This document shows, in pieces, positions 1-49,646 of a DNA stretch of 49,646 bases. Below the pieces are notes generated by a model. That model ran no database searches. It was not told the origin of the DNA and saw only the letters and a list, made by a program, of their open reading frames with translations. Positions within the stretch are counted from its first letter, which is position 1. Every line of letters begins with the position of its first letter. The translations under genes were made by a program, and so were the position numbers. This DNA comes from a virus (lineage: Duplodnaviria; Heunggongvirae; Uroviricota; Caudoviricetes): the IMG/VR virus record IMGVR_UViG_2740892231_000005, one strand, 5' to 3'.

Positions 1-55
1 GACAAAAGTCGGGCGGGATATTCTTGCGAAATCGACCGTTGCTGCCGTTATCGAA
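1..55 (+). repeat. Inverted duplicate of the 3' end of the tail-fibre constant region (reverse complement of 2955..3009), encoding [18 protein letters not shown]
   Basis: Exact match by eye to the reverse complement of 2955..3009; translation identical to residues of the 1929..4310 fibre. Confidence 0.8.
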
Positions 56-190
56 TTTTTTTTTTTTGTAGAACTCGGCACAAGCGGGGAGAAAATACCG
101 TTACTCAGTACAGCGAATACCTGGNNNNNNNNNNGAGAACTCGGCACAAGCGGGGAGAAAATACCGTTACTCAGTACAGCGAATACCTGG
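56..190 (+). other. Anomalous junction: T12 homopolymer (56..67), 55-bp exact direct repeat (70..124 and 136..190) flanking an N10 gap (125..134)
   Basis: Seen directly in sequence; the reading frame stays open across it (FFFF, VELGTSGEKIPLLSTANTW). Confidence 0.9.
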
Positions 191-835
191 ACTAATAGAC
201 AAACATTCAGCGGTGGCCTTTCTGGGGAACTGTCCGGCAATGCCGCTACTGCAACAAAGCTGAAAACAGCACGAAAAATTGCTGGAGTTGGTTTTGATGG
301 TTCTAGCGATATTTCAATTAGTGCCAAAAATGTCAATGCATTTGCACTCCGACAAACAGGTAATACTGTTAATGGTGATACATCCGTTGGATGGAATTGG
401 GATAGTGGTGCATATAACGCCCTGATTGGTGGTGCATCTGCATTAATTCTTCACTTTAATATAAATGCTGGTAGCTGTCCTGCCGTACAATTCCGTGTGA
501 ATTATAAAAATGGTGGCATTTCCTACAGGTCGGCTCGTGATGGTTATGGGTTTGAATTAGGTTGGTCAGATTTCTATACCACGACACGAAAACCTTCAGC
601 GGGAGATGTTGGTGCATATACGCGGGCAGAATGTAACTCAAGGTTTATTACAGGTATTCGCCTTGGCGGTCTGTCATCTGTTCAGACATGGAATGGTCCC
701 GGCTGGTCTGACAGGTCAGGTTATGTCGTTACGGGTTCAGTTAACGGAAACCGTGATGAATTAATTGATACAACACAGGCAAGGCCAATTCAGTATTGCA
801 TTAATGGGACGTGGTATAACGCGGGGAGTATTTAA
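191..835 (+). CDS. Tail-fibre variable C-terminal cassette (Sv'-like), no start codon of its own; in frame with the upstream Sc fragment from position 2
   Basis: Frame-2 ORF open from position 2 to stop at 835; ends ...QYCINGTWYNAGSI, paralogous to the C-terminus of the 1929..4310 fibre (...[13 protein letters not shown]); SGGL motif near the N-terminus. Confidence 0.6.
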   Translation, partial: TNRQTFSGGLSGELSGNAATATKLKTARKIAGVGFDGSSDISISAKNVNAFALRQTGNTVNGDTSVGWNWDSGAYNALIGGASALILHFNINAGSCPAVQFRVNYKNGGISYRSARDGYGFELGWSDFYTTTRKPSAGDVGAYTRAECNSRFITGIRLGGLSSVQTWNGPGWSDRSGYVVTGSVNGNRDELIDTTQARPIQYCINGTWYNAGSI

Positions 836-837
836 CG

Positions 838-1371
838 ATGATGCACTTAAAAAACATTACTGCTGGCAACCCTAAAACAAAAGAGCAATACCAGCTAACA
901 AAGCAATTTAACATCAAATGGCTTTATTCAGATGATGGAAAAAACTGGTATGAGGAACAAAAGAATTTTCAGCCAGACACTTTGAAAATGGTCTATGACC
1001 ATAACGGCGTTATTATTTGTATTGAAAAGGATGTTTCAGCAATTAATCCGGAAGGCGCAAGCGTCGTTGAATTACCTGATATTACAGCAAATCGCCGGGC
1101 TGATATTTCGGGGAAATGGTTGTTCAAAGATGGCGTAGTGATAAAGCGAACTTATACCGAGGAAGAGCAGAGGCAACAAGCGGAAAATGAAAAGCAAAGC
1201 CTGTTGCAACTTGTCAGGGATAAAACCCAGCTATGGGACTCACAGCTACGGCTGGGCATCATTTCCGACGAGAATAAACAAAAATTAACCGAGTGGATGC
1301 TCTATGCGCAGAAAGTCGAATCTACAGACACCTCCAGCCTGCCAGTAACATTTCCCGAACAACCTGAATGA
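838..1371 (+). CDS. Tail fibre assembly chaperone (Tfa/gpU family), partner of the Sv' cassette
   Basis: 177 aa starting MMHLKNITAGN; full-length paralogue of the 1400..1927 product; sits directly after a fibre C-terminal cassette. Confidence 0.8.
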   Translation: MMHLKNITAGNPKTKEQYQLTKQFNIKWLYSDDGKNWYEEQKNFQPDTLKMVYDHNGVIICIEKDVSAINPEGASVVELPDITANRRADISGKWLFKDGVVIKRTYTEEEQRQQAENEKQSLLQLVRDKTQLWDSQLRLGIISDENKQKLTEWMLYAQKVESTDTSSLPVTFPEQPE

Positions 1372-1399
1372 GACAAGGCCCGATAGCGGGCCTTAATTT

Positions 1400-1927
1400 T
1401 TATTCAGGCTTTTGTGGCCATTCAGGATTTGCCGTATCCACACGGCTGACCAGAACACTGTAGCGTTCCCATGCTTCCAGTCGTGTGCGTTCCTCATCCG
1501 TTGCCATATTCAGCCTGACAGCGCGTTCCAGTGGCTGAATAACGCTTTCTGCTTCGGAAAGTAACGCGGCCTTTTGTGATTCGGCCTGTTGTTGCTGTTC
1601 ATCTGCCGTATAAATCCGTTTAACCACAGCTCCGTCCTTAAACATCCACTTACCGGAATCATCGGCCCGACGATTGGCCGTTATATCGGGAACCTCAACG
1701 ACGCTAAAACCTTCAGGGTTAAGCGTGGATGCATCTTTGGTGATGGCGACAATAATATTATTTTCATCGTAAACAATCTTTATTGTGTCTGGCTGAAAGT
1801 TTTTTAATTCCTCATACCAGTTTTTTCCGTCCTCAGAGTAAAGCCAGATAACTCCGTGTTTCTTTGTTAACTCATACTGTTCCAGTGTTTTAGCGTTACC
1901 CGCTTTTATGTTCTTTAAGTGCATCAT
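1400..1927 (-). CDS. Tail fibre assembly chaperone (Tfa/gpU family)
   Basis: 175 aa starting [11 protein letters not shown]; immediately downstream of the tail fibre gene; convergent with the 838..1371 paralogue as in Mu G or P1 C segments. Confidence 0.85.
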
Positions 1928-1928
1928 A

Positions 1929-4310
1929 TTAAACGCTCGCTACATTATACCAGGTGCCATTTATATACTTTTGAACGGGTCTGTAATAAACGCCCGCTAT
2001 ATTATCGGCAGAGTTGGACCCTGTATCCTGAACATTAATACCAGACAATACATGACCTGACGGGCACTGGAAATTCCATGTTTGCCAGTTGTTCACTCCA
2101 TAATATTGCTGTGAACCAAGTCGAACATCTTTCACATATCTGGAATCAAAATTGCCATAGTTGCCGGGAATAACTTGCGAGCCGCAAAGCCAGTTCCCGT
2201 TATTATCCATGTACGCCTGACCATCGGTACCATTGGCTGTCCTTGAGTTATTAATCATGTAGATGCCAAATTGCTTATTTCCCAGCCCACCAATCATAAA
2301 TTTGCGATCAGCATGGTCCTGACGAAGTAATGCCTGCGCACCATCGGTGGATACCGCATTGCGTCCCAAAATAACATTCTGGTCACGCATATGAATCCAC
2401 ATGCCGGTACTACTGTTAATTGCAAAACGGTTTGCAAATATATCCCCTGTAACATCAAGACCATGCCCCATGCTTATCCGACCAGTTCTAAGATTAAGCG
2501 TAAAGGGGCGTAGTGGCCCTATATCACCATTTTCTCCCTCGTTCTCTCGTGTAGGGATGATATGCAGGCATTCTTCAGAACGGCGAAAAATGGCACCAAA
2601 AGATGAATTAAATATCCTCAGTGCATTGACTGTCGATATTTTTACTTCACTGCTGAAAAGGGCTTTAACAAGAACAGACAAAGCATCCCATTTAAGATTC
2701 ATCAGGTCTTTTGTTGTGGTGCTTTGTTTGCTTCTCCATTTGAAATATTCATTGCCGTTGTCGCCTGTTTCAAACCACATGTATGAATCAGTGTCGCTGT
2801 CGGCATCATTTTTAAATCCAATCTTTGCCCAGTCAGTATTTCGAATCCAGGCAAGAATTGAGTCATTTTCAAAAGTAAGCCCACCGGACAAGGTATCGCC
2901 TGTCTTTTGAACAGCGTTACCAGCCTTGTTTACCGTTTCCTGTAAACCGAGGTATTCGATAACGGCAGCAACGGTCGATTTCGCAAGAATATCCCGCCCG
3001 ACTTTTGTCAGGGTTGCCAGGCTAGCGACATCATTCCCCGTAAAATACGGAAACTTGTCTGCCGCAGTAGCAAGCCCGGCCAGCGCCGTCAGGGTGGCAT
3101 CTTTCGGTTGCTTACCCGCAAGCGCGTTAGTCATGGTGGTCGCAAAATTCGGGTCGTTTCCCAGCGCCGCCGCTAACTCGTTCAGCGTATTCAGTGCGTC
3201 AGGTGACGAGTCCACGAGGGCAGCGATCGCAGCCATAACGAAAGCCGTGCTTGCGATTTGGGTATTATTCGTTCCCTGTCGCGCAGTTGGCGTTGTTGGC
3301 GTTCCGGTCAACGCAGGACTGTTTAAGGGCGCTTTCTTGTTCGTTTCATCCATTACCGCCTTGACCGCTTTCGATGTCGCGGCCAGTGTTTCAGACGTGC
3401 TGTTGGTGGAACTACTGAGCTGAGTTATTCCCCTTACAGTCAGTGAAGCTACAGGCACATTTGTTATCTGCTCCCACGAATGCGTGTGATTGGACGGAGC
3501 CTTTCCGGCCGCAAGATCATACGCTGCCTTAACAGCCTTTGGTGTTGCTGCTAGCGTTTCAGACGTGCTGTTGGTGGCACTACTGAGCTGAACAATCCCT
3601 TTTCGCGCTGTGGTAGCGTCCTGTGCGGTGTATTTGCCATTAGCCAGGTCATATGCTGCCTTAACAGCCTTAGGCGTCGCAGCAAGCGTTTCAGACGAGC
3701 TATTGGTGGCGCTGCTAAGTTGAACAAAGCCTTTTGAGGTTAAAGTTGCATCAGGATGATTACGTGATTGTTCATGTTTCACAATGGCTTGCTTAAGCCG
3801 CTTTGCTGAAACAGCAAGGGAATCATCTGTACCGTCATCAATTTCTTGTTCATTGGCAAATCTTGCAACCCCAACAACAGTTTCGGTTGCGGGAGGATTA
3901 ATAAACTCAATATCACCAAATGTAATATTTTTAGTATCAAGAGTCTTGATTGCTATGTCACTTGATATTAAAGCAATAGTAGATGATGCTTTATTTATTA
4001 TTGCTTGTTCTTGCGAGTATACAGCAAACAACGTTCCCTTATTTGTATACAATCCTATTGTATGGACAACATACTCATCTTTACTATCATCCTTCGCCGT
4101 TACATGAATTGTATCAGGGGAAACAACTTTGCCACCTATTGTGGTAAGTCGTTTTATTTCGTTTGTTATATTTGTTTGTGAAGTTGACGTGACATAATAT
4201 CTACTACCTAAACCAACAGAAACAATCTCAACTTTATTTGTTCCTGTTTTGTTGGCATTAACCAGCTCCTGACGCCCGGCGTCAGTCATCGTAAATAATA
4301 ATTTACTCAC
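1929..4310 (-). CDS. Tail fibre protein (constant N-terminal part 2963..4310, variable C-terminal part 1929..2936)
   Basis: 793 aa; three copies of the fibre repeat (QLSSATNS[ST][18 protein letters not shown]); crossover site embedded at codons AAVIE|[10 protein letters not shown]. Confidence 0.9.
2886..2952. repeat. Inverted repeat, copy A (matches the reverse complement of 49580..49646)
   Basis: 67-bp exact inverted identity checked by eye; encodes the shared N-terminus of the variable cassettes ([20 protein letters not shown]). Confidence 0.85.
2937..2962. promoter_or_regulatory. gix/cix-like 26-bp invertase crossover site A (ttcctgtaaacc ga ggtattcgataa)
   Basis: Near-identical to the known Gin crossover site (TTCCTGTAAACCGAGGTTTTGGATAA, recalled from memory); lies at the constant/variable junction of the fibre gene. 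Confidence 0.7.
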
Positions 4311-4340
4311 GCTTAATTCCTTGAATTAACAAATTGCGAA

Positions 4341-4922
4341 TTAGCACTCGCCAATTAATCGTACATAAGACACAGGCTGACAAGCACCAACAATACCGAC
4401 ACCACCAGAAACATTGGCTGCTTGCGAAAATGTAAATAATGTTCTTGCCGACTTTGCGCTCTTGATACTTCTTAACGTATCTTCCAACATCTCTTTCGAA
4501 GGAACGGCACCATCAAAAGAGTTAATCGAAGCAACAATTGAGGCTGTATATGGTTCGCCAGGTGGTGATGTTTCAAACCATTCTGTTATGTTTACCTCTC
4601 CACCCAAGCTATTTACTACATCTTCAACCGCTGCCCTTGTACCCTTTATTCGCTTTGTTCGTATTATTGATTTAAAAACAGAACGCTTTAACGATACAGG
4701 CCAACTATCCCTCCATGTATCAGCATTCCATTGCCAAGCTAAATGATCGAGAACAACTGAGTCCAGGTTATCAACAACGCTATATATTTCTGTCTTATAT
4801 ATTAAATTGTTAATTGCTTGTAGTTCATCATCAATAGCTTTCGACATAGCTATCACGTTGGGATCTCTAGCTAAGTTAGGAGGTAAAACATCCAACAAGC
4901 TAACATTAAAGATATCAGCCAT
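4341..4922 (-). CDS. Baseplate/tail protein, P2 gpI family
   Basis: 193 aa; motif LAWQWNADTW...NITEWFETSPPGEPY resembles P2 gpI (recalled); synteny J-I-H. Confidence 0.8.
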   Translation of the reverse strand: MADIFNVSLLDVLPPNLARDPNVIAMSKAIDDELQAINNLIYKTEIYSVVDNLDSVVLDHLAWQWNADTWRDSWPVSLKRSVFKSIIRTKRIKGTRAAVEDVVNSLGGEVNITEWFETSPPGEPYTASIVASINSFDGAVPSKEMLEDTLRSIKSAKSARTLFTFSQAANVSGGVGIVGACQPVSYVRLIGEC

Positions 4923-6039
4923 CCTCTAACCCCGCATACTGGCAATTTATATTTCTCTCTCTGGCGACCTGCGTCTCTCCAACTACAGTAAATACAGGAC
5001 TTGATATTTCTAATCTTTTAGCCCCGGCATTTTTTAAACGTTGAATAATTTCATCTGGATTTATATCTCTTCCCATAACCGAACGTTGCCATTGTTTATA
5101 CTCATCAAGAGCTTTCTCAACCTCACTTTGAATTAACGTTGTTCTGTTTTTGTCCGATGAGTTAATCCAGTATTTAATTATTATATCGTATTCAATGCTC
5201 TCTGGTTTCTTAACAAGAACTTTATCTGTGAATGGTCGAATATTAGTTGCAGAGAGAACGCTATTTATCTGCTCTAATAGTTCATCAGAAGGTATATCCC
5301 CGTTCTCTAACAAAGAACGGATTTCTACAGTTCCGGGCGATGGTGTATATACATTCACATCTTTTATATTCTGATTGGCTGTTCTTGTCCAATATTTATA
5401 AGAATCCTCCGGCCCTGCTGTAGACAGTTTTTCCGGCGACAGTTTTATTCTTTCAGCATAATTATCATCTGACTCTGTATCAGCACCAGAATTAGATGTT
5501 GTTAGATTCCTTACGCTGGAAACATACGGCAACGGAGTCACCAACTCGTTTATTTGCCCAGGTAAAAATCCATTCCCCGATAAGCCAGGTATAACAGCAT
5601 ATCCTGAGACTGTACCAACTGTTTTCCCAGCTGGTATTTCCAACAAAACATCTGTTTGGAAAATAACACTATTTCCAGTTGAAATTTGAGTGCCAGCAGG
5701 TATTGTATATATCCCCGATAATTTTGTTGACAGATTAAACTCAAATGTAGTCAAGGCAGATTGAGCTTCCAGCCTAGGCGTATCCGTCAGATAGCCTATA
5801 TGGTCGAGATATTCACCCCCACCATATGTAAGAAGGTTTTGTTTTGCAGAAAAATCGATAGCTTTTCTTTGCTGTATAATAATCTCACACAATGACAAGA
5901 TGAATAATCTACGTGGATCAGCAGGTGCTAATGTTTCACCTGTTATACTCTCAAAAGCCCTGATTGAACGAGTTGTTATATCAGTCGGGTTAGAATCTGC
6001 GAAAGTAATATCTGGCAAACCACCGCGCGGCAACGTCAT
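4915..6039 (-). CDS. Baseplate protein J-like (P2 gpJ / Mu gp47 family)
   Basis: 374 aa; position between the W-like and I-like genes; baseplate_J-like sequence features. Confidence 0.75.
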   Translation of the reverse strand: MTLPRGGLPDITFADSNPTDITTRSIRAFESITGETLAPADPRRLFILSLCEIIIQQRKAIDFSAKQNLLTYGGGEYLDHIGYLTDTPRLEAQSALTTFEFNLSTKLSGIYTIPAGTQISTGNSVIFQTDVLLEIPAGKTVGTVSGYAVIPGLSGNGFLPGQINELVTPLPYVSSVRNLTTSNSGADTESDDNYAERIKLSPEKLSTAGPEDSYKYWTRTANQNIKDVNVYTPSPGTVEIRSLLENGDIPSDELLEQINSVLSATNIRPFTDKVLVKKPESIEYDIIIKYWINSSDKNRTTLIQSEVEKALDEYKQWQRSVMGRDINPDEIIQRLKNAGAKRLEISSPVFTVVGETQVARERNINCQYAGLEDG

Positions 6040-6356
6040 TCTCTAACTCCTATCACAAGTTTTGGCCTAATAAAACCATCAGAAACGTCCGTTCTTTCAA
6101 AAGTAACAGAATGGATAATCGCTCTAGGCTCAAACTCACTAATTTTTTGAATTATTTCTCGTGTTGCTGTAGCAATAAAAATTGGGCTAGGGCTATCAAC
6201 AAGACTTGAATTAACTCCTAATTTTCTGGCATATGGTACAGTGCCAATCTGAGTATTAATAATAGTAGAGACATTTTGCAAAACTTCTTCTACAACTGTT
6301 TTGGGCGACCAATCAATCGAGTAAGAAGGTGATGATATGGTAAACGTATTATTCAT
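6036..6356 (-). CDS. Baseplate wedge protein, gp25/P2 gpW-like
   Basis: 106 aa; size, synteny and a TQIGTVPYARKLG motif similar to the gp25-family signature. Confidence 0.6.
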   Translation of the reverse strand: MNNTFTISSPSYSIDWSPKTVVEEVLQNVSTIINTQIGTVPYARKLGVNSSLVDSPSPIFIATATREIIQKISEFEPRAIIHSVTFERTDVSDGFIRPKLVIGVRE

Positions 6357-6820
6357 AATAATTTACCTAACGCACTTCTAGTTTTTGACTCTATATTGCC
6401 AGCAATATCAACTAATGCTTCTTTCAGAGAGGTCTGTCCGACTTCCTGTAATTTAATGCCGACGATAATCACTCGTGGATTCCCAGTTGGACCGAAATAA
6501 GTCCATGATTCCTCTATATCTGTAATTATAAAATTACCAAAATACTGAATACCAATTACAACAGGATTTACTTCCTGAATTGATTGCATTGTCCTAAGTA
6601 ATGAAAGCGCAGCCAATGGAACAATGCCAAGTGTTGTATCCAACCGCATATTAAAACTAACTTCATCCAGATCTGGACCTATATCCTCCAGAACAGGTTT
6701 AAGCCCAATAACATCATGGCGCGCTACACGACGCTTTGACGTCCTTTTAAAATTGTTGAACGTATTCACCACTATTGATGAGGCAACAAAAGGCATTGTA
6801 CCAAGCATACCCACAATCAT
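6353..6820 (-). CDS. Tail protein, P2 gpU-like (tentative)
   Basis: 155 aa; LRTMQSIQEVNPVVIG...FGPTGNPRVIIVGIKLQEV resembles the remembered P2 gpU pattern; located between V and W. Confidence 0.45.
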   Translation of the reverse strand: MIVGMLGTMPFVASSIVVNTFNNFKRTSKRRVARHDVIGLKPVLEDIGPDLDEVSFNMRLDTTLGIVPLAALSLLRTMQSIQEVNPVVIGIQYFGNFIITDIEESWTYFGPTGNPRVIIVGIKLQEVGQTSLKEALVDIAGNIESKTRSALGKLL

Positions 6821-7437
6821 GCCTGAGCCTCCGTTGTCGGAGCGTATTCCCCCTGAGCCGTGTGATGGTGGCCTTTAGATTTAATCCCATCAACATCTAT
6901 ATCACCACCAACAACCTTAACATCCCCAGAAATTGTAGCTGCAACACCTCCAGCAGAAGATCCTTTCATTCCACCTTTGAAGGTTAGTAATCCTTCAACT
7001 GTAGCATTTCCGGTAATGATGGTTTCTGGAGCATCAATAGTTACGGTTCCTGTAGCCTTAACGGTTACATCTCCGACAGCATCAACAAGGAGTAAATTAG
7101 ATTCTCTGTCTACCTCAATACGAGTTCCGTTATTAAATCTAATGACGCGTTTATTAACAGTATTAGATGGCGGCTTCTGTGTTTCATCATAAAAACTACC
7201 AAGAATAAAACCTTGTTGCGGCCCTGCGGGATGAAAGATACACAAAACTTGCTCACCAATATCTGGCATCCAGTAATCAGCATTCTTATCCGTATTTTTC
7301 ACAATAACTGATAACTTTGCCGAAGTGACGTTATCCTGATCATCGAAAGTAACTCTTGCTGTAACATCACCATCATCAATATCAGAAACAACGCCAACTC
7401 TTATAGTCTGACGTAATAATGTTTCTAAATCATTCAT
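6817..7437 (-). CDS. Baseplate spike/assembly protein V (P2 gpV / Mu gp45 family)
   Basis: 206 aa; His-rich C-terminal tip (GHHHT); synteny D-V-W-J-I. Confidence 0.75.
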   Translation of the reverse strand: MNDLETLLRQTIRVGVVSDIDDGDVTARVTFDDQDNVTSAKLSVIVKNTDKNADYWMPDIGEQVLCIFHPAGPQQGFILGSFYDETQKPPSNTVNKRVIRFNNGTRIEVDRESNLLLVDAVGDVTVKATGTVTIDAPETIITGNATVEGLLTFKGGMKGSSAGGVAATISGDVKVVGGDIDVDGIKSKGHHHTAQGEYAPTTEAQA

Positions 7438-7439
7438 AA

Positions 7440-8441
7440 TTAATACCCATTAATTACTCTTCGGACATCAATCGAGGTGGTATAACCACTAGCCCCAATT
7501 GAATGCACAGCTTTCGATATAAGATATTTTCCAGAAAATGAACCGAATCCGTCCAGATTTATAGTTACACCAGCTACCAATCTGGTGTCTCCAACCAATA
7601 CTAAAGATCCTGTATTTTGATATCTATTTTTAAGCCGCAAAGCAGCCTTTGCCTTACGTTTTGCTTCATCTAAATTAGCTACCAGTTTTCTTATCTTAAG
7701 ATTCGACCCTTCTTCTACGGATGGATCTACCCAAGTATACGAAAGCGACTTTCTTTTTTTAGGTACGCGATATTTGCACGTGCAACTTTTATACAAATCT
7801 GTAGATTGTGTGCTAAAGCTATATCTGATTATCTCATCAATACCTAACGTAAGCGTAGCGATAGGATCTTTTTGCTCAAACATCTCTTGAGCAAATATTA
7901 TTAATTGGCTATCAGTGACCTTTAACGACAACCCTTCATCCTGGCATAGTCGATGGAGAAATTTTAAATCGCTTTCCTCCATTTGATCTTCACGCGCATA
8001 ATATGGATTACTATCACCATCAATAAGAAACAACAGTTCAAGGTTAGCTAATTTAGCTATAGAGGTTGCTATATCTTTAAGAGTTGTTTTTTCCCATGCA
8101 TTACTTTTTAAATCACGTCTAATGCCTGATGAAACAGGAACAGAAACAGCAGTCACCTCAACAACAGAAGGTGGTCCAGAGCAAGTTATGCCATCTACCT
8201 GGAATTTCCCGCACTCAAGGACGATTTGATTTATAGGCTTAAAGCTCAAATCAATAAAATCACCCTTTTTAGGTGTCCAGTCTCCAGACCATTTCCCATC
8301 ATCATTTTTTAATATAATAGAAATATCATCGACCTGACCATCTTCATTATCTGTATAAGACATTGACAAAACATCAGGTGACATATGAGCGGTAATATTT
8401 ACATTCTGATATATAACATCAAAAAGCGTTTTACGTAACAC
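7440..8441 (-). CDS. Baseplate hub / late control D protein family (P2 gpD-like)
   Basis: 333 aa; position after tape measure and X; gpD-like length and sequence character. Confidence 0.7.
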   Translation of the reverse strand: MLRKTLFDVIYQNVNITAHMSPDVLSMSYTDNEDGQVDDISIILKNDDGKWSGDWTPKKGDFIDLSFKPINQIVLECGKFQVDGITCSGPPSVVEVTAVSVPVSSGIRRDLKSNAWEKTTLKDIATSIAKLANLELLFLIDGDSNPYYAREDQMEESDLKFLHRLCQDEGLSLKVTDSQLIIFAQEMFEQKDPIATLTLGIDEIIRYSFSTQSTDLYKSCTCKYRVPKKRKSLSYTWVDPSVEEGSNLKIRKLVANLDEAKRKAKAALRLKNRYQNTGSLVLVGDTRLVAGVTINLDGFGSFSGKYLISKAVHSIGASGYTTSIDVRRVINGY

Positions 8442-8649
8442 TATTGCGTCTCCACGGAGGCAAATTGTTTACTGATATTGGCATAACCGGAGCATCAGGA
8501 ACTTTAAGAATAATTCCCGCAGAAAAAAGCACCGTAAAGCGGTGCTCAGTATTAGCATCAATAAGAAGATAAGACAGGTACTCATTACCATACAACTTTA
8601 ACGCGATACTATCCCATGAGTCCCCTTGAACCGTTCTATAATCATCCAA
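8431..8649 (-). CDS. Tail protein X-like (LysM-like)
   Basis: 72 aa; VQGDSWDSIALKLYGNE resembles P2 gpX (QGDTLDAICVRYYG, recalled). Confidence 0.55.
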   Translation of the reverse strand: MDDYRTVQGDSWDSIALKLYGNEYLSYLLIDANTEHRFTVLFSAGIILKVPDAPVMPISVNNLPPWRRNSVT

Positions 8650-11434
8650 AACTTAATCTCCGTTGTTGGAACATATGAGCACTCAATTTCTTCTCAAAAT
8701 CAGAATATCCCGCATCTAATGCTCTTTTAGCTGCCGCCTCAGTTTCCTTTGGTGAACCAGCCGGAAGATTGATTACAGGTGAATAGGTTATTCCACCAGT
8801 CACAGCATTAACGTTCTGGCGAGGTCCAGAAGTCCCGGCGGCAGATATCCCGTGAGGTGATAAATTTGATTGCCCGAACTTGGTTGCTATTGCATTCTGT
8901 AAGCTGTTATTCCTGCTAACGCCTGATGCCAGAGTAGTCATTATTGCACCACCTGACTTTGTTAGCTGTGAGAATGGACCTTTTTTCGCGTCAGAGAACG
9001 GTAAATACTCACGTACAGAAGAAAAAACGCCTTTCACTTCATTAATTAAAGCATTTGCTTTTGATTTTATCCCAGTGATTAACGTCTCAATTATTTTTGC
9101 GCCTGACTCACTCCAGTTTATTCCAGACAAATAAGCCGTTACAGATTGGAATGCTCTTATAAAGAGTCCAACTGGTGAAAAACGCATAAAAACAGATACC
9201 AGTGTATCTATGATTTTCTTTCCTGTTTCGCTCCAGTTAATACCAGAAAGGTAATTTGTTGTAAGTTTAAATGCTTTAATTAAGAACGGAAGCGGAGACA
9301 TCCATTTAAAAGCACTAATTAATGTACTGTAAATTCTTACTCCTGCCGAACTCCAGTTTATGTTGGAAAGATAATCCCATGCTTTACCAAACATAGATAT
9401 AATCCATCCATTGAGATCAAAGTTTAAGATAAAGTTTTTTATAGCTTCAAACGATTTAACTGTATATTCCTTAACAGAAGGCCAAACTCTGACAGCATAA
9501 TCTCTGATCTTATCCCAGTTCTGATAGAGCAATATTCCTGCGGCAACCAGCGCAGATATAGCCATCTGAATCCACCCGAAGGGTGTTAGCTTTGTCGCTA
9601 CAGATAAAGCCAGCATAGCTACCCTACACGCTATAACCACACTTTTCATGGTTAGAAACGCACCTGCCGCCATCACAACCTGAGACACAAAATTGGGGTT
9701 GTTAGCTACAAATTCACTAATTTTTGTAATCAGCGGAACCAAAACACTAAGCGCGGCATTCAAAGCAGGTTGCAAGGCCTGACCAAAACTTAATGATGCA
9801 TTGCTAGCCTGAATACGTAATTGTTTCAATCGCTCCGCATTGTCTTTCGTTATGTTGGCAAAATCGCGGTCAATAACAGCACTTCCAGCACCAAGAGATG
9901 TTGCTTTGATTCTCTGGTATTCCTTCCAGTTTTGAATCATCGGACGAACAAAGTTCTGAACCTGCATATCGCCAAATAGCTCACCAAGTAACTTCTGATC
10001 TCCGTTCTTAGTCATTTTCATGACAGAATGCATTGCAGCTTCGAATGGATTCTTCCCTTTTTTCTGCGCTGTTGTGACAATTTTATATAAATCTACACCG
10101 AAATTTTTCTTTGCTTTTTTTAGTGTTTCAGGGGAAAGTATTTTCGCCAAAAAGTTGTTCATATTATTAGCAGCCTCATCCGAAGTTGCAGCACCTTTGC
10201 GAGCTATCTGCAAAGCTGCCCCCATCGTCGCGGCGGCTTCTTTACCTCCCATTTTTAATGCCTGGAACTGAGCACCAAGCACAGGAAGATTTTTGGCCAT
10301 ATCTTTAAATTCAAAGTTTCCCTCTTTCCCTGCCTGAACCAGAATCCCCATTGCAGACTTCATTTGAGATGGATCAATCTTCAATGAGTCACTTAATGTA
10401 AATGATGCTTTCGAGACATCGAGGATATCAGAGCCAGTAGCTGTAGCTGTTCGCCCAATAGTTAGTAGATTCGCCTGAGCCTCTTTATAATCCTGCCCAG
10501 CAGCGACGAGAAAACCCTGAGCGGCCTGAATATCAGATGCAAACTGGTTGGTGGCCGTTCCGGTAACAAGCATCGCCTGCCCCATCGCCTGAACTTCTTC
10601 CGGCTTCATATCTGCCGTAAGACCAATCATTTTGTTTTCACGATTGAAATTTGCTGCATTGTTAGCAGCAGCAAATGCACCAGCCGCTACAGCACCAGTT
10701 TGTAATCCTGACCTTACAAGTTGACTCTTTGCCTCACCAAGATGCTCTCGCTTCAATTCACGCTGCCTTTCCAACGCGCGGTTTAACTCCTCCTGAGCAC
10801 GTTTTACTGCAAGAACATTTTTCCGTGCTTCAGCCAACGCATTTTTATAGCTGTTAATTTTATCAATACGTTGTTTTTCTAATGCCCGGTTAAGTTCCTC
10901 CTGCTGTTTTTTCACTTGCTGAACATTTGCTCTGGCTAAAGCCAAAGCCGTTCTGTAGCGGTTAACCTGCTCAACGCTACGGACCTGAGCCTCACGATTA
11001 CGATCAATGCTGGCTTTAAGCTCTTTCTCTCTTGAGGCCAAAGCTCTGGCAGATGTATCAGCTCCCTGATAGGCAGACTTTAAAGCGGCCAGTTCTTCAC
11101 GCTGAGAACGTAGTGATGCTCGTAAATTCGATGAATGTGTTTTTGCCTTCTCAAAGTCACGAAGCATCGCTCTGGTTGGATTGGCCGTGTTTTTTATTTG
11201 CTTCTGTAACTCTTCAACGCGAGCGGCAGCTTTATGATATTCGAGGGCAGTCTGTCCAACCTTTACTTTTACAGATTGTAGCTTTTGAATTTCCCCATGT
11301 TCTTTCGTTAATCCAGCAAGCTCGGCATTTAATTTAGCAACAGCCTGATTAGCTGTAGTAAAACTTTTGGGGAGAGAGGCGGCAACTTTGCCGCCAATTT
11401 CAAAAGCCAGCTTAAAGTTCTTATTGCTGGCCAT
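8642..11434 (-). CDS. Tail tape measure protein
   Basis: 930 aa; long coiled-coil N-terminal half, Gly/Ala-rich and hydrophobic segments; downstream of the frameshifted chaperone. Confidence 0.9.
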   Translation of the reverse strand: MASNKNFKLAFEIGGKVAASLPKSFTTANQAVAKLNAELAGLTKEHGEIQKLQSVKVKVGQTALEYHKAAARVEELQKQIKNTANPTRAMLRDFEKAKTHSSNLRASLRSQREELAALKSAYQGADTSARALASREKELKASIDRNREAQVRSVEQVNRYRTALALARANVQQVKKQQEELNRALEKQRIDKINSYKNALAEARKNVLAVKRAQEELNRALERQRELKREHLGEAKSQLVRSGLQTGAVAAGAFAAANNAANFNRENKMIGLTADMKPEEVQAMGQAMLVTGTATNQFASDIQAAQGFLVAAGQDYKEAQANLLTIGRTATATGSDILDVSKASFTLSDSLKIDPSQMKSAMGILVQAGKEGNFEFKDMAKNLPVLGAQFQALKMGGKEAAATMGAALQIARKGAATSDEAANNMNNFLAKILSPETLKKAKKNFGVDLYKIVTTAQKKGKNPFEAAMHSVMKMTKNGDQKLLGELFGDMQVQNFVRPMIQNWKEYQRIKATSLGAGSAVIDRDFANITKDNAERLKQLRIQASNASLSFGQALQPALNAALSVLVPLITKISEFVANNPNFVSQVVMAAGAFLTMKSVVIACRVAMLALSVATKLTPFGWIQMAISALVAAGILLYQNWDKIRDYAVRVWPSVKEYTVKSFEAIKNFILNFDLNGWIISMFGKAWDYLSNINWSSAGVRIYSTLISAFKWMSPLPFLIKAFKLTTNYLSGINWSETGKKIIDTLVSVFMRFSPVGLFIRAFQSVTAYLSGINWSESGAKIIETLITGIKSKANALINEVKGVFSSVREYLPFSDAKKGPFSQLTKSGGAIMTTLASGVSRNNSLQNAIATKFGQSNLSPHGISAAGTSGPRQNVNAVTGGITYSPVINLPAGSPKETEAAAKRALDAGYSDFEKKLSAHMFQQRRLSFG

Positions 11435-11439
11435 TAGTA

Positions 11440-11622
11440 TTAATCCTCATTAAACACATCAATCCATGCGACGATTCGCCTCAACCGAAGCGAAAGCCAG
11501 TAGGATATAGGTGTTGATTGAGATGATTGAGATAGAGAACTCGCGGCCCTCATTATTTGCTTATCAATAGGTTTTTGCTCATCAAAACCTACGAGAGCAA
11601 AAAATTCTGTACCTTTTGACAA
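11440..11622 (-). CDS. -1 frameshift extension of the tail assembly chaperone (E'-like)
   Basis: ORF overlaps the 3' end of 11589..11870 in the -1 frame; slippery TTTTTTG (plus-strand caaaaaa, 11598..11604). Confidence 0.6.
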   Translation of the reverse strand: MSKGTEFFALVGFDEQKPIDKQIMRAASSLSQSSQSTPISYWLSLRLRRIVAWIDVFNED

Positions 11623-11870
11623 ACTTTAACAAAGTCTTTCGCTGGCAATCCATTCAGATACTCTATTGGACGGCCAATACAGCGAGCAGCCAAGGCTGCA
11701 TGGACTTTATTATCAAGTGATGTTTGAACTGAAACATGCCCTTGAGATTGCAGTAAGTCCGATACCTCTAAAATATCACTGCCTTTTAGGTTGTCTAAAT
11801 CAAGGTTGAGTTCAGTCACCGGCTCAAAGTCTTCAAAACGATATTCTTTACTTAATTTAACGGTTTCCAT
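11589..11870 (-). CDS. Tail assembly chaperone (P2 gpE / Mu gp41-like)
   Basis: 93 aa acidic protein between tube and tape measure genes, with a downstream overlapping frameshift ORF. Confidence 0.7.
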   Translation of the reverse strand: METVKLSKEYRFEDFEPVTELNLDLDNLKGSDILEVSDLLQSQGHVSVQTSLDNKVHAALAARCIGRPIEYLNGLPAKDFVKVCQKVQNFLLS

Positions 11871-11879
11871 TTTGTCACC

Positions 11880-12401
11880 TTATAAACCTAAATCATCACG
11901 AACGCTTTTTAATATATCTTCACCATCAAAGATACAAATAAAGTTCAACTTATCAATTTCCAAGACTTCTTTTCCATCAATAAATAATTTGATATAGAGA
12001 ACTTCAAATTCATTCTCTGAATCAGTAGCCTTTGCCACCTGTAGCGAACCTAAATCCAGTTTTTTAGGGTTTAGCTTCATTGAAGCCCGAATAGGAACCG
12101 TTTTATATTTTCCTGTTCCTGCATCATAAACCTGCTGGCTACCGCGAAAATCTACCTGATGCGATGAGGATAGAAATAATTTTGTACCAGCAGAGGTCAG
12201 AGTTCGCCATTTAAGAGAGACAGTCATTGGTTTGAAATGCCCCAGCGTTCCGCTCTCAAGCTCTCCAGCGATACCTGCACCACTAACAGTTTCTGTCATC
12301 ATCTCAATTGATGGCAGCTTTGCGTCAGCAACACCGATAATACGGTTTCCCTCACCGTATACTGTAAAGTTAATAAGTCTCTCAGGAATTTGATTGCTCA
12401 A
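11880..12401 (-). CDS. Tail tube protein (P2 FII / Mu M family)
   Basis: 173 aa; directly downstream of the sheath gene. Confidence 0.8.
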   Translation of the reverse strand: MSNQIPERLINFTVYGEGNRIIGVADAKLPSIEMMTETVSGAGIAGELESGTLGHFKPMTVSLKWRTLTSAGTKLFLSSSHQVDFRGSQQVYDAGTGKYKTVPIRASMKLNPKKLDLGSLQVAKATDSENEFEVLYIKLFIDGKEVLEIDKLNFICIFDGEDILKSVRDDLGL

Positions 12402-12417
12402 AGCAACCTCCTATTAT

Positions 12418-13881
12418 TTATTCAGAAAACAAGTTCAGCAGATAATCAGGATTATATTCCATGACGAACTCTATATCTCTGGCAGGTGAGAATGGTGTCA
12501 TTTTTACATGGAATTTAACAATCCCGTCCATCAATGACGTAATCGTGTTTTCAGATTGATCAAAGGTAACAACACCACCTGCAATATCCTGATTACCTGT
12601 GAGGCCGTTAAGCCAAATATTCGCACTTGTAACAATCGATTCAATTAATCGACGGTTTGCAGGATTGTCTATTTTTGACCAATGCGAAAGAATTAACGTA
12701 TTACCCACCCAGTTAAACATACGTCGGCAAACACGAAATGCGTCTTTGGGGTCTGTAGATGTTGGATAAATAGCATTACGGTTTCCCCATGATTTCCAAC
12801 CATCAAAATTAAGGCTTGTTACAATCCCCTGTCCATTTAAGTAGTTTGCCTGGCTAATGTTAAGCCATACTTCACTGCCATCTTTACGTACAGCACCGTC
12901 CATCTGTAGTTTTATATTTGACGGAGAACGTGATGGAATATCACCATACTGACTATCCAGCAAGCATGTTGCGGCCGCTAAATGGGTTGAGTGATGGTAA
13001 ATATTGTCACCAAGTTTCACCATCGGCCAGCACACTGTCTGGTTAGCGGCCATGTGATTATTGTTCTGTTTCCATTCAGGAACAGCCGAGTAATCACTGA
13101 TAGTAGATTTATCGGTCGGTGCATCAGTTATGGCTTCTGCTTTGAACAATTCACTAATCAACGCGGCTTTAGCCGCCATTAGCTGACCAACTTCACTATC
13201 AGAACTAAATCCAGGCGCAATCACTTGTCCAGGAACCAACTTGAAGCGGGGATACACATCAGACAGTAACTCAAGCCCTGTATTGGCTTTAGTGTTGGAA
13301 TCCACACCACCGATAATGTCATTTTTAGTTACGGCACCGGGATCAAGATGCGTATAACTAACCTTAAGAGTAGCGTCTTTTTCGGTAATTTTTCCTCCGC
13401 TAATAGCGGTAATGACCGTATAGCCATTATCATCCAGCGCCAGCACATAATCGGTGTCAACCGTTAATCCTGCCGAATCACCATCTGCTTTTTTCACAAC
13501 AACAGATTTATATAAGACACCATCGTTAGAGAGCGTACCTTTCCCGCCAGAAAGTTTTACTACCTCATCAGTTACGTCTTTCTTATGCTTTGCTGGATCA
13601 AGCACATTAATAAATACAACTGGCGCAACACCATATATTCCAAATGCGACTTTAATTACTTCGCTTAAAGTATATTTCTCGAAGTTTGTGCTATATCCTA
13701 TTTTAGATACGGCCTCTGCGTATGTATAAGCAATGATAGGTTTATTTACCGCTGAGGCTGGATCTTCTAACTGATTAACAGGAGCTGTACCAAATGCGAC
13801 AATCAACCCAGCACTAACTTGTACTGGAGGAGTTATAGATGTAGCCAGCTCAGATATATAAATACCGTGGCGATATCCCAT
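12418..13881 (-). CDS. Contractile tail sheath protein
   Basis: 487 aa; sheath-typical length and position upstream of the tube gene. Confidence 0.85.
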   Translation of the reverse strand: MGYRHGIYISELATSITPPVQVSAGLIVAFGTAPVNQLEDPASAVNKPIIAYTYAEAVSKIGYSTNFEKYTLSEVIKVAFGIYGVAPVVFINVLDPAKHKKDVTDEVVKLSGGKGTLSNDGVLYKSVVVKKADGDSAGLTVDTDYVLALDDNGYTVITAISGGKITEKDATLKVSYTHLDPGAVTKNDIIGGVDSNTKANTGLELLSDVYPRFKLVPGQVIAPGFSSDSEVGQLMAAKAALISELFKAEAITDAPTDKSTISDYSAVPEWKQNNNHMAANQTVCWPMVKLGDNIYHHSTHLAAATCLLDSQYGDIPSRSPSNIKLQMDGAVRKDGSEVWLNISQANYLNGQGIVTSLNFDGWKSWGNRNAIYPTSTDPKDAFRVCRRMFNWVGNTLILSHWSKIDNPANRRLIESIVTSANIWLNGLTGNQDIAGGVVTFDQSENTITSLMDGIVKFHVKMTPFSPARDIEFVMEYNPDYLLNLFSE

Positions 13882-14171
13882 TATTTAATCTCCATGATAG
13901 AAGAAGAAACTCTAGAGTACATTACATACTCGACACTGGTTTTATCAGAAAGTCTTTTTTCTGCATCTGCAAAATCACTGGTTGCCACAAACAAACACTT
14001 TGCACCAGGAATATGTGATATTAATTTTTTACACTCTGGAGATAAACCATTCTTAAATAGTTTATGCTTCAAAATTGAGAGTTGAGGGATTGTTGGTCCT
14101 ATATATACAAATGTTTGAGCAACATCTTCCTTCTTTTCTATATCTTCTTTACTACTTTTCTTATTAGCCAT
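13881..14171 (-). CDS. Hypothetical protein (neck/tail completion region)
   Basis: 96-aa ORF, start overlaps the stop of the upstream gene. Confidence 0.35.
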   Translation of the reverse strand: MANKKSSKEDIEKKEDVAQTFVYIGPTIPQLSILKHKLFKNGLSPECKKLISHIPGAKCLFVATSDFADAEKRLSDKTSVEYVMYSRVSSSIMEIK

Positions 14172-14657
14172 TTAGATAAACTCCTGAGACTGAATATTCT
14201 GAGGCTTTAATACTAGCCACGTTCCAGTTGCTTCCGTTATCCAATATGGATATGGTTGATCATCAAACATTCGCCATCTGATATCACCCTGAAAGAGAAA
14301 TTTCTCTTCAAGTAAAGGCTTCTCCTGAAAATGAAACATCATCCTTTCAAGAAGAGCCATTACCCATTCATATCCAGTATGGTCCTCACAAAAACCACCT
14401 AGAAGAAACTTAACCTTAACTTCATCCGTTTCAGGCTGCATTCCTCCTTCCGTGGGCCTGATAATCACATGAGGAAATTCTGGCGGTTTATCTGGAGATG
14501 GTTGTGATTTAGGAGGCAAGTACCCTTTAAATATTGTTGGAACAAACAATTTAATATCGCTGTCTGTTTCATCATAAGGAGGTCCCTGCACTAATAAATC
14601 ATGGAAAACCTCATGTTCCAACCGATTTTTTATTGCATCTATCAAAAGATTAATCAA
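14172..14657 (-). CDS. Putative tail completion / neck protein
   Basis: 161 aa; synteny between head and sheath genes only. Confidence 0.35.
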   Translation of the reverse strand: MINLLIDAIKNRLEHEVFHDLLVQGPPYDETDSDIKLFVPTIFKGYLPPKSQPSPDKPPEFPHVIIRPTEGGMQPETDEVKVKFLLGGFCEDHTGYEWVMALLERMMFHFQEKPLLEEKFLFQGDIRWRMFDDQPYPYWITEATGTWLVLKPQNIQSQEFI

Positions 14658-14998
14658 ATCGGCATTCCTCTGTTAGTATTAACAGTGAGAGTTATTTCCA
14701 ATACACCAACATTATCTGATACTTCATCAACAATATAATTTTTACCGTTGATTTTCATTGACTGGTCTTTGACAGGGAGAACAGGAAAATCTTTTCTTGA
14801 AACAAATAATATTATTTGCCCCTGATTTATTCCCTCTGCAAACTCAGCATATGAGCGTTTATTCCGCTCATGAATAAGGTCTGTATCAATAACGGCAAGG
14901 ATATCCTTGCCGTCTATGTTATATGTATCGGCAAACTCTTTTTCATTGAGGAATATTGCAGAAATATCTTGCGCTATAACCTCTTTGAAGGAGTTCAT
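14654..14998 (-). CDS. Putative head-tail connector protein
   Basis: 114 aa; synteny only. Confidence 0.35.
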   Translation of the reverse strand: MNSFKEVIAQDISAIFLNEKEFADTYNIDGKDILAVIDTDLIHERNKRSYAEFAEGINQGQIILFVSRKDFPVLPVKDQSMKINGKNYIVDEVSDNVGVLEITLTVNTNRGMPI

Positions 14999-15390
14999 TA
15001 CTTCTTATTACCTTTTTTTTGCGTTGATTTTTTCGCATTACTGGTATCAGAAGTAGCTACAGATTCAGATGAATCATCAGCAACCGTTTCCTCATTGCCG
15101 CCATCATCCTCAAACTCAACCTCGAATACACAGCTACCCGCCTCCGTTCGCGTAATCAACCCCGCGTCCACAGCATCATTAACAGCAGATGCGTATCCAT
15201 GCTCAAAAGCTAACTTAGCAGCATCATAGCCCCCGGCCGATGCCAAATCACCATCCTCTTCGGTGGCAATAGCATGTCCTGACGCAATCAGTTCGGCAAT
15301 TCTGGAGTTATCCATTAGCCCATTAAGCAAACGGCCCGCTTTTAGCGAGCCGTGGCTTATCGTATCAATGTTTTTAATCAGTCTGGCCAT
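14998..15390 (-). CDS. Hypothetical acidic protein downstream of the major capsid gene
   Basis: 130 aa; acidic C-terminal half; position analogous to lambda FI/FII. Confidence 0.35.
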   Translation of the reverse strand: MARLIKNIDTISHGSLKAGRLLNGLMDNSRIAELIASGHAIATEEDGDLASAGGYDAAKLAFEHGYASAVNDAVDAGLITRTEAGSCVFEVEFEDDGGNEETVADDSSESVATSDTSNAKKSTQKKGNKK

Positions 15391-16434
15391 TTAAACCACC
15401 TTAGCCACCAGATAGGCATCAGCCACACCAGGATTAGGCAGTGGAGATGACTTCATGGCAACATAACGGCCAGCCGGCTTACGAGTTACCCAGGTGTCTG
15501 GAACTCGTGGTGACTCAACAATCGTTAGAGTCTTTTCGGCGTCATCTACAAGCTCTACAGCACCATACAGCATCGTTCCTCGACCAGGAGAGCCAAAGAG
15601 GATCTTATCTTCCGGTACTAATGGTTCTGGTTTTCCTGTTTTATCATTGCGAATAAGTTCGTCGTAACCATAAAAATCGACACCTTCAAGATTGCCATAA
15701 TGAGTTACGCCTTCTTCTAACTCCTTAGGCTCAATATACCCAAGCTCTTTTCGGCGATTATCAAGATATTTAGTTACTGCTTCATTTTTAACGAAAGCAT
15801 CAACAACTTTTGCGCCCATTACGGCAACACGAGGTGTAAAACCTGAAGTTAGTGATACCCGACGTTTCCAGTTGCGAACATTGACCAACGGATCTGATTT
15901 TGCAGCACTCCATAAATCATCACCTGTCAGTTCAAGATATGGTTTATCTCCTTCCTCTTCAGGCCAAAAATAAACTGTGTCATCCACACCTTCACCAACA
16001 ATATCAACCTGCCCCGTAAACAAGACTTGTGCACACATCCATTCTTCACGGCGGTTAACCATTTCATCAAGCTCAAGCAAATCTTTACCTAATTGCTCGG
16101 CGGCTCGTTCTGCTGGCGATTTTGCGTTGTAAATATTCTCACCCGGAAGCCTGTTTAAAAGCAGCTCTGCTGTTGTTACCAAATCAGGTGCAACAAGTGG
16201 TGGCTCCAGAGTTCTCGTTACAAAGCCGCGTCGCTCAACGGTTTTTGAGCCAAAACCTTTACCAACAAACGGAGCCATAGTACGGCCACCGCGAACAAAA
16301 TCCAGATCAACTTTCTTTGTATTAAAGGTCTGAACACCAGGAAAAAAGGTACGAAGAAGAAAACGACGAGCCTTGAAATTCTGAATAACAGGCTCAAGCA
16401 TTGTACGTCGTTCAAAAATATCAATATTCGGCAT
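15391..16434 (-). CDS. Major capsid protein, lambda gpE family
   Basis: 347 aa; segments resemble lambda E (FLLRTFFPG, NRREEWMCAQVLFTGQ); synteny portal-protease-D-E. Confidence 0.85.
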   Translation of the reverse strand: MPNIDIFERRTMLEPVIQNFKARRFLLRTFFPGVQTFNTKKVDLDFVRGGRTMAPFVGKGFGSKTVERRGFVTRTLEPPLVAPDLVTTAELLLNRLPGENIYNAKSPAERAAEQLGKDLLELDEMVNRREEWMCAQVLFTGQVDIVGEGVDDTVYFWPEEEGDKPYLELTGDDLWSAAKSDPLVNVRNWKRRVSLTSGFTPRVAVMGAKVVDAFVKNEAVTKYLDNRRKELGYIEPKELEEGVTHYGNLEGVDFYGYDELIRNDKTGKPEPLVPEDKILFGSPGRGTMLYGAVELVDDAEKTLTIVESPRVPDTWVTRKPAGRYVAMKSSPLPNPGVADAYLVAKVV

Positions 16435-16454
16435 AAAAATACGACCTCTTTATA

Positions 16455-16838
16455 TTATGCAGATGGATTTTGTTGTGCGGTGTTAAGGAATATCCCAACC
16501 TTCCGGCAAGCCAGATATACATCGGCAATCTTTGCTGATTCAGGAAGGATAACCGCATGTGCATTGAACATTCCGGTCAGCCATGCTGTTCCAACTTGCG
16601 CTGAATCAGTCGCATCAATACTGTGTTGAGCGATACAATACGGTTCTTTTGCCACCCCCTCACCAGAGAGATTTATTGGTGCTACAGTGACAACATTTGT
16701 TGTCTGATCAATACTGACAAAAGCAAGCAACTCACCTCGATTTACTTTACCGCTGGCAAGTTTAATACTTGTTGTAATTGCTGGCATACCACCAGAAATA
16801 ATCAGATTATCTGGTTCAAATGAAAAAGACTCTCGCAT
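16455..16838 (-). CDS. Head decoration protein (gpD-like, by synteny)
   Basis: 127 aa between the protease/scaffold gene and the major capsid gene. Confidence 0.55.
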   Translation of the reverse strand: MRESFSFEPDNLIISGGMPAITTSIKLASGKVNRGELLAFVSIDQTTNVVTVAPINLSGEGVAKEPYCIAQHSIDATDSAQVGTAWLTGMFNAHAVILPESAKIADVYLACRKVGIFLNTAQQNPSA

Positions 16839-16847
16839 AAACTCACC

Positions 16848-17936
16848 TTAATTTTTATCGCGGTTTTTAAATACTGACCCAATAACATTTTTTACTACTT
16901 CAGCTTGTTTATCTCCGTTGTTTTCTGGTTGATTAACATCAACTGAATCATTCACCTCATTTGCGTCTTCTTGCCGTTGATTAAGAAAGTTTTTGTTACG
17001 CGCTCGCTCTGCATTCATAATTTCCAAAGCAAGTTCAGCCGCAGAAACTCCCGTTTTGAATTTTGCATTCTTAACCAGGTCGTCATGACCTGGAATCACG
17101 CTATTCTCGATTGTTTCAATGCGCTCGCGTTCTGATTTAACGCCCTCGTCTTTACCAGCATTAAAAACCTGATTGTATAATTCTGGATGTTTATTTTTTA
17201 ATTCATCAAGAGTCACAACATCGTCCTCATTTTGTTCATTTAATTCAGTAGATAATTCATTTTTATTTTGTGGCAACTTTGCGAGCGAATCAGGTAATTT
17301 TGAAAACCTTGATGCTTCAAAAGTTATTCCATTGAGCGAAAGCATCCCTTCCTTTATAGAAGCGGATAAGCGCATTGGTTTTTCAACTTCGTCAGCAAAT
17401 CCAAGCTCTACAGCCTCTTCTGCATTTAGCCATGTTTCCTGATCCATTAGTTCAATTAATTTATCCTCAGAAAGCCCTGTTTTCTCCTTATATGCAGATA
17501 AAATACTATCTCGTATCTTATCCATCATCTCAGCAATATCACGTAGTTCATCCGCATCACCAGCAGCAAATGTCCACGGATTATGGATCATCATCATAGC
17601 ATTAGATGGGATAACAACTTTATCACCTGCCATTGCAATAATGGTTGCAGCCGATGCAGCAATACCATCAATATAAACAGTAATATTAGCCTTATGACGT
17701 TTTAATGAAGAAAGAATAGCTTGAGCAGTAAAAACAGAACCACCATAACTATTAATTTTTACGTTGATAGCATTTGATGATATATCCTTTAATTTATTAA
17801 CTATGTCAGAAGAAGAAACCTCATCAAATTCGCCAATATATCCGTAGATTAAAAGTTCAGCCGGAGAGTCATCTTCACCCGTGCTATTTTTTATTTCCCA
17901 CCAATTAGGCATCATCTGTCTCCATATTTTGTTCAT
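16848..17936 (-). CDS. Head maturation protease (ClpP/S49-like) with C-terminal scaffold-like region
   Basis: 362 aa; ClpP-like core (SYGGSVFTAQAI...IDGIAASAATIIAMAGD); follows the portal gene. Confidence 0.8.
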   Translation of the reverse strand: MNKIWRQMMPNWWEIKNSTGEDDSPAELLIYGYIGEFDEVSSSDIVNKLKDISSNAINVKINSYGGSVFTAQAILSSLKRHKANITVYIDGIAASAATIIAMAGDKVVIPSNAMMMIHNPWTFAAGDADELRDIAEMMDKIRDSILSAYKEKTGLSEDKLIELMDQETWLNAEEAVELGFADEVEKPMRLSASIKEGMLSLNGITFEASRFSKLPDSLAKLPQNKNELSTELNEQNEDDVVTLDELKNKHPELYNQVFNAGKDEGVKSERERIETIENSVIPGHDDLVKNAKFKTGVSAAELALEIMNAERARNKNFLNQRQEDANEVNDSVDVNQPENNGDKQAEVVKNVIGSVFKNRDKN

Positions 17937-19479
17937 TTACCTCAGAAACAGGAGGCGTAATCAGCCCCAACTCACGGCGAGCATTCTCTTCTCTGCCACA
18001 AATTTGTGCGGTTTCTTCCCAGTTAAGACCTGACATTTCAGCCGCTTCCTTTTCACGGGTAGAGAATGTTTCCTCAACACGCAGTTTTGCAGCTTTGACT
18101 TCTTTAAGGGGATCTAATTGGCCTTGTGATGGGCCATACCATTGAGCGCCACTCCATGCAGCGCGATATTCAGGCCCATAAAAAAAACCAGGGGCAATAA
18201 CACGACCTTTAGCAACGGCTTCGGCCAACCATTCCTCATAGATCGGTTGGCAAAATGACTGAACCATCCAGTCACGTCGCATACGGAACATTTTCCAGGC
18301 TTCAAGTAATGCGGCCCTGCTTGCGCTATAACTTGCTGTAAAATGCTTTACCAAGAGTTCGTAAGGGAGTTCTAAAGCAGCCCCAATTTGACGGCATATG
18401 GCGACAACAAAACCATCAAATGCCGTATTTGGTCGCCCGGGATTTGCTGTATCTATCGACTCACCTTCACCCAAACTTACTATGGAGCCATTCCCCATTT
18501 CTTGGGTGTTATCATCATGGTTATCGATCTGCTCGTACTGAGGGATACCCGATTCACCGACTGGTCCATCAGGAGCGTCTGTTTTAATAAAGACAGTAAA
18601 CATCCCTGACACAACCGCAGCAACCAATTCAGCATCGGTGTATCGTCCTAACTGCTTCAATGCTTCAATAACAGGAGCAAGGACAGGAACGCCACGACGT
18701 TGCCCAGGCCTTTCAAAATCCTGCATGACATGCAGAATATTTCTTCTTCCTGTTTTACTCCCATATGCGGGAATACGTTCCCACTTGCGGGTTACAAAAC
18801 CAGAAGTCCCGGCTGGGTGATGTTTTGCAACCCAGTACGCCACAGGCTCGCTAAATTCACCAACCTCTACGCCACCGTAAAGATTTGGTATAAAACGATC
18901 CTCTGGATTGCAAACACGATCACCTTCAATTAAATAGACGCACAAATCATATATAACACCCTTACGCTTAATAACTGGTAGCGCAGCAAATATATCGCCA
19001 GATGTTAACGCAGATATTTGGACCAATGATTGCAATTGTCCAAAAGTACACATTCTTGATGCATCACAATTTGGAGAATCAGCCCATAATCTAAACTCAC
19101 GCTCAACATGCTTTTCCCATGCTCGCGCTTCTTCCTGCGTCATCCCCAAGAAATCGGCATCAATGTTCGCATTTAGTTTTAAACCGGAACCAACAACGTT
19201 TGTCCTGATAGTTTTTATTGCGCCAACCGATAGCGGGTTTCCCATGAAGAGATCACGAGAACGCTCACGCAATTTATCTATATTTTTAACAATATCATCA
19301 TCAGGAGAACCAGCTTTACTAAACCAACCCCTTAATGATTTTTTATGAGTGCTTGCACCATGACGTGAATATCCAAGGTTATTAATACCTTCAAGTGCTT
19401 CTAACCGTTTTCTTGCCAAAGCTCGATTTAATGCCCTCTGAGGTGAAAACGGCGCAATAACTCGATCAAGAATATTCAT
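17905..19479 (-). CDS. Portal protein, lambda gpB family
   Basis: 524 aa; directly downstream of the terminase large subunit and gpW-like genes. Confidence 0.85.
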   Translation of the reverse strand: MNILDRVIAPFSPQRALNRALARKRLEALEGINNLGYSRHGASTHKKSLRGWFSKAGSPDDDIVKNIDKLRERSRDLFMGNPLSVGAIKTIRTNVVGSGLKLNANIDADFLGMTQEEARAWEKHVEREFRLWADSPNCDASRMCTFGQLQSLVQISALTSGDIFAALPVIKRKGVIYDLCVYLIEGDRVCNPEDRFIPNLYGGVEVGEFSEPVAYWVAKHHPAGTSGFVTRKWERIPAYGSKTGRRNILHVMQDFERPGQRRGVPVLAPVIEALKQLGRYTDAELVAAVVSGMFTVFIKTDAPDGPVGESGIPQYEQIDNHDDNTQEMGNGSIVSLGEGESIDTANPGRPNTAFDGFVVAICRQIGAALELPYELLVKHFTASYSASRAALLEAWKMFRMRRDWMVQSFCQPIYEEWLAEAVAKGRVIAPGFFYGPEYRAAWSGAQWYGPSQGQLDPLKEVKAAKLRVEETFSTREKEAAEMSGLNWEETAQICGREENARRELGLITPPVSEVNEQNMETDDA

Positions 19480-19715
19480 AAATCTCTTATCACCACTCGT
19501 TTAATTCGTGGGCCTCGGCGTATACCTGCTGATAATCTTTCTACTTCATTACGCCAGTAATCCATCTCTTTTCTGACTTCTGATAAATCCGCACGAGTTA
19601 ACTGCCGCGTACCAAATTTATATGACTGACCGCCAATAGCAATAGCGCGATATGCTTCCCGCCAGACAGATAACATCTCTCTGGCTTCAGTCAGAGAAAA
19701 TGCTTCATTGTTCAT
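19476..19715 (-). CDS. Head-tail joining protein, lambda gpW-like
   Basis: 79 aa; pattern resembles lambda W; located between terminase and portal as in lambda. Confidence 0.65.
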   Translation of the reverse strand: MNNEAFSLTEAREMLSVWREAYRAIAIGGQSYKFGTRQLTRADLSEVRKEMDYWRNEVERLSAGIRRGPRIKRVVIRDL

Positions 19716-19726
19716 TTATATTTCCT

Positions 19727-21583
19727 CTATATGGTTACGCCTTTACTTATAACTCTACGGCGTCTTCTACGTATACCTGACGAGTTCTGCACATACACAT
19801 TACCTCGCATTTCCTGTTCGGCAAGCCAGTTAAAATTAGGGTTCAGAATTTCCATCGCGGCAGTTGCATAGTTACGGCAATCAAGAGGCTCGTTACGCTC
19901 GTAGACTTTCACCCACTTTTCTTTTGTCTGCCCATTTTTATATTCAAATATTTTCTTCTCTGATAATAATCCTTTAAAGTATTCGGTATCATATCCTCTG
20001 TCAGAATCTAATGGGAAATGCATATAACCAGGACCAGGATCATGTAGTTTAATTCTTGCCATGATGGTCCCTTTACCATCATCAACCCCCAAATTAAACA
20101 ACATAGCACCCACACGGTTATTATTACTTGGCTTTCCTATAAATGGTAAACCTACCCCACCACGCCCCCTGATAGAGTATATTCGCCTTGATTCTCTCGG
20201 CTTAGTAAAGCGATATACCTCTGTCGTAAAATGCCCACCAGAGTCAATACAAACGGAAGAAATCTGTAATTTTCGACCGTCACGGAATGACCAGCTACGG
20301 AGTAAGTATTCATCAAGTTGTTTCCAGACAACATCTTGTGCGGGATCACCTGGGAATATTTTATATTCTATCCCCCATGACTCCTTACCTTTTCCCCAAC
20401 CGACCAATTCACAAACTAAATACGTGTCCTGTACGTCAACACCAGCACTTAACAATAAAACATCATCTGGTAAAAACTCTTCAAACCTTATTCTGCGTTG
20501 CAACAAGTATTCAGGATCGATATCGTCTTTAGCATCCTCTTTCCATGGCTCACCCAGCTTAAGGTTAATAAACTCCATTAATCCATTTTTATCGCGGTTT
20601 CTGGTTGCTTCCGTAAATTCTTCAACCAGCTCTGACAATGCAACCCACGGGGAGTAAAGACTGTTAATATGAAAACCAACAATACCTTTAACTCCAGTAT
20701 GTTCAGCTATCCATACCCCCTTCGCCAACCAATCAACGTCTGGTTTACCAGATCCGCGCATAATCCCGCCGCACTCACAGCACTCATATCTGGCCGTTTC
20801 CGGTAACGCCTCACCTGAATCGCTCTTATCCCATCTGACTTGCGACCATTTCATCACCTGCATGGTGCCACAACATGGGCAAGGAACATGGTAGTAACGC
20901 TGATCGGAGAGCTTAAACCACTTGTGGATTTTGCTCGTTTCCTCCAAAACAGGAGTAGAAACAAAAACTTTCTTACGATTATGAAAGTTGGTAGTACGCT
21001 GAATACCTAGTTTTAGTGGGTCGCCCTCCTGCGTCACACCGTAACGATCAATCTCATCAGCTAACAGTATTCGAATTGGCCTGGATGCAAGACCTGCTGG
21101 GGAATTAGCACCAACAAGTGCTATATATCCACCAGCGTAATGCTTCATACGTATAGTCGTGCTGGACTTTTTGGCTGCACCGCGCCCCTCTTTCCCTTCA
21201 TGCAGCTTGTGTTTCAAACCAGGGGAATATTTGAACGTCGGATCAATACGCTCTTTTGAAAAAGCCTCAGCCGCCTCTACCGTTGGATAAATCATCAACT
21301 GAGGAGATGGCTCCTGATCTGCAAAGTAACCCATAACATTTAGCTGTAATTCGGATTTACCAATTTGCGAGCTACATTGCATCACTACTGTTTCTGTATC
21401 AGCGTCACCAATAACATCCATTGGTTCACGCAAATATGGCACTCGGCTTGTACGCCACGGCCCTGGCTCTGGAGACGTTCCCGGCGCTACATGACGATAC
21501 TTATCAGCCCATTCGGAAACAGTTAGCCGTGATTTAGGGCGAAGCGCACGGAAAAAAGCGGTGCTCCATACTGTTTCGCCCAT
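19727..21583 (-). CDS. terL: Terminase large subunit, lambda GpA family
   Basis: 618 aa; Cys cluster (CPCCG...CCECG) and overall GpA-like organisation. Confidence 0.9.
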   Translation of the reverse strand: MGETVWSTAFFRALRPKSRLTVSEWADKYRHVAPGTSPEPGPWRTSRVPYLREPMDVIGDADTETVVMQCSSQIGKSELQLNVMGYFADQEPSPQLMIYPTVEAAEAFSKERIDPTFKYSPGLKHKLHEGKEGRGAAKKSSTTIRMKHYAGGYIALVGANSPAGLASRPIRILLADEIDRYGVTQEGDPLKLGIQRTTNFHNRKKVFVSTPVLEETSKIHKWFKLSDQRYYHVPCPCCGTMQVMKWSQVRWDKSDSGEALPETARYECCECGGIMRGSGKPDVDWLAKGVWIAEHTGVKGIVGFHINSLYSPWVALSELVEEFTEATRNRDKNGLMEFINLKLGEPWKEDAKDDIDPEYLLQRRIRFEEFLPDDVLLLSAGVDVQDTYLVCELVGWGKGKESWGIEYKIFPGDPAQDVVWKQLDEYLLRSWSFRDGRKLQISSVCIDSGGHFTTEVYRFTKPRESRRIYSIRGRGGVGLPFIGKPSNNNRVGAMLFNLGVDDGKGTIMARIKLHDPGPGYMHFPLDSDRGYDTEYFKGLLSEKKIFEYKNGQTKEKWVKVYERNEPLDCRNYATAAMEILNPNFNWLAEQEMRGNVYVQNSSGIRRRRRRVISKGVTI

Positions 21584-21588
21584 GAGGT

Positions 21589-22149
21589 TTATTCTTCCTG
21601 CTTAATAAATCGGGATTCCTGGAGCGCCTGAAGCGCAAAATTAATCTCGTCTTCAATAATGCGTTCGATCTCCCTGGCTGTTTTGCCTTCACAACGGGGA
21701 GCTGCTCTTGGAGCAATACTAAATAAGCGGCTACGCAATTCATTAGCTGCCAGAAATGCATCATCCCTGACCGCATCTTTAGCGATGAGAGAGCCTTCCT
21801 TTTCTTCAAATTCAAGGCGTTTCAGCTTTGCCTGATAAATTTTTTCTGCGGTCTTAGCCTTGTTGAATTGCACCGCAACACCGGAAGTACCACCAGCTAA
21901 TCCGGCATCATCAGCGGGTAACTCTGGTTGTTCCGAAGATATCCCATGCCCTCTTTTTCCATTTTCAGCAGATACCTCACGACCAACCTGTCGGCTCGCT
22001 TCATAAGCCGCACTGGCTTTATCAAAATCCAGCTTGCCGCTTTTCAGCACTGGAATGCGACCGGAACGACAGAGCTTCGTAACCATTGCCGGAGAAATAC
22101 CTTTCCGGCGAGCAAACTCTGACTTACTGACGATGGCCATTACTTGCAA
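21589..22149 (-). CDS. Terminase small subunit (Nu1-like, HTH)
   Basis: 186 aa; N-terminal HTH (SKSEFARRKGISPAMVTKLCRSGRIP); immediately upstream of terL. Confidence 0.65.
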   Translation of the reverse strand: MQVMAIVSKSEFARRKGISPAMVTKLCRSGRIPVLKSGKLDFDKASAAYEASRQVGREVSAENGKRGHGISSEQPELPADDAGLAGGTSGVAVQFNKAKTAEKIYQAKLKRLEFEEKEGSLIAKDAVRDDAFLAANELRSRLFSIAPRAAPRCEGKTAREIERIIEDEINFALQALQESRFIKQEE

Positions 22150-22730
22150 CCATTAGCAAGATACTGAACAAATCCCTCATGCGTTTCATGCGCGTCGTGG
22201 TACTGACGATAAACATCCAGCAACAATGCAATTTCCATATCCGTCGCGGGAATACGTTCTTTATCAATAGCCAGGTACTTAATTTGAACAACAGGGGAAG
22301 AATTATCGTCTTCTTCCTGCGGCTGTTCATCGCTTAACATTTCGTCAAGCTCTGCATCATTAAACCCAAGCAGATCAATATCAAAATCATCATCCATTAA
22401 CTCTTTGACTTCTTCGGCCAGAAGCTGCATATCCCAGCCAGCATTTAAGGCCAGCTTGTTATCTGCAATCCTGTAAGCCTTCTTCTGTTTTTCAGAAAGG
22501 TTACTCAACCGAATCGCCGGAACTTTATCCATTTCCAGAATTTCGGCTGCTGCAAGCCGACCATGCCCCGCAATCAGTTCATTCTTTTCATCGATCAGCA
22601 CAGGATTAGTGAAACCGAACTCACGGATACTGTTCACCAACTGTTCAACCTGCTCATCTGAATGAGTCCGTGAATTTTTGGCGTATCTGAGCAGCTTACC
22701 GACTGGTAAATATTCGATTTTTAGAGCCAT
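22140..22730 (-). CDS. ParB-like nuclease-domain protein (ParB/Srx fold)
   Basis: 196 aa; ParB N-domain motifs (LIAGHGRLAAA, KKAYRIADNKLALNAGW); paralogue of 25397..26020. Confidence 0.75.
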   Translation of the reverse strand: MALKIEYLPVGKLLRYAKNSRTHSDEQVEQLVNSIREFGFTNPVLIDEKNELIAGHGRLAAAEILEMDKVPAIRLSNLSEKQKKAYRIADNKLALNAGWDMQLLAEEVKELMDDDFDIDLLGFNDAELDEMLSDEQPQEEDDNSSPVVQIKYLAIDKERIPATDMEIALLLDVYRQYHDAHETHEGFVQYLANGCK

Positions 22731-23287
22731 TTTTTAACCGCCATAACACAACAGGTTAAAGAAAACTGTTTAACTTATTGATACTAAAAGAGAAAAATGA
22801 CGATCTTTTTACTCATAAAAAATCACACAAACCAGCATAATCATCTGATTTTATTAAGTTTTTATAAGTAAAAAGGATCTTGAGATGGTGTTTTGGTTAA
22901 AAGATTGGATGTATTTGCATGATTTATAACGATTTTTATCAGAACAACATCACATTGGTTAAAGATCTGCGCGTATCTTGATGATCTAAAAGAAAATTTT
23001 CTACTTTCTTTTTACCAGCACAAATACAGCAAAAAATCACGTTTTCCCGATATTTTTCAATGAGATGAGTAAATTTCTTTTACCGCAACTTTTAACCTAA
23101 CTTTTTTCACGTTTAGCTAGCCGAACATCGGGGTTCGAATGACCCGCATCCAACGCTTTTGGCCAGAAGGACCCAATTCTGCCGGACGATGAAACGATGC
23201 TCGTGCTCCCCCACAGACAGCCAGCGAGCGACGCTACAGAACACAGTGAATACACTCTGCATAACAACACCATCAACCACACGATGA

Positions 23288-24007
23288 TTAACGAGAGAAG
23301 GTCTTAGAAAGAATGTCATCAATAGCCTTTGTGACTTCATCAGCAAACGCATCCTCACCAGCACGCAGCGCCACGCCATGCCAATCAAGACGCTGCGAAT
23401 AGTTAGGTTGCTGGATAAACGTAAGGATCAACGTAGGACGCCGCCCAACGCGCTGCCAGACGCCTGGTTGAAGCGGGTTACTTGTACCAGGTCGAACAAC
23501 AAAAAACTCCGTAGGCTTGCCCTGACGGCGATTTTGATGCGCATCTCGCTGAACTCTTAGGCCAGATAAGACCTGCTGTAATTGCCCCCGCGAAATATTC
23601 CCGTATTTATCCAGCTTTGCGCCGGGACCAGGAGCAAGCTGCCAGCCGTTAGGCAAATATCCACCAGCCCTTAGCGCCCCTTCTGAGCGTTTGTACTGTC
23701 GTTGGCCACCTTCGATTTGCGGAGTCAACGTTACAGGGGCTGGCGTTCCTCCCCATTCACGAGCATACACAATGGCTGTAGGATCACTCTTCTTTGCGGC
23801 CAAAACGTAAGTAGAGTTCTGAATCCACGGCGTGGGCCTGTCAAATACCCGATTAATTTCATTCTTAATCGCAGCCTGAGAAGCCTTTGCCGTTCTGGTT
23901 GCCGCAAGCGCCATTGCGAACGGCAATTCGCGTTCTTCAAGGCGCTGGAGTTGTCGTTGAATATCCTGAGAAGAAAAATCCATCTTTATCTCAATTCTGT
24001 CAGCCAC
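23288..24007 (-). CDS. Hypothetical protein
   Basis: 239-aa ORF embedded in the ParB-like cluster; no recognisable domain. Confidence 0.45.
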   Translation of the reverse strand: MADRIEIKMDFSSQDIQRQLQRLEERELPFAMALAATRTAKASQAAIKNEINRVFDRPTPWIQNSTYVLAAKKSDPTAIVYAREWGGTPAPVTLTPQIEGGQRQYKRSEGALRAGGYLPNGWQLAPGPGAKLDKYGNISRGQLQQVLSGLRVQRDAHQNRRQGKPTEFFVVRPGTSNPLQPGVWQRVGRRPTLILTFIQQPNYSQRLDWHGVALRAGEDAFADEVTKAIDDILSKTFSR

Positions 24008-24023
24008 CAGCGCCTCCTACACA

Positions 24024-25403
24024 CTACTTAATCAACGGCCGGAAAGCCGCCAGCACATCATCAGATCGTCCGATTGTTGAACCACCAGGCAACGGCAACT
24101 CAAACTCAAAACGAACAGCTTTCTCCAGACTCGCCCAACTAAGGGAATCATCGTTAATGACGTGCAAATACCAGCTCTTACAGTTGAATATTGACCGCTT
24201 AATCCTGAAACCATGTACACGACACAACTGCTTCACTTCATCATCAGAATGAAACTTCTGGTAAAACCAGTGCCCCTTCCGGTACAACGCGGTAAAACCG
24301 TTATGATCAATAAAATAAAGCCGGCTTTTGGAACTCGCCGCTTGTGTTTGCTTCAGGACTGTTTCCAGCTCTCCACGGCTACGGCCAGAAAAGAATATTG
24401 ACCCACCAGCTTTACACAGGCCTTTCAGAACCGTCAGAACGGACCATTCAGCCTCGACACTATCGACCGAGTTCAAAACGCTATCGCAAATCACGTAGTC
24501 GTAACGCCCTCGCGTTTTTAAGTCGTCCACCAGCGTATCAATCATTCGGTTTGTTGCAGCCCTATCCAGAGTGTTTCCAGCGCCCTTACGGCGGAAAAGC
24601 TCGAGATCATGCAGGTTATATCCCTTTGCCCTGAGCATTCGCGCGTAGTCTCCCTGCCCCGAACCAAAATCAATTCCTCTTGGCGTCTTGGCAATAATCG
24701 GGAGGATCAACGACTCATACAGATTTGATTTCAGGCTGCCACCATTACGCAACCGCATAAGCTGCGCATACGTCTGGATGTATGTTGTTTTCTCCAGATG
24801 AGAATACTCAAATACACCATAAGTTTTATTCAGATAACTTTGGTATTTTTCCTTCTCAACATCAGGGATCACAAACACCGTTAGCGGTGTGCGCGTCATT
24901 TTCGCTGCTAATGCATACTGAGCACAGTGAATAACCTCACCAGACTGAGTAGCAACACAACCACCCCACGGACCATACTTGATAACCAGTTCCGCTATGT
25001 TCTTTCGAACATATGCCATTTTCGCGCGCATATTGCCTGAGATCTGGCTTGCCGATACCTGAACAAAACCATGCTTATCTTCCAGACCGGACACCCTGCA
25101 ACGCTCATCTCCGCTATCAAAATCCGTTCCGTTATGCAGTTGGTTAAACCGTACTTCGTCGTATACCGTCGTTTCACAGGGCAACACATACACCGCAGCA
25201 CGCGTTATTCCCAATTTACGTAGCGCCTTCGTCCTTTGGTGTCCCGCCACCAGCAAATCGCCGCGCACTATCAATGGCTTCACAAGCCCCAGCTCCCTGA
25301 CGCTTTCCGCCAGCCTCGCAAGATCATCCTCACCGATAAAACGCGGGTTATATTCCGCGCCGCGTAGGTGCGTTATGTCGTAATTGAGGTGAAGCATCAG
25401 CAC
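24024..25403 (-). CDS. ParB-like N-terminal domain fused to a class I SAM-dependent methyltransferase domain
   Basis: 459 aa; N-terminus LVAGHQRTKALRKLG (ParB-like); C-terminal half with GIDFGSGQGDYARML (motif I) and DYVICDSVLNSV; no DPPY/NPPY motif seen. Confidence 0.7.
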   Translation of the reverse strand: MLMLHLNYDITHLRGAEYNPRFIGEDDLARLAESVRELGLVKPLIVRGDLLVAGHQRTKALRKLGITRAAVYVLPCETTVYDEVRFNQLHNGTDFDSGDERCRVSGLEDKHGFVQVSASQISGNMRAKMAYVRKNIAELVIKYGPWGGCVATQSGEVIHCAQYALAAKMTRTPLTVFVIPDVEKEKYQSYLNKTYGVFEYSHLEKTTYIQTYAQLMRLRNGGSLKSNLYESLILPIIAKTPRGIDFGSGQGDYARMLRAKGYNLHDLELFRRKGAGNTLDRAATNRMIDTLVDDLKTRGRYDYVICDSVLNSVDSVEAEWSVLTVLKGLCKAGGSIFFSGRSRGELETVLKQTQAASSKSRLYFIDHNGFTALYRKGHWFYQKFHSDDEVKQLCRVHGFRIKRSIFNCKSWYLHVINDDSLSWASLEKAVRFEFELPLPGGSTIGRSDDVLAAFRPLIK

Positions 25404-26020
25404 ACCTCCCCAGCCAGCAATGCGGATACAAATCCGATATAGCTGCCATTATCATCAACATAACGAGACACCGCGCAGTCAAAACGATCCGCTTCCTCAT
25501 CCGTTGCCGGGATTTTATGACCTCCAAATGACAGGTACTGAACTTTTACGCCTGATTTGGCCTCATCCTTCTCAAATGGGATATCCATACCTTCTGTGTC
25601 ATCGTAGACCGCCACACTCAATAAGTTATCCAGTTCGCGCTGAGTAAAACCAATTGAGTCCAGAGCAAAATCATCGGCCGCAAGATCTGCAAGCTCCGCG
25701 CTTAACAACTCTTCATCCCAACCAGCATTCAGCGGAATACGGTTGTCGGCCAGACGATATGCCTTCTTCTGATTCTCCGTTAGCCCAGCCAGAACAATGC
25801 AGGGAACATCATCCATCCCCAACTGAGTGGCCGCAGCAATTCGACCATGACCAGCAATTACAACGTTGTTCTCGTCTATCAGGATCGGATTAGTCCATCC
25901 GTACTCCTGTATGCTGGCAACAATCTGATCTACCTGCTCCACGGAGTGTGTGCGAGCGTTCTTTTCATAACCAATCAACACAGAAAGTGGTAAAGAAACC
26001 ACATTAAGTTGTTTTGTCAT
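25397..26020 (-). CDS. ParB-like nuclease-domain protein, paralogue 2
   Basis: 207 aa; VIAGHGRIAAA, KKAYRLADNRIPLNAGW; about 50 percent identical by eye to the 22140..22730 product. Confidence 0.75.
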   Translation of the reverse strand: MTKQLNVVSLPLSVLIGYEKNARTHSVEQVDQIVASIQEYGWTNPILIDENNVVIAGHGRIAAATQLGMDDVPCIVLAGLTENQKKAYRLADNRIPLNAGWDEELLSAELADLAADDFALDSIGFTQRELDNLLSVAVYDDTEGMDIPFEKDEAKSGVKVQYLSFGGHKIPATDEEADRFDCAVSRYVDDNGSYIGFVSALLAGEVC

Positions 26021-26254
26021 GCCGTTTATCCGCTAAAATCCCCTCGCTTGTGCAAGCAAGTGGGCCTCGGTTTGTATCCACGGCACCCTGTGGGTATGAA
26101 TGACTGTCGTCAGGTCGCAACTGACGGCGGTCGCCCACCTTCCAGTAATAAAAAAGCCACCAGCATTAACTCCACAATGAGCTGGAGTTAATGAGGCAGC
26201 TTTGGTTTGCGCATTATCGCAGCCCCTGATAAGCACAAGAGCTGCTGTAATGCG

Positions 26255-26968
26255 TTACTCTGGTATCAAACAGATGTGGCCGTTATTTACCTCAATGCGA
26301 GAGTATCTCGGCTTACCATCCACGATTCCGGTAATGACAAGTTCGCCATCAGGCGACCATTCTTCTTTGTCGTCTTCAAGTACCGCGCCTTCTGGCAGAT
26401 CAATACAGGCAAAAACAGGACAGCCAGGATGACGTTTATCCTCCATCGCAATCAGCATCGACTCACCGAACCACTCTGTAGTAGCACGGCCATCAGCCGC
26501 CTGATAGTGAATCAGATACTGGTTTTCGCCATTTGCATACTGAGCACGGGCTTGAACTTCTCCCCATTCGTCACTGATACGCATTGTTACCAGTTGGGAT
26601 AATTCAAACTTAAACGGAACAGACTCTGCACCAATAGATATCGGTGAGTTTTCTCGCTGCTCTGGACCTTCACGCTTCACAATTTGAACATCTTTGACGA
26701 GCCAATCACCTGTGTTATCTACTTTTCGATACTCATCGGTATCAGGTAACTCAATAACACTCATCCCATCCGGGCAAAGCAACGATACATCTTTCGAAAC
26801 ACTGCGGATAATGCCGTTATTGTCATACATCATCTTTAAAGTGTGAGGCTGAAATTTCTTCTGCTCCTCATACCAATTTCTTCCGTCTTCAGTAAAAAGC
26901 GGTAGCACATCTGGATGTTTGCCGCGGGGATCAATAAGCGGCGCACTGATATTTTTTAAATGCATCAT
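26255..26968 (-). CDS. Orphan protein with tail-fibre-assembly (Tfa) N-terminal domain and an unrelated 130-aa C-terminal domain
   Basis: 237 aa; first ~105 aa align with both Tfa paralogues (MMHLKNI...GRNWYEEQKKFQPHTLKMMYD...SVIELPD). Confidence 0.6.
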   Translation of the reverse strand: MMHLKNISAPLIDPRGKHPDVLPLFTEDGRNWYEEQKKFQPHTLKMMYDNNGIIRSVSKDVSLLCPDGMSVIELPDTDEYRKVDNTGDWLVKDVQIVKREGPEQRENSPISIGAESVPFKFELSQLVTMRISDEWGEVQARAQYANGENQYLIHYQAADGRATTEWFGESMLIAMEDKRHPGCPVFACIDLPEGAVLEDDKEEWSPDGELVITGIVDGKPRYSRIEVNNGHICLIPE

Positions 26969-26984
26969 ATAAATAACCCTACAT

Positions 26985-27149
26985 CTATCTCATTGACTTG
27001 AATGAAACGCACCCTGACCGCAATTGCTCCCGCTTACGCCGAAAAGCTCTCTGCGCCACTAAGATGCGCCACAGGACACCAGCAATAACCACCAGCGAGA
27101 TACAAAAACACACGGCCACAACCATCAGAAAAATGCCAACACCATTCAT
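26985..27149 (-). CDS. Small hydrophobic peptide (54 aa), not in the ORF track
   Basis: Hand translation gives MNGVGIFLMVVAVCFCISLVVIAGVLWRILVAQRAFRRKREQLR...; ATGA start/stop overlap with the upstream ORF. Confidence 0.3.
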   Translation of the reverse strand: MNGVGIFLMVVAVCFCISLVVIAGVLWRILVAQRAFRRKREQLRSGCVSFKSMR

Positions 27150-27352
27150 GAAACTATCCATTCTTCAATGAATATCTCCAGTAATGTCAAGAGATACGCC
27201 GTCCCCAGCGCGGTTCCTACCGATATAGCTAAAACAAACCTCAAAGATAACGAGGTGTCTTTCGCTTTTCTCCAGACGTAAGCGCCAGCCAGAAATACCA
27301 ACAAATCTCTTATTGGAAGCGGAAACCAGAACAAATCACTCGGCAAGTCCAC
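27146..27352 (-). CDS. Small membrane protein
   Basis: 68 aa with two hydrophobic segments. Confidence 0.45.
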   Translation of the reverse strand: MDLPSDLFWFPLPIRDLLVFLAGAYVWRKAKDTSLSLRFVLAISVGTALGTAYLLTLLEIFIEEWIVS

Positions 27353-27354
27353 GG

Positions 27355-27810
27355 TTATATCCTTCCATTCATTTTTATCGGATGACCAGATAGCCTTACG
27401 CAGTTGAGCTGTAAAGCTCCGGTATCAACTAAATAATCAACTAACATGATTAGAGATTCATATTCAGCCAGATAGCTAACCTGACGCATTCGACCGCCGT
27501 TGTTCTCCAGAATGTCGGCCACCTTTGCAGCCAACTCGCTTAGACAGGAGAACTTATTCCCATATATCGTTTTATACTCGCGCTTCTGGCATTCTTCGGC
27601 TTGCGGCTGGTTATCGAGAGCTATCAGCGACCGATAACTATCAAGGAAGTCCACAATCTCATTCAGGCACTCTTTGGCTGCCTCATCGTGACTTTTTCCG
27701 TATGCTTCATGGAGGACTTTCATCCTCATCATTGCTCCGTCACACATAATCGAAAGCGCGTAAAGCACATCACTAATCGCCATTTCTTTTTTGGTGCTTG
27801 TCGAAGGCAT
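27355..27810 (-). CDS. Hypothetical protein
   Basis: 151-aa ORF; tightly packed operon context. Confidence 0.45.
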   Translation of the reverse strand: MPSTSTKKEMAISDVLYALSIMCDGAMMRMKVLHEAYGKSHDEAAKECLNEIVDFLDSYRSLIALDNQPQAEECQKREYKTIYGNKFSCLSELAAKVADILENNGGRMRQVSYLAEYESLIMLVDYLVDTGALQLNCVRLSGHPIKMNGRI

Positions 27811-27884
27811 CCCATGTTCTCCTTTGTCTGGATGTAAAAAAGCCCCGGCAATTGCCGAGGCTCGTTGTTCGTTATCGTTACGGT

Positions 27885-28085
27885 TTAATGCTCGCGTCGT
27901 CCGGCGACAACTTCGGATTTGTATTTCAGGTCGCCCAGCAAGAATTGCAGTTTAAGCATCTTTGCCGCCGTGTAGTTCCCTGATTCCACAACCTCTTTCA
28001 TGAGGTCATAAACGGCCGCTACATCATCAGCCAGGAACTCTTTGCGTTGCTGCTCAGTCGCACGTTTGAAGGAAATACGCATCAC
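27885..28085 (-). CDS. Hypothetical protein
   Basis: 66-aa ORF overlapping the stop of the upstream ORF. Confidence 0.4.
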   Translation of the reverse strand: MMRISFKRATEQQRKEFLADDVAAVYDLMKEVVESGNYTAAKMLKLQFLLGDLKYKSEVVAGRREH

Positions 28086-28351
28086 TCATCATCTCCTGCC
28101 GCACATACAACCTCACAAAAAACATCAGCGGAATGTTTCTTTTTGAATGAATGGCGCTCAAAACCGCACTCAATATCAGGCGCAAAAACATCCACCACAT
28201 ACGGTCTTTCAGAATGTTTGTTTTCCCAACGATAAACCGTAGTGACGTTGAAATGTTTTAACGCTTCACGGAACTCAACGCTGCCAGTCAGGTTTTTTGA
28301 GGTCAGGTATTGCAGGAGGTTTTTTACTACTTCACGGTCTTGTACTTTCAT
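28082..28351 (-). CDS. Hypothetical protein, first gene downstream of promoter cassette copy 1
   Basis: 89-aa ORF; start preceded by the conserved leader. Confidence 0.5.
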   Translation of the reverse strand: MKVQDREVVKNLLQYLTSKNLTGSVEFREALKHFNVTTVYRWENKHSERPYVVDVFAPDIECGFERHSFKKKHSADVFCEVVCAAGDDE

Positions 28352-28466
28352 CGGGTTATCTCCGGTTTAACCAGGGCGGGTATCGCTCGGTTTCGGTTAT
28401 AACCTTAGGAAATTTTTTCCCACCCGTAAAGCACTTTTTATATAAATCTATAATTATATAATTCTA
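28352..28466 (-). promoter_or_regulatory. Repeated promoter/operator/leader cassette, copy 1
   Basis: About 110 bp near-identical to 35372..35490 and 45515..45630; ends in the TATAATTATA palindrome (28449..28458). Confidence 0.6.
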
Positions 28467-29051
28467 TGACACTTGCCAGAGAGCATCATGCAACTGGATA
28501 CCTCCGTTGCACTGGTTGCCCCAGCCATGCCAGCCATCAGGTAAATCACCGCGAGCAAACAGCTCAATACGAGGAACATCACCTAACAGTCTTACCAGCT
28601 TGTCACGAACCACATCAGGCTTCCGTGAATGTTCCAGACGAGGCGATGTAAACGACTGAATGATCCCCGCATCAAGGCGAGTCGGCAGTTTGCCTTTTAC
28701 CGCAAACAAGCAATCTTCACTGTTCGCACGAGTCATATGCCCCATCCCCATCACCAGCTTATCTGGCTGTCGGCTACCACATTTGTTCCATGTGAAGCCC
28801 TTCATGGTCATCAGCCTGAATCCCCATGCTTTCACCACCAGCAACGCTTCTTCTGGCTGAGTCGGAACCCACCACATGGCCAACAAACACGATTCAGGAT
28901 TAGCAAGCTGCCAGACAGGAATACGAGCAATCTCCTCAGCTTTCATCGTTGGATACTTAAAACCAGCTCCACGATTCCCATCCTTACACTTGTCTTTGTA
29001 TTCCCAGGGGGGATCTGCATAAATCAGATTAAACAATGCAATTGCCTCCAT
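28464..29051 (-). CDS. N6-adenine DNA methyltransferase, MT-A70 family
   Basis: 195 aa; DPPW motif in the N-terminus (LIYADPPWEY). Confidence 0.8.
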   Translation of the reverse strand: MEAIALFNLIYADPPWEYKDKCKDGNRGAGFKYPTMKAEEIARIPVWQLANPESCLLAMWWVPTQPEEALLVVKAWGFRLMTMKGFTWNKCGSRQPDKLVMGMGHMTRANSEDCLFAVKGKLPTRLDAGIIQSFTSPRLEHSRKPDVVRDKLVRLLGDVPRIELFARGDLPDGWHGWGNQCNGGIQLHDALWQVS

Positions 29052-29349
29052 GTTAGTTGTGCCTCCGGCGCTTATCTCCGGCAGTCATAACGCTGGCCAG
29101 CTCTACAGCAAACACAACGAAAAGGGCACTAACCAGACTGATTAATGCCCTTGCCTGTTGTGTGCCTGATATCGCCCGACAACGCTGTTTTGGTAACACG
29201 GCTACAGTTCCGCGCCGCTCCAGCTTTTACCCCTTTGCGGATAACAGGCCCTGCCTGTAACTTAGCCCCACGTTCGCCCGAAATGCGCACCAGGCACGCA
29301 TAAAGATGAGCACGAAGGAAGTAACTCCACCGCGCTTATCTTTATGTGT

Positions 29350-29425
29350 GAGAGTGAATTGGTGGCCCCTACCGGATTTGAACCGATGACCGTGCGATTA
29401 TGAGTCGCCTGCTCTAACCACTGAG
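29350..29425 (-). tRNA. tRNA with CAU anticodon (Ile2/ileX-like, or Met)
   Basis: 76 nt; cloverleaf folds by hand (acceptor GGCCCCT/AGGGGCC, D-stem GCTC/GAGC, T-stem ATCGG/CCGGT, CCA end); one mismatch at the top of the anticodon stem. Confidence 0.8.
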
Positions 29426-29604
29426 CTAAGGGGCCATATTTGATCTGTTTGTCTGGTGTGGCGCCGCGCACGAAAATCCCAGCCAATAAATTCAGGATTT
29501 TTGGGCGCGGCGGCATATCAGACAAACATGGTTGATGCATGCGCTAATGAGAAAAGCGCATAGAATGTTGTAACTATATATTTATATAATTATAGAAATA
29601 TATA

Positions 29605-29814
29605 TTACTTTGGACAGTTGATTTCCCATGCCCTGTTATGAGCCAGAATATCTTTCTTTGTCTGGCGGTCCATAACATCGATATCGTGATCAGTCAGGTA
29701 GATGGGCTTTACCCAATCACAGGCGGTATCAACCACCACCGGGACGCTTCCACGACTCCCGCAGCTCGCGATCAACATCGTCATCAGCCATATGGTTAAC
29801 ACTCTGCTGTACAT
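29605..29814 (-). CDS. o-spanin (Rz1-like outer-membrane lipoprotein)
   Basis: 69 aa; signal peptide with lipobox-like LIASC; overlaps the 3' end of the i-spanin gene in another frame. Confidence 0.65.
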   Translation of the reverse strand: MYSRVLTIWLMTMLIASCGSRGSVPVVVDTACDWVKPIYLTDHDIDVMDRQTKKDILAHNRAWEINCPK

Positions 29815-30007
29815 TGCCCACCTCTTTTGTCACTTCTATACGCCGCTCCGCAGTGGCTTTTACGGCGGCTGCATTCTCATTAATGCGCTGCTTTTCAGCT
29901 TCATCTTCGGCCTTTTCTCGCCCCTTCATACGACCAAAACCAAACGCGCCGAATGCAACCAATATAATTGTGCCAATAAATGACAAAACGGCCTTCAAAC
30001 CAGTCAT
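29729..30007 (-). CDS. i-spanin (Rz-like)
   Basis: 92 aa; N-terminal transmembrane segment then charged coiled-coil; follows the endolysin gene. Confidence 0.65.
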   Translation of the reverse strand: MTGLKAVLSFIGTIILVAFGAFGFGRMKGREKAEDEAEKQRINENAAAVKATAERRIEVTKEVGNVQQSVNHMADDDVDRELRESWKRPGGG

Positions 30008-30546
30008 ACCACCACTCGCTCTTTCATCCAGCCGTAGACAAACGACTCATTCGCCTCGCGCTTCTCCGCCAACTCCAGATAGCGTTCGCCCTGCGTACAG
30101 TTCAGCGACGTCAGCATCACCCGTTCGCCGTCTTTTCCCCGATTCCCAAGATAAGCACGCAGCGCATTAATGGTACGTGGACCGATTCGTCCATCTGCAT
30201 CCAAATCGGGATACAGCTTCCCACGCAGATTGAACACATTCAGCCAGCGTTGAAGCATTTTGGACGCCACTGTTGGCCCCATATTCACACCGGTATCACA
30301 CAGCTCTGCCGCAATATCAGAGGATAATGCGGCCACCTGATCAAAGCGTGGTCCGTACCAGTAATCAGCCTCAAGGATTTCTAGTGCCTGTTCGCGGGTT
30401 AAATCGCGCATATCGCCACGGTATCCATGAGCACGGGCAGTGTTCTGAGTAATGCCCCACTTTGTTGGGCCTCCCTTGTCGTCAGGGTGATCCACATAGC
30501 CGCCCTCTTTTCCAAGAATGCTGTTAAAAATCTCATCTTTGGTCAT
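30004..30546 (-). CDS. Endolysin, GH108 muramidase with peptidoglycan-binding domain
   Basis: 180 aa; EGGYVDHPDDKGGPTKWGIT matches the GH108 signature (recalled). Confidence 0.8.
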   Translation of the reverse strand: MTKDEIFNSILGKEGGYVDHPDDKGGPTKWGITQNTARAHGYRGDMRDLTREQALEILEADYWYGPRFDQVAALSSDIAAELCDTGVNMGPTVASKMLQRWLNVFNLRGKLYPDLDADGRIGPRTINALRAYLGNRGKDGERVMLTSLNCTQGERYLELAEKREANESFVYGWMKERVVV

Positions 30547-30865
30547 GATTAAATCCTAATGCGTCAACTATCCGCGCCAGATTGCCCCTGAAATACAGAA
30601 CAACGATGCAGATAATCAGATTTCCAATAACCACCAGCCAGTGGGATTCTTGATAAAGACCGAACACATAACGGAAGGGAACATTGGCGTATACAATGAC
30701 GTAGATATAAGCCAGAAAGGAAACAAATGGACGATGCCTGGAGTCTTTCCGTCGATAAAGCATCAGCGCCATTACTATTACTGTGCAAAGCACCGCATTA
30801 ATCAGTGCTGACGGGTCACTGCTTACCATTTGAACCCCCTCCACGTAAGCGGGAAAGCATTCCAA
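30533..30865 (-). CDS. Membrane protein, putative holin or antiholin
   Basis: 110 aa with about three hydrophobic segments between the holin and endolysin genes. Confidence 0.45.
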   Translation of the reverse strand: MECFPAYVEGVQMVSSDPSALINAVLCTVIVMALMLYRRKDSRHRPFVSFLAYIYVIVYANVPFRYVFGLYQESHWLVVIGNLIICIVVLYFRGNLARIVDALGFNHDQR

Positions 30866-31211
30866 AGATGCTACCGAGATCCTGGCTGTTTACGAACGTG
30901 AGGATTTTAATTGTCAATGCAGCCACAATAACCGCACCAAGCGCATCAAGAGGTCGATCGTTGTAGCTGGTCCATTTGGCAAGAAATGAGCCAACTAACG
31001 GCGCTCCAATCACTCCAACAATGAACGATGTAAAGAAATAGCCAATCAGCTTGAGACGGCTAATATTCACCGCTGTAGCAACATAGAAAACAGCGCCAGC
31101 AAATGCCCCGAATACAACGCCGTAATCAATACCAGTTGCAATACCAAAAACGCTGGCACCCATCAGGCCACCAGCAGCAACGGCCGTACCGGAAATTGGT
31201 TCTGCTGACAT
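30816..31211 (-). CDS. Putative holin
   Basis: 131 aa; multiple Gly/Ala-rich transmembrane segments; first gene of the lysis cassette. Confidence 0.55.
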   Translation of the reverse strand: MSAEPISGTAVAAGGLMGASVFGIATGIDYGVVFGAFAGAVFYVATAVNISRLKLIGYFFTSFIVGVIGAPLVGSFLAKWTSYNDRPLDALGAVIVAALTIKILTFVNSQDLGSIFGMLSRLRGGGSNGKQ

Positions 31212-31223
31212 TGAAATCCTCGT

Positions 31224-31255
31224 TAAAAAAAAAGCCCCGCCGAAAAAGGCAGGGC
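31224..31255 (-). terminator. Intrinsic terminator-like hairpin with U-run, 13 nt upstream of the holin start
   Basis: Minus strand: GCCCTGCC-UUUUUC-GGCGGGGC followed by nine U. Confidence 0.55.
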
Positions 31256-31763
31256 TTCATAAAGCAACAAATTACGCGGTAATCGCTTAACGCAGTTTTA
31301 CTACGTTAAATGAAACACTACACCCAGTTACCACCTAAAACAAGGTTTTTCCATAAAAAAAACCTTCATATCGTGGTTAATCGATCAATAAAAAAGCAAT
31401 GTTCAACTTTTTACCAACCGAACATCCCGACCTGGACTTCCATAATATTCGCCGATATGCCACTGCTTAAGTTGAGTAATCTTCTCCAACTTAACTCCCA
31501 TAGAGTCCAGTTTCTGCCATGTTTTCGGTTGTATGTGCTTCATTACCCGCTCTGAATATCTGAATACTGCTCGTAAGCGCATGGTTTCTCACTACAGCTT
31601 ATATAAGTGGTTTTTCCAGCGGTTTTGCGCCGCGCTGCGCTTCTCTTTTACTCCCTCTCTGGCAATTCCAGAAAATGAGAACAACACCACACGGCGATTG
31701 CTAACTCTCAACCACTGGCTGGGATAGCAAAGTCTGTATACACGGGAGATAAGCATCTTAGCT

Positions 31764-32372
31764 TTACGGTTTTTCATCGTTTTGCTCTCCTGCGTCTCCT
31801 TTGGTGCGAATTCCAGCGGCGCGCTCGGCTTCACTTTGTTCCCAAAACCACTTGTGAAGCTCCATGAGCTTTTCGTCAATCGGTGCATATTTGCGATTAA
31901 AGTAGGCCTGAGCATCTTTCTCAGATTCGTCCGGCAATTCGCCTGGACCAAACAGTGTGTTATAAATCCATGCCAGTCCGCTTTTAGCGTCGCCAGTCGA
32001 TTGCCATTCGATAATGGCAGCCTGCATGACCAGAATGTTTTTCCCGATTAATAGGTCCAGTTCTTTGTACCTGTTGCGGATGTATGCATTCTCGCTTTGT
32101 AATTTTGCGTTGCGCTTCTCTGCGGCTTCCAGCTCAACACGCAGCTTCCCTACCGTTAGCGCAATTTCCTCGTTCTCCTGGTCACGGCGTTTTATGTATT
32201 GCTGGTTTCTTTCCCGTTCATCCAGAAGCCCCAGCACAATGTGTGGCGTTATCAAGGACTCAAATTCGGCAACAGCTTGCTCGCCTCGCTTGTAATTCTT
32301 AATCCCACCTAAATCTTTCGCGTTCTGTGCCGCCTCACGCAGTGCCTGATAGTTAATTGCTGTGCTGTTAGT
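31764..32372 (-). CDS. Coiled-coil phage protein (Ea22-like?)
   Basis: About 200 aa from MTNSTAINYQ; heptad-rich central region. Confidence 0.35.
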   Translation of the reverse strand, partial: TNSTAINYQALREAAQNAKDLGGIKNYKRGEQAVAEFESLITPHIVLGLLDERERNQQYIKRRDQENEEIALTVGKLRVELEAAEKRNAKLQSENAYIRNRYKELDLLIGKNILVMQAAIIEWQSTGDAKSGLAWIYNTLFGPGELPDESEKDAQAYFNRKYAPIDEKLMELHKWFWEQSEAERAAGIRTKGDAGEQNDEKP

Positions 32373-32712
32373 CATTCCAGGCCTCCAGCTCGTTCTGAAT
32401 CTCCTCGTCAACCTCGTCATTGGTGGCGTCTTCGTTCAGATGGTCGCGCGCCTCTTTGAGATACTGTTCACGGCGTTCGTGGTACCAGGCAGAGAACTCC
32501 GGCGACCATCCTCGATTAGCCCCCTGAAAATCTACCATCGCATTATCCTCAGCCATACGCTCGACCATGCAATCCGCGGTGGTCAGTGCAACCTCACGGA
32601 TGTACCCCCGCAGGTCACGCTTACGCCAATACGGGCTATATTTTGAGTCGCAGCGACCTTTAAATTCGACGGTCCAGCGACGGATGCAGCGTGCGTTAAG
32701 TGATTTGCTCAT
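32368..32712 (-). CDS. Hypothetical protein
   Basis: 114-aa ORF. Confidence 0.4.
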   Translation of the reverse strand: MSKSLNARCIRRWTVEFKGRCDSKYSPYWRKRDLRGYIREVALTTADCMVERMAEDNAMVDFQGANRGWSPEFSAWYHERREQYLKEARDHLNEDATNDEVDEEIQNELEAWND

Positions 32713-32714
32713 AG

Positions 32715-33398
32715 TTATGCTTCCTGAATACGCTTAAACTCAATTACCCATACCCACGGGTTAGATAGCCAGTTCTCTTGCCCGTAAATACCGCGCCAGA
32801 TATCACCAAAGCCAACGCGATAAACAGCTTCAGGTGGCGTAATCTTGTACGTCGCCGGAGTTGCGCCTTCTGCTTTAGCATCTGCCTCGCTCATGTCATG
32901 CAGCCGCTCCACACGCACGTCGGTAATTTCCAGCAAAATACGCGAAGCCCAGCGCGGCATGTGAATTGATGGACACCACCCGCCATCAAACTTTTCATTC
33001 ACAGTGTGAGGCTTCCAGTCGGCATCATCGGGTATCGACCATAAGCCATAATCCCCCGGTTTTTGCTCACAACTGGCCCGATAAATCCTTGCTGCGTTCT
33101 TCTCATCGCCACGACAAAGGTTGTCGTTCCAGTCCACACTGCAACCATCCTCATTGCCTAATATCGCCCACGCTTCACGGACCCATATGCGATCACCAAC
33201 GTTACCGAACGGGCATAAACCATGTTCAGGTGCATCCATAACGTGGGTATAGACACCATTGCGTTTCTTTGTCGGTTTACGGATAACCAGGCAGTTATCG
33301 GCCCTGACATTTTTTACAGGTCGGCGAGTCTGCGTCTTCCTTCCTTCGAGGATGGCCCTAACCATATCGTCATTAAAAACAACACCACGTTCTTTCAT
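32715..33398 (-). CDS. Hypothetical phage protein (ASCH/PUA-like?)
   Basis: 227 aa; N-terminus MVRAILEGRKTQTRRP typical of a prophage protein family (recalled). Confidence 0.45.
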   Translation of the reverse strand: MKERGVVFNDDMVRAILEGRKTQTRRPVKNVRADNCLVIRKPTKKRNGVYTHVMDAPEHGLCPFGNVGDRIWVREAWAILGNEDGCSVDWNDNLCRGDEKNAARIYRASCEQKPGDYGLWSIPDDADWKPHTVNEKFDGGWCPSIHMPRWASRILLEITDVRVERLHDMSEADAKAEGATPATYKITPPEAVYRVGFGDIWRGIYGQENWLSNPWVWVIEFKRIQEA

Positions 33399-33553
33399 TT
33401 AGAAGCCACCTTGTTCAATTTCCGGCGACAAGACACGCAATCATCAGGACTCTCAAAAGTGTCTGGCTCACGGTAATCACCAAAATACATCCAACGGCCG
33501 CAAATGCTGGTCACTTCACCTTCATTAAAATAATGATGTTTATTCGCCTTCAT
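33395..33553 (-). CDS. Small Cys-containing protein (zinc-ribbon-like?)
   Basis: About 52 aa from MKANKHHY; CGRW...CVSC. Confidence 0.3.
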   Translation of the reverse strand: MKANKHHYFNEGEVTSICGRWMYFGDYREPDTFESPDDCVSCRRKLNKVASK

Positions 33554-33582
33554 TGGCCTGACCCATCCGGCATTTTTCTTGC

Positions 33583-33948
33583 TCACTTCAACTCCTCCCG
33601 ACGACGTTCCTGAAGCTCTAGCATTGCGGCTCGGAAATCCTGCCACCATTCTTCATCGGCTACTGGGGTGTTCCGCTCCAGCACCTTGTCCGCATCGGCG
33701 ATCAGGTTTGCCAGACTCTTGTCTGAAATCTTCGTTACCGGAGTCGTTGGTTGCTCAACCTGCCCGATAGGTTTTATCGTGCTCAAAAGGAGGCGACGGC
33801 GGGAAAGTGGTGCCCCACAACGACGGCCATCTTCCTTGCGATATGTTTCTTTCGGACCAACACACCAGGTTGTCGGCGTCTCGCGCAACTTCACTTTTTT
33901 CTCACCATCATTGGTAATGATTATTCCGGTATGTGTTTTGATGCTCAT
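33583..33948 (-). CDS. Hypothetical protein
   Basis: 121-aa ORF. Confidence 0.4.
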   Translation of the reverse strand: MSIKTHTGIIITNDGEKKVKLRETPTTWCVGPKETYRKEDGRRCGAPLSRRRLLLSTIKPIGQVEQPTTPVTKISDKSLANLIADADKVLERNTPVADEEWWQDFRAAMLELQERRREELK

Positions 33949-34247
33949 GCCACAGCCCCTCTCAACGGCTTAACTTTGGCTAATAAGGTGTTAAACAACA
34001 TGGAGTTAGGATTCATGCCAAATGGCAATTCCGGTTTAGCGGAGTAGTACAGGCAACCATTTATTTTCCTGGTTGTTATCTGTCCTTCGGCAACCATGCT
34101 TCTCAGTCTGCAACGCATAGAGTTCTGCGACACACCAATGTGCTCCGCGATTACGTCCACTTTTGAACATGGGTGATCGGTCAGGAAATTAATCACATCT
34201 TGGGGGTTAATAATTTTGCGTTTCATTGTCGAGGCATCCTTATACAT
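33945..34247 (-). CDS. Putative winged-helix DNA-binding protein
   Basis: 100 aa; HTH-like segment VDVIAEHIGVSQNSMRCRLRSMVAEGQI. Confidence 0.45.
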   Translation of the reverse strand: MYKDASTMKRKIINPQDVINFLTDHPCSKVDVIAEHIGVSQNSMRCRLRSMVAEGQITTRKINGCLYYSAKPELPFGMNPNSMLFNTLLAKVKPLRGAVA

Positions 34248-34273
34248 TTATATAAATATATAATTCTATATAC

Positions 34274-34292
34274 GGCGGGAGACGTCCCGCCG
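34274..34292 (-). terminator. GC-rich palindromic hairpin downstream of the 34304..35371 gene
   Basis: cggcggga-gacg-tcccgccg; weak U-tract. Confidence 0.35.
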
Positions 34293-34303
34293 TAGGCTTA
34301 CTG

Positions 34304-35371
34304 TCAGGCTTTCAATAGCGATTCTTTTAGATATCGGGCATCAGCCAGGGCGTTTGGAGTAATCTTGCGAACCCATGCATTACGGGTTGGACTCCACTTA
34401 AAGGCGCGTGATTTAAGCAGCGAACGAATGTTTGCCTCTGGTTTGCCAGGGAAATAAAACAGGATGCGGTTATCCTCTGGATCTATCTCCATAGAAAAGC
34501 CGTCGTATTCTTCGCGCTGTGCTCCTGTTACAGACTTGACCGATTCAAGCTCCTTAATACGGCTCTGTAGTCGTTTGATTTCGGCGTTATTGTTGCTCAG
34601 TGCGTATGAAGGGAATCCGATGCGCCCACAGAAATCTCCGGCCAGTAACTCTTTGGCTTCGCTTTCTGTAAACCTGAGATCGATTAATGCAGAAAGCTGC
34701 TGTAATTGGTCTTTTTTGTATTTGCGAATGGCCTTATTTGCGGCCTTCATTTTGACGTGTGACTTCATGCAGCCTTGCAGCTTACGAAGCAACTTAAATA
34801 GCGCATCAGGATCATCAGACGAAATTCCATTACGACCAACACCTGCGGCTTTGCTCTCGTAGTGTGATGCTTTACTTTCGCATTCAACAAACGCTTTTCT
34901 TAATAACGCATCAGCTTTAGACAAACGGCGGCGATGGCCTTTCGCGCTATAATGGTCAACTAAAATCGGCTGGCCTAACGGGATCACATCCAACAGGTCA
35001 TGCGCTCGCTTATGCGCTACCGCACCTTCTTTTCTGGCTTTTTCTGCACGAGCAATATATCGGGCAAGACGCGCGTTCTGGCGTTCCTGATAGGTGTTTA
35101 CGTAATCATCTCCGCGCTGCTGCTGTTCAAGCCATGCTTTGCGCAGATCTTCTGTTACGTCCACCAGCTCCGCAGGGATACAACCAGTTTGGGCTTCATA
35201 AGAGTAACCATCCTCATAGATACGCCCATCATCTTCAACAAAGAAAAAGGTTTCGTGCTCATCGCTTTTGACCATACGACCATTAACATGGCGTAATAGG
35301 TAGCCAGTATCAGTGCTTAACAGGCTGTTAGGGTTGTTGATCCAGTCAGAAATAATTACTTGTTTATTCAT
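34304..35371 (-). CDS. DUF3560-like protein (tentative), first gene downstream of promoter cassette copy 2
   Basis: 355 aa from MNKQVIISDW (start chosen by conserved leader and RBS); C-terminal FYFPGKP...FKWSPTRNAW motif. Confidence 0.5.
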   Translation of the reverse strand: MNKQVIISDWINNPNSLLSTDTGYLLRHVNGRMVKSDEHETFFFVEDDGRIYEDGYSYEAQTGCIPAELVDVTEDLRKAWLEQQQRGDDYVNTYQERQNARLARYIARAEKARKEGAVAHKRAHDLLDVIPLGQPILVDHYSAKGHRRRLSKADALLRKAFVECESKASHYESKAAGVGRNGISSDDPDALFKLLRKLQGCMKSHVKMKAANKAIRKYKKDQLQQLSALIDLRFTESEAKELLAGDFCGRIGFPSYALSNNNAEIKRLQSRIKELESVKSVTGAQREEYDGFSMEIDPEDNRILFYFPGKPEANIRSLLKSRAFKWSPTRNAWVRKITPNALADARYLKESLLKA

Positions 35372-35490
35372 CAGATTTCTCCGGTTTAACCAGGGCGGGT
35401 ATCGCTCGGTTTCGGGCATAACCTTAGGAAATTTTTTCCCACCTGTAAAGCACTTTTTATATAAATCTATAATTATATATTTATAGATTT
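35372..35490 (-). promoter_or_regulatory. Repeated promoter/operator/leader cassette, copy 2
   Basis: Near-identical to copies 1 and 3; contains TATAATTATA (35468..35477). Confidence 0.6.
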
Positions 35491-35540
35491 TCGATGTTCC
35501 CGATATCTACACACCATCAAAACAGCTCAAAATGACACTT

Positions 35541-35918
35541 TTACTCTCTTCGCTTTTTCAAATAGTCGACAACATACGCCCTAGCTTTTGCCAGCTTCCG
35601 GCGATACTGTCTGAGACTAAGAGAAAGGGCGTGGGCTTTATCAATATGCGGTGCATTTATGTCGAGGCCCCGAATCTCCCACGCCCCGTATTCAATTCGG
35701 ACAACCAGCGCCGCAGTCTCATCAACTACCGTGAGGGCCGTCACCGCTCCCTCGATACTGGTTTCCAGTGAGTCATTTGGTGCGCCGCCCCCTCCGGTAA
35801 ACTGGCAGCGCGTAACCATCATCATTTCTAACATCGACGCGAAACCGCTACGGGCGTTGCAGCCATTGCGCACCCACAGCGCCCATAGCTCAAACAAGCT
35901 ATCCAGATCGCGTCTCAC
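35541..35918 (-). CDS. Q-like late-gene antiterminator (tentative)
   Basis: 125 aa; N-terminus LFELWALWVRNG resembles the antitermination-Q family pattern (LERWGAW...), recalled. Confidence 0.45.
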   Translation of the reverse strand: MRRDLDSLFELWALWVRNGCNARSGFASMLEMMMVTRCQFTGGGGAPNDSLETSIEGAVTALTVVDETAALVVRIEYGAWEIRGLDINAPHIDKAHALSLSLRQYRRKLAKARAYVVDYLKKRRE

Positions 35919-35921
35919 TGT

Positions 35922-36254
35922 TCAGATCTCCCGTATCGTGACGGGATAAAGCGCCTCTACCTGCTTTTTCTTCATGATGTAGACGTCTGTTCGCACACCT
36001 TTAGTGTCGACACAATCAATCGTCCCATCGTCATAAAACACCATGAAATCAAGTTTATAAACGACACCACCTGGCAGATGAAAAGGCACCTGCATAAGAA
36101 ACGTCACAACGCGGCCAGCTTTTCTCAGTAGCTTCAGTTCGCAGTAGTAATCAGCCTCTTTTTTGCTATCAAAAGAGATATCATCGACAACAGTTTTTTT
36201 ATTGCCGTATTTGCTTTTCCTGGTCGCTGGTTTGCGAAAGCCGGTATATCTCAT
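35922..36254 (-). CDS. DUF1064-like phage protein
   Basis: 110 aa; SKYGNKKTVVDDISFDSKKEADYYCELK matches the DUF1064 N-terminal pattern (recalled). Confidence 0.55.
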   Translation of the reverse strand: MRYTGFRKPATRKSKYGNKKTVVDDISFDSKKEADYYCELKLLRKAGRVVTFLMQVPFHLPGGVVYKLDFMVFYDDGTIDCVDTKGVRTDVYIMKKKQVEALYPVTIREI

Positions 36255-36655
36255 TTGGTATCCCCTGGTACTTCACCAAGACTAAGATCAAACCCAATTT
36301 CGTCTTTAACTGACTGCGGCAACAGCTCCCACGTCTGCGCACACAAAAATTCATCGGTGCCATAACGCTCAACAAAGCGAGCACAATTACTCAGGGGAGG
36401 GTGACGAACGGCAATATGCGGAGGCACGCGCCCACCACCAGGCACAACACCGCGATGATGTGGTGCGCACAACCCAAAGCTATGGAAGTGGCAATTCTCA
36501 TCAACGCTGCCGTAATCAGGATCGTGATGTAGCTCCGTCCACAGCTCTGGATTATCAATTTCACGGCCATCAATAATGCAAGCTATGCAACCCACGTGAG
36601 TGAGCACCGCTTGTATATAAAGTTTCTCTTTCTTCGTTGGTGTACGTCCGTTCAT
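36251..36655 (-). CDS. Cys/His-rich protein, possible HNH-like nuclease
   Basis: 134 aa; CIACII...HHDPDYG...CHFHSFGLCAPHH. Confidence 0.35.
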   Translation of the reverse strand: MNGRTPTKKEKLYIQAVLTHVGCIACIIDGREIDNPELWTELHHDPDYGSVDENCHFHSFGLCAPHHRGVVPGGGRVPPHIAVRHPPLSNCARFVERYGTDEFLCAQTWELLPQSVKDEIGFDLSLGEVPGDTK

Positions 36656-36888
36656 CAGCGCCCCTTACCATTGATAAAGAGGTTGAACTCGTTGATTAAC
36701 TGGACATACATGCTTCTGGCCGCGTAGTTCTTTGCCAGCTCTTTACGGGATGAGATCCCGCAAAACTCACGCAGAATCACAGAGGCCTCAGAACTGTTTG
36801 AAACGTTCTTCCCTGTTTTACTGGTCAGAAAGCGCCAGAATTGGGGATTCTGGCAATGCATCGCAGCACCGCGAACATAACCACTCAT
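36655..36888 (-). CDS. Hypothetical protein
   Basis: 77-aa ORF. Confidence 0.35.
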   Translation of the reverse strand: MSGYVRGAAMHCQNPQFWRFLTSKTGKNVSNSSEASVILREFCGISSRKELAKNYAARSMYVQLINEFNLFINGKGR

Positions 36889-37400
36889 TGATGGCCCCCG
36901 TCATTTCTGGTGCTTTTCACCGTGCGGCTGCTTAAAAACCTGCCATCACGAGAAACAGACACATCTCGTTTACCCAACCTCATTTCACGGCGGTAACATT
37001 CAGAAAATGCCTCGTCCGGCAGCATATAAATGCGACGCTTCGCCTCCGTATCCAGAAGAGAACGGCTTGGGGTTACATATAAAAACGACTCATCAATAGG
37101 GACAAAACCACGAGCAAGAATTGCTGGAAGAATGCCTGGAAGAACGCAGAAAACAGCTCCACGATGCAGCAACATCTGGTACTCCATGACCTCCGTTATC
37201 CCCGTGACGACTGTTACGGTGTCACGTCTGTTACGGCTGGCAACCAGCCGCTGCACACGTCCAATTTTCTGCTCTACAGATAGACGTTTACTATCGTTAT
37301 CAATATGATCGATAACAAATCCTTTAATCGTTTGATCAAGGTAGTGCACCACCTGCGATTGAATCTGGTGATTATCACCAAAGAAGGCCAGAATCATCAT
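36885..37400 (-). CDS. Hypothetical protein (nin-region-like)
   Basis: 171-aa ORF. Confidence 0.4.
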   Translation of the reverse strand: MMILAFFGDNHQIQSQVVHYLDQTIKGFVIDHIDNDSKRLSVEQKIGRVQRLVASRNRRDTVTVVTGITEVMEYQMLLHRGAVFCVLPGILPAILARGFVPIDESFLYVTPSRSLLDTEAKRRIYMLPDEAFSECYRREMRLGKRDVSVSRDGRFLSSRTVKSTRNDGGHQ

Positions 37401-37891
37401 TCCTCAAGCCTCCCAAGTGCTGAACGCCGGGCGTTGCTAATCTCCTTATGAATCAGCTCGATATCGCTGGAATCTTTATTCTTAAACTCCAGCACGGCAA
37501 TCGCATCACGAACCTCTGAAACGGTTACGTGTGAGTGTTTCCAGCGAGCAATGAATCGCGGACCGCGTAGATTGCAACGCTCCGCAGGCATCCCCAGCTC
37601 AGAGAAAACCGCTTTCAGCCTTGATAAGCAGTTAACAGGGAGATTCCCTTTGATCTTGTTCTGCCGAACCGATGTGCCATCGCTACGCTGGCGCTGACGT
37701 TCGGCAAAATCTGCCGCCCATTGCTGGACGTTAATCCGGCCTTCTGAATACGCCACCAGCAGCGTCAGGTTATCCGCACGAGGGAATCTCTCGAAGCGAT
37801 ACCAGGCACCAATCAGTGATGACGTAAAGCCAAACTTTCTGGCAACACCAATTTGGCCTCCATTTTCGTCAACCCACTCCTGAAAGGTCAT
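37397..37891 (-). CDS. Cro/YdaS-like HTH protein, divergent from the repressor gene
   Basis: 164 aa; N-terminal DENGGQIGVARKFGFTSSLIGAWY resembles Cro/YdaS-type HTH; start abuts the operator cluster. Confidence 0.5.
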   Translation of the reverse strand: MTFQEWVDENGGQIGVARKFGFTSSLIGAWYRFERFPRADNLTLLVAYSEGRINVQQWAADFAERQRQRSDGTSVRQNKIKGNLPVNCLSRLKAVFSELGMPAERCNLRGPRFIARWKHSHVTVSEVRDAIAVLEFKNKDSSDIELIHKEISNARRSALGRLEE

Positions 37892-37909
37892 TTAACGAAC
37901 TCCAGTTAA

Positions 37910-38027
37910 ACCACGATATGTGGTATTAAACCCACATATCGTGAGTTTTTCAATGGGCGAAACAAAAAATAACCTTCTATTTGTGGTCCACCTCTCGTCT
38001 TACCATGTGAAAACCACTAAATGTGGT
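37910..38027. promoter_or_regulatory. Immunity operator cluster: palindromes ACCAC-N5-GTGGT at 37910..37924 and 38013..38027, partial sites at 37933..37943 and 37983..37991
   Basis: Seen in sequence between the divergent cro-like and cI-like starts. Confidence 0.65.
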
Positions 38028-38064
38028 AATGTATAAATAACCCACCATTCACGATTGATGAGAC

Positions 38065-38721
38065 ATGAAAAGCAACGACGAGAACATCAAGAAAGAAATA
38101 GGTCTGCGCATTCAGACTCTACGGAAACAATCCGGCATGACTGCCGGAGATCTCCAGCAAGTCACTGGAATAGGCTTAAGCACCTTGCAGAACTATGAGG
38201 CCGGATTAAGACAACCATCTATACCTGCCATCAAGAAAATCGCGCACGCCCTGAAAGCATCAGCGCCTTATATCGCGTGCTTAACAGATAACCCGTTCCC
38301 ACCCCAGAATACTAACGCTCCTGTTATTCCTGGGCTTGTAGCTATAAAAAATGACATAGCATCGCACGCCGGAGAAAAGCCAGTGCTGGCGATAGAACAG
38401 GAGATTCTACGAAGCAAGAACATCAACCCATCGTCTCTGTCAGTTCTCCAGAGCAACGATGAGTTAATGTCACCAACAATATCCCCTGGCTCCCAAGTCC
38501 TGATTAATACAGACGATACAGAGATTCATGAGGGGATCTATGCCCTTGAAGACAGAAATGGCCTGGTTGTTTTGAGGCACTGTAGAGTCATACCGGGTGA
38601 CAATGCTGTTATGCTGTCAACCGAAAGGGATGCTGAAATGAACACTAAGCATCTGAATAATGAGGAATTTAAGCGTTATAAAGTTCTTGGCCGCGTAGTT
38701 AGTGTTGTCAACTGGTTATGA
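38065..38721 (+). CDS. cI: CI-like repressor (N-terminal XRE HTH, C-terminal S24/LexA-like domain)
   Basis: 218 aa; HTH (LRKQSGMTAGDLQQVTGIGLSTLQNYEAG); C-terminal domain with S24-like features. Confidence 0.8.
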   Translation: MKSNDENIKKEIGLRIQTLRKQSGMTAGDLQQVTGIGLSTLQNYEAGLRQPSIPAIKKIAHALKASAPYIACLTDNPFPPQNTNAPVIPGLVAIKNDIASHAGEKPVLAIEQEILRSKNINPSSLSVLQSNDELMSPTISPGSQVLINTDDTEIHEGIYALEDRNGLVVLRHCRVIPGDNAVMLSTERDAEMNTKHLNNEEFKRYKVLGRVVSVVNWL

Positions 38722-38813
38722 TACACAGCACGGCGGAAGCCGTGCATTTCTACGCTCAAAAAAACCACATTTTGTGGTTTTGACAACATGTAAAAGTATA
38801 AAAGAGGCTACGC

Positions 38814-39188
38814 ATGGAATTACATACAGCCAATAAAAACGAAACTCTGATCACTGCTGGAATCGAAATCCAAGCGTTGAACATAGCGATTGAGTGTATG
38901 TTATGCCAAATCATTGATAATGAGAAAGATATCGACTGGATAGAATCTATCCTTCATCTGGCATCAGAACAAAAAATCTGCCTCAAAACGGCCTTACAAT
39001 ACGATGTGCCAGCGGTATCGAAGCTGTGCCAACCATTGATGGCATATAACAGAGCTATTATTTCTGTATGCCTCATGATTCTCGATGAAAACACCCCTCT
39101 TAGCGACCGCTCAGAAGCTGCTCTAACCCTCTCACGTAAACAGCGACAGCTAGCAAATCAACTGATATCAACGATAGCTGACCTCTGA
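38814..39188 (+). CDS. Hypothetical protein co-oriented with and downstream of the repressor gene
   Basis: 124-aa ORF; AT-rich by eye; followed by a hairpin. Confidence 0.5.
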   Translation: MELHTANKNETLITAGIEIQALNIAIECMLCQIIDNEKDIDWIESILHLASEQKICLKTALQYDVPAVSKLCQPLMAYNRAIISVCLMILDENTPLSDRSEAALTLSRKQRQLANQLISTIADL

Positions 39189-39192
39189 CTGC

Positions 39193-39212
39193 AAGCGGGC
39201 TAACGCCCGCTT
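39193..39212 (+). terminator. Hairpin (aagcgggc-taac-gcccgctt) closing the repressor operon
   Basis: 8-bp GC stem; weak U-tract. Confidence 0.45.
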
Positions 39213-39320
39213 ATATGATTATAGATTTATATAATTATATAAAACGCTTTTCATCCGCCAAAAAGTTGGTTATGCTTACCTCGTTCTATAAATATAGATT
39301 TATAGAATTATATAATCAAA
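39213..39320. repeat. AT-rich iteron cluster (tatgattatagatttatataattatataa ... tataaatatagatttatagaattatataat) upstream of parA; candidate centromere or operator
   Basis: Contains exact TATAATTATA (39230..39239) and the repeated unit ATAGATTTATA. Confidence 0.55.
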
Positions 39321-39338
39321 CACATGGAGTCTCGACAA

Positions 39339-39992
39339 ATGACTATCTCTGTAGGTATTTTCAACGGAAAAGGCGGCGTAACCAAATCAACAATTGCCCG
39401 TGCTTTAGCAGTTGCTTATGCAAAGGCTGGCTGGAATGTATGCCTGATCGATATGGATGTGCTTAACGGAACGGTAACGCGTTGGGTACAACGCAGAATG
39501 GCCAACAATATCGAACCAGCAATCGCGGCGCAGCCGTGCGGCACACCATCACAAGTCCAGAAAATCATCGAATCAGAAGTATACGACTTGGTTATCGTCG
39601 ATGGCGGTGCCTACGCATCTGAATCAGTACCGAAGCTCTCTGAATTTCTGGATATGGTTATTTTGCCAACCAGATTCTCTACCGATGACCTGGAAACCAC
39701 CGTTAACACAGCTCACGGCATCGTTAAAAAGGGTGTACCAATCAAGAAAATTTGCATGGTGTTTTCCGGCGCGGCTGAAAACGAAGCTGACTATATTGAA
39801 GCCCAAGAGTACCTGGCTAATACGCCATACTTTGTTGTCGATAAGTACATTCCCCACAAGCCAGCTCTGAGCAAAGCTCAGGATAAGGGCTTAAGCCTCA
39901 TTGAGTGCTCATACGTTGCGCCACGCAAAAAGGCAGACGACGTTATTCAGGGGATTATCAACCAGCTTGAGGCTCTGACTACTGCCGCGTAA
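39339..39992 (+). CDS. parA: ParA-family partition ATPase
   Basis: Deviant Walker A GKGGVTKST; start chosen at the second ATG with GGAG RBS (ORF track gives 39324). Confidence 0.8.
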   Translation: MTISVGIFNGKGGVTKSTIARALAVAYAKAGWNVCLIDMDVLNGTVTRWVQRRMANNIEPAIAAQPCGTPSQVQKIIESEVYDLVIVDGGAYASESVPKLSEFLDMVILPTRFSTDDLETTVNTAHGIVKKGVPIKKICMVFSGAAENEADYIEAQEYLANTPYFVVDKYIPHKPALSKAQDKGLSLIECSYVAPRKKADDVIQGIINQLEALTTAA

Positions 39993-40020
39993 TATATAAT
40001 TATAGTTTTATAGATTTATA
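39985..40020. repeat. Second iteron block (aatatataattatagttttatagatttatataa) between parA and the RHH gene
   Basis: Exact TATAATTATA at 39995..40004. Confidence 0.5.
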
Positions 40021-40035
40021 TAAGAGGGGATGCAC

Positions 40036-40284
40036 ATGGCCGCACCATCAAAACCACCAAAGAAGAACAGCAAAGGCGTACCGCCATCGATCGAACAACC
40101 GCAGGTTTTCGACCCGACTGAAACGCCAACCAGAACCAAATCAGGTGGGGCACAAATGGCGTTTAACGTCGACCCTGAATTTAAACGCGAGTACAAAACG
40201 TTCGCCAGCTCAATGGATATGTCATTGAAAGAAGTGCTGACAAAATCTTTTGAGTTACTCAAGGCTCAATACAACCAGAAGTAA
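40036..40284 (+). CDS. ParG-like ribbon-helix-helix centromere-binding protein (type Ib partition)
   Basis: About 82 aa; disordered basic N-tail then RHH-like C-terminus (MAFNVDPEFKREYKTFASSMDMSLKEVLTKSFELL); directly after parA. Confidence 0.55.
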   Translation: MAAPSKPPKKNSKGVPPSIEQPQVFDPTETPTRTKSGGAQMAFNVDPEFKREYKTFASSMDMSLKEVLTKSFELLKAQYNQK

Positions 40285-40313
40285 GAGAAGGTGACGGCCT
40301 CCAGCGCCAACTG

Positions 40314-40496
40314 TTGGCCGTCGCGACACAACAAGGGGAATTTGTTATGTCCGAGCAACAATATACACGGTTACTGAAAACTCGTCTAACCGACCTCAAA
40401 CGGCTGCAAGCTGGTCGCTTATTTGCCCTGCTATCCACCAGGCCAGAATGGGTACGTGAAGCAGTTCTGAAAGGCTTAATGCGCTCCAGCGTTTAA
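40314..40496 (+). CDS. Hypothetical small protein
   Basis: 60-aa ORF downstream of the partition genes. Confidence 0.3.
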   Translation: MAVATQQGEFVMSEQQYTRLLKTRLTDLKRLQAGRLFALLSTRPEWVREAVLKGLMRSSV

Positions 40497-40506
40497 ATTC
40501 AACCAT

Positions 40507-40528
40507 AAAAAAGGCCCCCGAAGGGGCC
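40507..40528 (-). terminator. Intrinsic terminator hairpin (ggccccc-gaa-ggggcc) with U-run on the minus strand; possibly bidirectional
   Basis: A6 run on the plus strand 40507..40512 immediately 5' of the stem. Confidence 0.55.
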
Positions 40529-40537
40529 TAATCGCTA

Positions 40538-40660
40538 CTTGCTGCTAATGTTTATCGTCACATTCAGAGCGTTATCAGTAATCTTCCAACCCTCCCCATG
40601 TGGCGTAAACAAAGCTCCAGTAACAACGATAAAAATACACATACAGTATTTTTTCATTGT
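40538..40660 (-). CDS. Small ORF (40 aa, MKKYCMCIFIVVTGALFTPHGEGWKITDNALNVTINISSK) with signal-peptide-like N-terminus
   Basis: Hand-translated; AAGGG RBS 6 nt upstream; terminator directly downstream. Confidence 0.3.
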
Positions 40661-41054
40661 ATGGCCCTTACAGGCCGTTTCACGGCATCCCCACCGACGA
40701 AAACAACGCGAGAGCAAGCACGGCTGCTTGTGCTTGCATGTACGGCAACGGAGAATCCTCCCCTAAAGTCGGTGCCCGGGTGCGAATCGGCGGGAAGGTC
40801 CACAGGTATTTTACGATTATTTTAAGATTAGTAATAGGAAAGAAATTAAACGAAAAAACTCGTTTATTTTCACAAAATCAGTAACCTACCCACAATCTGT
40901 GAGTTTGCAGGCACAACAAGAACCACAATTTTTTGAAGCATAATAGTGGACTATTATTACCTTTTGGGTAAAATTAACTTGCTGCTTGTGCTTGCGTGGT
41001 TGTTTATACAACAACGTAATGCTGAAAGGACCGCGAATCCGATCAGCACGAAAG

Positions 41055-41082
41055 AACCGTCCTCAAAAGGACGGTTTTTTTG
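41055..41082 (+). terminator. Intrinsic terminator (aaccgtcct-caaa-aggacggtt followed by T7)
   Basis: Seen in sequence; overlaps the stop codon of the convergent 41063..41635 gene. Confidence 0.6.
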
Positions 41083-41635
41083 TTTCTCCCCCTTCCTTCC
41101 CAAATGATTCAAATGTTAATGAGAGAGAATCATTTGATATGTTCGATTTAGCGCCGTTATCGACCCAATTTCTGTATGCTTCATCACAACAGTACCTTAC
41201 GGCAGTTGGAATAACAGGAGAGCCGCCCAGAAATGAAAATCCCATTGAGCTTATGCTAATTCTTTCGAATGGCCTATTTCTCAATGCTTCAAATCCCTTG
41301 CTGTTGAAGTAACTCAGCATCAGAGGTAAAAGGTTATCCTCGTCTTGACTGATTGTTCCCGGGAAAAAGTAGTAACCATGGCGATTAAATTCGGGAATCA
41401 GTTTTTCTACCAACAACATGAAATTCATTGGGGTAATATTAAGGGCAGAGCAAGCACCAAAAAGAGCATCAACCGTTAATACAGACTGTCCGTTCTCTAT
41501 CTTTGTCCATGCGTTTGGTGTTTTTCCAGCAGCTTGAGCCAGCACTCCTTGATGCACACCTCTTTCTAGCCTAAGTTCTTTTATGATCATTAGGTGGATT
41601 GTTGAAAAACATGAGTTTTTTGACGTTTCAGTCAT
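41063..41635 (-). CDS. XRE-family HTH regulator with about 130-aa C-terminal domain of unknown function
   Basis: Start at MTETSKN; HTH (LRLERGVHQGVLAQAAGKTPNAWTKIENGQ). Confidence 0.55.
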   Translation of the reverse strand: MTETSKNSCFSTIHLMIIKELRLERGVHQGVLAQAAGKTPNAWTKIENGQSVLTVDALFGACSALNITPMNFMLLVEKLIPEFNRHGYYFFPGTISQDEDNLLPLMLSYFNSKGFEALRNRPFERISISSMGFSFLGGSPVIPTAVRYCCDEAYRNWVDNGAKSNISNDSLSLTFESFGKEGGETKKPSF

Positions 41636-41772
41636 TTTTTTATCCCCATATTGAATTTTTTCCTTGTTCCCAACTTTAACAAAACACCACAACTCAGGAT
41701 TGAGTCATTCCCTACAGGAACTATACATTCCCGTCTTTGGTATATCAAGAAAATTAAAAGCTCGGCATTCAA

Positions 41773-41789
41773 ACCCACACTATGTGGTT
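41773..41789. promoter_or_regulatory. Additional CI-type operator (cccac-actat-gtggt) in the divergent region between the XRE gene and the antirepressor operon
   Basis: Same ACCAC-N5-GTGGT palindrome as in the immunity region. Confidence 0.55.
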
Positions 41790-42081
41790 TAGTCTGTTAA
41801 AATCCGCCGTATTGACATGAATGCGTCATTGGTGGACACTTTCCGAGCCGTAGCAAAATCTACGGTCGGGATTGGCGTCCCGATTGCACAATGGCGCATA
41901 CCGCGTTAGCGGTTTTTTTATGCGTAAAGCACTGCTACACCCAAATTATGGTGGGGCGTGCGGGGGCGGAGAAATCCGCGCCGGGTTTGTCATTGTGCCG
42001 GTTACGCCAACCCTGTACGTCTCACCACCATATTGATTGGCGTCATTGGTGGTGATAGTTCCTTTAATCGGAGATATCACA

Positions 42082-42273
42082 ATGACAAACCTACCCCATG
42101 ACTATTACGTCAACCTCGTAAAGATCCTTCTCAAGAAAGCCTCATACGCCGATAAATTCCGCCTGGCTGAAATCATCGAGCGCGAAGCTATGCGCATCGC
42201 CAGCAACGATAACGCTGTTTCTGACGCAAAAATCTCCCTCGTAACCAAAGTTGTTATGGGAGGTGCAAAATGA
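42082..42273 (+). CDS. Small protein upstream of, and translationally coupled to, the antirepressor gene (icd-like position)
   Basis: 63 aa from MTNLPHDYY with GGAGA RBS; its stop overlaps the ant start (ATGA). Confidence 0.45.
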   Translation: MTNLPHDYYVNLVKILLKKASYADKFRLAEIIEREAMRIASNDNAVSDAKISLVTKVVMGGAK

Positions 42274-43421
42274 AAACGCTTCCGACCGTTAACACCCTAC
42301 AGCCTATCCTGCATAATCAGATTCCAGTAATCACAACTGAGCTACTCGCCCGCCTTTATGGAACAGAAGCAATCCGTATACAGCAAAATCACCATGAAAA
42401 TAAAACTCGGTTCATTGAGGGGAAGCACTTCTTTAAAGCTGTTGGTGATGAACTCAAAAATTTGCGACTAGTTTTAAACGAGTCACAAAATGAGGTGCAA
42501 ATTTCCCCCAAAACTCGCTCTCTCATCCTCTGGACAGAACGCGGGGCTGCACGTCACGCCAAAATGCTTGAAACTAACCAAGCGTGGGATGTGTTCGAAC
42601 GGCTGGAAGACTGCTATTTCAACCAGAACGCGCAAACGGCCGCGACCGTAACCGTCTCGCCAAACAATGCTCGTGAGGTTGTCGATACGCTCAACGCCAA
42701 ACCGATGTTTTACATTAAGGTGTGCAACAACGAGCCACTCACAACCTCAGCCGATGTTGCCCAGGCATTCAGCACCACAAACAATTCCATCGTTATGGCC
42801 ATCGATGCGTTACGCATTCCTCGCACAGCTGCGGCACGTCATTTCTTTAAAGAGCAACGACCGCTGGAAGGAAGCGACCGCGAAATAACAATCTATCGCA
42901 TGACAAAAGACGGATTTACCTTGCTCATGGAAAGTATCGACGGTCCAGGCGTGAAAGATATCAAGCTGGCCTACATTGAAGCCTTTAACGCTATCAGCAG
43001 CGTGTTAAAAACACAGTACGAGCGTGATCTGGCTAAACGACTGTACCAGGAAAAAACGATTATCCGCGCGGCAACAGAGCATAATCGGCTATTAACGGAA
43101 CCGAACTACAGGAAGGAACTAATCAAGGAGTTTGACAAGGCAACAGGGAAAACCAAAGCGGCGCTAAATCTGCCAGCAATGACTCAGGAAAATGTGATAT
43201 CAGCCTTACTTCTTGATCTGCTCAGAAACGCCAGAGCACTTATCAGCTTTGACGAAAACCTGAATCCTCAGCTCAAGCTACTACCACCGACAGGCAAAGT
43301 AGTCGACCAAGCTGATCACAACAGCATACTCAGCGTTCTGGATGCAAACCTGCCAGCCAGGACACTACAGGATCTGATAAAAACATGTGCTGATAAGCTG
43401 GCACAGAAAAGCAGACCATAA
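42270..43421 (+). CDS. Antirepressor-like protein (ORF6N/Rha-type N-terminal domains)
   Basis: 383 aa; two N-terminal segments resembling ORF6N/Rha-type antirepressor domains (PVITTELLARLYGTEAIRIQQNHHENKTRFIEGKHFF). Confidence 0.7.
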   Translation: MKTLPTVNTLQPILHNQIPVITTELLARLYGTEAIRIQQNHHENKTRFIEGKHFFKAVGDELKNLRLVLNESQNEVQISPKTRSLILWTERGAARHAKMLETNQAWDVFERLEDCYFNQNAQTAATVTVSPNNAREVVDTLNAKPMFYIKVCNNEPLTTSADVAQAFSTTNNSIVMAIDALRIPRTAAARHFFKEQRPLEGSDREITIYRMTKDGFTLLMESIDGPGVKDIKLAYIEAFNAISSVLKTQYERDLAKRLYQEKTIIRAATEHNRLLTEPNYRKELIKEFDKATGKTKAALNLPAMTQENVISALLLDLLRNARALISFDENLNPQLKLLPPTGKVVDQADHNSILSVLDANLPARTLQDLIKTCADKLAQKSRP

Positions 43422-43425
43422 CTAC

Positions 43426-43455
43426 AAGGGGCTACGGCCCCTTACTCTTTTCTCT
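43426..43455 (+). terminator. Intrinsic terminator after the antirepressor gene
   Basis: aaggggc-tacg-gcccctt followed by a T-rich tract. Confidence 0.6.
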
Positions 43456-44157
43456 CTTATCAACACCAGAGACTTTCTGAAAATCCTTTCGAATAGCGTC
43501 AGCGTCACGCGCCAAGCCCATACTGGAACGTGTCGCCATATGACGAAAATGATCAACTGCCGGAAACAAAGAAATAATGGACCCAATAGCTTGCAGCAAA
43601 CTCGCTTTTCTACGCATCATAATTCCACCATAACCGATAACCACCCTTCAGACACAACCCCCCCTCCCCCCATACAGGGTGCCCTTTACCGGAGTTCCGG
43701 CCCCTTCTCAAAAGCATCAAAAAAAGCTCGAGATAGAGTACCGGAACTCATGCCACCAGATAGCTCCACATCGTTTCCAATGCTTCGCCGCCGTGTGCGC
43801 CCTGTGGCCCACAATCATGCCATTGGTCGTCTGATATACCTTCTTCTGCTCATAGAGCACAGGCGAGTTGTCGCACTCCTGCCTTTCTCAGACTCGACTT
43901 AGTTTAGATCGCTGTTCCTGGCTTGCGTCAGCACACTTTCCCCTTGTACGCATACCCGCGCGCCACTTCGCCCAAAAACACCGAACCCAACGAAGTGGCA
44001 AAGACAACGACGCGAGCGTGAGTCTGAAATGGGCACCAGTAAAAAAGGGGTTGCAGGCGCAAAAAGATTTGATTATCTTTAGACGCAAGAAAGCCGCCCC
44101 AATCAAGAGGTGTCTTTTTAAATCCAGCCTACCAAGCAAGATTTAAATTTCAGACTG

Positions 44158-44185
44158 AAAACCGCCCGGCAAGGCGGTTTTTGTC
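44158..44185. terminator. Bidirectional terminator-like hairpin (aaaccgcc-cggcaa-ggcggttt plus T-run)
   Basis: Seen in sequence; downstream of the minus-strand XRE gene and at the end of an ORF-poor region. Confidence 0.55.
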
Positions 44186-44230
44186 TTTCTGGCGCTTACA
44201 TTACACCACCATAAAACGATCCGTAAAGGA

Positions 44231-44503
44231 TCATTTGATCCCTTGTTCCAATTCTGCCGACACTTTAACCTTTTCCCATACAAGGGTTTGCAGCCTTAAC
44301 AGAATCGCATCTTTATCAAGGTGTGAAAGATCCTTAACCATATCGTCAAACGACAGAACGCGAATGGCCATCTCAATGACCCTCGGCGGCTCCCCCTTCT
44401 CATATCGCTTATATGTAGCCAACGATATCCCAAACTCTTCGGCTGCTCGCTCCTGCGTCCAGTTCATCCCACGACGCCATAATTTCAATTCGTAACCCGT
44501 CAT
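44231..44503 (-). CDS. XRE-family HTH regulator
   Basis: 90 aa; HTH (WTQERAAEEFGISLATYKRYEKG). Confidence 0.7.
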   Translation of the reverse strand: MTGYELKLWRRGMNWTQERAAEEFGISLATYKRYEKGEPPRVIEMAIRVLSFDDMVKDLSHLDKDAILLRLQTLVWEKVKVSAELEQGIK

Positions 44504-44604
44504 TACATCCTCTACCTTTCCCTAGATATTCAATAAATTAGACATAGCCACTCACGACAAAATAAGATGTATTAACAATCCAATCTTTAGGCTTTAGGTA
44601 AAAA

Positions 44605-45030
44605 ATGAGTTCATCTGCTTTTGTCACCGTGGTCACTGGTGTAAGTGTTTTTGTTCTAGGCCAACTCATCGTCAAAGGAGCTATTGAGCCTTACATTTCA
44701 TTCAGGGAACAACTAGGGAAAATATCCAATCTGTTATTATGTAACCAAGCAAAAATAGTGAATCCTGGCTCGAACTTAAAGCCAGAAATCATTCATGATC
44801 TAAAAGATTCCGCAGCACAGTTAATGGCGAAATATTCCACTTTACCTTTCTATATCAAAAAGTTACATATCGGCTTTCGTCTTGTTCCATCAGCCACCGA
44901 GATTCTTGGGGCAGCTCAAAATTTGAACTATATAGCGTCAATACATGAAGGTAAGACTGGGGAGAATCCATCTAAGCATCTCGAAGAGATTGGCCATATG
45001 CTCAAAATACCAACTACCTATTCAAGCTAA
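44605..45030 (+). CDS. Hypothetical protein with N-terminal transmembrane segment; AT-rich gene
   Basis: 141 aa; hydrophobic N-terminus (AFVTVVTGVSVFVLGQLIV); visibly lower GC than its neighbours (by eye). Confidence 0.5.
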   Translation: MSSSAFVTVVTGVSVFVLGQLIVKGAIEPYISFREQLGKISNLLLCNQAKIVNPGSNLKPEIIHDLKDSAAQLMAKYSTLPFYIKKLHIGFRLVPSATEILGAAQNLNYIASIHEGKTGENPSKHLEEIGHMLKIPTTYSS

Positions 45031-45133
45031 CCCAATGTAAGTTATCGGCTTGCCCCACAATAAGTTATCTATCTTCAAACGCCCCCTATATTAACACTCG
45101 CAAAGTGTCAAAATGACACTTTGCGCATTGTGT

Positions 45134-45514
45134 TTACTTAACGAGGAATAAAAATGGTTTATTGTTCGGCGGTGTAATCGGGGCTGGCTCGCTTTTGCTC
45201 ATGCGATCAGTGTACCAGGCCAACTCCTTGTCAAAGTAAGCCTGATTAAAATAGGCCATGAATGTAGTTTCAAATCCATAACGACCGCTAATACGCAGCA
45301 TCTGATTGCCGTTCTCTGTTTCCAGATATACCTGGGCACGTTCCTGATTCTCCTTCAGCCAGGTTAAAGCCTCATCGCATGAGGACACACGATACTCATC
45401 ATCGTAGCAGTCATCGATGCGGCTTGAGGAAGAACGGCAAATCACGCCAACAGAACCAGCCAGGATAGTTTGAATTTTAAGGAAAGCGTTTTTGCGGATT
45501 TTAATCATGCTCAT
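45134..45514 (-). CDS. Hypothetical protein, first gene downstream of promoter cassette copy 3
   Basis: 126-aa ORF with the conserved leader and RBS upstream. Confidence 0.5.
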   Translation of the reverse strand: MSMIKIRKNAFLKIQTILAGSVGVICRSSSSRIDDCYDDEYRVSSCDEALTWLKENQERAQVYLETENGNQMLRISGRYGFETTFMAYFNQAYFDKELAWYTDRMSKSEPAPITPPNNKPFLFLVK

Positions 45515-45630
45515 CGGGTTATCTCCGGTTTAACCAGGGCGGGTATCGCTCGGTTTCGGGTATAACCTTAGGAATTTTTTTCCCACCTGTAAAGCACTTT
45601 TTATATAAATATATAATTATATAATTCTAT
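45515..45630 (-). promoter_or_regulatory. Repeated promoter/operator/leader cassette, copy 3
   Basis: Near-identical to copies 1 and 2; TATAATTATA at 45612..45621. Confidence 0.6.
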
Positions 45631-45635
45631 GAGCA

Positions 45636-45662
45636 CAAAAAAGCCCCTTTGCAACAGGGGCT
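45636..45662 (-). terminator. Intrinsic terminator downstream of the HigBA-like operon
   Basis: Minus strand: agcccct-loop-aggggct followed by a U-run. Confidence 0.6.
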
Positions 45663-45677
45663 TATCATTCGTTCTGA

Positions 45678-45977
45678 TCAGATGTTAAACGCTATTCGTT
45701 TTCCTGTGGGAAGCTCAACATCCAGGCTTAATTTGCCTCCCATAGCTTCAACGTAACGCTTTAATGTCGCCAGCTTTAAATCATTTCCGCGCTGCTCCAG
45801 CTTTGTTACTGCTGGCTGGCTTATACCCATCGCCTCAGCAACCTGTTTTTGTGATAACTGGAGTTCTTCACGCATCATCTGCAAGCCGACCTCAAGAATC
45901 ATCTCATCTGCCATTTCTTTAATTCGCGCCTGGCTTTCCGGTGAACGGCTGGCAATCGCCTCATCTAATGTTCTCAT
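45678..45977 (-). CDS. HigA-like antitoxin (XRE HTH)
   Basis: 99 aa; HTH (LSQKQVAEAMGISQPAVTKLEQ); immediately downstream of, and overlapping, the toxin gene. Confidence 0.75.
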   Translation of the reverse strand: MRTLDEAIASRSPESQARIKEMADEMILEVGLQMMREELQLSQKQVAEAMGISQPAVTKLEQRGNDLKLATLKRYVEAMGGKLSLDVELPTGKRIAFNI

Positions 45978-46330
45978 TACTTGCTCTCCAGTGTGTTCAG
46001 ATGTGCTGCAAACTCATCCTCAGCTATACGCACCAGTTTTTCATAAAACCGCTTATCGTTACTTTTGTCTCCTGCACAAAGAACGATGGCCCGGCGAATC
46101 GGATCGAACGCATAAAAGGCTCTTATCGGACGGCCAGAAAACTGAACGCGAAGCTCTTTCATATTTTTGTACCGAGAACCTTTTACGGTATCGGCATATG
46201 GCCTGGGTAACTCAGGTCCGTAAACCTGTAGCTTTTTCAAATCAGCCAAAACCTTTTCCTGAAGAGCGTCTTCTTGCTCATTTAGCCAGTCGTCAAATCG
46301 CTGGCTAAAAAGTACCGTCCACATGCTCAA
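45977..46330 (-). CDS. RelE/ParE-superfamily toxin, HigB-like (toxin-first operon)
   Basis: 117 aa; size, basic character and toxin-antitoxin gene order typical of HigB/HigA modules. Confidence 0.7.
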   Translation of the reverse strand: MSMWTVLFSQRFDDWLNEQEDALQEKVLADLKKLQVYGPELPRPYADTVKGSRYKNMKELRVQFSGRPIRAFYAFDPIRRAIVLCAGDKSNDKRFYEKLVRIAEDEFAAHLNTLESK

Positions 46331-46395
46331 TCCTATAACCTGTAGTTTATATCACTAACTATATAACCTGTGAGTTATAATTTCAAGAAAAACGG
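46331..46395 (-). promoter_or_regulatory. Putative toxin-antitoxin promoter/operator with two TATAACCTGT repeats
   Basis: Direct repeats at 46337..46346 and 46364..46373 just upstream of the toxin start. Confidence 0.4.
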
Positions 46396-46568
46396 GGCTA
46401 TTTAACATAATGGACGTTATCGGCACCACCGGATCACCGTTCATTGTCGGATCTAAAAAATCCGCTCAAAAGATCATGTTTTCCTGGGCGTTTTCCACCG
46501 TTTTTTATGTTGCTTATTTGTTAATGAAATCTCGTTTTCAGTTTCGCCTCATTTTCGACGCGAAAGCC

Positions 46569-46859
46569 CTATTTTTGTGACTTTACTCCTGGCATATGGA
46601 CTTCCCAGCGACGAATCCCCATAGCTGCGCAAAAATCAGCCACATAATTCAATCCCGCCCATTCGCGGATACCACCACGGGCTTTTTCAATGAAAACGGC
46701 AATCCCTTTTTTATTGAGAGCAAAAAGCCGCCAGCTTTTTGTCACTTCGTCCTGGGTAGCCACAACACAAGTGAAAGCTCCCATGCGATACAGGTCCAAG
46801 AACTCTTTGCGTGTTTTGCGTACAAGTTCCATAACAAACCTCATATTTGCATGTTTCAA
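46569..46859 (-). CDS. Hypothetical protein
   Basis: 96-aa ORF; 4-bp overlap with the upstream ORF. Confidence 0.35.
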   Translation of the reverse strand: MKHANMRFVMELVRKTRKEFLDLYRMGAFTCVVATQDEVTKSWRLFALNKKGIAVFIEKARGGIREWAGLNYVADFCAAMGIRRWEVHMPGVKSQK

Positions 46860-47155
46860 ACATCTGTTTTGTTATCAATGAAGATTAACCCTAACCCAGC
46901 GAAGTAACACAGCAGCGCCCAGGCTGCATACGGAATGCTGGATCTGGATGTGGACTCCTTTAACATCTGCCAGTTGCGAACATTGCGACTATCTTTTAAG
47001 CCAAGTTTTTTGGCCAACTGCGAGCCGCTCATTCCGGTCAGGCCAATGACTGCCCGAACTTCTCCACATGTAGGAGATTCCCATTCATCCGCTTTTTTTA
47101 AACAAGCCGGATTCAACATTTTTAAAACAGTATCTTTATCCATAACCATCTCCAT
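46856..47155 (-). CDS. Hypothetical protein with HTH-like segment
   Basis: 99 aa; GLTGMSGSQLAKKLGL. Confidence 0.4.
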   Translation of the reverse strand: MEMVMDKDTVLKMLNPACLKKADEWESPTCGEVRAVIGLTGMSGSQLAKKLGLKDSRNVRNWQMLKESTSRSSIPYAAWALLCYFAGLGLIFIDNKTDV

Positions 47156-47159
47156 TTAT

Positions 47160-47786
47160 TATATCTACGATGGTAGGAAATCTTTTCCTATGTGGCAATA
47201 GAAATTTACTACATTGCGTATAAGACAAGTTTTCTATGTCTAATAGGAAATGATGTTTCTTACGTTTTATCGCGTTCTGATGGCTACTGTGTGCGTATTT
47301 ATCGACGTTTATTGATAAGGCTCGCCCCTTCCTCCTGCAAAGCCTGGCCGTAGGCCTTATTTCGGCCTTATATAAATTGATTTTGTATAGTTCGAAACGC
47401 GCCGTTTCGAAAAGGATGATCAGGCTGCTCCATGCCTCCGGCAAGTGCCGGAGGAGGTATATTTGAGCGTAGCGACTCGAACCGGCGCGAGCTTTAGCTC
47501 GCTGCAAGGGCGAACATATTCACAGGCAAAGCCTGCGTAAGTTAAATAAAGAAAGTTTTAATAAAAGAAAGTGATTTTGCATTTATTTGTTTAGTGCATC
47601 TATTATAAAAAACCATTTGCATATACATATCAAAACTGTGGATAACTTTATTAGCCGATGCCTGTAAAGGCGATATTTTTGCTGTGTTCAGGTTTAGAGA
47701 AAATTAATTTAGATTGTTTTTTGAACAGATATTTTATTGCGACGTAGATAATCCTCCGGTAAAACCGGATTCATCATTCAGGTGGG
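47160..47786. other. Putative replication origin region downstream of repA: AT-rich tracts and a DnaA box (tgtggataa, 47637..47645)
   Basis: Consensus DnaA box seen; AT-rich, ORF-poor; position analogous to oriR of IncFII replicons. Confidence 0.5.
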
Positions 47787-48779
47787 TTAATGTTGGAGTG
47801 ATTTCCAGGTCTTTCTTAGCCTGTTATAACGCTGCTCAACGAGGGAGCGTAAATATGCAAGGTCAGCACCAGGATACATGCCATCAGCAAATTCCTGGCT
47901 AACCTCTCTAGTGATTTGATGGCGAAGTTCGGCCTCTCCCTTTTCCTGAACAAGACGCGCAGCTCTCTCCGCTGCTTTCTGTTTTGCCTTTATCTCTCTG
48001 GCCGTCTTCCTCTGACGCCATACATTCTCCATCTGCTCCTGAATAACAATACGCTTATAATCAGCCTCCGTTATCGCTTTTTTAAGCCGTTCGCTATTCT
48101 TCGCATTGAAGTAATTAAGTTTCTGGCTAACCGCACGTCTCCATGCTTGTTCAGTAATACCAACTGTTTCCAGCAGTTGATCACGAATCTCGATTTTCGC
48201 TGGCCAATACTGTTTATTCACCCGATCCCAGCGACGTTCATAATCAATAAAACCTAACTCTTTCAGTTGCGACAACGCCCTTGTACAGCGCGTTATAGAC
48301 TTGTTCCCAGCTTCGGATACGGTAGACAGGCCGCAAAAATCAGCCAACGCCTCAGCACTGGCCAGAACCCGCTTAGAAATGATGTTTACATGGTGCAAAA
48401 TCGCAGCAATCACAGCATTAATCGCCCGACGACGATGCTCGTTTATCCGGCGTTTCCGCTCTGACGGTTGATTAACGTAGAACGCAACCTCACACGTAAG
48501 ATCACGACCATTAATGCGCTGTAAAGCATCAGATAACACCAGCGGCAGCTTGTGCGTATGGTGCTTTGGAGGCTGGAACTCCGGCGACAAATTACAAACG
48601 TAAGCTGAACGTAGAGACGGCATTGGTCTATCCATATGTTCGCTCTTGCGTCCACGGAAAACCAACGTATAATGGGAGTTGTCGAGGCGCCCATGGTTAG
48701 TTGTTGGTTTTCCTTTCCGTGGATGTCGCAAGAAGCCCGCAGATTTATCTGCGGGCTTTTTGTTTCCATATCTGGTCAC
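47787..48779 (-). CDS. repA: Plasmid replication initiator, IncFII RepA1-like
   Basis: 330 aa; SITRCTRALSQLKELGFIDYERRWD resembles the recalled RepA1 segment SITRATRALTFLSELGLITYQTEYD. Confidence 0.75.
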   Translation of the reverse strand: MTRYGNKKPADKSAGFLRHPRKGKPTTNHGRLDNSHYTLVFRGRKSEHMDRPMPSLRSAYVCNLSPEFQPPKHHTHKLPLVLSDALQRINGRDLTCEVAFYVNQPSERKRRINEHRRRAINAVIAAILHHVNIISKRVLASAEALADFCGLSTVSEAGNKSITRCTRALSQLKELGFIDYERRWDRVNKQYWPAKIEIRDQLLETVGITEQAWRRAVSQKLNYFNAKNSERLKKAITEADYKRIVIQEQMENVWRQRKTAREIKAKQKAAERAARLVQEKGEAELRHQITREVSQEFADGMYPGADLAYLRSLVEQRYNRLRKTWKSLQH

Positions 48780-48950
48780 TTTTCAACCAGACACCCACAA
48801 TCATAACCACGTTACGTGGTTTTAAGAGAACTCTACCACAACACTTTCGGTCATGCACGAAGTCTCTCACTGATCGAACGATAATCCACCAGTAAAAGGA
48901 TCTAAATTGGATCTCGTTTTGCGAGCATCATACTACTGGCCTAACTCCAG

Positions 48951-49505
48951 TCAATGATTCCCAGCCGGAAACCTGCGGTAAAGCGTGGATAAGGTAACAT
49001 CGAAGATAATCGCTATCCGCTTACGTGAAACACCATTCGCAATAAGCCTTCCGATCTGTTCCCATTGCTCTGGTGCCAATTTTGAGCGGCGTCCTCCTAT
49101 CCTGCCGTTAGCCCTTGCCACCGCCAATCCTGCACGCGTTCTTTCAATCATATTTTCCCGCTCCATCTCTGCGACTGCACTCAGCATCGTGTAGGCAAAG
49201 CGGCCAATTGAAGTGCTAATTTTTATCCCTTCCGTAATCGAAATAAACTCAATGTTGTTTGATAAAAAATAGTTTAGTAAATCAACAAGATGAATCAGAG
49301 AACGCCCCATTCGGTCCAGCTTCCAGACAATAACCGTATCGCCCGGCCGTAACACCTTCAGTAGCTTATCAAGTCCTGGTCGTTTTGATTTAGCACCGGA
49401 TATTTTATCTTCAAAAATCCGGTCACATCCTGAACTCCTGAGCGCCTCCAATTGTAATTCCAAATTCTGGTCAAAAGTTGACACCCTCGCATAACCATAT
49501 TGCAT
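48951..49505 (-). CDS. Serine DNA invertase, Gin/Cin/Pin/Hin family
   Basis: 184 aa; N-terminal YARVSTFDQ with catalytic Ser; alignable by eye with Gin along the full length. Confidence 0.95.
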   Translation of the reverse strand: MQYGYARVSTFDQNLELQLEALRSSGCDRIFEDKISGAKSKRPGLDKLLKVLRPGDTVIVWKLDRMGRSLIHLVDLLNYFLSNNIEFISITEGIKISTSIGRFAYTMLSAVAEMERENMIERTRAGLAVARANGRIGGRRSKLAPEQWEQIGRLIANGVSRKRIAIIFDVTLSTLYRRFPAGNH

Positions 49506-49569
49506 ACTTTCTAAACCGCGATTGTTGCTAAAAGCGGGAAAAAATATCGTTCAGACGACACAGAGGCAA

Positions 49570-49595
49570 TTCGCAAAAACCTCGGTTTACAGGAA
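49570..49595. promoter_or_regulatory. gix/cix-like crossover site B (ttcgcaaaaacc tc ggtttacaggaa), inverted relative to site A
   Basis: Shares the half-site ggtttacaggaa and central dinucleotide with 2937..2962; 65 bp upstream of the invertase start. Confidence 0.7.
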
Positions 49596-49646
49596 ACGGT
49601 AAACAAGGCTGGTAACGCTGTTCAAAAGACAGGCGATACCTTGTCC
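49590..49646 (+). CDS. 5' end of a tail-fibre variable cassette (partial; runs off the window end)
   Basis: Translates to [19 protein letters not shown], identical to the N-terminus of the variable part of the 1929..4310 fibre. Confidence 0.6.

What the first reader, a model, noticed from the sequence alone, without database searches (positions are those of the whole stretch)
39213..40284. Type Ib-like partition module (ParA plus small RHH protein) flanked by the same iterons found in distant promoters
The ParA ATPase gene is followed by a small protein with a basic tail and RHH-like core, typical of ParG/ParR-type centromere binders. Iteron blocks lie upstream and between the genes. Together with RepA at 47.8 kb this supports extrachromosomal maintenance of the prophage. 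The shared iterons elsewhere suggest a regulatory role beyond partition.
Basis: partly seen in the sequence, partly recalled or inferred. Interest (0 to 1): 0.5.

Follow-up and report, generated by a model that had tools for sequence, protein, structure and literature searches.

The report
Phage-plasmid partition module with dispersed operators
A small ParA ATPase and an 82-residue ribbon-helix-helix DNA-binding protein form a plasmid-partition module in a ~49 kb E. coli phage-plasmid. The protein's 32-bp binding arrays sit around its own genes and also in front of five other transcription units, so it probably regulates other phage genes too.

Summary

- **The element.** The window is a ~49 kb circular phage-plasmid. 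It is 100% identical to an E. coli plasmid over the queried 1.9 kb par region. It occurs in 71 of 5,426 complete E. coli genomes, with 71 of 72 copies on plasmids, and it has also been recovered as Yersinia phages.
- **The genes.** parA (39339-39992, 217 aa) has a deviant Walker A motif. It is followed by an 82-aa protein (40036-40284) with a disordered lysine-rich N-terminal tail and a C-terminal ribbon-helix-helix (RHH) domain. The fold is supported by an AF2 model (pLDDT 90-95), by Foldseek top hits that are all RHH, and by relatives that hit RHH Pfam families.
- **The arrays.** Each array is four contiguous 8-bp units of TTATAKAW. There are exactly eight: two bracket the parA promoter, one lies between the two genes, and five sit in front of other transcription units at 28-46 kb. 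Chance expects none.
- **Comparative evidence.** Relatives with diverged RHH proteins carry different unit cores (TTA-AAK-AW, TTA-GCG-AW), changed in all their arrays, dispersed ones included. The core tracks two presumed DNA-facing β-strand residues. An ordinary Halomonas plasmid with a homologous pair has arrays only at par.

Best reading: a type Ib partition system resembling TP228 ParFG in array architecture, whose centromere-binding protein probably doubles as a multi-promoter regulator, as ω does in pSM19035 and KorB in RK2. DNA binding, partition and regulation are inferred, not shown.

The parts
39193..39212 (+). GC-rich hairpin (AAGCGGGC-TAAC-GCCCGCTT) ending the upstream 124-aa gene; the first array starts at its 3' edge
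   Evidence: Read from the sequence. The homologous hairpin is present in Salmonella, Serratia and IMG/VR relatives (alignment A5).
39211..39242 (.). Iteron array 1: TTATATGA TTATAGAT TTATATAA TTATATAA, lying upstream of the putative -35 of the parA promoter
   Evidence: The position is conserved in relatives.
39248..39276 (+). Putative parA promoter: -35 TTTTCA, 17-nt spacer, -10 TATGCT (inferred)
   Evidence: It aligns with TTTACA-17-TAAGCT in Serratia L007 and TTTACT-17-GATAAT in IMG/VR L019. The simple consensus scan did not call it.
39284..39315 (.). Iteron array 2: TTCTATAA ATATAGAT TTATAGAA TTATATAA, lying between the putative -10 and the parA SD, where a bound protein would block transcription
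39339..39992 (+). parA: 217-aa Walker-type partition ATPase of type Ib size, with no N-terminal HTH
   Evidence: Pfam CbiA, ParA and MipZ all above cut-off. PHROG 164 'ParA-like partition protein', E 9e-39. NCBIfam ParA_partition 78.6 bits, below the equivalog cut-off of 180. PDB ParF 4dzz E 3e-4. K11, G12, G13, K16, T18, D38 and D88 are invariant across 8 cognate ParAs.
39992..40023 (.). Iteron array 3: ATATATAA TTATAGTT TTATAGAT TTATATAA, lying between the parA stop and the SD of the small gene
   Evidence: A homologous array is present at the same place in L002, L005, L007 and L009. In L003, L006 and L019 an array lies downstream of the small gene instead; in L004 and L022 the two genes abut with no array between them.
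40036..40284 (+). ParG-like centromere-binding protein, 82 aa: residues 1-40 are a disordered lysine-rich tail with the conserved motif KPPKKNSKGVPP; residues 41-80 are strand-helix-helix (RHH)
   Evidence: No Pfam, NCBIfam or PDB sequence hit for the protein itself. PHROG 6024, 'unknown function'. Family-level evidence: RHH_10 in 31 of 81 relatives, ParG in 4 of 81. AF2 pLDDT 90-95 for residues 41-80. Foldseek matches listed are all RHH-type, target-normalised TM about 0.64-0.86 for the clear single-domain RHH hits. hhalign against ParG gives probability 67%. In all 13 contexts examined the gene directly follows a parA.
28352..28469 (-). Array (28438-28469) plus repeated promoter/leader cassette, copy 1, driving the 89-aa gene 28082-28351 and downstream genes
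   Evidence: The downstream genes belong to PHROGs of unknown function.
29574..29605 (.). Array upstream (on the minus strand) of tRNA-Met 29360-29435 and the MT-A70 methyltransferase gene 28464-29051
34240..34271 (.). Array directly upstream of the SD and start (34226) of the 93-aa gene 33945-34226 (-), preceded on that strand by the hairpin ACGGCGGGA-GACG-TCCCGCCGT
   Evidence: The gene hits PHROG 1687, 'MarR family' regulator, E 3e-31.
35393..35488 (-). Array (35457-35488) plus promoter/leader cassette, copy 2, driving the DUF3560/primase-like gene 34304-35392
45515..45632 (-). Array (45601-45632) plus promoter/leader cassette, copy 3 (-35 TTTACA 45593-45588, -10 TAAGGT 45570-45565), driving the 126-aa gene 45134-45514; an intrinsic terminator (45663-45641) lies immediately upstream
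47787..48779 (-). IncFII-type RepA. This is context: the replication function that the partition module serves
   Evidence: Pfam IncFII_repA, E 5.5e-44.

Best explanation
This is a type Ib (small ParA plus RHH centromere-binding protein) partition module of a circular phage-plasmid.

**Proposed mechanism.** Dimers of the 82-aa RHH protein coat arrays of four contiguous 8-bp units of the form TTA-TAK-AW, one dimer per unit. The two-stranded β-sheet reads the 3-bp core, and the AT-rich flanks act as spacers. Coated arrays present the lysine-rich N-terminal tails to nucleoid-bound ParA-ATP. This stimulates the ATPase and drives segregation of plasmid copies. The two arrays that bracket the parA promoter also autoregulate the operon.

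**The five other arrays.** They have the same sequence and lie just upstream of promoters of other early or accessory transcription units. One of them directly follows a called intrinsic terminator. Three of them carry a repeated ~85-nt promoter/leader cassette. This makes the protein a multi-promoter regulator of the phage-plasmid, and possibly gives the element several centromeres. The arrangement parallels ω of pSM19035 and KorB of RK2.

**Shown here:** the genes, the fold class, the arrays, their placement, and their co-variation with the protein.

**Inferred:** DNA binding, ATPase stimulation, partition, and the sign of regulation. Repression seems likely at parA. At the cassettes the arrays span roughly -42 to -74, so either repression or activation is possible.
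For: 1. **Module identity.** ParA family hits are above cut-off and the Walker motifs are invariant. The RHH fold of the partner is supported. The gene pair is conserved in all 13 contexts examined, on phage-plasmids and on ordinary plasmids.

2. **Arrays are far beyond chance.** There are 8 blocks against 0 expected. All have exactly four units, all fall between 28 and 46 kb, and none falls in the 27-kb structural-gene half.

3. **Conservation.** A Salmonella relative about 77% identical in the par region keeps arrays at all eight syntenic positions (seven at the 28/32 threshold, one at 26/32) with the same units.

4. **Co-variation of unit position 4.** It is T in 32/32 units (window) and 31/32 (Salmonella). 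It is A in 26/32 (Serratia p2, complete 46.8 kb, also 8 arrays in a 2+1+5 layout), 20/20 (IMG/VR L019) and 17/20 (L003). The dispersed arrays are included in these counts.

5. **Unit core tracks β-strand residues 42 and 44.**
   - A/N goes with TAK (window, L002).
   - N/N goes with AAK (L003, L005, L007, L019, L022).
   - N/K goes with GCG (L004, L021, L024).
   - N/R goes with ACGC-type cores (L009, L008).
   - Sources.

6. **Common denominator.** The Halomonas plasmid L009 shares only the ParA/RHH pair with the window, yet has the same architecture of two arrays upstream of parA and one between the genes, with an 8-bp period. It has no arrays elsewhere. This ties the arrays to the pair rather than to phage proteins.

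7. **Homologous promoter cassette with a swapped operator.** Serratia p2 has the cassette three times (TTGCAG/CTTGAT-17-TAGTAT/TAATAT ... AAACCGGAGATAACCCGATG), each headed by its own iteron type.

8. **Precedents.**
   - TP228 ParG binds 4-bp boxes separated by 4-bp AT-rich spacers, which gives an 8-bp period. One dimer binds per box, and the OF operator doubles as a centromere (PMC3130281).
   - pSM19035 has six parS sites that overlap three promoters. It needs at least 4 contiguous repeats to activate ParA (PMC9499535).

9. **Extrachromosomal state.** 71 of 72 E. coli copies lie on plasmids.
Against: - No experiment supports binding, partition or regulation.
- ParA scores below the NCBIfam equivalog cut-off.
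- The promoter hexamers are inferred from alignment and are weak by consensus. The consensus scan did not call them.
- Concerted change of the repeats could partly reflect homogenisation between copies rather than selection by one protein.
- The residue-to-core correlation rests on five classes, and other parts of the proteins differ too.
- The arrays are AT-rich and near promoters, so an UP-element-like contribution cannot be excluded.
Confidence: 0.72

Rival explanations
1. The module is a partition system, but the five distant arrays are only additional centromere sites, as in the dispersed sopC-like sites of prophage N15. They have no meaningful effect on transcription, and their position near promoters is incidental.
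For: Dispersed centromere-like sites are documented for N15, RK2, pSM19035 and pMF1 (PMC3235114). Every array has four contiguous units, which is the minimum that activates ParA in pSM19035. The third par array sits between the genes in some relatives and after them in others, so it is not tied to a promoter.
Against: Across two diverged lineages, three arrays keep the same distance of 6-7 nt from the -35 of a conserved promoter cassette. One array directly follows a called terminator and others follow terminator-like hairpins, and all immediately precede genes. This is operator-like placement. In the known analogues, binding at such sites does regulate transcription.
Confidence: 0.15
2. The arrays are bound by some other factor: the conserved 124-aa protein encoded just upstream (38814-39188), the cI-like repressor (38065-38721), or a host nucleoid protein. 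On this reading the small RHH protein binds elsewhere, or only at par.
For: The 124-aa gene is syntenic in the phage-plasmid relatives and has no known function. AT-rich arrays are typical targets of nucleoid proteins.
Against: The Halomonas plasmid lacks both the 124-aa gene and the cI-like gene, yet keeps the same array architecture around the ParA/RHH pair; the E. coli 10-kb plasmid also lacks them but shows only short GC-rich repeats upstream of parA. The unit core changes with β-strand residues 42 and 44 of the RHH protein. Host proteins cannot explain lineage-specific cores such as TTAGCGAA.
Confidence: 0.07
3. The ParA-like ATPase and the RHH protein are not a partition system. They could be a pure transcriptional regulatory pair, or a positioning, exclusion or defence module, and plasmid stability rests on the toxin-antitoxin loci and resolvase instead.
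For: Neither protein reaches a curated equivalog threshold. The element also carries a RelE/ParE toxin-antitoxin pair, a ryfA locus and a recombinase.
Against: The gene order, protein sizes, N-terminal basic tail, iteron placement and association with replicons (IncFII RepA here, other Rep proteins on L008 and L009) are the canonical type Ib layout. The pair occurs on plasmids and phage-plasmids.
Confidence: 0.05

Closest known systems
TP228 ParF-ParG-parH/OF (type Ib partition, Salmonella Newport plasmid)
   Same: - Small Walker-type ATPase followed by a protein of about 80 aa with a flexible N-terminal tail and a C-terminal RHH domain.
- Binding sites are arrays with an 8-bp period, made of a short core and an AT-rich spacer, in direct and inverted orientation.
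- The arrays lie upstream of the operon and double as operator and centromere (PMC3130281).
- There is weak but detectable sequence similarity: ParF E 3e-4; ParG profile E 0.12 and hhalign probability 67%.
   Different: - The core sequence differs: TAK/TAT here against ACTC.
- The arrays are short (4 units) and number eight, spread over 17 kb. TP228 has one contiguous cluster of 20 boxes.
- The window protein does not hit Pfam ParG.
- The host element is a phage-plasmid.
pSM19035 / inc18 δ-ω (ParA plus RHH ParB and global regulator, Firmicutes)
   Same: The RHH centromere-binding protein's repeat arrays overlap several promoters, so it both partitions the plasmid and co-regulates copy control, partition and toxin-antitoxin genes. 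There are six parS sites per plasmid, and at least 4 contiguous repeats are required to activate ParA (PMC9499535). Here every array has exactly 4 units.
   Different: That system uses 7-bp heptads (WATCACW) in arrays of 7-10, against 8-bp units in arrays of 4 here. No sequence relationship was detected. The hosts here are Gram-negative. The regulated genes here are phage early or accessory genes of mostly unknown function.
RK2/IncP-1 IncC-KorB
   Same: A partition protein whose multiple operator sites across the plasmid make it a global transcriptional regulator (PMC5577506 and PMC11790492, listed; the detail of 12 OB sites is from my own knowledge).
   Different: KorB is an HTH ParB-CTPase sliding clamp (type Ia). 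It has an unrelated fold and mechanism, and it binds single palindromic sites rather than iteron arrays.
N15 prophage SopAB with dispersed centromere sites
   Same: It is a phage-plasmid whose partition sites are scattered through the genome rather than clustered next to the par operon (cited in PMC3235114; further detail is from my own knowledge).
   Different: It is a type Ia system with an HTH SopB. The plasmid is linear. The sites are single inverted repeats, not arrays of short iterons.

Membership tests
ParA/MinD (SIMIBI) deviant Walker A ATPases | Signature KGGxxK[ST] P-loop plus Walker A' and Walker B aspartates, with a Pfam model above the gathering score | tested here: met
   The motif GKGGVTKST occupies residues 10-18. 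K11, G12, G13, K16, T18, D38 and D88 are invariant in 8 cognates. CbiA scores 48 bits against 25.4, ParA 37.1 against 27.1, and MipZ 36.4 against 20.7.
Type Ib partition systems | Small ParA of about 200-230 aa without an N-terminal HTH, followed by a small non-HTH (RHH) centromere-binding protein | tested here: met
   ParA is 217 aa and the P-loop starts at residue 10. The partner is 82 aa with an RHH fold.
Type Ib partition systems | Repeat arrays (centromere and operator) adjacent to the operon | tested here: met
   Two arrays lie upstream of parA and one between the genes. The same layout is seen in 5 relatives: L002, L005, L007, L009 and L012; the other relatives place the third array downstream of the small gene or lack it.
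Type Ib partition systems | The cloned module stabilises an unstable low-copy replicon, and the binding protein stimulates the ParA ATPase | not testable with these tools
   This needs a plasmid stability assay and an ATPase assay.
ParF equivalog (NCBIfam NF041546 ParA_partition) | Score at or above the curated cut-off of 180 bits | tested here: not met
   The score is 78.6 bits over residues 5-206 against model positions 2-200 of 203. It is related, but not an equivalog.
ParG (Pfam PF09274) | Significant match to the ParG model | tested here: not met
   The window protein gives no hit at E up to 0.1. Only 4 of 81 relatives hit, best E 2.7e-4. The profile against PDB 1p94 gives E 0.12. hhalign gives probability 67%.
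Ribbon-helix-helix (MetJ/Arc) fold | β-strand followed by two helices, forming an intertwined dimer | tested here: inconclusive
ω (pSM19035) type global regulator and ParB | The RHH protein binds contiguous short repeats that overlap several promoters of the replicon | tested here: inconclusive
   The placement is met: 8 arrays, at least 4 next to inferred promoters. Binding and regulation were not tested. The repeat period (8 bp against 7) and the sequence differ, and no sequence homology was detected.

The most novel reading that the evidence does not exclude
The RHH partition protein acts as a genome-copy sensor that couples the plasmid state to the phage programme. With eight four-unit arrays per genome, about 32 dimers would be bound per copy. 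The onset of lytic replication would titrate the protein off the operators. That would switch the three cassette promoters and the other array-headed units (primase-like DUF3560 gene, MT-A70 methylase plus tRNA-Met, MarR-like gene) as a block. Each phage-plasmid lineage would carry a private specificity, through the 3-bp core and β-strand residues 42 and 44, which would also set partition incompatibility.
Probability: 0.2. Interest if true: 0.75.

Novelty: new variant of a known kind. Interest (0 to 1): 0.5.

Why it matters
Phage-plasmids are common in Enterobacteriaceae. This one is in 1.3% of complete E. coli genomes. A record labelled ATCC 25922 carries the three promoter cassettes. A Serratia relative carries blaTEM-1. 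Their maintenance and regulatory circuits are nevertheless mostly unannotated: the binding protein here is 'hypothetical' in RefSeq and 'unknown function' in PHROGs.

If the reading is right, a type Ib partition protein is wired into at least five other transcription units of a temperate phage. That would extend the ω and KorB principle, in which a partition protein also acts as a global regulator, to Gram-negative phage-plasmids.

The family also offers a natural series of pairings between β-strand residues and the 3-bp core (TAK, AAK, GCG, ACGC). This series could be used to study RHH specificity and partition incompatibility.

Tried and rejected
- **Direct hits for the small protein.** Pfam, NCBIfam and PDB sequence searches gave nothing. 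The word-indexed homologue search found only relatives of at least 79% identity. The exhaustive HMMER search was needed to reach the family.
- **First AF2 run.** Ten near-identical sequences gave a poor model with mean pLDDT 65. It was redone with 81 diverse sequences.
- **pSLy3 guess.** I guessed the element belonged to the pSLy3 phage-plasmid group. This is rejected, because pSLy3 belongs to the SSU5 supergroup. I found no named group for this element.
- **Literature.** Searches for the Yersinia and E. coli phage names, and for phage-plasmid plus RHH plus centromere, found no description of this par system. One preprint id was not held.
- **The search for related loci with the 81-sequence alignment.** It failed for lack of a conserved stretch. 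A smaller alignment worked.
- **Natural knock-out.** I looked for relatives that keep the promoter cassette but lack the par module. None exist in the phage or plasmid collections; the cassette and par co-occur, three copies per record.
- **Simple unit patterns.** They did not capture the arrays of L006, L023 and L024. These loci are used only qualitatively or not at all.
- **Cross-scans.** The two AT-rich unit types give marginal hits at 28/32 on each other's arrays in a shifted register. The lineage difference was therefore quantified per position instead.
- **Replication-origin iterons.** Rejected. The nearest array is about 2.2 kb from repA. To my knowledge IncFII RepA replicons do not use iterons. 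The same arrays accompany ParA/RHH pairs next to unrelated Rep genes.
Full report
**What the window is.** The 1.9 kb around the finding is 100% identical to E. coli plasmid NZ_CP070025.1 (48,850 bp, circular). It is 97.5-99.4% identical to the other E. coli, E. albertii, E. fergusonii and Klebsiella plasmid records listed, which are about 46-52 kb and all typed non-mobilizable. It is 98.9% identical to three Yersinia phage genomes, vB_YpM_39, 41 and 44. The left half of the window encodes a myovirus head and tail. The right end encodes an IncFII-type RepA (E 5.5e-44) and a serine recombinase. In complete E. coli genomes the par region occurs in 71 of 5,426 genomes, with 71 places on plasmids and one on a chromosome. 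The element is therefore a phage-plasmid. I found no paper that describes its partition system. My first guess that it belongs to the pSLy3 group was wrong.

**The two genes.** The ParA ORF is listed from 39324. ATG 39339 has a GGAG 9 nt upstream and is the start used by RefSeq and by homologues, which gives 217 aa. It passes the Pfam gathering scores of CbiA, ParA and MipZ. It hits PHROG 164, 'ParA-like partition protein'. It aligns over its full length with NCBIfam ParA_partition, but at 78.6 bits, below the 180-bit equivalog cut-off. It matches TP228 ParF in the PDB weakly, at E 3e-4. The deviant Walker A residues K11, G12, G13, K16 and T18, together with D38 and D88, are invariant among eight cognate ParAs that are 22-54% identical to it.

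The small gene most likely starts at ATG 40036, with a GAGGGG SD 6 nt upstream, and encodes 82 aa. On its own it hits nothing in Pfam, NCBIfam or PDB sequences. PHROGs lists it as family 6024 of unknown function. The word-indexed search found only relatives of at least 79% identity. The exhaustive HMMER search found 102 representatives, mostly 74-90 aa and 30-44% identical. Their alignment shows three parts:
- a conserved N-terminal lysine-rich motif (MA..KPPKK.xKGxPP);
- a variable linker;
- a conserved C-terminal block, LNFKVxxEFxREFKxxAAxxDMSMxxLL.

Of 81 members, 31 hit Pfam RHH_10, 17 hit Antitox_RHH, 6 hit 56B_RHH and 4 hit ParG. The family profile finds the RHH proteins 56B (2kel, E 0.09) and ParG (1p94, E 0.12) in the PDB. 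hhalign against the ParG sequence gives probability 67% and E 5e-5 over 44 columns. I recalled that sequence from memory; its residues 27-74 are confirmed by the alignment printed.

**The repeats.** The unit is 8 bp, TTATAKAW. TTATATAA is a perfect palindrome, and TTATAGAW occurs in both orientations. Each block is exactly four units (32 bp) in register. There are eight blocks: 28438, 29574, 34240, 35457, 39211, 39284, 39992 and 45601 (start coordinates). The 16-mer search gave 45 hits against 0.67 expected. A four-unit scan gave 8 blocks against none in 30 simulations. No block lies in the 27-kb structural half of the genome.

**Placement at par.** The order is: hairpin that ends the upstream gene (39193-39212), array 1, a putative promoter, array 2, SD, parA, array 3, SD, small gene. 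The promoter is -35 TTTTCA at 39248, a 17-nt spacer, and -10 TATGCT ending at 39276. Alignment with Salmonella, Serratia and IMG/VR relatives shows the same order. The relatives have clearer hexamers: TTTACA-17-TAAGCT and TTTACT-17-GATAAT. Array 2 therefore covers roughly +1 to +32 of the transcript, which is the natural position for autorepression. The promoter assignment is an inference; the simple consensus scan did not call it.

**Placement of the five distant arrays.** Three of them (28438, 35457, 45601) head a repeated cassette on the minus strand:
- the array;
- AAAGTGC;
- TTTACA, a 17-nt spacer, then TAAGGT;
- a leader of about 45 nt;
- AAACCGGAGATAACCCG, then the ATG.

The 45601 copy is preceded by a canonical intrinsic terminator. 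The cassettes drive an 89-aa gene, a DUF3560/primase-like gene and a 126-aa gene, mostly of unknown function. The array at 34240 follows a GC hairpin and abuts the SD of a 93-aa gene that hits a PHROG annotated as a MarR-family regulator. The array at 29574 precedes tRNA-Met and the MT-A70 methyltransferase gene. Each array thus sits at the head of a gene or transcription unit.

**Comparative tests.**

*Conservation.* Salmonella Weltevreden plasmid NZ_LN890526 is about 77% identical in the par region. It has arrays at all eight syntenic positions (seven at the 28/32 threshold, the eighth at 26/32), with the same unit.

*Co-variation.* Relatives whose small protein is 33-48% identical to the window protein were recovered with their genomic context. 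In all 13 contexts the small gene directly follows a parA, although two of those parA genes look frameshifted. In most of them 8-bp-period arrays could be recognised around the pair; for L020, L023, L024 and L008 no clear arrays were found. The core of the unit differs between lineages.
- Serratia marcescens p2 (CP083756.1, a complete 46.8-kb phage-plasmid with the same synteny) uses TTA-AAK-AW. It again has eight arrays: two upstream of parA, one between the genes and five elsewhere. Three of those five head a homologous promoter cassette (TTGCAG/CTTGAT-17-TAGTAT/TAATAT ... AAACCGGAGATAACCCGATG).
- Position 4 of the unit is T in 32/32 units (window) and 31/32 (Salmonella). It is A in 26/32 (Serratia), 20/20 (IMG/VR L019) and 17/20 (L003), with the dispersed arrays included.
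- Other viral contigs also show dispersed arrays of their own type: L019 has 5, L022 has 4, and L021 has 5 of the GC-containing TTAGCGAW type. Simulations give none.

*Residue-to-core correlation.* If the hydrophobic strand residues M41, F43 and V45 face the protein core, then residues 42 and 44 face the DNA.

| Residues 42/44 | Unit core | Loci |
|---|---|---|
| A/N | TAK | window, L002 |
| N/N | AAK | L003, L005, L007, L019, L022 |
| N/K | GCG | L004, L021, L024 |
| N/R | ACGC-type | Halomonas L009, E. coli 10-kb plasmid L008 |
| T/N | TAC-like | L006 |

This is suggestive rather than proof, because there are only five classes and other residues differ too.

*Common denominator.* Halomonas plasmid pTHAF12_c shares only the ParA/RHH pair with the window. 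It has the same 2+1 array layout at par (TAACGCWW units) and no arrays elsewhere in its 23 kb. The arrays therefore belong to the pair, not to the cI-like or 124-aa proteins, and dispersal is a feature of the phage-plasmid lineages.

**Mechanism.** The best-supported explanation is a type Ib partition system with the architecture of TP228. There, one ParG dimer binds each 4-bp box, the boxes are separated by 4-bp AT-rich spacers, box orientation is flexible, and the OF operator also works as a centromere (PMC3130281). Here the arrays are distributed over the replicon at promoters, as in pSM19035. In that plasmid six parS sites overlap the copS, δ and ω promoters, and at least four contiguous repeats are needed to activate the ParA ATPase (PMC9499535). 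All eight arrays here have exactly four units. Dispersed centromere-like sites are also known in N15, RK2 and pMF1 (PMC3235114), and KorB is the classical ParB that doubles as a global regulator. Whether the distant arrays regulate, partition or do both cannot be decided from sequence. Their fixed position 6-7 nt upstream of a conserved -35 in two lineages argues for regulation. I put 0.72 on the combined reading, 0.15 on centromere-only, and small weights on binding by another factor or on a non-partition role.

**Novelty and score.** The kind is known: type Ib partition with an RHH binding protein acting as autoregulator or global regulator. Three things are new:
- the RHH family is unannotated;
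- it has a readable specificity series;
- it is deployed at eight sites, including a triplicated promoter cassette, in a widespread enterobacterial phage-plasmid.

I rate it a new variant of a known kind, interest 0.5.

Noticed in passing
window 40507-40803 (-): There is a full-length match to Rfam ryfA RNA (142 bits against a gathering score of 80) immediately downstream of the par module. From my own knowledge, ryfA loci encode a small type I toxin (TimP), so this may be a further maintenance function next to par.
   Followed up: no
window 41847-42032 (+): isrK (67 bits) and C4 antisense RNA (72 bits) lie in tandem, upstream of the ash-family and ORF6N-domain genes annotated in the near-identical plasmid NZ_CP070025.1 (the long ORF at window 42270-43421 is the likely ORF6N homologue, not scanned here). 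This looks like a P1/P7-type immI antirepressor control region.
   Followed up: no
window 28352-28437, 35393-35456, 45515-45600 (-): There are three nearly identical copies of a promoter/leader cassette of about 85 nt, ending in AAACCGGAGATAACCCGATG. It is present three times in each of 62 plasmid records and 3 phage records. A homologous cassette occurs three times in Serratia p2. The roughly 45-nt leader is conserved for no obvious reason.
   Followed up: partly
window 29360-29435 (-): A tRNA-Met (CAT) gene lies between an iteron array and the MT-A70 methyltransferase gene.
   Followed up: no
window 40287-40496 (+): A hairpin (GACGGCC...GGCCGTC) and a 49-aa ORF (40347-40496) lie downstream of the small par gene, followed by a bidirectional terminator at 40512-40529. 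A similar hairpin and ORF start are visible at the same place in L005, L007 and L019. RefSeq annotates no gene between 13585 and 14364 of L001, the region that should hold this ORF. It has no family hit.
   Followed up: partly
window 1-4300 and 48951-49505: The tail-fibre region is 90-94% identical to the invertible tail-fibre segments of Mu, D108, P1 and P7. A resolvase/invertase-family recombinase lies next to it across the window ends. This is probably a Gin/Cin-type host-range switch.
   Followed up: no
L007 (CP083756.1) 22462-24062: The Serratia marcescens relative carries blaTEM-1 next to a recombinase gene, inserted between the tail genes and repA. This phage-plasmid family can therefore carry resistance genes.
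   Followed up: no
plasmid record NZ_CP009073.1 (E. coli ATCC 25922, 48,488 bp): This record, from a standard reference strain, carries the promoter cassette three times and has the same length as several records that hold the par module. It would be a convenient experimental host. I did not check the par module in this record directly.
   Followed up: no
L009 8672-8780 (Halomonas pTHAF12_c): Downstream of the small par gene there is a second, different 8-bp-period repeat (TCACAAAA TCACGTTT TGACGATT TCACAAAA). Its binding partner is unknown.
   Followed up: no
L020 and L023 (IMG/VR contigs): The parA reading frame upstream of the small gene appears broken by a frameshift, while the small gene extends upstream in frame. 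This is either sequencing error or decaying par modules.
   Followed up: no

Follow-up and report, generated by a model that had tools for sequence, protein, structure and literature searches.

The leader of the antirepressor gene in the 49,646-nucleotide stretch of phage DNA analysed here (the window) is very probably a secondary immunity module of the P1/P7 immI type, comprising a decoy RNA (IsrK/a1b1), the C4 antisense RNA and its target sites on a small ORF coupled to the antirepressor. The module is genuine, yet it is phage immunity control of a well-described kind, and its underlying principle, established for P1/P7 since 1990, is unchanged. Two Rfam RNAs lie in tandem on the + strand of the leader, both at or above their gathering scores: isrK, an Hfq-binding RNA (RF01394; 67.3 bits with a gathering score of 50, all 77 model positions aligned, window 41847..41919), followed by the C4 antisense RNA (RF01695; 72.3 bits against 45, full model, positions 1-87 of 87, window 41944..42032). 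A preliminary description of this region had proposed an antisense-RNA or attenuation-controlled antirepressor operon, to be checked by RNA structure prediction of the leader. The two Rfam families, with the complementary sites and covariation described below, bear this proposal out. The leader (41847..42100) folds far better than shuffled sequence by minimum free energy (MFE; z = -4.9), and every feature noticed earlier exists, some of them at slightly shifted coordinates. That description had contained neither the antisense RNA itself nor its target sites, nor the two repeats that are most informative, namely a perfect 14-nt inverted repeat (41984..41997 / 42078..42091) and the 10-nt direct repeat GATTGGCGTC (41870..41879 / 42035..42044).

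The leader promoter (41812..41840, + strand) has a -35 element TTGACA at 41812..41817, rather than at 41813..41818 as first placed, a 17-nt spacer and a weak -10 element GACACT at 41835..41840. The latter hexamer is poor, and the promoter went uncalled in a consensus promoter scan. Among the relatives, the -35 TTGAC is invariant, distant ones included, and in L018 and L022-L024 the -10 column holds TATATT, TATCTT or TAGATT; in a two-sequence comparison its counterpart in the P1 promoter P1c4/P51b is TATAGT. The alignment of relatives revealed a single conserved -35/-10 pair, and a second, repressor-controlled promoter (a P51a/Op51 analogue) was not identified. Transcription would start near 41847, the position at which the isrK model begins. 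The IsrK/c4-a1b1 RNA (41847..41920, + strand) consists of hairpin 1 (41847..41866), hairpin 2 (41867..41882) and an intrinsic terminator, found by terminator scan and in the MFE fold, with a 5-bp stem-loop at 41900..41913 and seven U residues at 41914..41920; this is the short hairpin with T-run previously assigned to 41901..41919. The MFE fold agrees with the two hairpins and the terminator, and hairpin 1 contains four compensatory pairs among relatives. Site a1 (UUGGCGU, 41872..41878) occupies the loop of hairpin 2 and is a 7-nt perfect complement of 42004..42010, while site b1 (GCACAAUG, 41886..41893), single-stranded and 3' of hairpin 2, is an 8-nt perfect complement of 41991..41998 in the C4 b' loop and co-varies with b' when G-U wobbles are allowed. 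The dedicated c4-a1b1 model (RF03163) reaches 41.7 bits at 41834..41886 in a local search (E=4e-9), under its gathering score of 46.7, and passes at the homologous place in L024 (55.2 bits), VT2-Sakai (50.5) and P1 (51). The window has the architecture of this motif, with two hairpins, a1 in the second, b1 immediately 3', and complementarity of both sites to the a' and b' that the neighbouring C4 carries. The position upstream of an ATGA-coupled ORF and an antirepressor is likewise that known for isrK; for read-through, Hfq binding and trans-activation, the experiments come from Gifsy-1 only.

The MFE structure of the C4 element is the consensus three-helix fold (-46.3 kcal/mol, z = -4.8), with P1 formed by 41949..41965 and 42011..42027, P2 by 41966..41979 and P3 by 41980..42002, all on the + strand. 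The P2 loop is a GNRA tetraloop, GAAA in the window and GUAA in relatives, and all cells of the P1 and P2 stems (100%) are paired, with compensatory changes among relatives. Over the intramolecular helices of IsrK and C4 taken together, 98.3% of cells are paired, with 10 compensatory pairs. The mature RNA is predicted to span 41950..42029 (80 nt), its ends being carried over from the P1 annotation (48343..48419). The context AUUAU|GGUGGGG at 41950 and the 3' end in ..CACC are the same as in P1 C4, and RNase P cleavage at a GGU is summarised in PMC5320573. The P3 loop carries b' (GGUUUGUCAUUGUG, 41984..41997), antisense to the start-codon region of the small ORF, and the single-stranded junction carries a' (ACGCCAA, 42004..42010), antisense to a1 and a2; the C4 allele of the window is thus ACGCCAA at a' and GUCAUUGUG at b'. 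An ARAGORN scan of the leader did not call C4 as a tRNA.

The complements of a' and b' lie in the downstream mRNA. Site a2 (UUGGCGU, 42037..42043, + strand) is a perfect complement of a' over 7 nt, begins 8 nt past the predicted C4 3' end and occupies the same position as a2 of P1. Site b2 (CACAAUGACAAACC, 42078..42091, + strand) covers the ATG at 42082, and its complementarity to b' is perfect over 14 nt across that codon. Comparison of 17 related sequences shows that these sites change together. First, a1 equals a2 and both equal the reverse complement of a' in 17/17 sequences, across three alleles. Second, b1, b' and b2 co-vary, also across three alleles, and the a and b alleles occur in five combinations; one non-cognate type in the family is UUGGAAC/CCAUGGUG, with a' in the form GUUCCAA. 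Third, the concatenated sites show 100% and 98.9% of cells paired, with 6 of 15 pairs compensatory, and a1/b1 against a'/b' show 100% over six distinct site sets. Lastly, the site-pairing score was reached by none of 500 shuffles, and slid controls were 21-44% paired. The covariation and the combinations of alleles argue for functional pairing and for distinct immunity specificities, as between P1 and P7. Pairing was judged on tables of exact complementarity and not on RNAduplex energies, by which, for these short loops, cognate duplexes were best or tied against non-cognate ones but with noise from alternative pairings. Two further candidate C4 targets on the + strand were rejected: one, TTGGCGT-nn-ACAATGAC (30684..30700), falls within a holin-like gene in antisense orientation, and the other, an 11-mer resembling b2 at 5888, faces an ORF on the - strand; each is judged a chance match (~0.1 expected for each by our own estimate).

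Site a2 also lies in the loop of an alternative hairpin, in which the 3' strand of C4 P1 pairs downstream. Its arms, TCACCACCA (42022..42030) and TGGTGGTGA (42047..42055), form a 9-nt perfect inverted repeat on the + strand with local MFE support, and they account for the caccacca...tggtggtg hairpin of the preliminary description. GGTGGTGA is retained in most family members, in VT2-Sakai and in a Klebsiella phage, and two relatives have GGCGGTGA. The same overlap of the P1 3' strand of C4 with a downstream hairpin is described in Weinberg 2010.

We postulate that the first ~73 nt of the transcript would give the IsrK/a1b1 RNA, with a1 in a loop, b1 just 3' of its two hairpins and a weak intrinsic terminator, and that read-through of this terminator would carry transcription on into C4 and its tRNA-like three-helix fold. 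By analogy with P1, RNase P could then excise C4 as a stable RNA of ~80 nt, whose loop b' and junction a' would pair with b2 and a2 of the downstream mRNA. Pairing over the start codon at b2 would block initiation of the 63-aa ORF and, because the antirepressor gene overlaps the stop of this ORF, would shut off the antirepressor as well. In P1 the control is reported to act through loss of translational coupling, and Rho-dependent polarity is also involved. The a1 and b1 copies (of a2 and b2, respectively) on the short IsrK may compete for the same C4 sites and release the mRNA, so that IsrK would act as a decoy; such a role fits Gifsy-1, where IsrK was shown to activate antirepressor translation in trans. 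Immunity specificity would be set by the a and b sequences.

The same complementarities could also operate purely in cis, with the C4-like fold never released, the read-through mRNA hiding its own start codon by b':b2 and a':a2 pairing, and short IsrK opening it as modelled for Gifsy-1. In the MFE fold of the full-length leader (41847..42100) the b' region does pair with b2 in cis, so a processed, trans-acting C4 might be dispensable for repression. Pairing in cis would produce covariation too, the Gifsy-1 data are fully explained by alternative mRNA structures with IsrK acting in trans (PMC4825925), and a possible cis-regulatory role for C4 is raised in Weinberg 2010 as well. We nevertheless consider this unlikely. 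The element scores as a full-length C4 with the GGU cleavage context and the ...CACC 3' end of P1 C4 conserved, and multiple orthogonal a/b alleles on near-identical backbones are what selection on a trans-acting specificity would be expected to give. For P1, the literature describes a processed C4 of ~77 nt that acts in trans and determines heteroimmunity.

Downstream of C4, the initiation region of the small ORF (42070..42091, + strand) has a Shine-Dalgarno (SD) sequence GGAG at 42070..42073, followed by b2. The ORF itself runs from the ATG at 42082 to the TGA at 42273 (63 aa, + strand) and belongs to PHROG 7886 (E=2e-47), with no match in Pfam or NCBIfam. Its stop overlaps the start of the antirepressor gene in an ATGA at 42270..42273, as had been noted from the outset. 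Of 13 IMG/VR relatives, 12 retain both the 63-aa length and this overlap, at identities as low as 71%, and the overlap persists even where the downstream ant-type gene differs. Synonymous changes outnumber non-synonymous ones (17/6, 23/17 and 21/18). Judged from its sequence, the small ORF is a real gene. The antirepressor-like gene (42270..43421, + strand, 383 aa) has its own SD, GGGAGG, at 42258..42263 within the small ORF, and encodes ORF6N (Pfam, E=3e-20) and Phage_pRha (E=4e-12) domains, with matches to multiple PHROG anti-repressor families. Upstream of the leader, a divergent gene (41063..41635, - strand, 190 aa) encodes an XRE-type helix-turn-helix regulator (Pfam HTH_3, E=7e-7, and HTH_31), annotated in relatives as a helix-turn-helix/XRE regulator, and a promoter-like site lies on the - strand at 41748..41720. 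This regulator is a possible repressor partner of the antirepressor.

Conservation across C4 might instead reflect a protein, either a 95-aa 'ash family protein' or an orf45-like peptide. Candidate ORFs in the window are 41891..42055 and, from a TTG, 42037..42273; in relatives, 288-nt genes called 'ash family protein' by PGAP extend across the 3' half of C4, and the Gifsy-1 ORF overlapping the equivalent region is translated and needed for coupling (PMC4825925). This explanation appears most improbable, since substitutions among relatives are compensatory in the RNA stems, and any reading frame is broken by indels, 1-2 nt long in the b' loop and 5-6 nt long in the stretch that separates a2 from the SD. 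Neither the 54-aa ORF of the window nor the 95-aa version has a Pfam or NCBIfam match, and the unit conserved down to 71% identity is the 63-aa ORF, which starts at ATG 42082 with an SD of its own. Even in Gifsy-1, orf45 is conserved in nucleotides and not in amino acids, according to its authors (PMC4825925).

Comparison with P1, based on the GenBank annotation NC_005856 and the supplement of Weinberg 2010, shows that a single transcript carries the elements in identical order and with the same spacing logic: promoter, a1, b1, weak terminator-like hairpin, C4, a2, b2, small ORF and ant. The leader of C4 is conserved (..CCCnAATTAT|GGTGGGGCGTG), as are the three-helix fold, whose P3 loop holds b' and whose junction holds a', the location of a2 a few nucleotides past the C4 3' end, that of b2 in the small-ORF initiation region, and the ATGA overlap (in P1, icd at 48470..48691 and ant1 from 48688). 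In P1, however, b2 lies on the SD, whereas here it lies on the start codon, and the ~49 kb host element is a phage-plasmid whose genome is not P1-like. The cargo differs as well. BLASTP gave no alignment between the small ORF and P1 Icd, NCBIfam phage_ICD_like matches P1 Icd and not the window ORF, and the antirepressor gave only E>4 against P1 Ant1. The window thus shares the RNA module with P1 but has a different protein cargo: the small ORF (63 aa, PHROG 7886) holds the position of Icd without being an Icd homologue and is not called icd here, and what is known of P1 cannot be carried over to the biology downstream. Both motifs, c4 and c4-a1b1, are described in Weinberg 2010 together with the competition model of Citron and Schuster.

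The isrK-orf45-anrP locus of Gifsy-1, and equivalent loci in Stx and lambdoid phages such as VT2-Sakai, provide a second comparison; the isrK-C4 core of the window is 74-80% identical to more than 260 phage records. As here, isrK of Gifsy-1, with two hairpins and a leaky terminator, lies directly upstream of a C4-type element, and translation of the antirepressor depends on an upstream ORF with an ATGA overlap. In that phage, termination at the end of IsrK is partial, and the read-through mRNA, by itself silent in translation, is activated by short IsrK acting in trans (Hershko-Shalev 2016, PMC4825925); the verified pairs G28/G31 to C162/C159 transfer onto a1:a' of the window (41874..41877 with 42004..42010). 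In Gifsy-1 and VT2-Sakai, however, the coupled upstream ORF (orf45/orf34) overlaps C4 itself and a2/b2 lie on the ant initiation region, whereas in the window a separate, conserved 63-aa gene downstream of C4 carries b2. The P22 immI region (Pant, arc, mnt and sar RNA) shares with the window only the general idea that antirepressor synthesis is checked in part by a small RNA. Its sar RNA is made from the opposite strand as a cis-encoded antisense RNA, and its control rests on the Arc and Mnt proteins; here, in contrast, the RNA is on the same strand as its target and upstream of it, and a promoter scan found no opposite-strand promoter within the leader. The earlier suggestion of a 'P1 immI / P22 ant-like' layout thus holds for P1, whose element order is identical, but nothing P22-like was seen in the leader.

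Our analysis joins two literatures without mutual citation, those of P1 c4/a1b1 and of Salmonella IsrK. The Gifsy-1 paper (PMC4825925) makes no mention of c4 or P1, and its authors attribute IsrK action to mRNA remodelling and not to titration of a free antisense RNA; the link suggests re-reading their results as titration or remodelling of a C4 element. A joint reading, which we put forward tentatively as plausible, is that IsrK, studied in Salmonella as a stand-alone 'dual-function' sRNA, is one and the same element as the a1b1 decoy known from P1 c4. On this view the module is a self-contained antisense/anti-antisense switch, in which a single promoter drives both a sponge RNA and a repressor RNA and a leaky terminator divides transcription between them, and its specificity could be reprogrammed if three sites change in a co-ordinated way. 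On near-identical phage-plasmid backbones, at least five orthogonal a x b specificities would already be segregating. Other elements appear to carry the same a1b1/a2b2 logic upstream of the same 63-aa ORF in a different Rfam family, sRNA-Xcc1, so that Xcc1 would also be a C4-type immunity RNA. For the widespread ~48-49 kb phage-plasmids of E. coli, Escherichia albertii and Yersinia, the leader described here provides a concrete testable mechanism for the antirepressor operon, and the allelic series at a and b predicts which family members are homo- or hetero-immune at this secondary immunity locus. E. coli ATCC 25922 carries this element or a close relative (NZ_CP009073.1, about 18,960-19,500). 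A literature search on C4 in phage-plasmids found nothing specific, and in phage-plasmid records the same region has no annotation beyond 'hypothetical protein' or a mistaken 'ash family protein'.

The preliminary description had also drawn attention to a repeated 13-mer and proposed its mutational analysis. The repeat, GCGTCATTGGTGG, is exact and its only two exact copies in the window are on the + strand at 41823..41835 and 42040..42052 (not 41822 and 42041), but it is not conserved in relatives. A functional pair, acting either as operator sites (one at the promoter and one as a roadblock) or as an RNA control motif, might be considered, given that an exact pair in 600 nt is unlikely by chance alone (~0.003 expected, our own estimate), that copy 1 sits in the promoter spacer and that the window contains more matches with up to two mismatches than expected (6 against 0.96). 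On closer inspection such a role is very unlikely. Copy 1, being within the promoter spacer, is upstream of the inferred transcript. Its position reads GCGCCATTGGTGG in most relatives, including the four closest (97.5-99.3% identical), where one changed base (GCGCC...; position 41826 is T in the window and C in all relatives) leaves a 12/13 match (~0.1 expected, our own estimate); L013 and L021 have other single-base variants, and L018 and L024 have an unrelated spacer and retain the whole RNA module. Copy 2 begins with the final 4 nt of a2, continues through CATT and ends in the GGTGG stem strand, and its parts are already accounted for by a2 and that strand; among relatives its 5' part follows the a2 allele (GGCGTCAGCGGTGG, GCCTCGAATGGCGG, AACCTGACGGTGG) and GGTGG is largely conserved. 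In the remaining specificity types the 13-mer diverges beyond 12/13, and the exact 13-mer is therefore private to the window and no conserved element. We conclude that copy 2, where a variable spacer joins the a2 3' end to a conserved stem strand, resembles the promoter spacer by happenstance. A conserved or dispersed operator is rejected on these comparative grounds, and the near-matches that make up the mild excess fall inside coding regions. The near-match at 32414 overlaps an ATG on the opposite strand.

An Rfam search of the entire window, with gathering scores as cut-offs, placed two adjoining matches on the + strand inside the leader of the antirepressor-like gene ant: isrK (RF01394; 41847..41919) at 67.3 bits against a gathering score of 50, and C4 antisense RNA (RF01695; 41944..42032) at 72.3 bits against one of 45. 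A local scan run permissively also picked up c4-a1b1 (RF03163; 41834..41886), whose 41.7 bits fall just short of a gathering score of 46.7. Because the isrK and c4-a1b1 models coincide at one place in VT2-Sakai in the Rfam scan, isrK can be read as a1b1 together with its terminator. Single-sequence folds, which the preliminary description had called for, match both consensus structures: IsrK forms two hairpins followed by a 5-bp terminator, and C4 a 17-bp closing stem, a hairpin (P2) capped by GAAA and a second (P3) with a 13-nt loop (−46.3 kcal/mol, z = −4.8). Judged from sequence comparison, the leader is a genuine regulatory element of the P1 immI/C4-a1b1 (IsrK) kind, and the antisense- or attenuation-controlled antirepressor operon proposed earlier is borne out in outline by the Rfam families, the C4 complementarities, the element order of phage P1 and covariation.

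Direct reading of 41400..43400, with its ORFs listed, recovered all features named in the preliminary description, most of them shifted by one base from the positions given there: a TTGACA-type element at 41812..41817, a stem-loop at 41900..41913 with a T7 run at 41914..41920, an exact 13-mer repeat GCGTCATTGGTGG at 41823..41835 and 42040..42052, the caccacca...tggtggtg inverted repeat TCACCACCA/TGGTGGTGA (42022..42030/42047..42055), and an ATGA at which the TGA of the small ORF (42082..42273, +) ends at 42273 and the ant ATG begins at 42270. A repeat finder returned two further elements absent from that list, a perfect 14-nt inverted repeat (41984..41997/42078..42091) and a 10-nt direct repeat GATTGGCGTC (41870..41879/42035..42044), which turned out to be the predicted functional core of the leader. 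The leader promoter was missed by a consensus promoter scan. All relatives, even those with otherwise unrelated upstream sequence, share its −35 TTGAC without change; its weak −10 GACACT (41835..41840) aligns to TATATT, TATCTT and TAGATT of distant relatives and, in our own two-sequence comparison, corresponds to TATAGT of the phage P1 promoter P1c4. Transcription would start near 41847, as judged from the start of the isrK model.

The 14-nt inverted repeat comprises b' (GGUUUGUCAUUGUG, 41984..41997, +) in the P3 loop of C4 and its perfectly complementary target b2 (CACAAUGACAAACC, 42078..42091, +), which starts 4 nt past the Shine-Dalgarno sequence GGAG (42070..42073) and spans the ATG at 42082. 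The C4 junction carries a' (ACGCCAA, 42004..42010, +). Its complement UUGGCGU occurs as a2 (42037..42043, +) and as a1 (41872..41878, +), the latter within the hairpin 2 loop of IsrK, and b1 (GCACAAUG, 41886..41893, +) is complementary to CAUUGUGC within b'. In the unprocessed leader the predicted fold pairs b' with b2. A purely cis-acting leader is less likely, given that the full set of C4 features is present.

The GenBank annotation of phage P1 gives the same series (promoters P2c4 and P1c4, a1, b1, c4, a2, b2, icd, ant1); there, ant1 begins 4 nt ahead of the icd stop, and a weak terminator-like hairpin likewise lies between b1 and c4. The context of the C4 5' end is also alike (..CCCGAATTAT|GGTGGGGCGTG in P1, ..CCCAAATTAT|GGTGGGGCGTG in the window), and by P1 homology the mature C4 would be 41950..42029 (80 nt). 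The two loci differ in that their protein cargo is non-homologous and b2 has moved onto the start codon in the window. The P1 half of the earlier comparison with P1 immI and P22 stands; P22 immI is characterized by a cis-encoded sar RNA and the Arc and Mnt proteins, and nothing seen here resembles it. The caccacca...tggtggtg hairpin is for the most part conserved and extends to VT2-Sakai and a Klebsiella phage. It is the counterpart of the hairpin that Weinberg et al. describe as overlapping the 3' side of the closing stem of C4; in the window no U-run comes after it.

In phage P1, RNase P cuts C4 from the operon transcript, and C4 represses icd/ant by pairing with a2/b2, a1/b1 having been proposed as competitors (PMC5320573; Weinberg 2010). 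Termination at isrK is incomplete in Gifsy-1; transcripts that read through are translationally silent, and short IsrK in trans turns on the upstream ORF and antirepressor (PMC4825925). By position from the start site, the verified Gifsy-1 pairs G28/G31:C162/C159 fall on a1 (41874..41877) and a' (42004..42010) of the window, which puts the Gifsy-1 'orf45' region and the C4 element at the same place. Neither c4 nor P1 is mentioned in the Gifsy-1 IsrK paper (PMC4825925), and a 2025 review enters IsrK and c4 as separate, unrelated RNAs. Reading IsrK as equivalent to the a1b1 decoy is of some value. We postulate that in the window C4 would hold the small ORF, and hence Ant, off, with IsrK serving as decoy or activator and immunity specificity set by the a and b sequences. 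The repressor that Ant would antagonise may be the element's own, with the divergent XRE-type regulator (41063..41635) as a possible candidate.

The window falls within a family of phage-plasmids that comprises ~48-49 kb non-mobilizable plasmids of E. coli, E. albertii and E. fergusonii as well as Yersinia phages vB_YpM_39/41/44; its closest match is AP019710 (99.2%). The isrK-C4 core by itself is 74-80% identical to >260 Stx and lambdoid phage records. We aligned 17 leaders (8 plasmid/phage records and 9 IMG/VR loci found via the small ORF). The backbone is almost invariant, and the variable positions are the a and b sites, which change together. In all 17 sequences a1 equals a2 and is the reverse complement of a'. 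Three a alleles (UUGGCGU, UUAGCCU and UUGGAAC) and three b' alleles (UCAUUGUG, UCAUGAUG and CCAUGGUG) occur in five combinations; the matching b2 alleles are CACAAUGA, CAUCAUGA and CACCAUGA, and b1 is matching or wobble-paired. Counted on a concatenated-site alignment, a1:a' plus b1:b' are 100% paired and a':a2 plus b':b2 98.9%, with changes on both sides at 6 of 15 pairs in each set; none of 500 shuffles reached the covariation score, and control registers slid by 1-3 columns gave only 21-44% pairing. On these alignments, the pattern is that expected of a working antisense system selected for distinct specificities, as in P1 versus P7 heteroimmunity, and an allelic specificity series within one phage-plasmid lineage is of some value. 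In the more distant relative L024 and in phage P1, b2 lies on the Shine-Dalgarno sequence rather than the ATG, so b2 shifts position yet remains in the initiation region.

The exact 13-mer, proposed earlier for mutational analysis, is not conserved. Copy 1 lies within the promoter spacer, 5' of the inferred transcription start; most relatives, among them the four closest (97.5-99.3% identity), have GCGCCATTGGTGG there, and L018 and L024, both of which retain the whole RNA module, carry unrelated sequence in its place. Copy 2 is made up of the final four a2 bases, a spacer and GGTGG, a strand whose pairing partner is the 3' side of the closing stem of C4. The 5' part of copy 2 varies with the a allele. 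These comparative data contradict an operator function. Because copy 1 is variable or replaceable and copy 2 tracks the a allele, the exact repeat is a private coincidence, a 12/13 resemblance (by our estimate expected ~0.1 times per 600 nt) plus one substitution. The window holds six 13-mer matches with ≤2 mismatches against 0.96 expected; a one-mismatch copy, TCGTCATTGGTGG at 32414..32426 (+), overlaps the ATG of a − strand ORF (31764..32420).

The 63-aa small ORF falls in PHROG 7886, a family of unknown function; it matched no family in Pfam or NCBIfam and showed no similarity to P1 Icd. It is a real gene, since its length and ATGA overlap are retained in 12 of 13 IMG/VR loci with identities as low as 71%, and synonymous differences outnumber non-synonymous ones. 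Ant (383 aa) carries ORF6N and Phage_pRha domains and matches many PHROG anti-repressor families; on comparison it is unrelated to P1 Ant1. The downstream gene (42270..43421 in the window) ranges from 204 to 402 aa among relatives (L012-L023), while the ATGA junction and its Shine-Dalgarno sequence are essentially constant (GGGAGG in most, GAGAGG in L023), which suggests that the regulatory cassette is fixed and that the antirepressor cargo downstream of it is exchanged as a module or decays. Some relatives (L006, L011) annotate only a Rha-family C-terminal fragment.

Several relatives carry a RefSeq/PGAP annotation of a 95-aa 'ash family protein' (L005 1592..1879; L009 1522..1809; equivalent to window ~41990..42273), in which the small ORF is extended upstream across the 3' half of C4. 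Frame-breaking indels, compensatory stem changes and lack of a model match speak against it, and it is probably an annotation artefact arising from conserved RNA. The comparative data likewise contradict the idea that the C4 region encodes protein; pairing within the intramolecular helices of IsrK and C4 reaches 98.3% among the aligned relatives, and 10 pairs are compensatory.

Two related IMG/VR loci (L022 1270..1500, L023 1240..1500) carry this small ORF with its coupled ant-type gene, and upstream of them sRNA-Xcc1 (RF02221; 76 and 70 bits) stands in place of C4. In L022 its loop CTCTTTTGC pairs with GCAAAAGAG on the Shine-Dalgarno sequence and its junction TTTCGAA with TTCGAAA, and decoy copies followed by a terminator-like hairpin lie upstream; in L023 all four sites differ in sequence from L022 and the complementarities are kept. 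sRNA-Xcc1 thus looks like a C4-type antisense RNA; its presence where C4 would stand, with decoys and targets following the same logic, is of some value. The Rfam output gives no clan for Xcc1 and places C4 and c4-a1b1 in CL00128.

Elsewhere in the window, an a2/b2-like match TTGGCGT-nn-ACAATGAC (30684..30700, +) lies antisense within a holin-like gene adjoining a putative endolysin gene, and a b2-like 11-mer CACAATGACAA (5888..5898, +) faces an ORF on the − strand; chance probably accounts for both matches (our estimated expectation ~0.1 each). This phage-plasmid also carries a tRNA-Met (CAT) gene at 29360..29435 (−). A full-length ryfA RNA family match (40507..40803, −; 142 bits, gathering score 80) is flanked by a ParA-like partition gene (39324..39992) and the divergent HTH regulator, and occurs at the same place in the related records L001, L006 and L021.

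What the first reader, a model, noticed from the sequence alone, without database searches (positions are those of the whole stretch)
44231..45030. AT-rich membrane-protein gene divergently paired with an XRE regulator
The 141-aa protein has an N-terminal transmembrane segment and visibly lower GC than its surroundings; it is divergent from a 90-aa XRE HTH gene and bounded by terminators. Compositional atypicality plus regulator pairing suggests a horizontally acquired cargo gene, possibly abortive infection, exclusion or toxin-like.
Basis: partly seen in the sequence, partly recalled or inferred. Interest (0 to 1): 0.5.

Follow-up and report, generated by a model that had tools for sequence, protein, structure and literature searches.

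The report
Mobile membrane-protein cassette in a phage-plasmid
A small membrane-protein gene of unknown function, carrying its own promoter, has been inserted between two resident genes of a plasmid-like prophage; the regulator gene next to it is only a chance neighbour, and the protein's role (perhaps protection against other phages) is untested.

Summary
They comprise a 90-aa XRE gene (44231-44503, minus), a divergent 141-aa gene (44605-45030, plus) with one N-terminal transmembrane helix, and hairpin terminators on both sides. The GC dip is modest and not unusual for this window (39.4% against 44.4%; z = -1.1 among the window's genes).

The window is a ~49-kb phage-plasmid. Among 62 close relatives in PLSDB, 12 carry the 141-aa gene. 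Most of the rest have 8 bp where this window has a 575-bp promoter-bearing cassette (44513-45087). Two Yersinia phages carry a 318-bp MITE at the same spot.

The XRE gene is present with or without the cassette. Homologues of the 141-aa gene on other phage-plasmids, conjugative plasmids and chromosomal islands never sit next to an XRE gene. "Acquired cargo gene" is therefore strongly supported, and "regulator pairing" is not.

The protein belongs to phrog_7512, a family of unknown function that matches nothing in Pfam, NCBIfam or PADLOC. The family has 705 cluster representatives across several phyla and is under purifying selection. The confident model shows a sequence-conserved transmembrane helix running into a four-helix bundle.

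Neighbours elsewhere include toxin-antitoxin pairs, Abi_2, a retron-type reverse transcriptase, an Avs-like ATPase, a dGTPase and recombinases. A stand-alone exclusion or defence role is the best guess (about 35-40%), and it is untested.

The parts
44156..44183 (.). Backbone hairpin terminator (A-run, stem, T-run; could act in both directions). It lies downstream of the XRE gene and of the plus-strand ant region.
   Evidence: 11 pairs, 5 GC, T-run. Identical in Yersinia phage vB_YpM_41.
44231..44503 (-). 90-aa XRE-family HTH gene. It is a backbone gene of the phage-plasmid, not part of the cassette.
   Evidence: HTH_3 E 6e-7, HTH_31 E 4e-6. phrog_6962 E 1.5e-45. Weak RstR-like match. Present in relatives with an empty site. 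Split into two fragments in p142_C.
44504..44512 (-). Ribosome-binding region of the XRE gene (reverse complement GAGGATGTA). It is retained, with 2 differences, in alleles with and without the cassette.
   Evidence: Alignment A4: window CAT|TACATCCTC against empty allele CAT|AGCATCCTC.
44513..45087 (+). Variable segment (575 bp, 38.8% GC) forming the acquired cassette: promoter, 141-aa gene and a 57-bp tail. The empty allele has 8 bp (CTCGCACA) here.
   Evidence: Alignments A1 and A4. 12 of 62 PLSDB relatives carry it; the others span 1134 bp instead of 1701 bp.
44520..44538 (+). Decayed remnant (CCCTAGATATTCAA..TAAAT, about 9 bp shorter) of a 27-bp dyad site, CCTGGACGTTCAGGTNATTCTGTCCAG. In other plasmids this site abuts the gene's -35 box.
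   Evidence: Alignment A5. Site copies in other loci.
44539..44568 (+). Sigma-70-type promoter of the 141-aa gene: TAGACA, 18 bp, TAAGAT.
   Evidence: Consensus scan. The same -35 TAGACA and -10 TAGGAT/TAAGAT are conserved upstream of homologues in D6, pETEC_35 and Salmonella plasmids, although the flanking DNA is unrelated.
44596..44598 (+). Shine-Dalgarno AGG, 6 nt before the ATG.
   Evidence: Read directly from the sequence. TAGGT is conserved in the homologous loci.
44605..45030 (+). 141-aa gene of the phrog_7512 family. It has an N-terminal transmembrane helix (codons 5-23 = 44617-44673) that continues into a four-helix bundle, and a C-terminal IPTTYS motif.
   Evidence: phrog_7512 E 2.8e-74. 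dN/dS 0.12-0.46. AlphaFold pLDDT 93.1, pTM 0.84. Hydropathy and charge analysis.
45099..45125 (.). Backbone hairpin (12-bp perfect stem). On the plus strand it is followed by a T-rich tail and can terminate the 141-aa transcript. On the minus strand it lies between the 126-aa gene and the XRE gene.
   Evidence: I4. Present in the empty allele and in the MITE allele.
45134..45514 (-). 126-aa backbone gene (phrog_8090, unknown function). In the empty allele it is the immediate upstream neighbour of the XRE gene.

Best explanation
Shown:
- The 141-aa ORF is a genuine gene under purifying selection. It belongs to a widespread, uncharacterised family (phrog_7512).
- It sits in a 575-bp cassette that carries its own conserved sigma-70 promoter.
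- The cassette is inserted, in opposite orientation, between two co-directional backbone genes (the 126-aa gene and the XRE gene). This is a hot spot in the accessory region of a ~49-kb phage-plasmid.
- The XRE gene is not its partner. The divergent arrangement is a by-product of the insertion.
- The family is a stand-alone gene with no conserved neighbour. In E. coli it is almost exclusively plasmid-borne.

Predicted:
- The protein has one transmembrane helix whose sequence is conserved across phyla (T8, G12, V13, F16, G/S19, Q20, then K24, E/D28, P29). This helix continues into a four-helix bundle.
- By the positive-inside rule the short acidic or neutral N-terminus faces out and the bundle is cytoplasmic.

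Inferred, as the most likely mechanism:
- It is a moron-type lysogenic-conversion gene, expressed from its own promoter in the plasmid-prophage state.
- It acts at the inner membrane to protect the carrier cell and element against competing phages or mobile elements.
- It could do so by blocking DNA entry (superinfection exclusion). Alternatively it could sense infection through the cytoplasmic bundle and oligomerise through the small/polar face of the transmembrane helix, damaging the membrane (abortive infection).
For: Cassette and hot spot: searches show three alleles (cassette, 8 bp, MITE) at one site with ~98-99% identical flanks.

Own promoter: conserved across unrelated contexts.

Real gene: dN/dS 0.12-0.46. 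There are 705 representatives at E <= 1e-3, all about 140-150 aa. All 54 diverse members match phrog_7512.

No conserved partner: all-against-all comparison of neighbours in 22 loci links only the gene itself across distant loci.

Mobile-element habitat: 336 of 340 places in complete E. coli genomes are on plasmids. 347 PLSDB plasmids carry it, as does phage D6 between humD and phd/doc.

Defence or addiction neighbourhood:
- Phd/ParE, RHH/RelE, phd/doc and HigBA-like pairs.
- Abi_2 directly upstream in two Salmonella plasmids.
- A retron-type reverse transcriptase in Pseudomonas (E 3e-69), an Avs4-like STAND ATPase in Halomonas (E 1e-16) and a dGTPase in Desulfosarcina (E 5.5e-57), all.
- PD-Lambda-3 A/B in one further locus.
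- Integrases, resolvases and IS transposases.

Structure and topology. The N-flank has 0.15 K+R and net charge -0.43; the C-flank has 2.9 K+R. Conserved transmembrane residues are listed.

Lower GC than the surrounding locus in 14 of 15 other loci.
Against: - No homology to any of 5027 PADLOC models, for the window protein or for 54 family members.
- No Pfam or NCBIfam family.
- Guilt by association is anecdotal: roughly 5 of 17 contexts, with no background rate computed.
- Plasmid accessory regions hold many kinds of genes, so lying near toxin-antitoxin genes may only reflect a shared insertion-tolerant region.
- Expression, topology, oligomerisation and any phenotype are untested.
Confidence: 0.4

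Rival explanations
1. The XRE protein and the 141-aa protein form a two-gene module (regulator plus toxic or abortive-infection effector, or antitoxin plus toxin). The XRE protein represses the divergent promoter.
For: Divergent geometry with a 101-bp spacer containing the effector's promoter. XRE-family proteins often regulate or neutralise neighbouring effectors (general knowledge). The XRE protein gives weak matches to MqsA, HipB and RstR models.
Against: The XRE gene is present, essentially unchanged, in about 47 relatives without the gene, where it follows the 126-aa gene. No homologue elsewhere has an XRE neighbour. XRE homologues in other phages lack a phrog_7512 neighbour. No inverted-repeat operator is evident in the spacer. 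The promoter travels with the gene, not with the XRE gene.
Confidence: 0.07
2. A plasmid or prophage establishment or maintenance factor with no defence role. It would be one of several small genes switched by an element-wide repressor that binds a repeated operator next to the -35 box, by analogy with ArdK/KorA regulons of conjugative plasmids.
For: In Salmonella, Citrobacter, Pantoea and pETEC_35 plasmids the gene's -35 box abuts a 27-bp dyad site. That site recurs 3-6 times per 12 kb, always in the same orientation, in front of or between other small genes, and it occurs in at least 635 PLSDB plasmids. ArdK-type repressors bind repeats adjacent to -35 boxes of establishment genes (PMC9723621, PMC6289460). 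The gene lies near rep, par and toxin-antitoxin modules.
Against: The site is not the IncN CUP element: R46 has no copy at <= 7 mismatches. The window's copy of the site is decayed. The family also occurs in chromosomal islands of Pseudomonas, Halomonas, Desulfosarcina and Verrucomicrobia that lack this site and sit next to defence-type genes. A downstream copy of the site follows the stop codon, which fits a cassette boundary at least as well as an operator.
Confidence: 0.2
3. A membrane protein that changes host physiology (envelope stress, transport modulation, or anchoring of a host protein), or a nearly neutral hitch-hiker kept by frequent transfer.
For: No functional signature at all. 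The fold is a generic four-helix bundle. Neighbours are heterogeneous and include metabolic genes.
Against: Purifying selection. Sequence-level conservation of the transmembrane helix across phyla argues for a specific interaction. Strong bias to plasmids and islands. A conserved promoter travels with the gene.
Confidence: 0.2
4. A lysis-timing protein (holin or antiholin) of the phage-plasmid.
For: A small protein with one N-terminal transmembrane helix.
Against: The element's holins and endolysin are encoded elsewhere, in a lysis cluster (annotation of the near-identical pMS21199B). The gene is absent from about 3/4 of relatives, including plaque-forming Yersinia phages. Most homologues are on non-phage plasmids.
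Confidence: 0.03

Closest known systems
Phage 'morons' (promoter-gene-terminator units inserted between backbone genes of otherwise syntenic temperate phages, as first described for lambdoid phages such as HK97 and HK022; from my own knowledge)
   Same: Presence/absence polymorphism between near-identical genomes. Its own promoter. Flanked by terminators. Orientation independent of the surrounding operon. Lower GC than its immediate neighbours. Unrelated to virion or replication functions.
   Different: The downstream terminator belongs to the backbone, not to the insert. The GC deviation is not significant across the whole element. The same gene is far more common on plasmids than on phages.
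phrog_7512 / Escherichia phage D6 orf109 (YP_009914786.1) / WP_016240784.1
   Same: Full-length HMM match (E 2.8e-74). 71% amino-acid identity to D6 orf109 and 100% over the aligned residues 18-141 to the protein of 12 E. coli plasmids.
   Different: Nothing is known about these proteins; all are annotated as hypothetical. The D6 copy lies between humD and phd/doc, with no XRE gene.
Membrane-anchored superinfection-exclusion proteins of prophages (for example lactococcal Sie2009-type proteins with an N-terminal anchor, and T4 Imm and Sp; from my own knowledge)
   Same: Small, prophage-borne, single-gene and membrane-anchored. Expected to be expressed in the lysogen from its own promoter.
   Different: No sequence or specific fold similarity. 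The predicted topology puts the bundle in the cytoplasm, whereas several Sie proteins act on the outer face. No phenotype is known.
Lin2004 (PDB 2huj), Tar-type four-helix-bundle sensor domains, and cytochrome b562 or designed bundles
   Different: Not significant, with 6-15% identity. These proteins have no N-terminal anchor of this kind. 2huj itself has no known function.
ArdK/KorA-controlled promoter sets (CUP elements) of IncN and IncW plasmids (PMC6289460, PMC9723621)
   Same: In other plasmids the gene's -35 box is preceded by a repeated site that recurs before several small genes, as ArdK operators do.
   Different: The 27-bp site is absent from R46. It is dyad-symmetric rather than a TTGACA direct repeat. 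It also follows stop codons. No cognate binding protein has been identified. The window's copy is decayed.

Membership tests
phrog_7512 (unknown function) | Full-length match to the family HMM | tested here: met
   E 2.8e-74, residues 1-141 against profile 1-141. All 54 diverse relatives also match.
Phage moron / accessory cassette | Present in some and absent from other otherwise collinear, near-identical genomes, with sharp boundaries | tested here: met
   12 of 62 plasmids carry it. The empty allele has 8 bp and the MITE allele is seen in vB_YpM_41/44. Boundaries are at 44513 and 45087.
Phage moron / accessory cassette | Own promoter inside the insert | tested here: met
   TAGACA-18-TAAGAT at 44539-44568. 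Conserved in unrelated contexts. Its activity has not been measured.
Phage moron / accessory cassette | Own terminator inside the insert | tested here: not met
   No hairpin in 45031-45087. The nearest terminator (45099-45125) is backbone DNA, also present in the empty allele.
Phage moron / accessory cassette | Atypical base composition | tested here: inconclusive
   39.4% against a 44.4% window mean and 45-47% for neighbours, but z = -1.1 and 17th percentile. Lower than the locus in 14 of 15 other loci.
XRE-regulated effector pair / type II toxin-antitoxin | Conserved co-occurrence and adjacency of the two genes across genomes | tested here: not met
   The XRE gene is present without the 141-aa gene in about 47 relatives. 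The 141-aa gene occurs without an XRE gene in all other contexts.
XRE-regulated effector pair / type II toxin-antitoxin | Toxicity of the effector relieved by the partner | not testable with these tools
   Needs expression experiments.
Known anti-phage defence systems (PADLOC-DB v2) | HMM match to a component of a described system | tested here: not met
   No hit at E <= 0.1 for the protein. Only scattered single hits (best E 0.0045, one member each) among 54 relatives.
Known anti-phage defence systems (guilt by association) | Enrichment next to known defence genes | tested here: inconclusive
   Abi_2, retron-type RT, Avs4-like, dGTPase and PD-Lambda-3 lie within about 5 kb in roughly 5 of 17 contexts. 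No background rate was computed.
Superinfection-exclusion membrane proteins | Inner-membrane localisation | tested here: met
   One strong transmembrane helix, residues 5-23, hydropathy 2.23. This is a prediction only.
Superinfection-exclusion membrane proteins | Blocks infection by other phages when expressed from the prophage | not testable with these tools
   Needs phage challenge assays.
Holin / antiholin | Located in the lysis cluster next to the endolysin and universally present in the phage lineage | tested here: not met
   The lysis cluster (two holins plus a GH108 endolysin) is elsewhere in the element. The gene is absent from most relatives.
ArdK/CUP regulon of IncN plasmids | CUP/ArdK operator upstream | tested here: not met
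   R46 has no copy of the 27-bp site at <= 7 mismatches. The window has only a decayed remnant.

The most novel reading that the evidence does not exclude
phrog_7512 would be a new, widespread, single-gene, membrane-anchored anti-phage or anti-plasmid system. In this reading the cytoplasmic four-helix bundle senses an invader and the conserved transmembrane helix oligomerises to block entry or collapse the membrane. On enterobacterial plasmids the gene would move as one of many single-gene cassettes bounded by a 27-bp dyad site, forming an integron-like exchange system for accessory and defence genes that has not been described.
Probability: 0.25. Interest if true: 0.65.

Novelty: new member of a known kind. 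Interest (0 to 1): 0.35.

Why it matters
This is a clean natural example of gene flow between phage-plasmids, conjugative plasmids and chromosomal islands. One promoter-bearing gene is found in a 49-kb myovirus-type phage-plasmid, in P1-like D6 elements, in IncF- and IncX-like plasmids, and (as distant relatives) in Pseudomonas, Halomonas, Desulfosarcina and Verrucomicrobia.

The family is large. It has 705 representatives at 50% clustering, and 6% of complete E. coli genomes carry a copy. It is under selection, models confidently, and is absent from Pfam, NCBIfam and PADLOC. That makes it a reasonable candidate for a defence or exclusion screen.

If the function is ordinary, the finding remains a routine accessory gene at a phage hot spot.

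Tried and rejected
- Pfam, NCBIfam, PADLOC and PHROGs scans of the protein and of 54 relatives gave only phrog_7512, which has no known function.
- PDB sequence searches with the single protein and with the family profile gave nothing below E 0.016.
- A search for a conserved partner gene across 22 loci found none.
- A 159-aa neighbour with the same architecture (transmembrane helix plus helical domain) on pMS7163A and an O157 plasmid shows no detectable homology (hhalign probability 0.3).
- No operator or flanking-repeat candidate in the window was convincing. A 14-nt complement between the -10 region and codons 3-7 is probably not in the transcript.
- I tested whether the 27-bp plasmid site is the IncN CUP/ArdK element. 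It is not: R46 has no copies.
- A LexA-box reading of CTGTCCAGTAGACAG was rejected because the spacing is N9 rather than N10 (read from the sequence).
- Literature searches for the protein accession and for hot spots in this phage-plasmid group found nothing on this gene.
- The search for related loci with the broad alignment failed because it had no conserved stretch. A narrower alignment worked.

Full report
**The element.** The window is a ~49-kb phage-plasmid.
- It encodes contractile-tail structural genes, terminase, portal, holins and an endolysin. These are seen in the PGAP annotation of the near-identical E. coli plasmid pMS21199B.
- It also encodes an IncFII-type RepA (47787-48779, PF02387 E 5.5e-44) and a ParA.
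- It is ~98% identical in the region of interest to Yersinia phages vB_YpM_39/41/44 and to 62 plasmids of 46-52 kb from Escherichia, Salmonella and Klebsiella.
- The finding lies in an accessory stretch between a P1 immI-like module and repA. The immI-like module comprises isrK and C4 antisense RNAs followed by a 78-aa ORF and an ORF6N/Rha antirepressor.
- That stretch also holds a HigB/Gp49-type toxin with its HTH antitoxin (45678-46330) and other small genes.

**Checking the observation.** The two ORFs, their divergent arrangement and the 101-bp spacer are as described.
- The 90-aa protein is an XRE-type HTH protein.
- The 141-aa protein has one strong hydrophobic segment (residues 5-23, Kyte-Doolittle 2.23).
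- Hairpin terminators flank the pair at 44156-44183 and 45099-45125. The region has 6 terminator-like sites against 1.8 +/- 1.4 in shuffles.
- The GC claim is only partly borne out. The gene is 39.4% GC, against 44.4% for the window and 45-47% for its neighbours. However, it ranks 11th lowest of 61 genes (z = -1.1, 17th percentile of sliding windows).
- The tail and head genes of the same element are AT-richer still.

**What it is: a cassette at a hot spot.**
- Alignment with vB_YpM_41 and with the E. coli ATCC 25922 plasmid shows near-identity up to the XRE start codon and its ribosome-binding region (to 44512), and again from 45088.
- Between these points the window has 575 bp, the ATCC 25922 plasmid has 8 bp (CTCGCACA), and vB_YpM_41/44 have a 318-bp element.
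- Of the 62 PLSDB relatives, 12 carry the 575-bp segment. Nearly all the others show the 1134-bp span of the empty allele.
- In the empty allele the 126-aa gene and the XRE gene are co-directional neighbours 63 bp apart, downstream of the HigBA-like pair.
- The 141-aa gene is therefore an insertion in opposite orientation between two backbone genes. The divergent pairing with the XRE gene is a consequence of where it landed.
- The XRE gene is retained without the cassette. In one relative it is split into two fragments.

**The cassette carries its own promoter.** TAGACA-18-TAAGAT (44539-44568) is not remarkable as a consensus match: the region has 2 such sites against 3.8 expected. What supports it is conservation. 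The same -35 and -10 boxes and the TAGGT ribosome-binding site are conserved upstream of homologues in phage D6, pETEC_35 and Salmonella plasmids, while the DNA further out is unrelated. DNA-level similarity to other E. coli replicons covers only the gene and about 10-15 bp upstream. The 57 bp after the stop codon contain no hairpin. The first terminator is the backbone hairpin at 45099-45125.

**The protein.**
- It matches phrog_7512 (unknown function) end to end (E 2.8e-74). It matches nothing in Pfam, NCBIfam or PADLOC.
- Close relatives (56-82% identity) are confined to Enterobacterales.
- An exhaustive profile search finds 705 representatives at E <= 1e-3 and 125 at E <= 1e-10, almost all 140-150 aa. 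They come from Gammaproteobacteria, Desulfobacterota and Verrucomicrobiota.
- None of 54 diverse members hits a Pfam or PADLOC family convincingly.
- Pairwise dN/dS among seven enterobacterial alleles is 0.12-0.46.
- With the 54-sequence alignment, AlphaFold gives pLDDT 93.1 and pTM 0.84. The model has one helix from residue 2 to 46 that spans the membrane segment and continues into an up-down four-helix bundle.
- The transmembrane helix is conserved at the sequence level across phyla: T8 49/54, G12 51/54, V13 49/54, F/Y16 52/54, G/S19 52/54, Q20 51/54, followed by K24, E/D28 and invariant P29. This argues for a specific helix-helix contact rather than a mere anchor.
- The N-terminal tail is 3-4 residues long with almost no K or R (mean net charge -0.43). 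The 17 residues after the helix carry 2.9 K+R on average. By the positive-inside rule this predicts N-out/C-in, so the bundle would be cytoplasmic. That is an inference.

**Context elsewhere.** The gene is a loner.
- In D6 it lies between humD and phd/doc.
- In pETEC_35 it lies between repA and an RHH/RelE pair.
- In Salmonella plasmids it lies after Phd/ParE or directly after an Abi_2 gene.
- On pMS7163A and an O157 plasmid it is divergent from an unrelated 159-aa protein (transmembrane helix plus helical domain) and precedes a 500-aa protein and DinQ-like toxins.
- All-against-all comparison of neighbours in 22 loci finds no family shared across distant loci other than the gene itself.
- In complete E. 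coli genomes, 333 of 5426 carry a homologue, and 336 of 340 places are on plasmids.
- Around distant chromosomal homologues there are integrases, resolvases and IS transposases.
- Several defence-type genes also occur there:
  - a retron-type reverse transcriptase about 1.9 kb upstream in Pseudomonas cremoricolorata;
  - an Avs4-like 1611-aa STAND ATPase upstream in Halomonas cupida;
  - a dGTPase 0.85 kb downstream in Desulfosarcina;
  - PD-Lambda-3 A/B in another locus.
- The homologue is lower in GC than its locus in 14 of 15 cases.

**Mechanism.** The cassette structure, the independence from the XRE gene, selection, the membrane helix and the fold are shown or well predicted. The function is inferred. 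The most likely reading is a moron-type lysogenic-conversion gene that works alone at the inner membrane against competing phages or mobile elements. The reasoning combines five observations:
- it is a stand-alone gene with its own promoter;
- it lives on plasmids and prophages;
- it lies next to addiction, Abi and defence genes;
- its transmembrane helix is conserved with a small/polar face;
- its bundle, predicted to be cytoplasmic, is of a kind that often serves as a sensor or interaction module.

I give this about 35-40%. The main rival (about 20%) is a non-defence establishment or maintenance role under an element-wide repressor. A generic physiological or neutral role is similar (about 20%). 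The XRE-pair model is about 7% and a lysis role about 3%.

**A lead from the related plasmids.**
- In Salmonella, Citrobacter, Pantoea and pETEC_35 plasmids the gene is bounded on both sides by a 27-bp dyad site, CCTGGACGTTCAGGTNATTCTGTCCAG. The site is preceded by a semi-conserved TTAATYCCYCGC motif.
- There are 3-6 copies per 12 kb, all in one orientation. They separate other single genes, such as Abi_2 and an 84-aa ORF.
- No copy occurs in shuffled 50-kb sequence at a looser threshold.
- The upstream copy abuts the -35 box. The gene's stop codon lies in the left flank of the downstream copy.
- The site occurs in at least 635 PLSDB plasmids, including pKpQIL-type plasmids.
- It is not the IncN CUP/ArdK operator, because R46 has none.
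- It could be an operator of a plasmid-wide regulator or a recombination site of a cassette system; I could not decide between these.
- The window keeps only a decayed, shortened remnant upstream (44520-44538) and nothing recognisable downstream.

**Verdict.** It is an ordinary kind of thing (an accessory cassette at a phage-plasmid hot spot) encoding a member of a large, uncharacterised, confidently modelled membrane-protein family. Interest is moderate to low unless a defence or exclusion phenotype is found.

Noticed in passing
L001 (Yersinia phage vB_YpM_41) 6608-6925; insertion point corresponds to window ~44504-44512: At the same hot spot, vB_YpM_41 and vB_YpM_44 carry a 318-bp non-coding element. 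It has ~30-bp terminal inverted repeats starting GGGGTTCCGTGGG and a 5-bp target duplication (ATAGC), so it looks like a Tn3-family-type MITE. It separates the XRE gene from its ribosome-binding site. Megablast finds 457 places in 166 complete E. coli genomes, 446 of them on plasmids.
   Followed up: partly
L010-L015, L018, L019, L003 (for example L010 5939-5965, 6457-6483, 6985-7011): A 27-bp dyad-symmetric site, CCTGGACGTTCAGGTNATTCTGTCCAG, repeats 3-6 times per 12 kb in one orientation and bounds single-gene units (the phrog_7512 gene, Abi_2, small ORFs) on enterobacterial plasmids. It occurs in at least 635 PLSDB plasmids and is absent from IncN R46. It may be an operator or a cassette recombination site.
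   Followed up: partly
window 41847-42032 (+) and 42037-43421 (+): isrK (67 bits) and C4 antisense RNA (72 bits) lie directly upstream of a 78-aa ORF and a 383-aa ORF6N/Rha antirepressor. This layout resembles the P1 immI module (c4-icd-ant).
   Followed up: partly
window 40507-40803 (-): Full-length ryfA RNA match (142 bits; gathering score 80) on the phage-plasmid.
   Followed up: no
window 45678-46330 (-): A HigB/Gp49-type toxin (117 aa, PF05973 E 6e-23) overlaps its HTH antitoxin (99 aa). This is a type II toxin-antitoxin pair next to the hot spot, with its own terminator at 45641-45663.
   Followed up: partly
window 43650-44150: About 500 bp with no convincing ORF, lying between a 70-aa ORF and the terminator. 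GC is 50-54% with a strongly negative GC skew (-0.29 to -0.33). It is conserved in vB_YpM_41. No Rfam match at gathering threshold.
   Followed up: no
window 46569-47155 (-): Two overlapping small genes (99 aa, then 96 aa). The first gives a weak HTH / 'mobile mystery protein A' match (E 1e-4). This may be another two-gene addiction or regulatory module.
   Followed up: no
L017 (E. coli p142_C) 1832-2069: The XRE gene is annotated as two fragments (46 aa and 31 aa), so it is apparently disrupted in this relative. This suggests the XRE gene is dispensable for the element.
   Followed up: no
L030 3380-3859 and L031 3391-3870: On pMS7163A (a large sit-operon plasmid) and a 42.6-kb O157 plasmid, the homologue is divergent from a 159-aa protein of the same architecture (acidic N-terminus, one transmembrane helix, helical domain). 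That protein shows no detectable homology to the family (hhalign probability 0.3). A 500-aa protein and DinQ-like type I toxins follow.
   Followed up: partly
L008 1963-2757, L018 4850-5665, L019 4526-5335: A ~265-270-aa protein beginning M..YHYTDLN lies next to the homologue in three unrelated contexts (a metagenome contig, a Citrobacter plasmid and Pantoea), on either side. It has no Pfam hit at E <= 1e-3.
   Followed up: partly
window 29360-29435 (-): A tRNA-Met (CAT) gene is carried by the phage-plasmid.
   Followed up: no

Follow-up and report, generated by a model that had tools for sequence, protein, structure and literature searches.

The window analysed here, a whole stretch of 49,646 nucleotides, contains close to one end a gene for a replication initiator, repA, on the minus strand (47787..48623, stop codon included; 278 aa). 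It is preceded by a leader region that reaches back into the end of an invertase gene, and is followed by an AT-rich region with several conserved, origin-like elements.

The repA gene and its product

The ORF delimited mechanically at this locus (47787..48779, minus strand) matches the Pfam family PF02387 (IncFII_repA) over its residues 57-323 with an E-value of 5.5e-44; the score of 151 bits against a cutoff of 22.9 and the coverage of 271 of the 275 profile positions place the product in this family, and the NCBIfam model NF040977 likewise recognizes RepA with 232 bits (cutoff 70). The start of the gene, however, is not at 48779, where the preliminary description had put it: in an alignment of six loci the orthologues begin at the ATG at window position 48623. 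These orthologues are 58-86% identical and nearly all 277 aa long (range 274-284), and the N-terminal extensions of copies that are 99% identical lie in different reading frames. Extensions giving proteins of 330 and 326 aa were accordingly rejected as coding, and the mechanical ORF is, on this comparison, non-coding over its first ~52 codons. Genome pipelines make the N-terminus of RepA ~50 residues too long, and phage databases list this initiator as a protein of unknown function.

The resemblance to RepA1 of the IncFII plasmids claimed in the preliminary description holds at the level of the PF02387 superfamily and not for IncFII proper: the RepA1 equivalog model TIGR03474 gives 81 bits against a cutoff of 447, and BLASTP aligns the protein with R100 RepA1 at 41% identity over 97 aa only. 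There is no classical IncFII plasmid among the 243 tblastn matches in PLSDB at E<=1e-10. The nearest relatives of RepA outside its own clade come from the pKPC_UVA01-type plasmids (36.8% identity) and the Buchnera RepA plasmids (46.8%). A search of genome contigs with the single RepA protein gave no matches, a profile search of the same kind of data found only relatives at 29-38% identity, and none of the solved structures is related to RepA by sequence.

The origin region downstream of repA

Downstream of the repA stop the GC content drops to 0.35-0.38 (47450-47900), and the AT-rich region with a consensus DnaA box that had been noted here is borne out by comparison. Closest to the stop, on the minus strand at 47711..47769, are a hairpin of the form TCCGG-loop-CCGGA (47769-47755) and a TTCAAAAAACAATC block (47724-47711), both conserved in the six loci, with a variable loop in the hairpin. 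R100 shares with this region, after its repA1, the post-stop hairpin (AATCCGG..CCGGAGG) and the block CAAAAAAC. The CIS function is established for R1; by analogy 47711..47769 is likely to be the counterpart of the CIS spacer between repA and oriR of R1/R100. The DnaA box, TTATCCACA (47637..47645, minus strand), marks the repA-proximal edge of the putative origin and is the sole perfect box in the 49.6-kb window. Since shuffled sequences contain at least one perfect TTATCCACA in 47 of 100 cases, a single match is in itself unsurprising; the six diverged loci, however, all have the box at this position, perfect or off by a single mismatch, amid otherwise variable sequence. Its distance from the repA stop is 142 bp, as against 177 bp in R100.

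The box is followed by a nearly invariant core (47538..47636, minus strand; GC 0.35; six loci) with three ATGCA motifs (47622, 47599, 47582) and then an AT-rich stretch, which probably unwinds. The motifs are spaced by 23 and 17 bp here and by 23 and 18 bp in a pKPC_UVA01-type locus (L031) whose RepA is only 37% identical, and they are candidate RepA binding sites. Directly after the AT-rich stretch, the alignment reveals a cluster of five conserved GC-rich hairpins (47333..47537): of its 47 predicted pairs, 5 show compensatory changes, the stems are conserved while the loops vary, and single-stranded DNA folding gives z = -3.5 and -4.5 for the two strands. The motif CCCTTGCAGCG-hairpin-CGCGCCGGTTCG..TCGCTACGCTC of this cluster recurs in L031. 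In R1 a G-site lies downstream of oriR, and the cluster is by analogy a candidate single-strand initiation (priming) or helicase-entry module.

The arrangement of a CIS spacer, a DnaA box and then an AT-rich region downstream of repA is that of an IncFII-type oriR, and the CIS/oriR region of R100 shows collinear similarity to this region (global score 138, as against 104 +/- 9 for shuffles). RepA would act on an origin immediately downstream of its own gene. The replicon ends short of the lower boundary of 47160 given to it earlier: positions 47160-47198 are the promoter/operator of the next gene and lie outside it.

The region between the invertase gene and repA

The preliminary description had located hairpins in the stretch 48780..48950; two conserved ones are indeed present there, together with a sigma-70-like promoter. 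The latter is a candidate repA promoter on the minus strand (48927..48954; -35 TTGACT, 17-bp spacer, -10 TATGAT; 10/12 in a consensus scan) that overlaps the end of the invertase gene (stop 48951). Its hexamers and spacing are kept in 5 of the 6 leaders that reach the site, the exception (L025) keeping the -10 alone, and a promoter function is likely from this conservation. Directly downstream of the -10 is a pair of GATC (Dam) sites with a spacing of exactly 11 bp (48899..48913); both sites and the spacing are kept in 8/8 diverged leaders while the bases between them vary; a coupling of repA transcription to SeqA or methylation would be speculation.

Of the two hairpins, the first is a palindrome, AAACCACG-N3/4-CGTGGTT (48805..48822, minus strand), with a stem that is invariant and a loop that is variable in 8 leaders. 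It is preceded by an extended -10-like TGnTAGAGT (48838-48830), and may act as an operator or as an RNA element, or may mark where a second transcript begins. The second, CTGGT...ACCAG (48772..48790, minus strand), was read by eye from the alignment; its sequence differs between lineages, which nevertheless keep the complementarity (e.g. TGAC/GTCA and TTGGCA/TGCCGA, again by eye). The copy-control model set out below does not account for the 48822-48805 hairpin, the two GATC sites or the possible second promoter. Several short ORFs were considered as leader peptides and rejected: that from the ATG at 48693 (MGAST...) is missing in two of the loci (L007 and L008), those from the ATG at 48635 are inconsistent in frame and length, and a 9-10-codon ORF near 48850 lacks a conserved start.

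A predicted antisense RNA

On the plus strand, opposite the leader, there is a predicted promoter at 48646..48673 (-35 TTGCGT, 16-bp spacer, perfect -10 TATAAT). All distinct homologues have the two hexamers and their spacing unchanged, and differ in the sequence of the spacer. A consensus scan misses it, because its -35 matches the consensus at only 3 of 6 positions. Analogous antisense-strand TATAAT promoters are found in the leaders of two more distant loci (L003 and L031). Downstream of this promoter lies a predicted copy-control RNA of ~87 nt (48680..48766, plus strand), in which a 5' tail of 8 nt precedes stem-loop I (48686-48727) and stem-loop II (48728-48763), the latter being followed by a U-run and predicted to be an intrinsic terminator; the U-run stands beside it in the antisense direction only. 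The 5' end is probably placed to within ~3 nt.

The predicted RNA folds with an MFE of -40.6 kcal/mol (z = -6.9), and the fold recurs in all 11 homologous sequences that were folded. Across 15 distinct sequences all 386 of 386 cells are paired (100%), 3 pairs show compensatory changes, and none of 500 shuffles reaches the covariation score, with the covariation coming from few independent lineages (~5). The fold includes five G.U pairs, four of them invariant and one present in 12 of the 15 sequences; hence it is specific to the plus strand. The invariance of the block 48646-48694 might also reflect another use, e.g. as a protein site. Set within this conserved framework is a hypervariable patch (48695..48737), which corresponds to the apical loop of antisense stem-loop I and to the internal loop of the target hairpin: among 12 distinct copies of the E. 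coli type, 89 of 1,502 columns vary, and the two 25-column bins over the patch contain 15 variable columns, against a background of ~1.3 per 25 columns. Different types of stem-loop I loop occur, among them that of the window and a CAACAACAACAATCC type.

The preliminary description had expected an antisense RNA in 48780-48950. The z-score, the covariation and the invariant promoter place it better at 48680-48766 on the plus strand, inside what had been taken for the repA ORF, and a copy-control RNA at this position is the most likely interpretation of these features. In Rfam searches of 46800-49646 at E<=10, the CopA family (RF00042) gave no match, the R100 positive control scoring 106 bits; there were no hits apart from a Thr_leader match below threshold (plus strand, 48650-48765; 34.6 bits against 55), which was rejected as membership, for it mirrors the shape of a hairpin plus terminator.

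These results bear on whether the locus is simply a canonical IncFII replicon of the R1/R100 kind, with CopA, CopB and Tap coupling. Such a replicon would agree with the Pfam match of RepA, the similar layout of the origin and the prediction of an antisense RNA comparable in size and location. It is nonetheless most improbable in view of the poor TIGR03474 score, the short alignment with R100 RepA1, the lack of classical IncFII plasmids among the PLSDB matches and the unmatched CopA model. Moreover, the ~330 bp between the invertase stop at 48951 and the repA start at 48623 have neither room nor a conserved ORF for copB (repA2), and the short leader ORFs share neither start nor frame nor length across the six loci, so that no tap-like ORF is conserved. 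Alignment with the IncFII replicons, which had been proposed as a check, thus gives a divided result: the origin is collinear with that of R100, whereas RepA1 is alignable over 97 aa only and CopA is unmatched. The replicon is a distant relative of the classic IncFII replicons with its own, apparently undescribed, control region.

A predicted switch in the repA leader

The leader contains three segments on the minus strand with a three-way complementarity that covaries in related elements. Segment 1 (48703..48722), defined by folding and covariation, is the 5' arm of a long target hairpin and is complementary to the antisense RNA. Segment 2 (48652..48667; CGUUGGUUUUCCGUGG) is the 3' arm of this hairpin, lies outside the antisense RNA and can pair with either segment 1 or segment 3. 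Segment 3 (48621..48636), defined by its folding with segment 2, contains an SD-like GGA and the repA AUG. The 1:2 hairpin has -25 to -37 kcal/mol in 8/8 homologues, with 3 pairs showing compensatory changes. In 8/8 homologues the MFE structure is the 2:3 hairpin, which extends from -18 to +2 about the AUG. Positions 7 (U/A) and 10 (U/C) of segment 2 covary with their partners in both segments 1 and 3. The duplex of segments 2 and 3 has z = -2.2 to -3.9 relative to shuffles in 6 of 7 lineages, the remaining one (L025) pairing weakly (z = -1.4), and in 5 of 6 cases it beats all other 24-nt windows of the first 600 nt of the coding sequence. The local 2:3 fold of the window sequence alone has z = -1.6, not significantly more stable than shuffles. 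MAFFT with RNAalifold recovered only the inner stem of the 2:3 region, because indels misalign the outer stem; therefore per-sequence folds and a table of positions were used for this region.

From this complementarity an antisense-driven refolding switch may be inferred, with the following steps. The repA mRNA would be transcribed from the 48954-48927 promoter through a leader of ~300 nt, while the antisense RNA, made from the constitutive-looking TTGCGT-16-TATAAT promoter on the opposite strand, would set the copy number. When the antisense RNA is absent, segments 1 and 2 would form the long hairpin, leaving the ribosome-binding region and AUG of segment 3 free. Once paired to the loops and to segment 1, it would set segment 2 free to pair in turn with segment 3, hiding the start codon, so that RepA synthesis would drop with increasing copy number. 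The apical loop of stem-loop I would serve as the recognition and incompatibility determinant, diversifying between otherwise near-identical elements.

Instead of hiding the start codon, the antisense RNA could act mainly on the repA leader, by ending its transcription prematurely or by having it cleaved by RNase III. Where the sense leader runs opposite the antisense terminator, it forms a strong hairpin with UUCUUGCG after it, and a long antisense-leader duplex would suit RNase III, the processing by which is established for the CopA-CopT duplex. The U-tract on the sense side is, however, poor (UUCUU or UCCUU) while the antisense tract UUUUUGUUU is invariant, there is no U-run after the 2:3 hairpin, and either route leaves the triple covariation of segments 1, 2 and 3 unexplained; we regard this account as unlikely. 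Somewhat less likely again is control of the kind seen in the IncI-alpha/IncB/IncK/IncL/M plasmids, where the antisense RNA blocks translation of a leader peptide and an activating pseudoknot forms near the repA RBS. The shared RepA superfamily speaks for it, as do the invariant apical loop of the target hairpin (GGGCGCCUCGACAAC, with GGCG/CGCC-like motifs), an invariant GGACGC near the start region and a conserved AUG 12-17 nt before the repA AUG. This upstream AUG, however, opens ORFs of 13, 46 or >100 codons in different frames, in frame with repA in the E. coli copies, which is unlike a conserved leader peptide; it sits in the stem of the 2:3 hairpin, and this explains its conservation. 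There is also no clean complement of the loop near the RBS, as judged by eye. Refolding of the leader onto the repA start hence remains the preferred mechanism.

The element as a plasmid prophage

The whole window is collinear with a complete circular plasmid of 48.5 kb from E. coli ATCC 25922, chromosomal flanks being absent. A circular episome is what the preliminary description had proposed to look for, and the integrated state with flanking att sites, which it named as the contrary case, is not what the genomes show: among 5,426 complete E. coli genomes the replicon was found in 71 (~1.3%, including the reference strain ATCC 25922), and 82 of 82 matches were plasmid-borne and none chromosomal. 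The 63 carriers in PLSDB are all non-mobilizable and of 32-94 kb, mostly 46-52 kb; the element is also carried by isolates of Salmonella, Klebsiella, E. albertii and E. fergusonii. Genomes 98.7% identical to the element have been deposited as phages (Yersinia phages), and a full set of virion and lysis genes is annotated on the collinear ATCC 25922 plasmid. Evidence for particles and for plasmid maintenance of this element consists of these database records of near-identical phages and plasmids. A search of the literature by accession numbers and phage names found no published description of the replicon or of its phages and plasmids.

Virion and lysis genes and replication and partition functions are thus combined on one extrachromosomal replicon, as is characteristic of phage-plasmids. 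A ParA gene is present, as had been claimed, and a toxin-antitoxin pair accompanies the replicon alongside it; the RHH protein claimed with ParA was not supported, the 84-aa ORF beside ParA having no Pfam match. The absence of an integrase was likewise upheld on the near-identical ATCC 25922 plasmid, where none is annotated and the invertase is the sole annotated site-specific recombinase. Taken together, it is strongly supported that the element is the plasmid prophage of a ~49-kb tailed phage of E. coli, free rather than integrated.

No second replication initiator was recognized among the annotated proteins of the element. Several early-region proteins are of unknown function, and one DUF3560 protein partly matches a PHROG labelled primase. 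These proteins could be cited in favour of the replicon being a relic, with the element kept by integration or by some other replication system that escapes recognition. Set against the intact repA, conserved at 58-100% identity across genera along with its regulatory and origin DNA, the lack of chromosomal copies, the closed circle and the want of an annotated integrase, a relic is very improbable.

We accordingly read 47333-48954 as a theta-type, RepA-dependent phage-plasmid replicon of the IncFII_repA superfamily whose copy number is controlled by an antisense RNA and leader refolding (probability roughly 0.7). The fuller proposition is more tentative, and we would hold it with less than even confidence: that this is an undescribed antisense/three-segment circuit without CopB, leader peptide or pseudoknot, that it exists in many compatible types, and that RepA and the origin are also used lytically. 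If it is true, the hypervariable loop of stem-loop I would give rise to many mutually compatible replicon types among phages that are 98-99% identical. As no other initiator is recognizable, RepA and its origin may be what replicates the phage in lytic growth too, after antisense control has been overwhelmed. The element itself is of an ordinary kind, with a predicted control variant that is new: the module is one to be expected here, and what it contributes is another form of antisense control, not a principle of a new sort. The map of repA, origin and probable incompatibility RNA serves the typing of phage-plasmids and the explanation of their coexistence, and the replicon offers a compact ~1.6-kb target for cloning and curing.

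Comparison with known systems

Among phages, the closest parallels in lifestyle are P1, N15 and SSU5/pSLy3, temperate tailed phages that are maintained as low-copy plasmids with partition genes (PMC7969092). The present element resembles them as a temperate tailed phage plasmid, with ParA and a toxin-antitoxin pair beside its replicon, and differs in the type of that replicon, which is unrelated to theirs. The RepA of P1 is of the iteron kind, and that of N15 belongs to a linear plasmid. Membership in the pSLy3/SSU5 group was considered and rejected, that group being a different one (the SSU5 supercommunity), and the ~48-kb family was matched to none of the phage-plasmid groups SSU5, pSLy3, P1 and D6.

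With R1/R100 the replicon shares the Pfam family of RepA, the order of control region, repA, spacer and DnaA box with AT-rich origin, and a two-hairpin antisense RNA of ~90 nt whose place in the leader is about as far from repA (57-143 nt upstream as predicted here, 85-175 nt for CopA of R100). It differs in being without copB and tap, in an RNA unrecognized by the CopA covariance model, and in the predicted sequestration of the repA start in place of blocked translation of a leader peptide. The different antisense RNA predicts compatibility with IncFII plasmids.

In the IncI-alpha/IncB/IncK/IncZ/IncL-M plasmids an Inc RNA/RNAI controls a RepY/RepB leader peptide, coupled to repA, and a pseudoknot. 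Common to them and, as predicted, to the present replicon are an antisense RNA whose target is a hairpin of the leader and the decision on translation by RNA structure at the repA RBS, besides the RepA superfamily; here, in contrast, there would be two stem-loops and a 5' tail instead of one stem-loop, no leader ORF is conserved across the six loci, and no pseudoknot partner is evident by eye. The pKPC_UVA01-type plasmids (rep_cluster_1367 of MOB-suite) have the triple ATGCA core, the CCCTTGCAGCG-hairpin-CGCGCCGGTTCG block and an antisense-strand TATAAT promoter with a terminator in the leader; their leader/antisense RNA consists, however, of one long stem-loop whose sense loop contains UUGGCG. 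They and the Buchnera plasmids are mobilizable resistance or symbiont plasmids and not phages.

The mechanism proposed here finds its nearest likeness in the control by pSK41 RNAI, pT181 and pIP501, where an antisense RNA acting on the upstream leader frees a segment for an inhibitory hairpin. In pSK41, RNAI-induced refolding hides the rep start site, while pT181 and pIP501 employ attenuation, the inhibitory hairpin being a transcription terminator. These systems differ from the present one in having unrelated Rep proteins and Gram-positive hosts.

The replicon maintains a plasmid prophage

The replicon module (about 47333-48954, with repA on the minus strand) is the expected kind of element, and it maintains a plasmid prophage, as the preliminary description held at its core. 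In E. coli ATCC 25922, a complete circular plasmid of 48,488 bp is collinear with the window; its annotation lists terminase, portal, capsid, tail, baseplate, holins, lysin and ParA. In this comparison the window contains no chromosomal flanking DNA; it is linearised within an invertible tail-fibre segment whose orientation is opposite to that in the plasmid. Dozens of plasmids from E. coli, E. albertii, E. fergusonii and Klebsiella match a 3.1-kb region at 97-99.9% identity, and this region shares 98.7% identity with three deposited 49-kb genomes, those of the Yersinia phages vB_YpM_39, 41 and 44. The replicon is carried by 71 of 5,426 complete E. coli genomes, with 82/82 copies on plasmids and 0/82 on the chromosome, and its carriers in PLSDB (32-94 kb, mostly 46-52 kb) are all typed non-mobilizable (63/63). 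Because the copies are all on plasmids and the window lacks chromosomal flanks, the alternative of a chromosomally integrated element between att sites does not hold. The reported lack of an integrase is borne out, none being annotated on the ATCC 25922 plasmid. Of the partition genes proposed earlier, ParA is confirmed (39324-39992), while the RHH protein is not, the small ORF after ParA having no match in a Pfam search. Neither the ATCC 25922 plasmid annotation nor the PHROGs matches contain a recognisable second replication initiator.

Several other features of the element were observed. A 94,204-bp record of E. coli ATCC 25922 (NZ_CP032086.1) has two replicon copies and about twice the plasmid length; it is a dimer, or else an artefact of the assembly. 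A stretch of about 2 kb (window 31575-33582) is missing from the ATCC 25922 plasmid; it encodes an Ead/Ea22-like protein along with products of unknown function, and the difference shows that cassettes are exchanged in the early region. Compared with that plasmid, the tail-fibre segment (431-2150 and 49506-49646) beside the invertase is flipped with respect to the flanking DNA, and the boundary repeat of the Mu/D108 G segment is matched at the window end; these features indicate an active Gin/Cin-like host-range switch. Near the replicon, a Gp49/RelE-family toxin gene (45977-46330) and an HTH_3 antitoxin-like gene (45678-45977), overlapping by one base, look like a toxin-antitoxin stability module.

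RepA and its translation start

The mechanically called ORF (47787..48779, minus strand, GTG start, 330 aa) matches Pfam PF02387 (IncFII_repA) from residue 57 on (E 5.5e-44) and scores 232 bits against NCBIfam NF040977 'RepA_IncFII_LM' (cutoff 70), which upholds its assignment to the IncFII superfamily. A serine invertase (48951-49505; Resolvase + HTH_7) lies directly upstream on the same strand. The start first read at 48779 has to be moved: alignment of six loci places it at the ATG at 48623, giving a 278-aa protein that begins MPSLRSAYVCN. Among relatives sharing 58-86% identity, almost every protein has 277 aa (range 274-284), which is also the annotated length of the Salmonella orthologue. 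Indels 5' of this ATG are not multiples of three, and the N-termini of the 326-aa PGAP RepA and the 330-aa ORF are in differing reading frames; hence, 48624-48779 is a non-coding leader. Annotation problems affect the window ORF (47787-48779), P0001 and OR545055.1: PGAP calls a 326-aa RepA in the E. coli copies, and the protein is labelled hypothetical in the phage records and corresponds to phrog_7060, 'unknown function', in PHROGs.

The leader and a predicted antisense RNA

Eight diverged leaders were compared in the repA sense. They share a candidate repA promoter (48954-48927; TTGACT-17-TATGAT), of which one related locus, L025, keeps only the -10. Just 3' of this -10 are two GATC sites exactly 11 bp apart (48899-48913), whose spacing is kept in 8/8 leaders while the intervening bases vary; this may reflect Dam/SeqA-linked control of repA transcription. 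Further on (48805-48838), an extended -10-like TGGTAGAGT precedes a palindrome, AAACCACG-N3/4-CGTGGTT, that is invariant except for its loop; this element could be a second repA promoter with its operator, or a 5' stabilising hairpin, and falls outside what the switch proposed below explains. It is followed by a variable hairpin and an almost invariant block.

Within this block, on the + strand, are a putative antisense -35 (TTGCGT, 48646-48651) and, after a 16-bp spacer, a -10 (TATAAT, 48668-48673); about 85 nt beyond them comes a GC-rich hairpin and then TTTTTGTTT. The predicted antisense RNA (48680-48766, + strand) has a tail of 8 nt followed by stem-loop I and by stem-loop II, a terminator, with an MFE of -40.6 kcal/mol (z = -6.9) and an identical fold in every homologue folded. 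Across 15 distinct sequences, 386/386 cells are standard pairs, three pairs show compensatory changes, and the covariation score exceeds that of 500/500 shuffles, with slid controls pairing at <=54%. The predicted fold is specific to the antisense strand, since its five G.U pairs (four invariant, one in 12/15 sequences) are C.A mismatches on the sense strand. The preliminary description had expected such an RNA at 48780-48950: hairpins are present there, but no promoter-plus-terminator unit like that at 48646-48766. The leaders of the aligned loci share no conserved ORF resembling Tap, RepY or RepB.

A proposed switch at the repA start

The sense leader is predicted to fold into a long hairpin (-25 to -37 kcal/mol) between segment 1 (48722-48703) and segment 2 (48667-48652), with compensatory changes in three pairs. 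The complement of the antisense RNA covers segment 1 and the loops, excluding segment 2. When the leader is refolded after removal of the antisense-covered part, segment 2 pairs with segment 3 (48636-48621) in the MFE structure of 8/8 homologues, spanning -18 to +2 around the repA AUG, with the SD-like GGA included. Two variable positions of segment 2 (U/A, U/C) co-change with partners in both segments 1 and 3. The segment 2:3 duplex beats shuffles in 6/7 lineages (z = -2.2 to -3.9) and every other 24-nt window of the first 600 CDS nt in 5/6; the local fold of the window alone reaches only z = -1.6. Given these alternative folds, the joint covariation and the duplex z-scores, we propose antisense-induced start-site sequestration as the control of repA: the antisense RNA would pair with segment 1 and the loops, segment 2 would then pair with segment 3, and the start site would become sequestered.

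Among 12 distinct E. coli-type copies (1,502 columns, 89 variable), variation is densest at 48695-48737 (15 variable columns in 50), a patch that is the apical loop in stem-loop I of the antisense RNA and the unpaired internal loop in its target, and where the window copy has a 5-nt GGAAA insertion. This is the pattern expected for a copy-control/incompatibility determinant under diversifying selection. A milder hot spot (14 variable columns in 75) is the spacer at 47645-47720, which separates the DnaA box from the post-stop block and cannot be aligned between lineages.

The putative origin

The AT-rich region and DnaA box described downstream of repA are both present. GC drops to 0.35-0.38 3' of the stop, and the candidate box, TTATCCACA (47645-47637, repA strand), is the sole perfect one in the whole window; with at least one box in 47/100 shuffles, a lone box could well arise by chance, and its weight rests on conservation. 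The stop is followed by a TCCGG-loop-CCGGA hairpin, a TTCAAAAAACAATC block, the variable spacer and the box, and thereafter by three ATGCA motifs 23 and 17 bp apart, an AT-rich stretch and five conserved hairpins (47537-47333), with 47 predicted pairs, of which 5 are compensatory, and ssDNA z-scores of -3.5 and -4.5. By analogy with the G-site downstream of oriR in R1, these hairpins may act as a signal for priming or helicase entry.

Although 47160-47198 was initially counted with the replicon, it lies outside it, as the promoter/operator of the next gene, a small HTH-like one (46856-47155). There, a TAGGAAA-N3-TTTCCTA palindrome (47190-47174), conserved in every related locus, sits between -35/-10-like hexamers and is probably an autoregulated operator.

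Comparison with known replicons

The replicon has an IncFII-like layout: the same post-stop hairpin and the CAAAAAAC block occur in R100, where a DnaA box follows at a comparable distance, and the global alignment score with R100 is 138 against 104 +/- 9 for shuffles. Yet it lies outside IncFII proper, because its RepA matches R100 RepA1 at 41% identity over 97 aa, no classical IncFII plasmid is among 243 PLSDB tblastn hits at E<=1e-10, the CopA model (106 bits on R100) is silent on the stretch scanned here (46800-49646), and copB and tap are both absent. The IncFII-proper equivalog TIGR03474 is likewise not reached (81 bits, cutoff 447). Strict IncFII membership, as first suggested, is thus not sustained. 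We found no paper that describes this replicon, and its predicted control region seems to represent a variant not described before.

In two related loci (L004:2516-3004 and L005:2516-3004; RepA 60% identical), the antisense-type leader is replaced by a gene that lies immediately 5' of repA and overlaps it by 4 nt. It encodes a 162-aa paralogue of RepA's N-terminal, winged-helix half (29% identity over 161 aa), which could be an initiator-derived protein repressor or helper.

Outside the clade, the nearest RepA relatives are on a Buchnera plasmid (46.8%) and rep_cluster_1367 plasmids (36.8%). The ATGCA arrangement recurs, together with the CCCTTGCAGCG-hairpin-CGCGCCGGTTCG..TCGCTACGCTC block, in the pKPC_UVA01-type replicon, whose RepA is only 36.8% identical.
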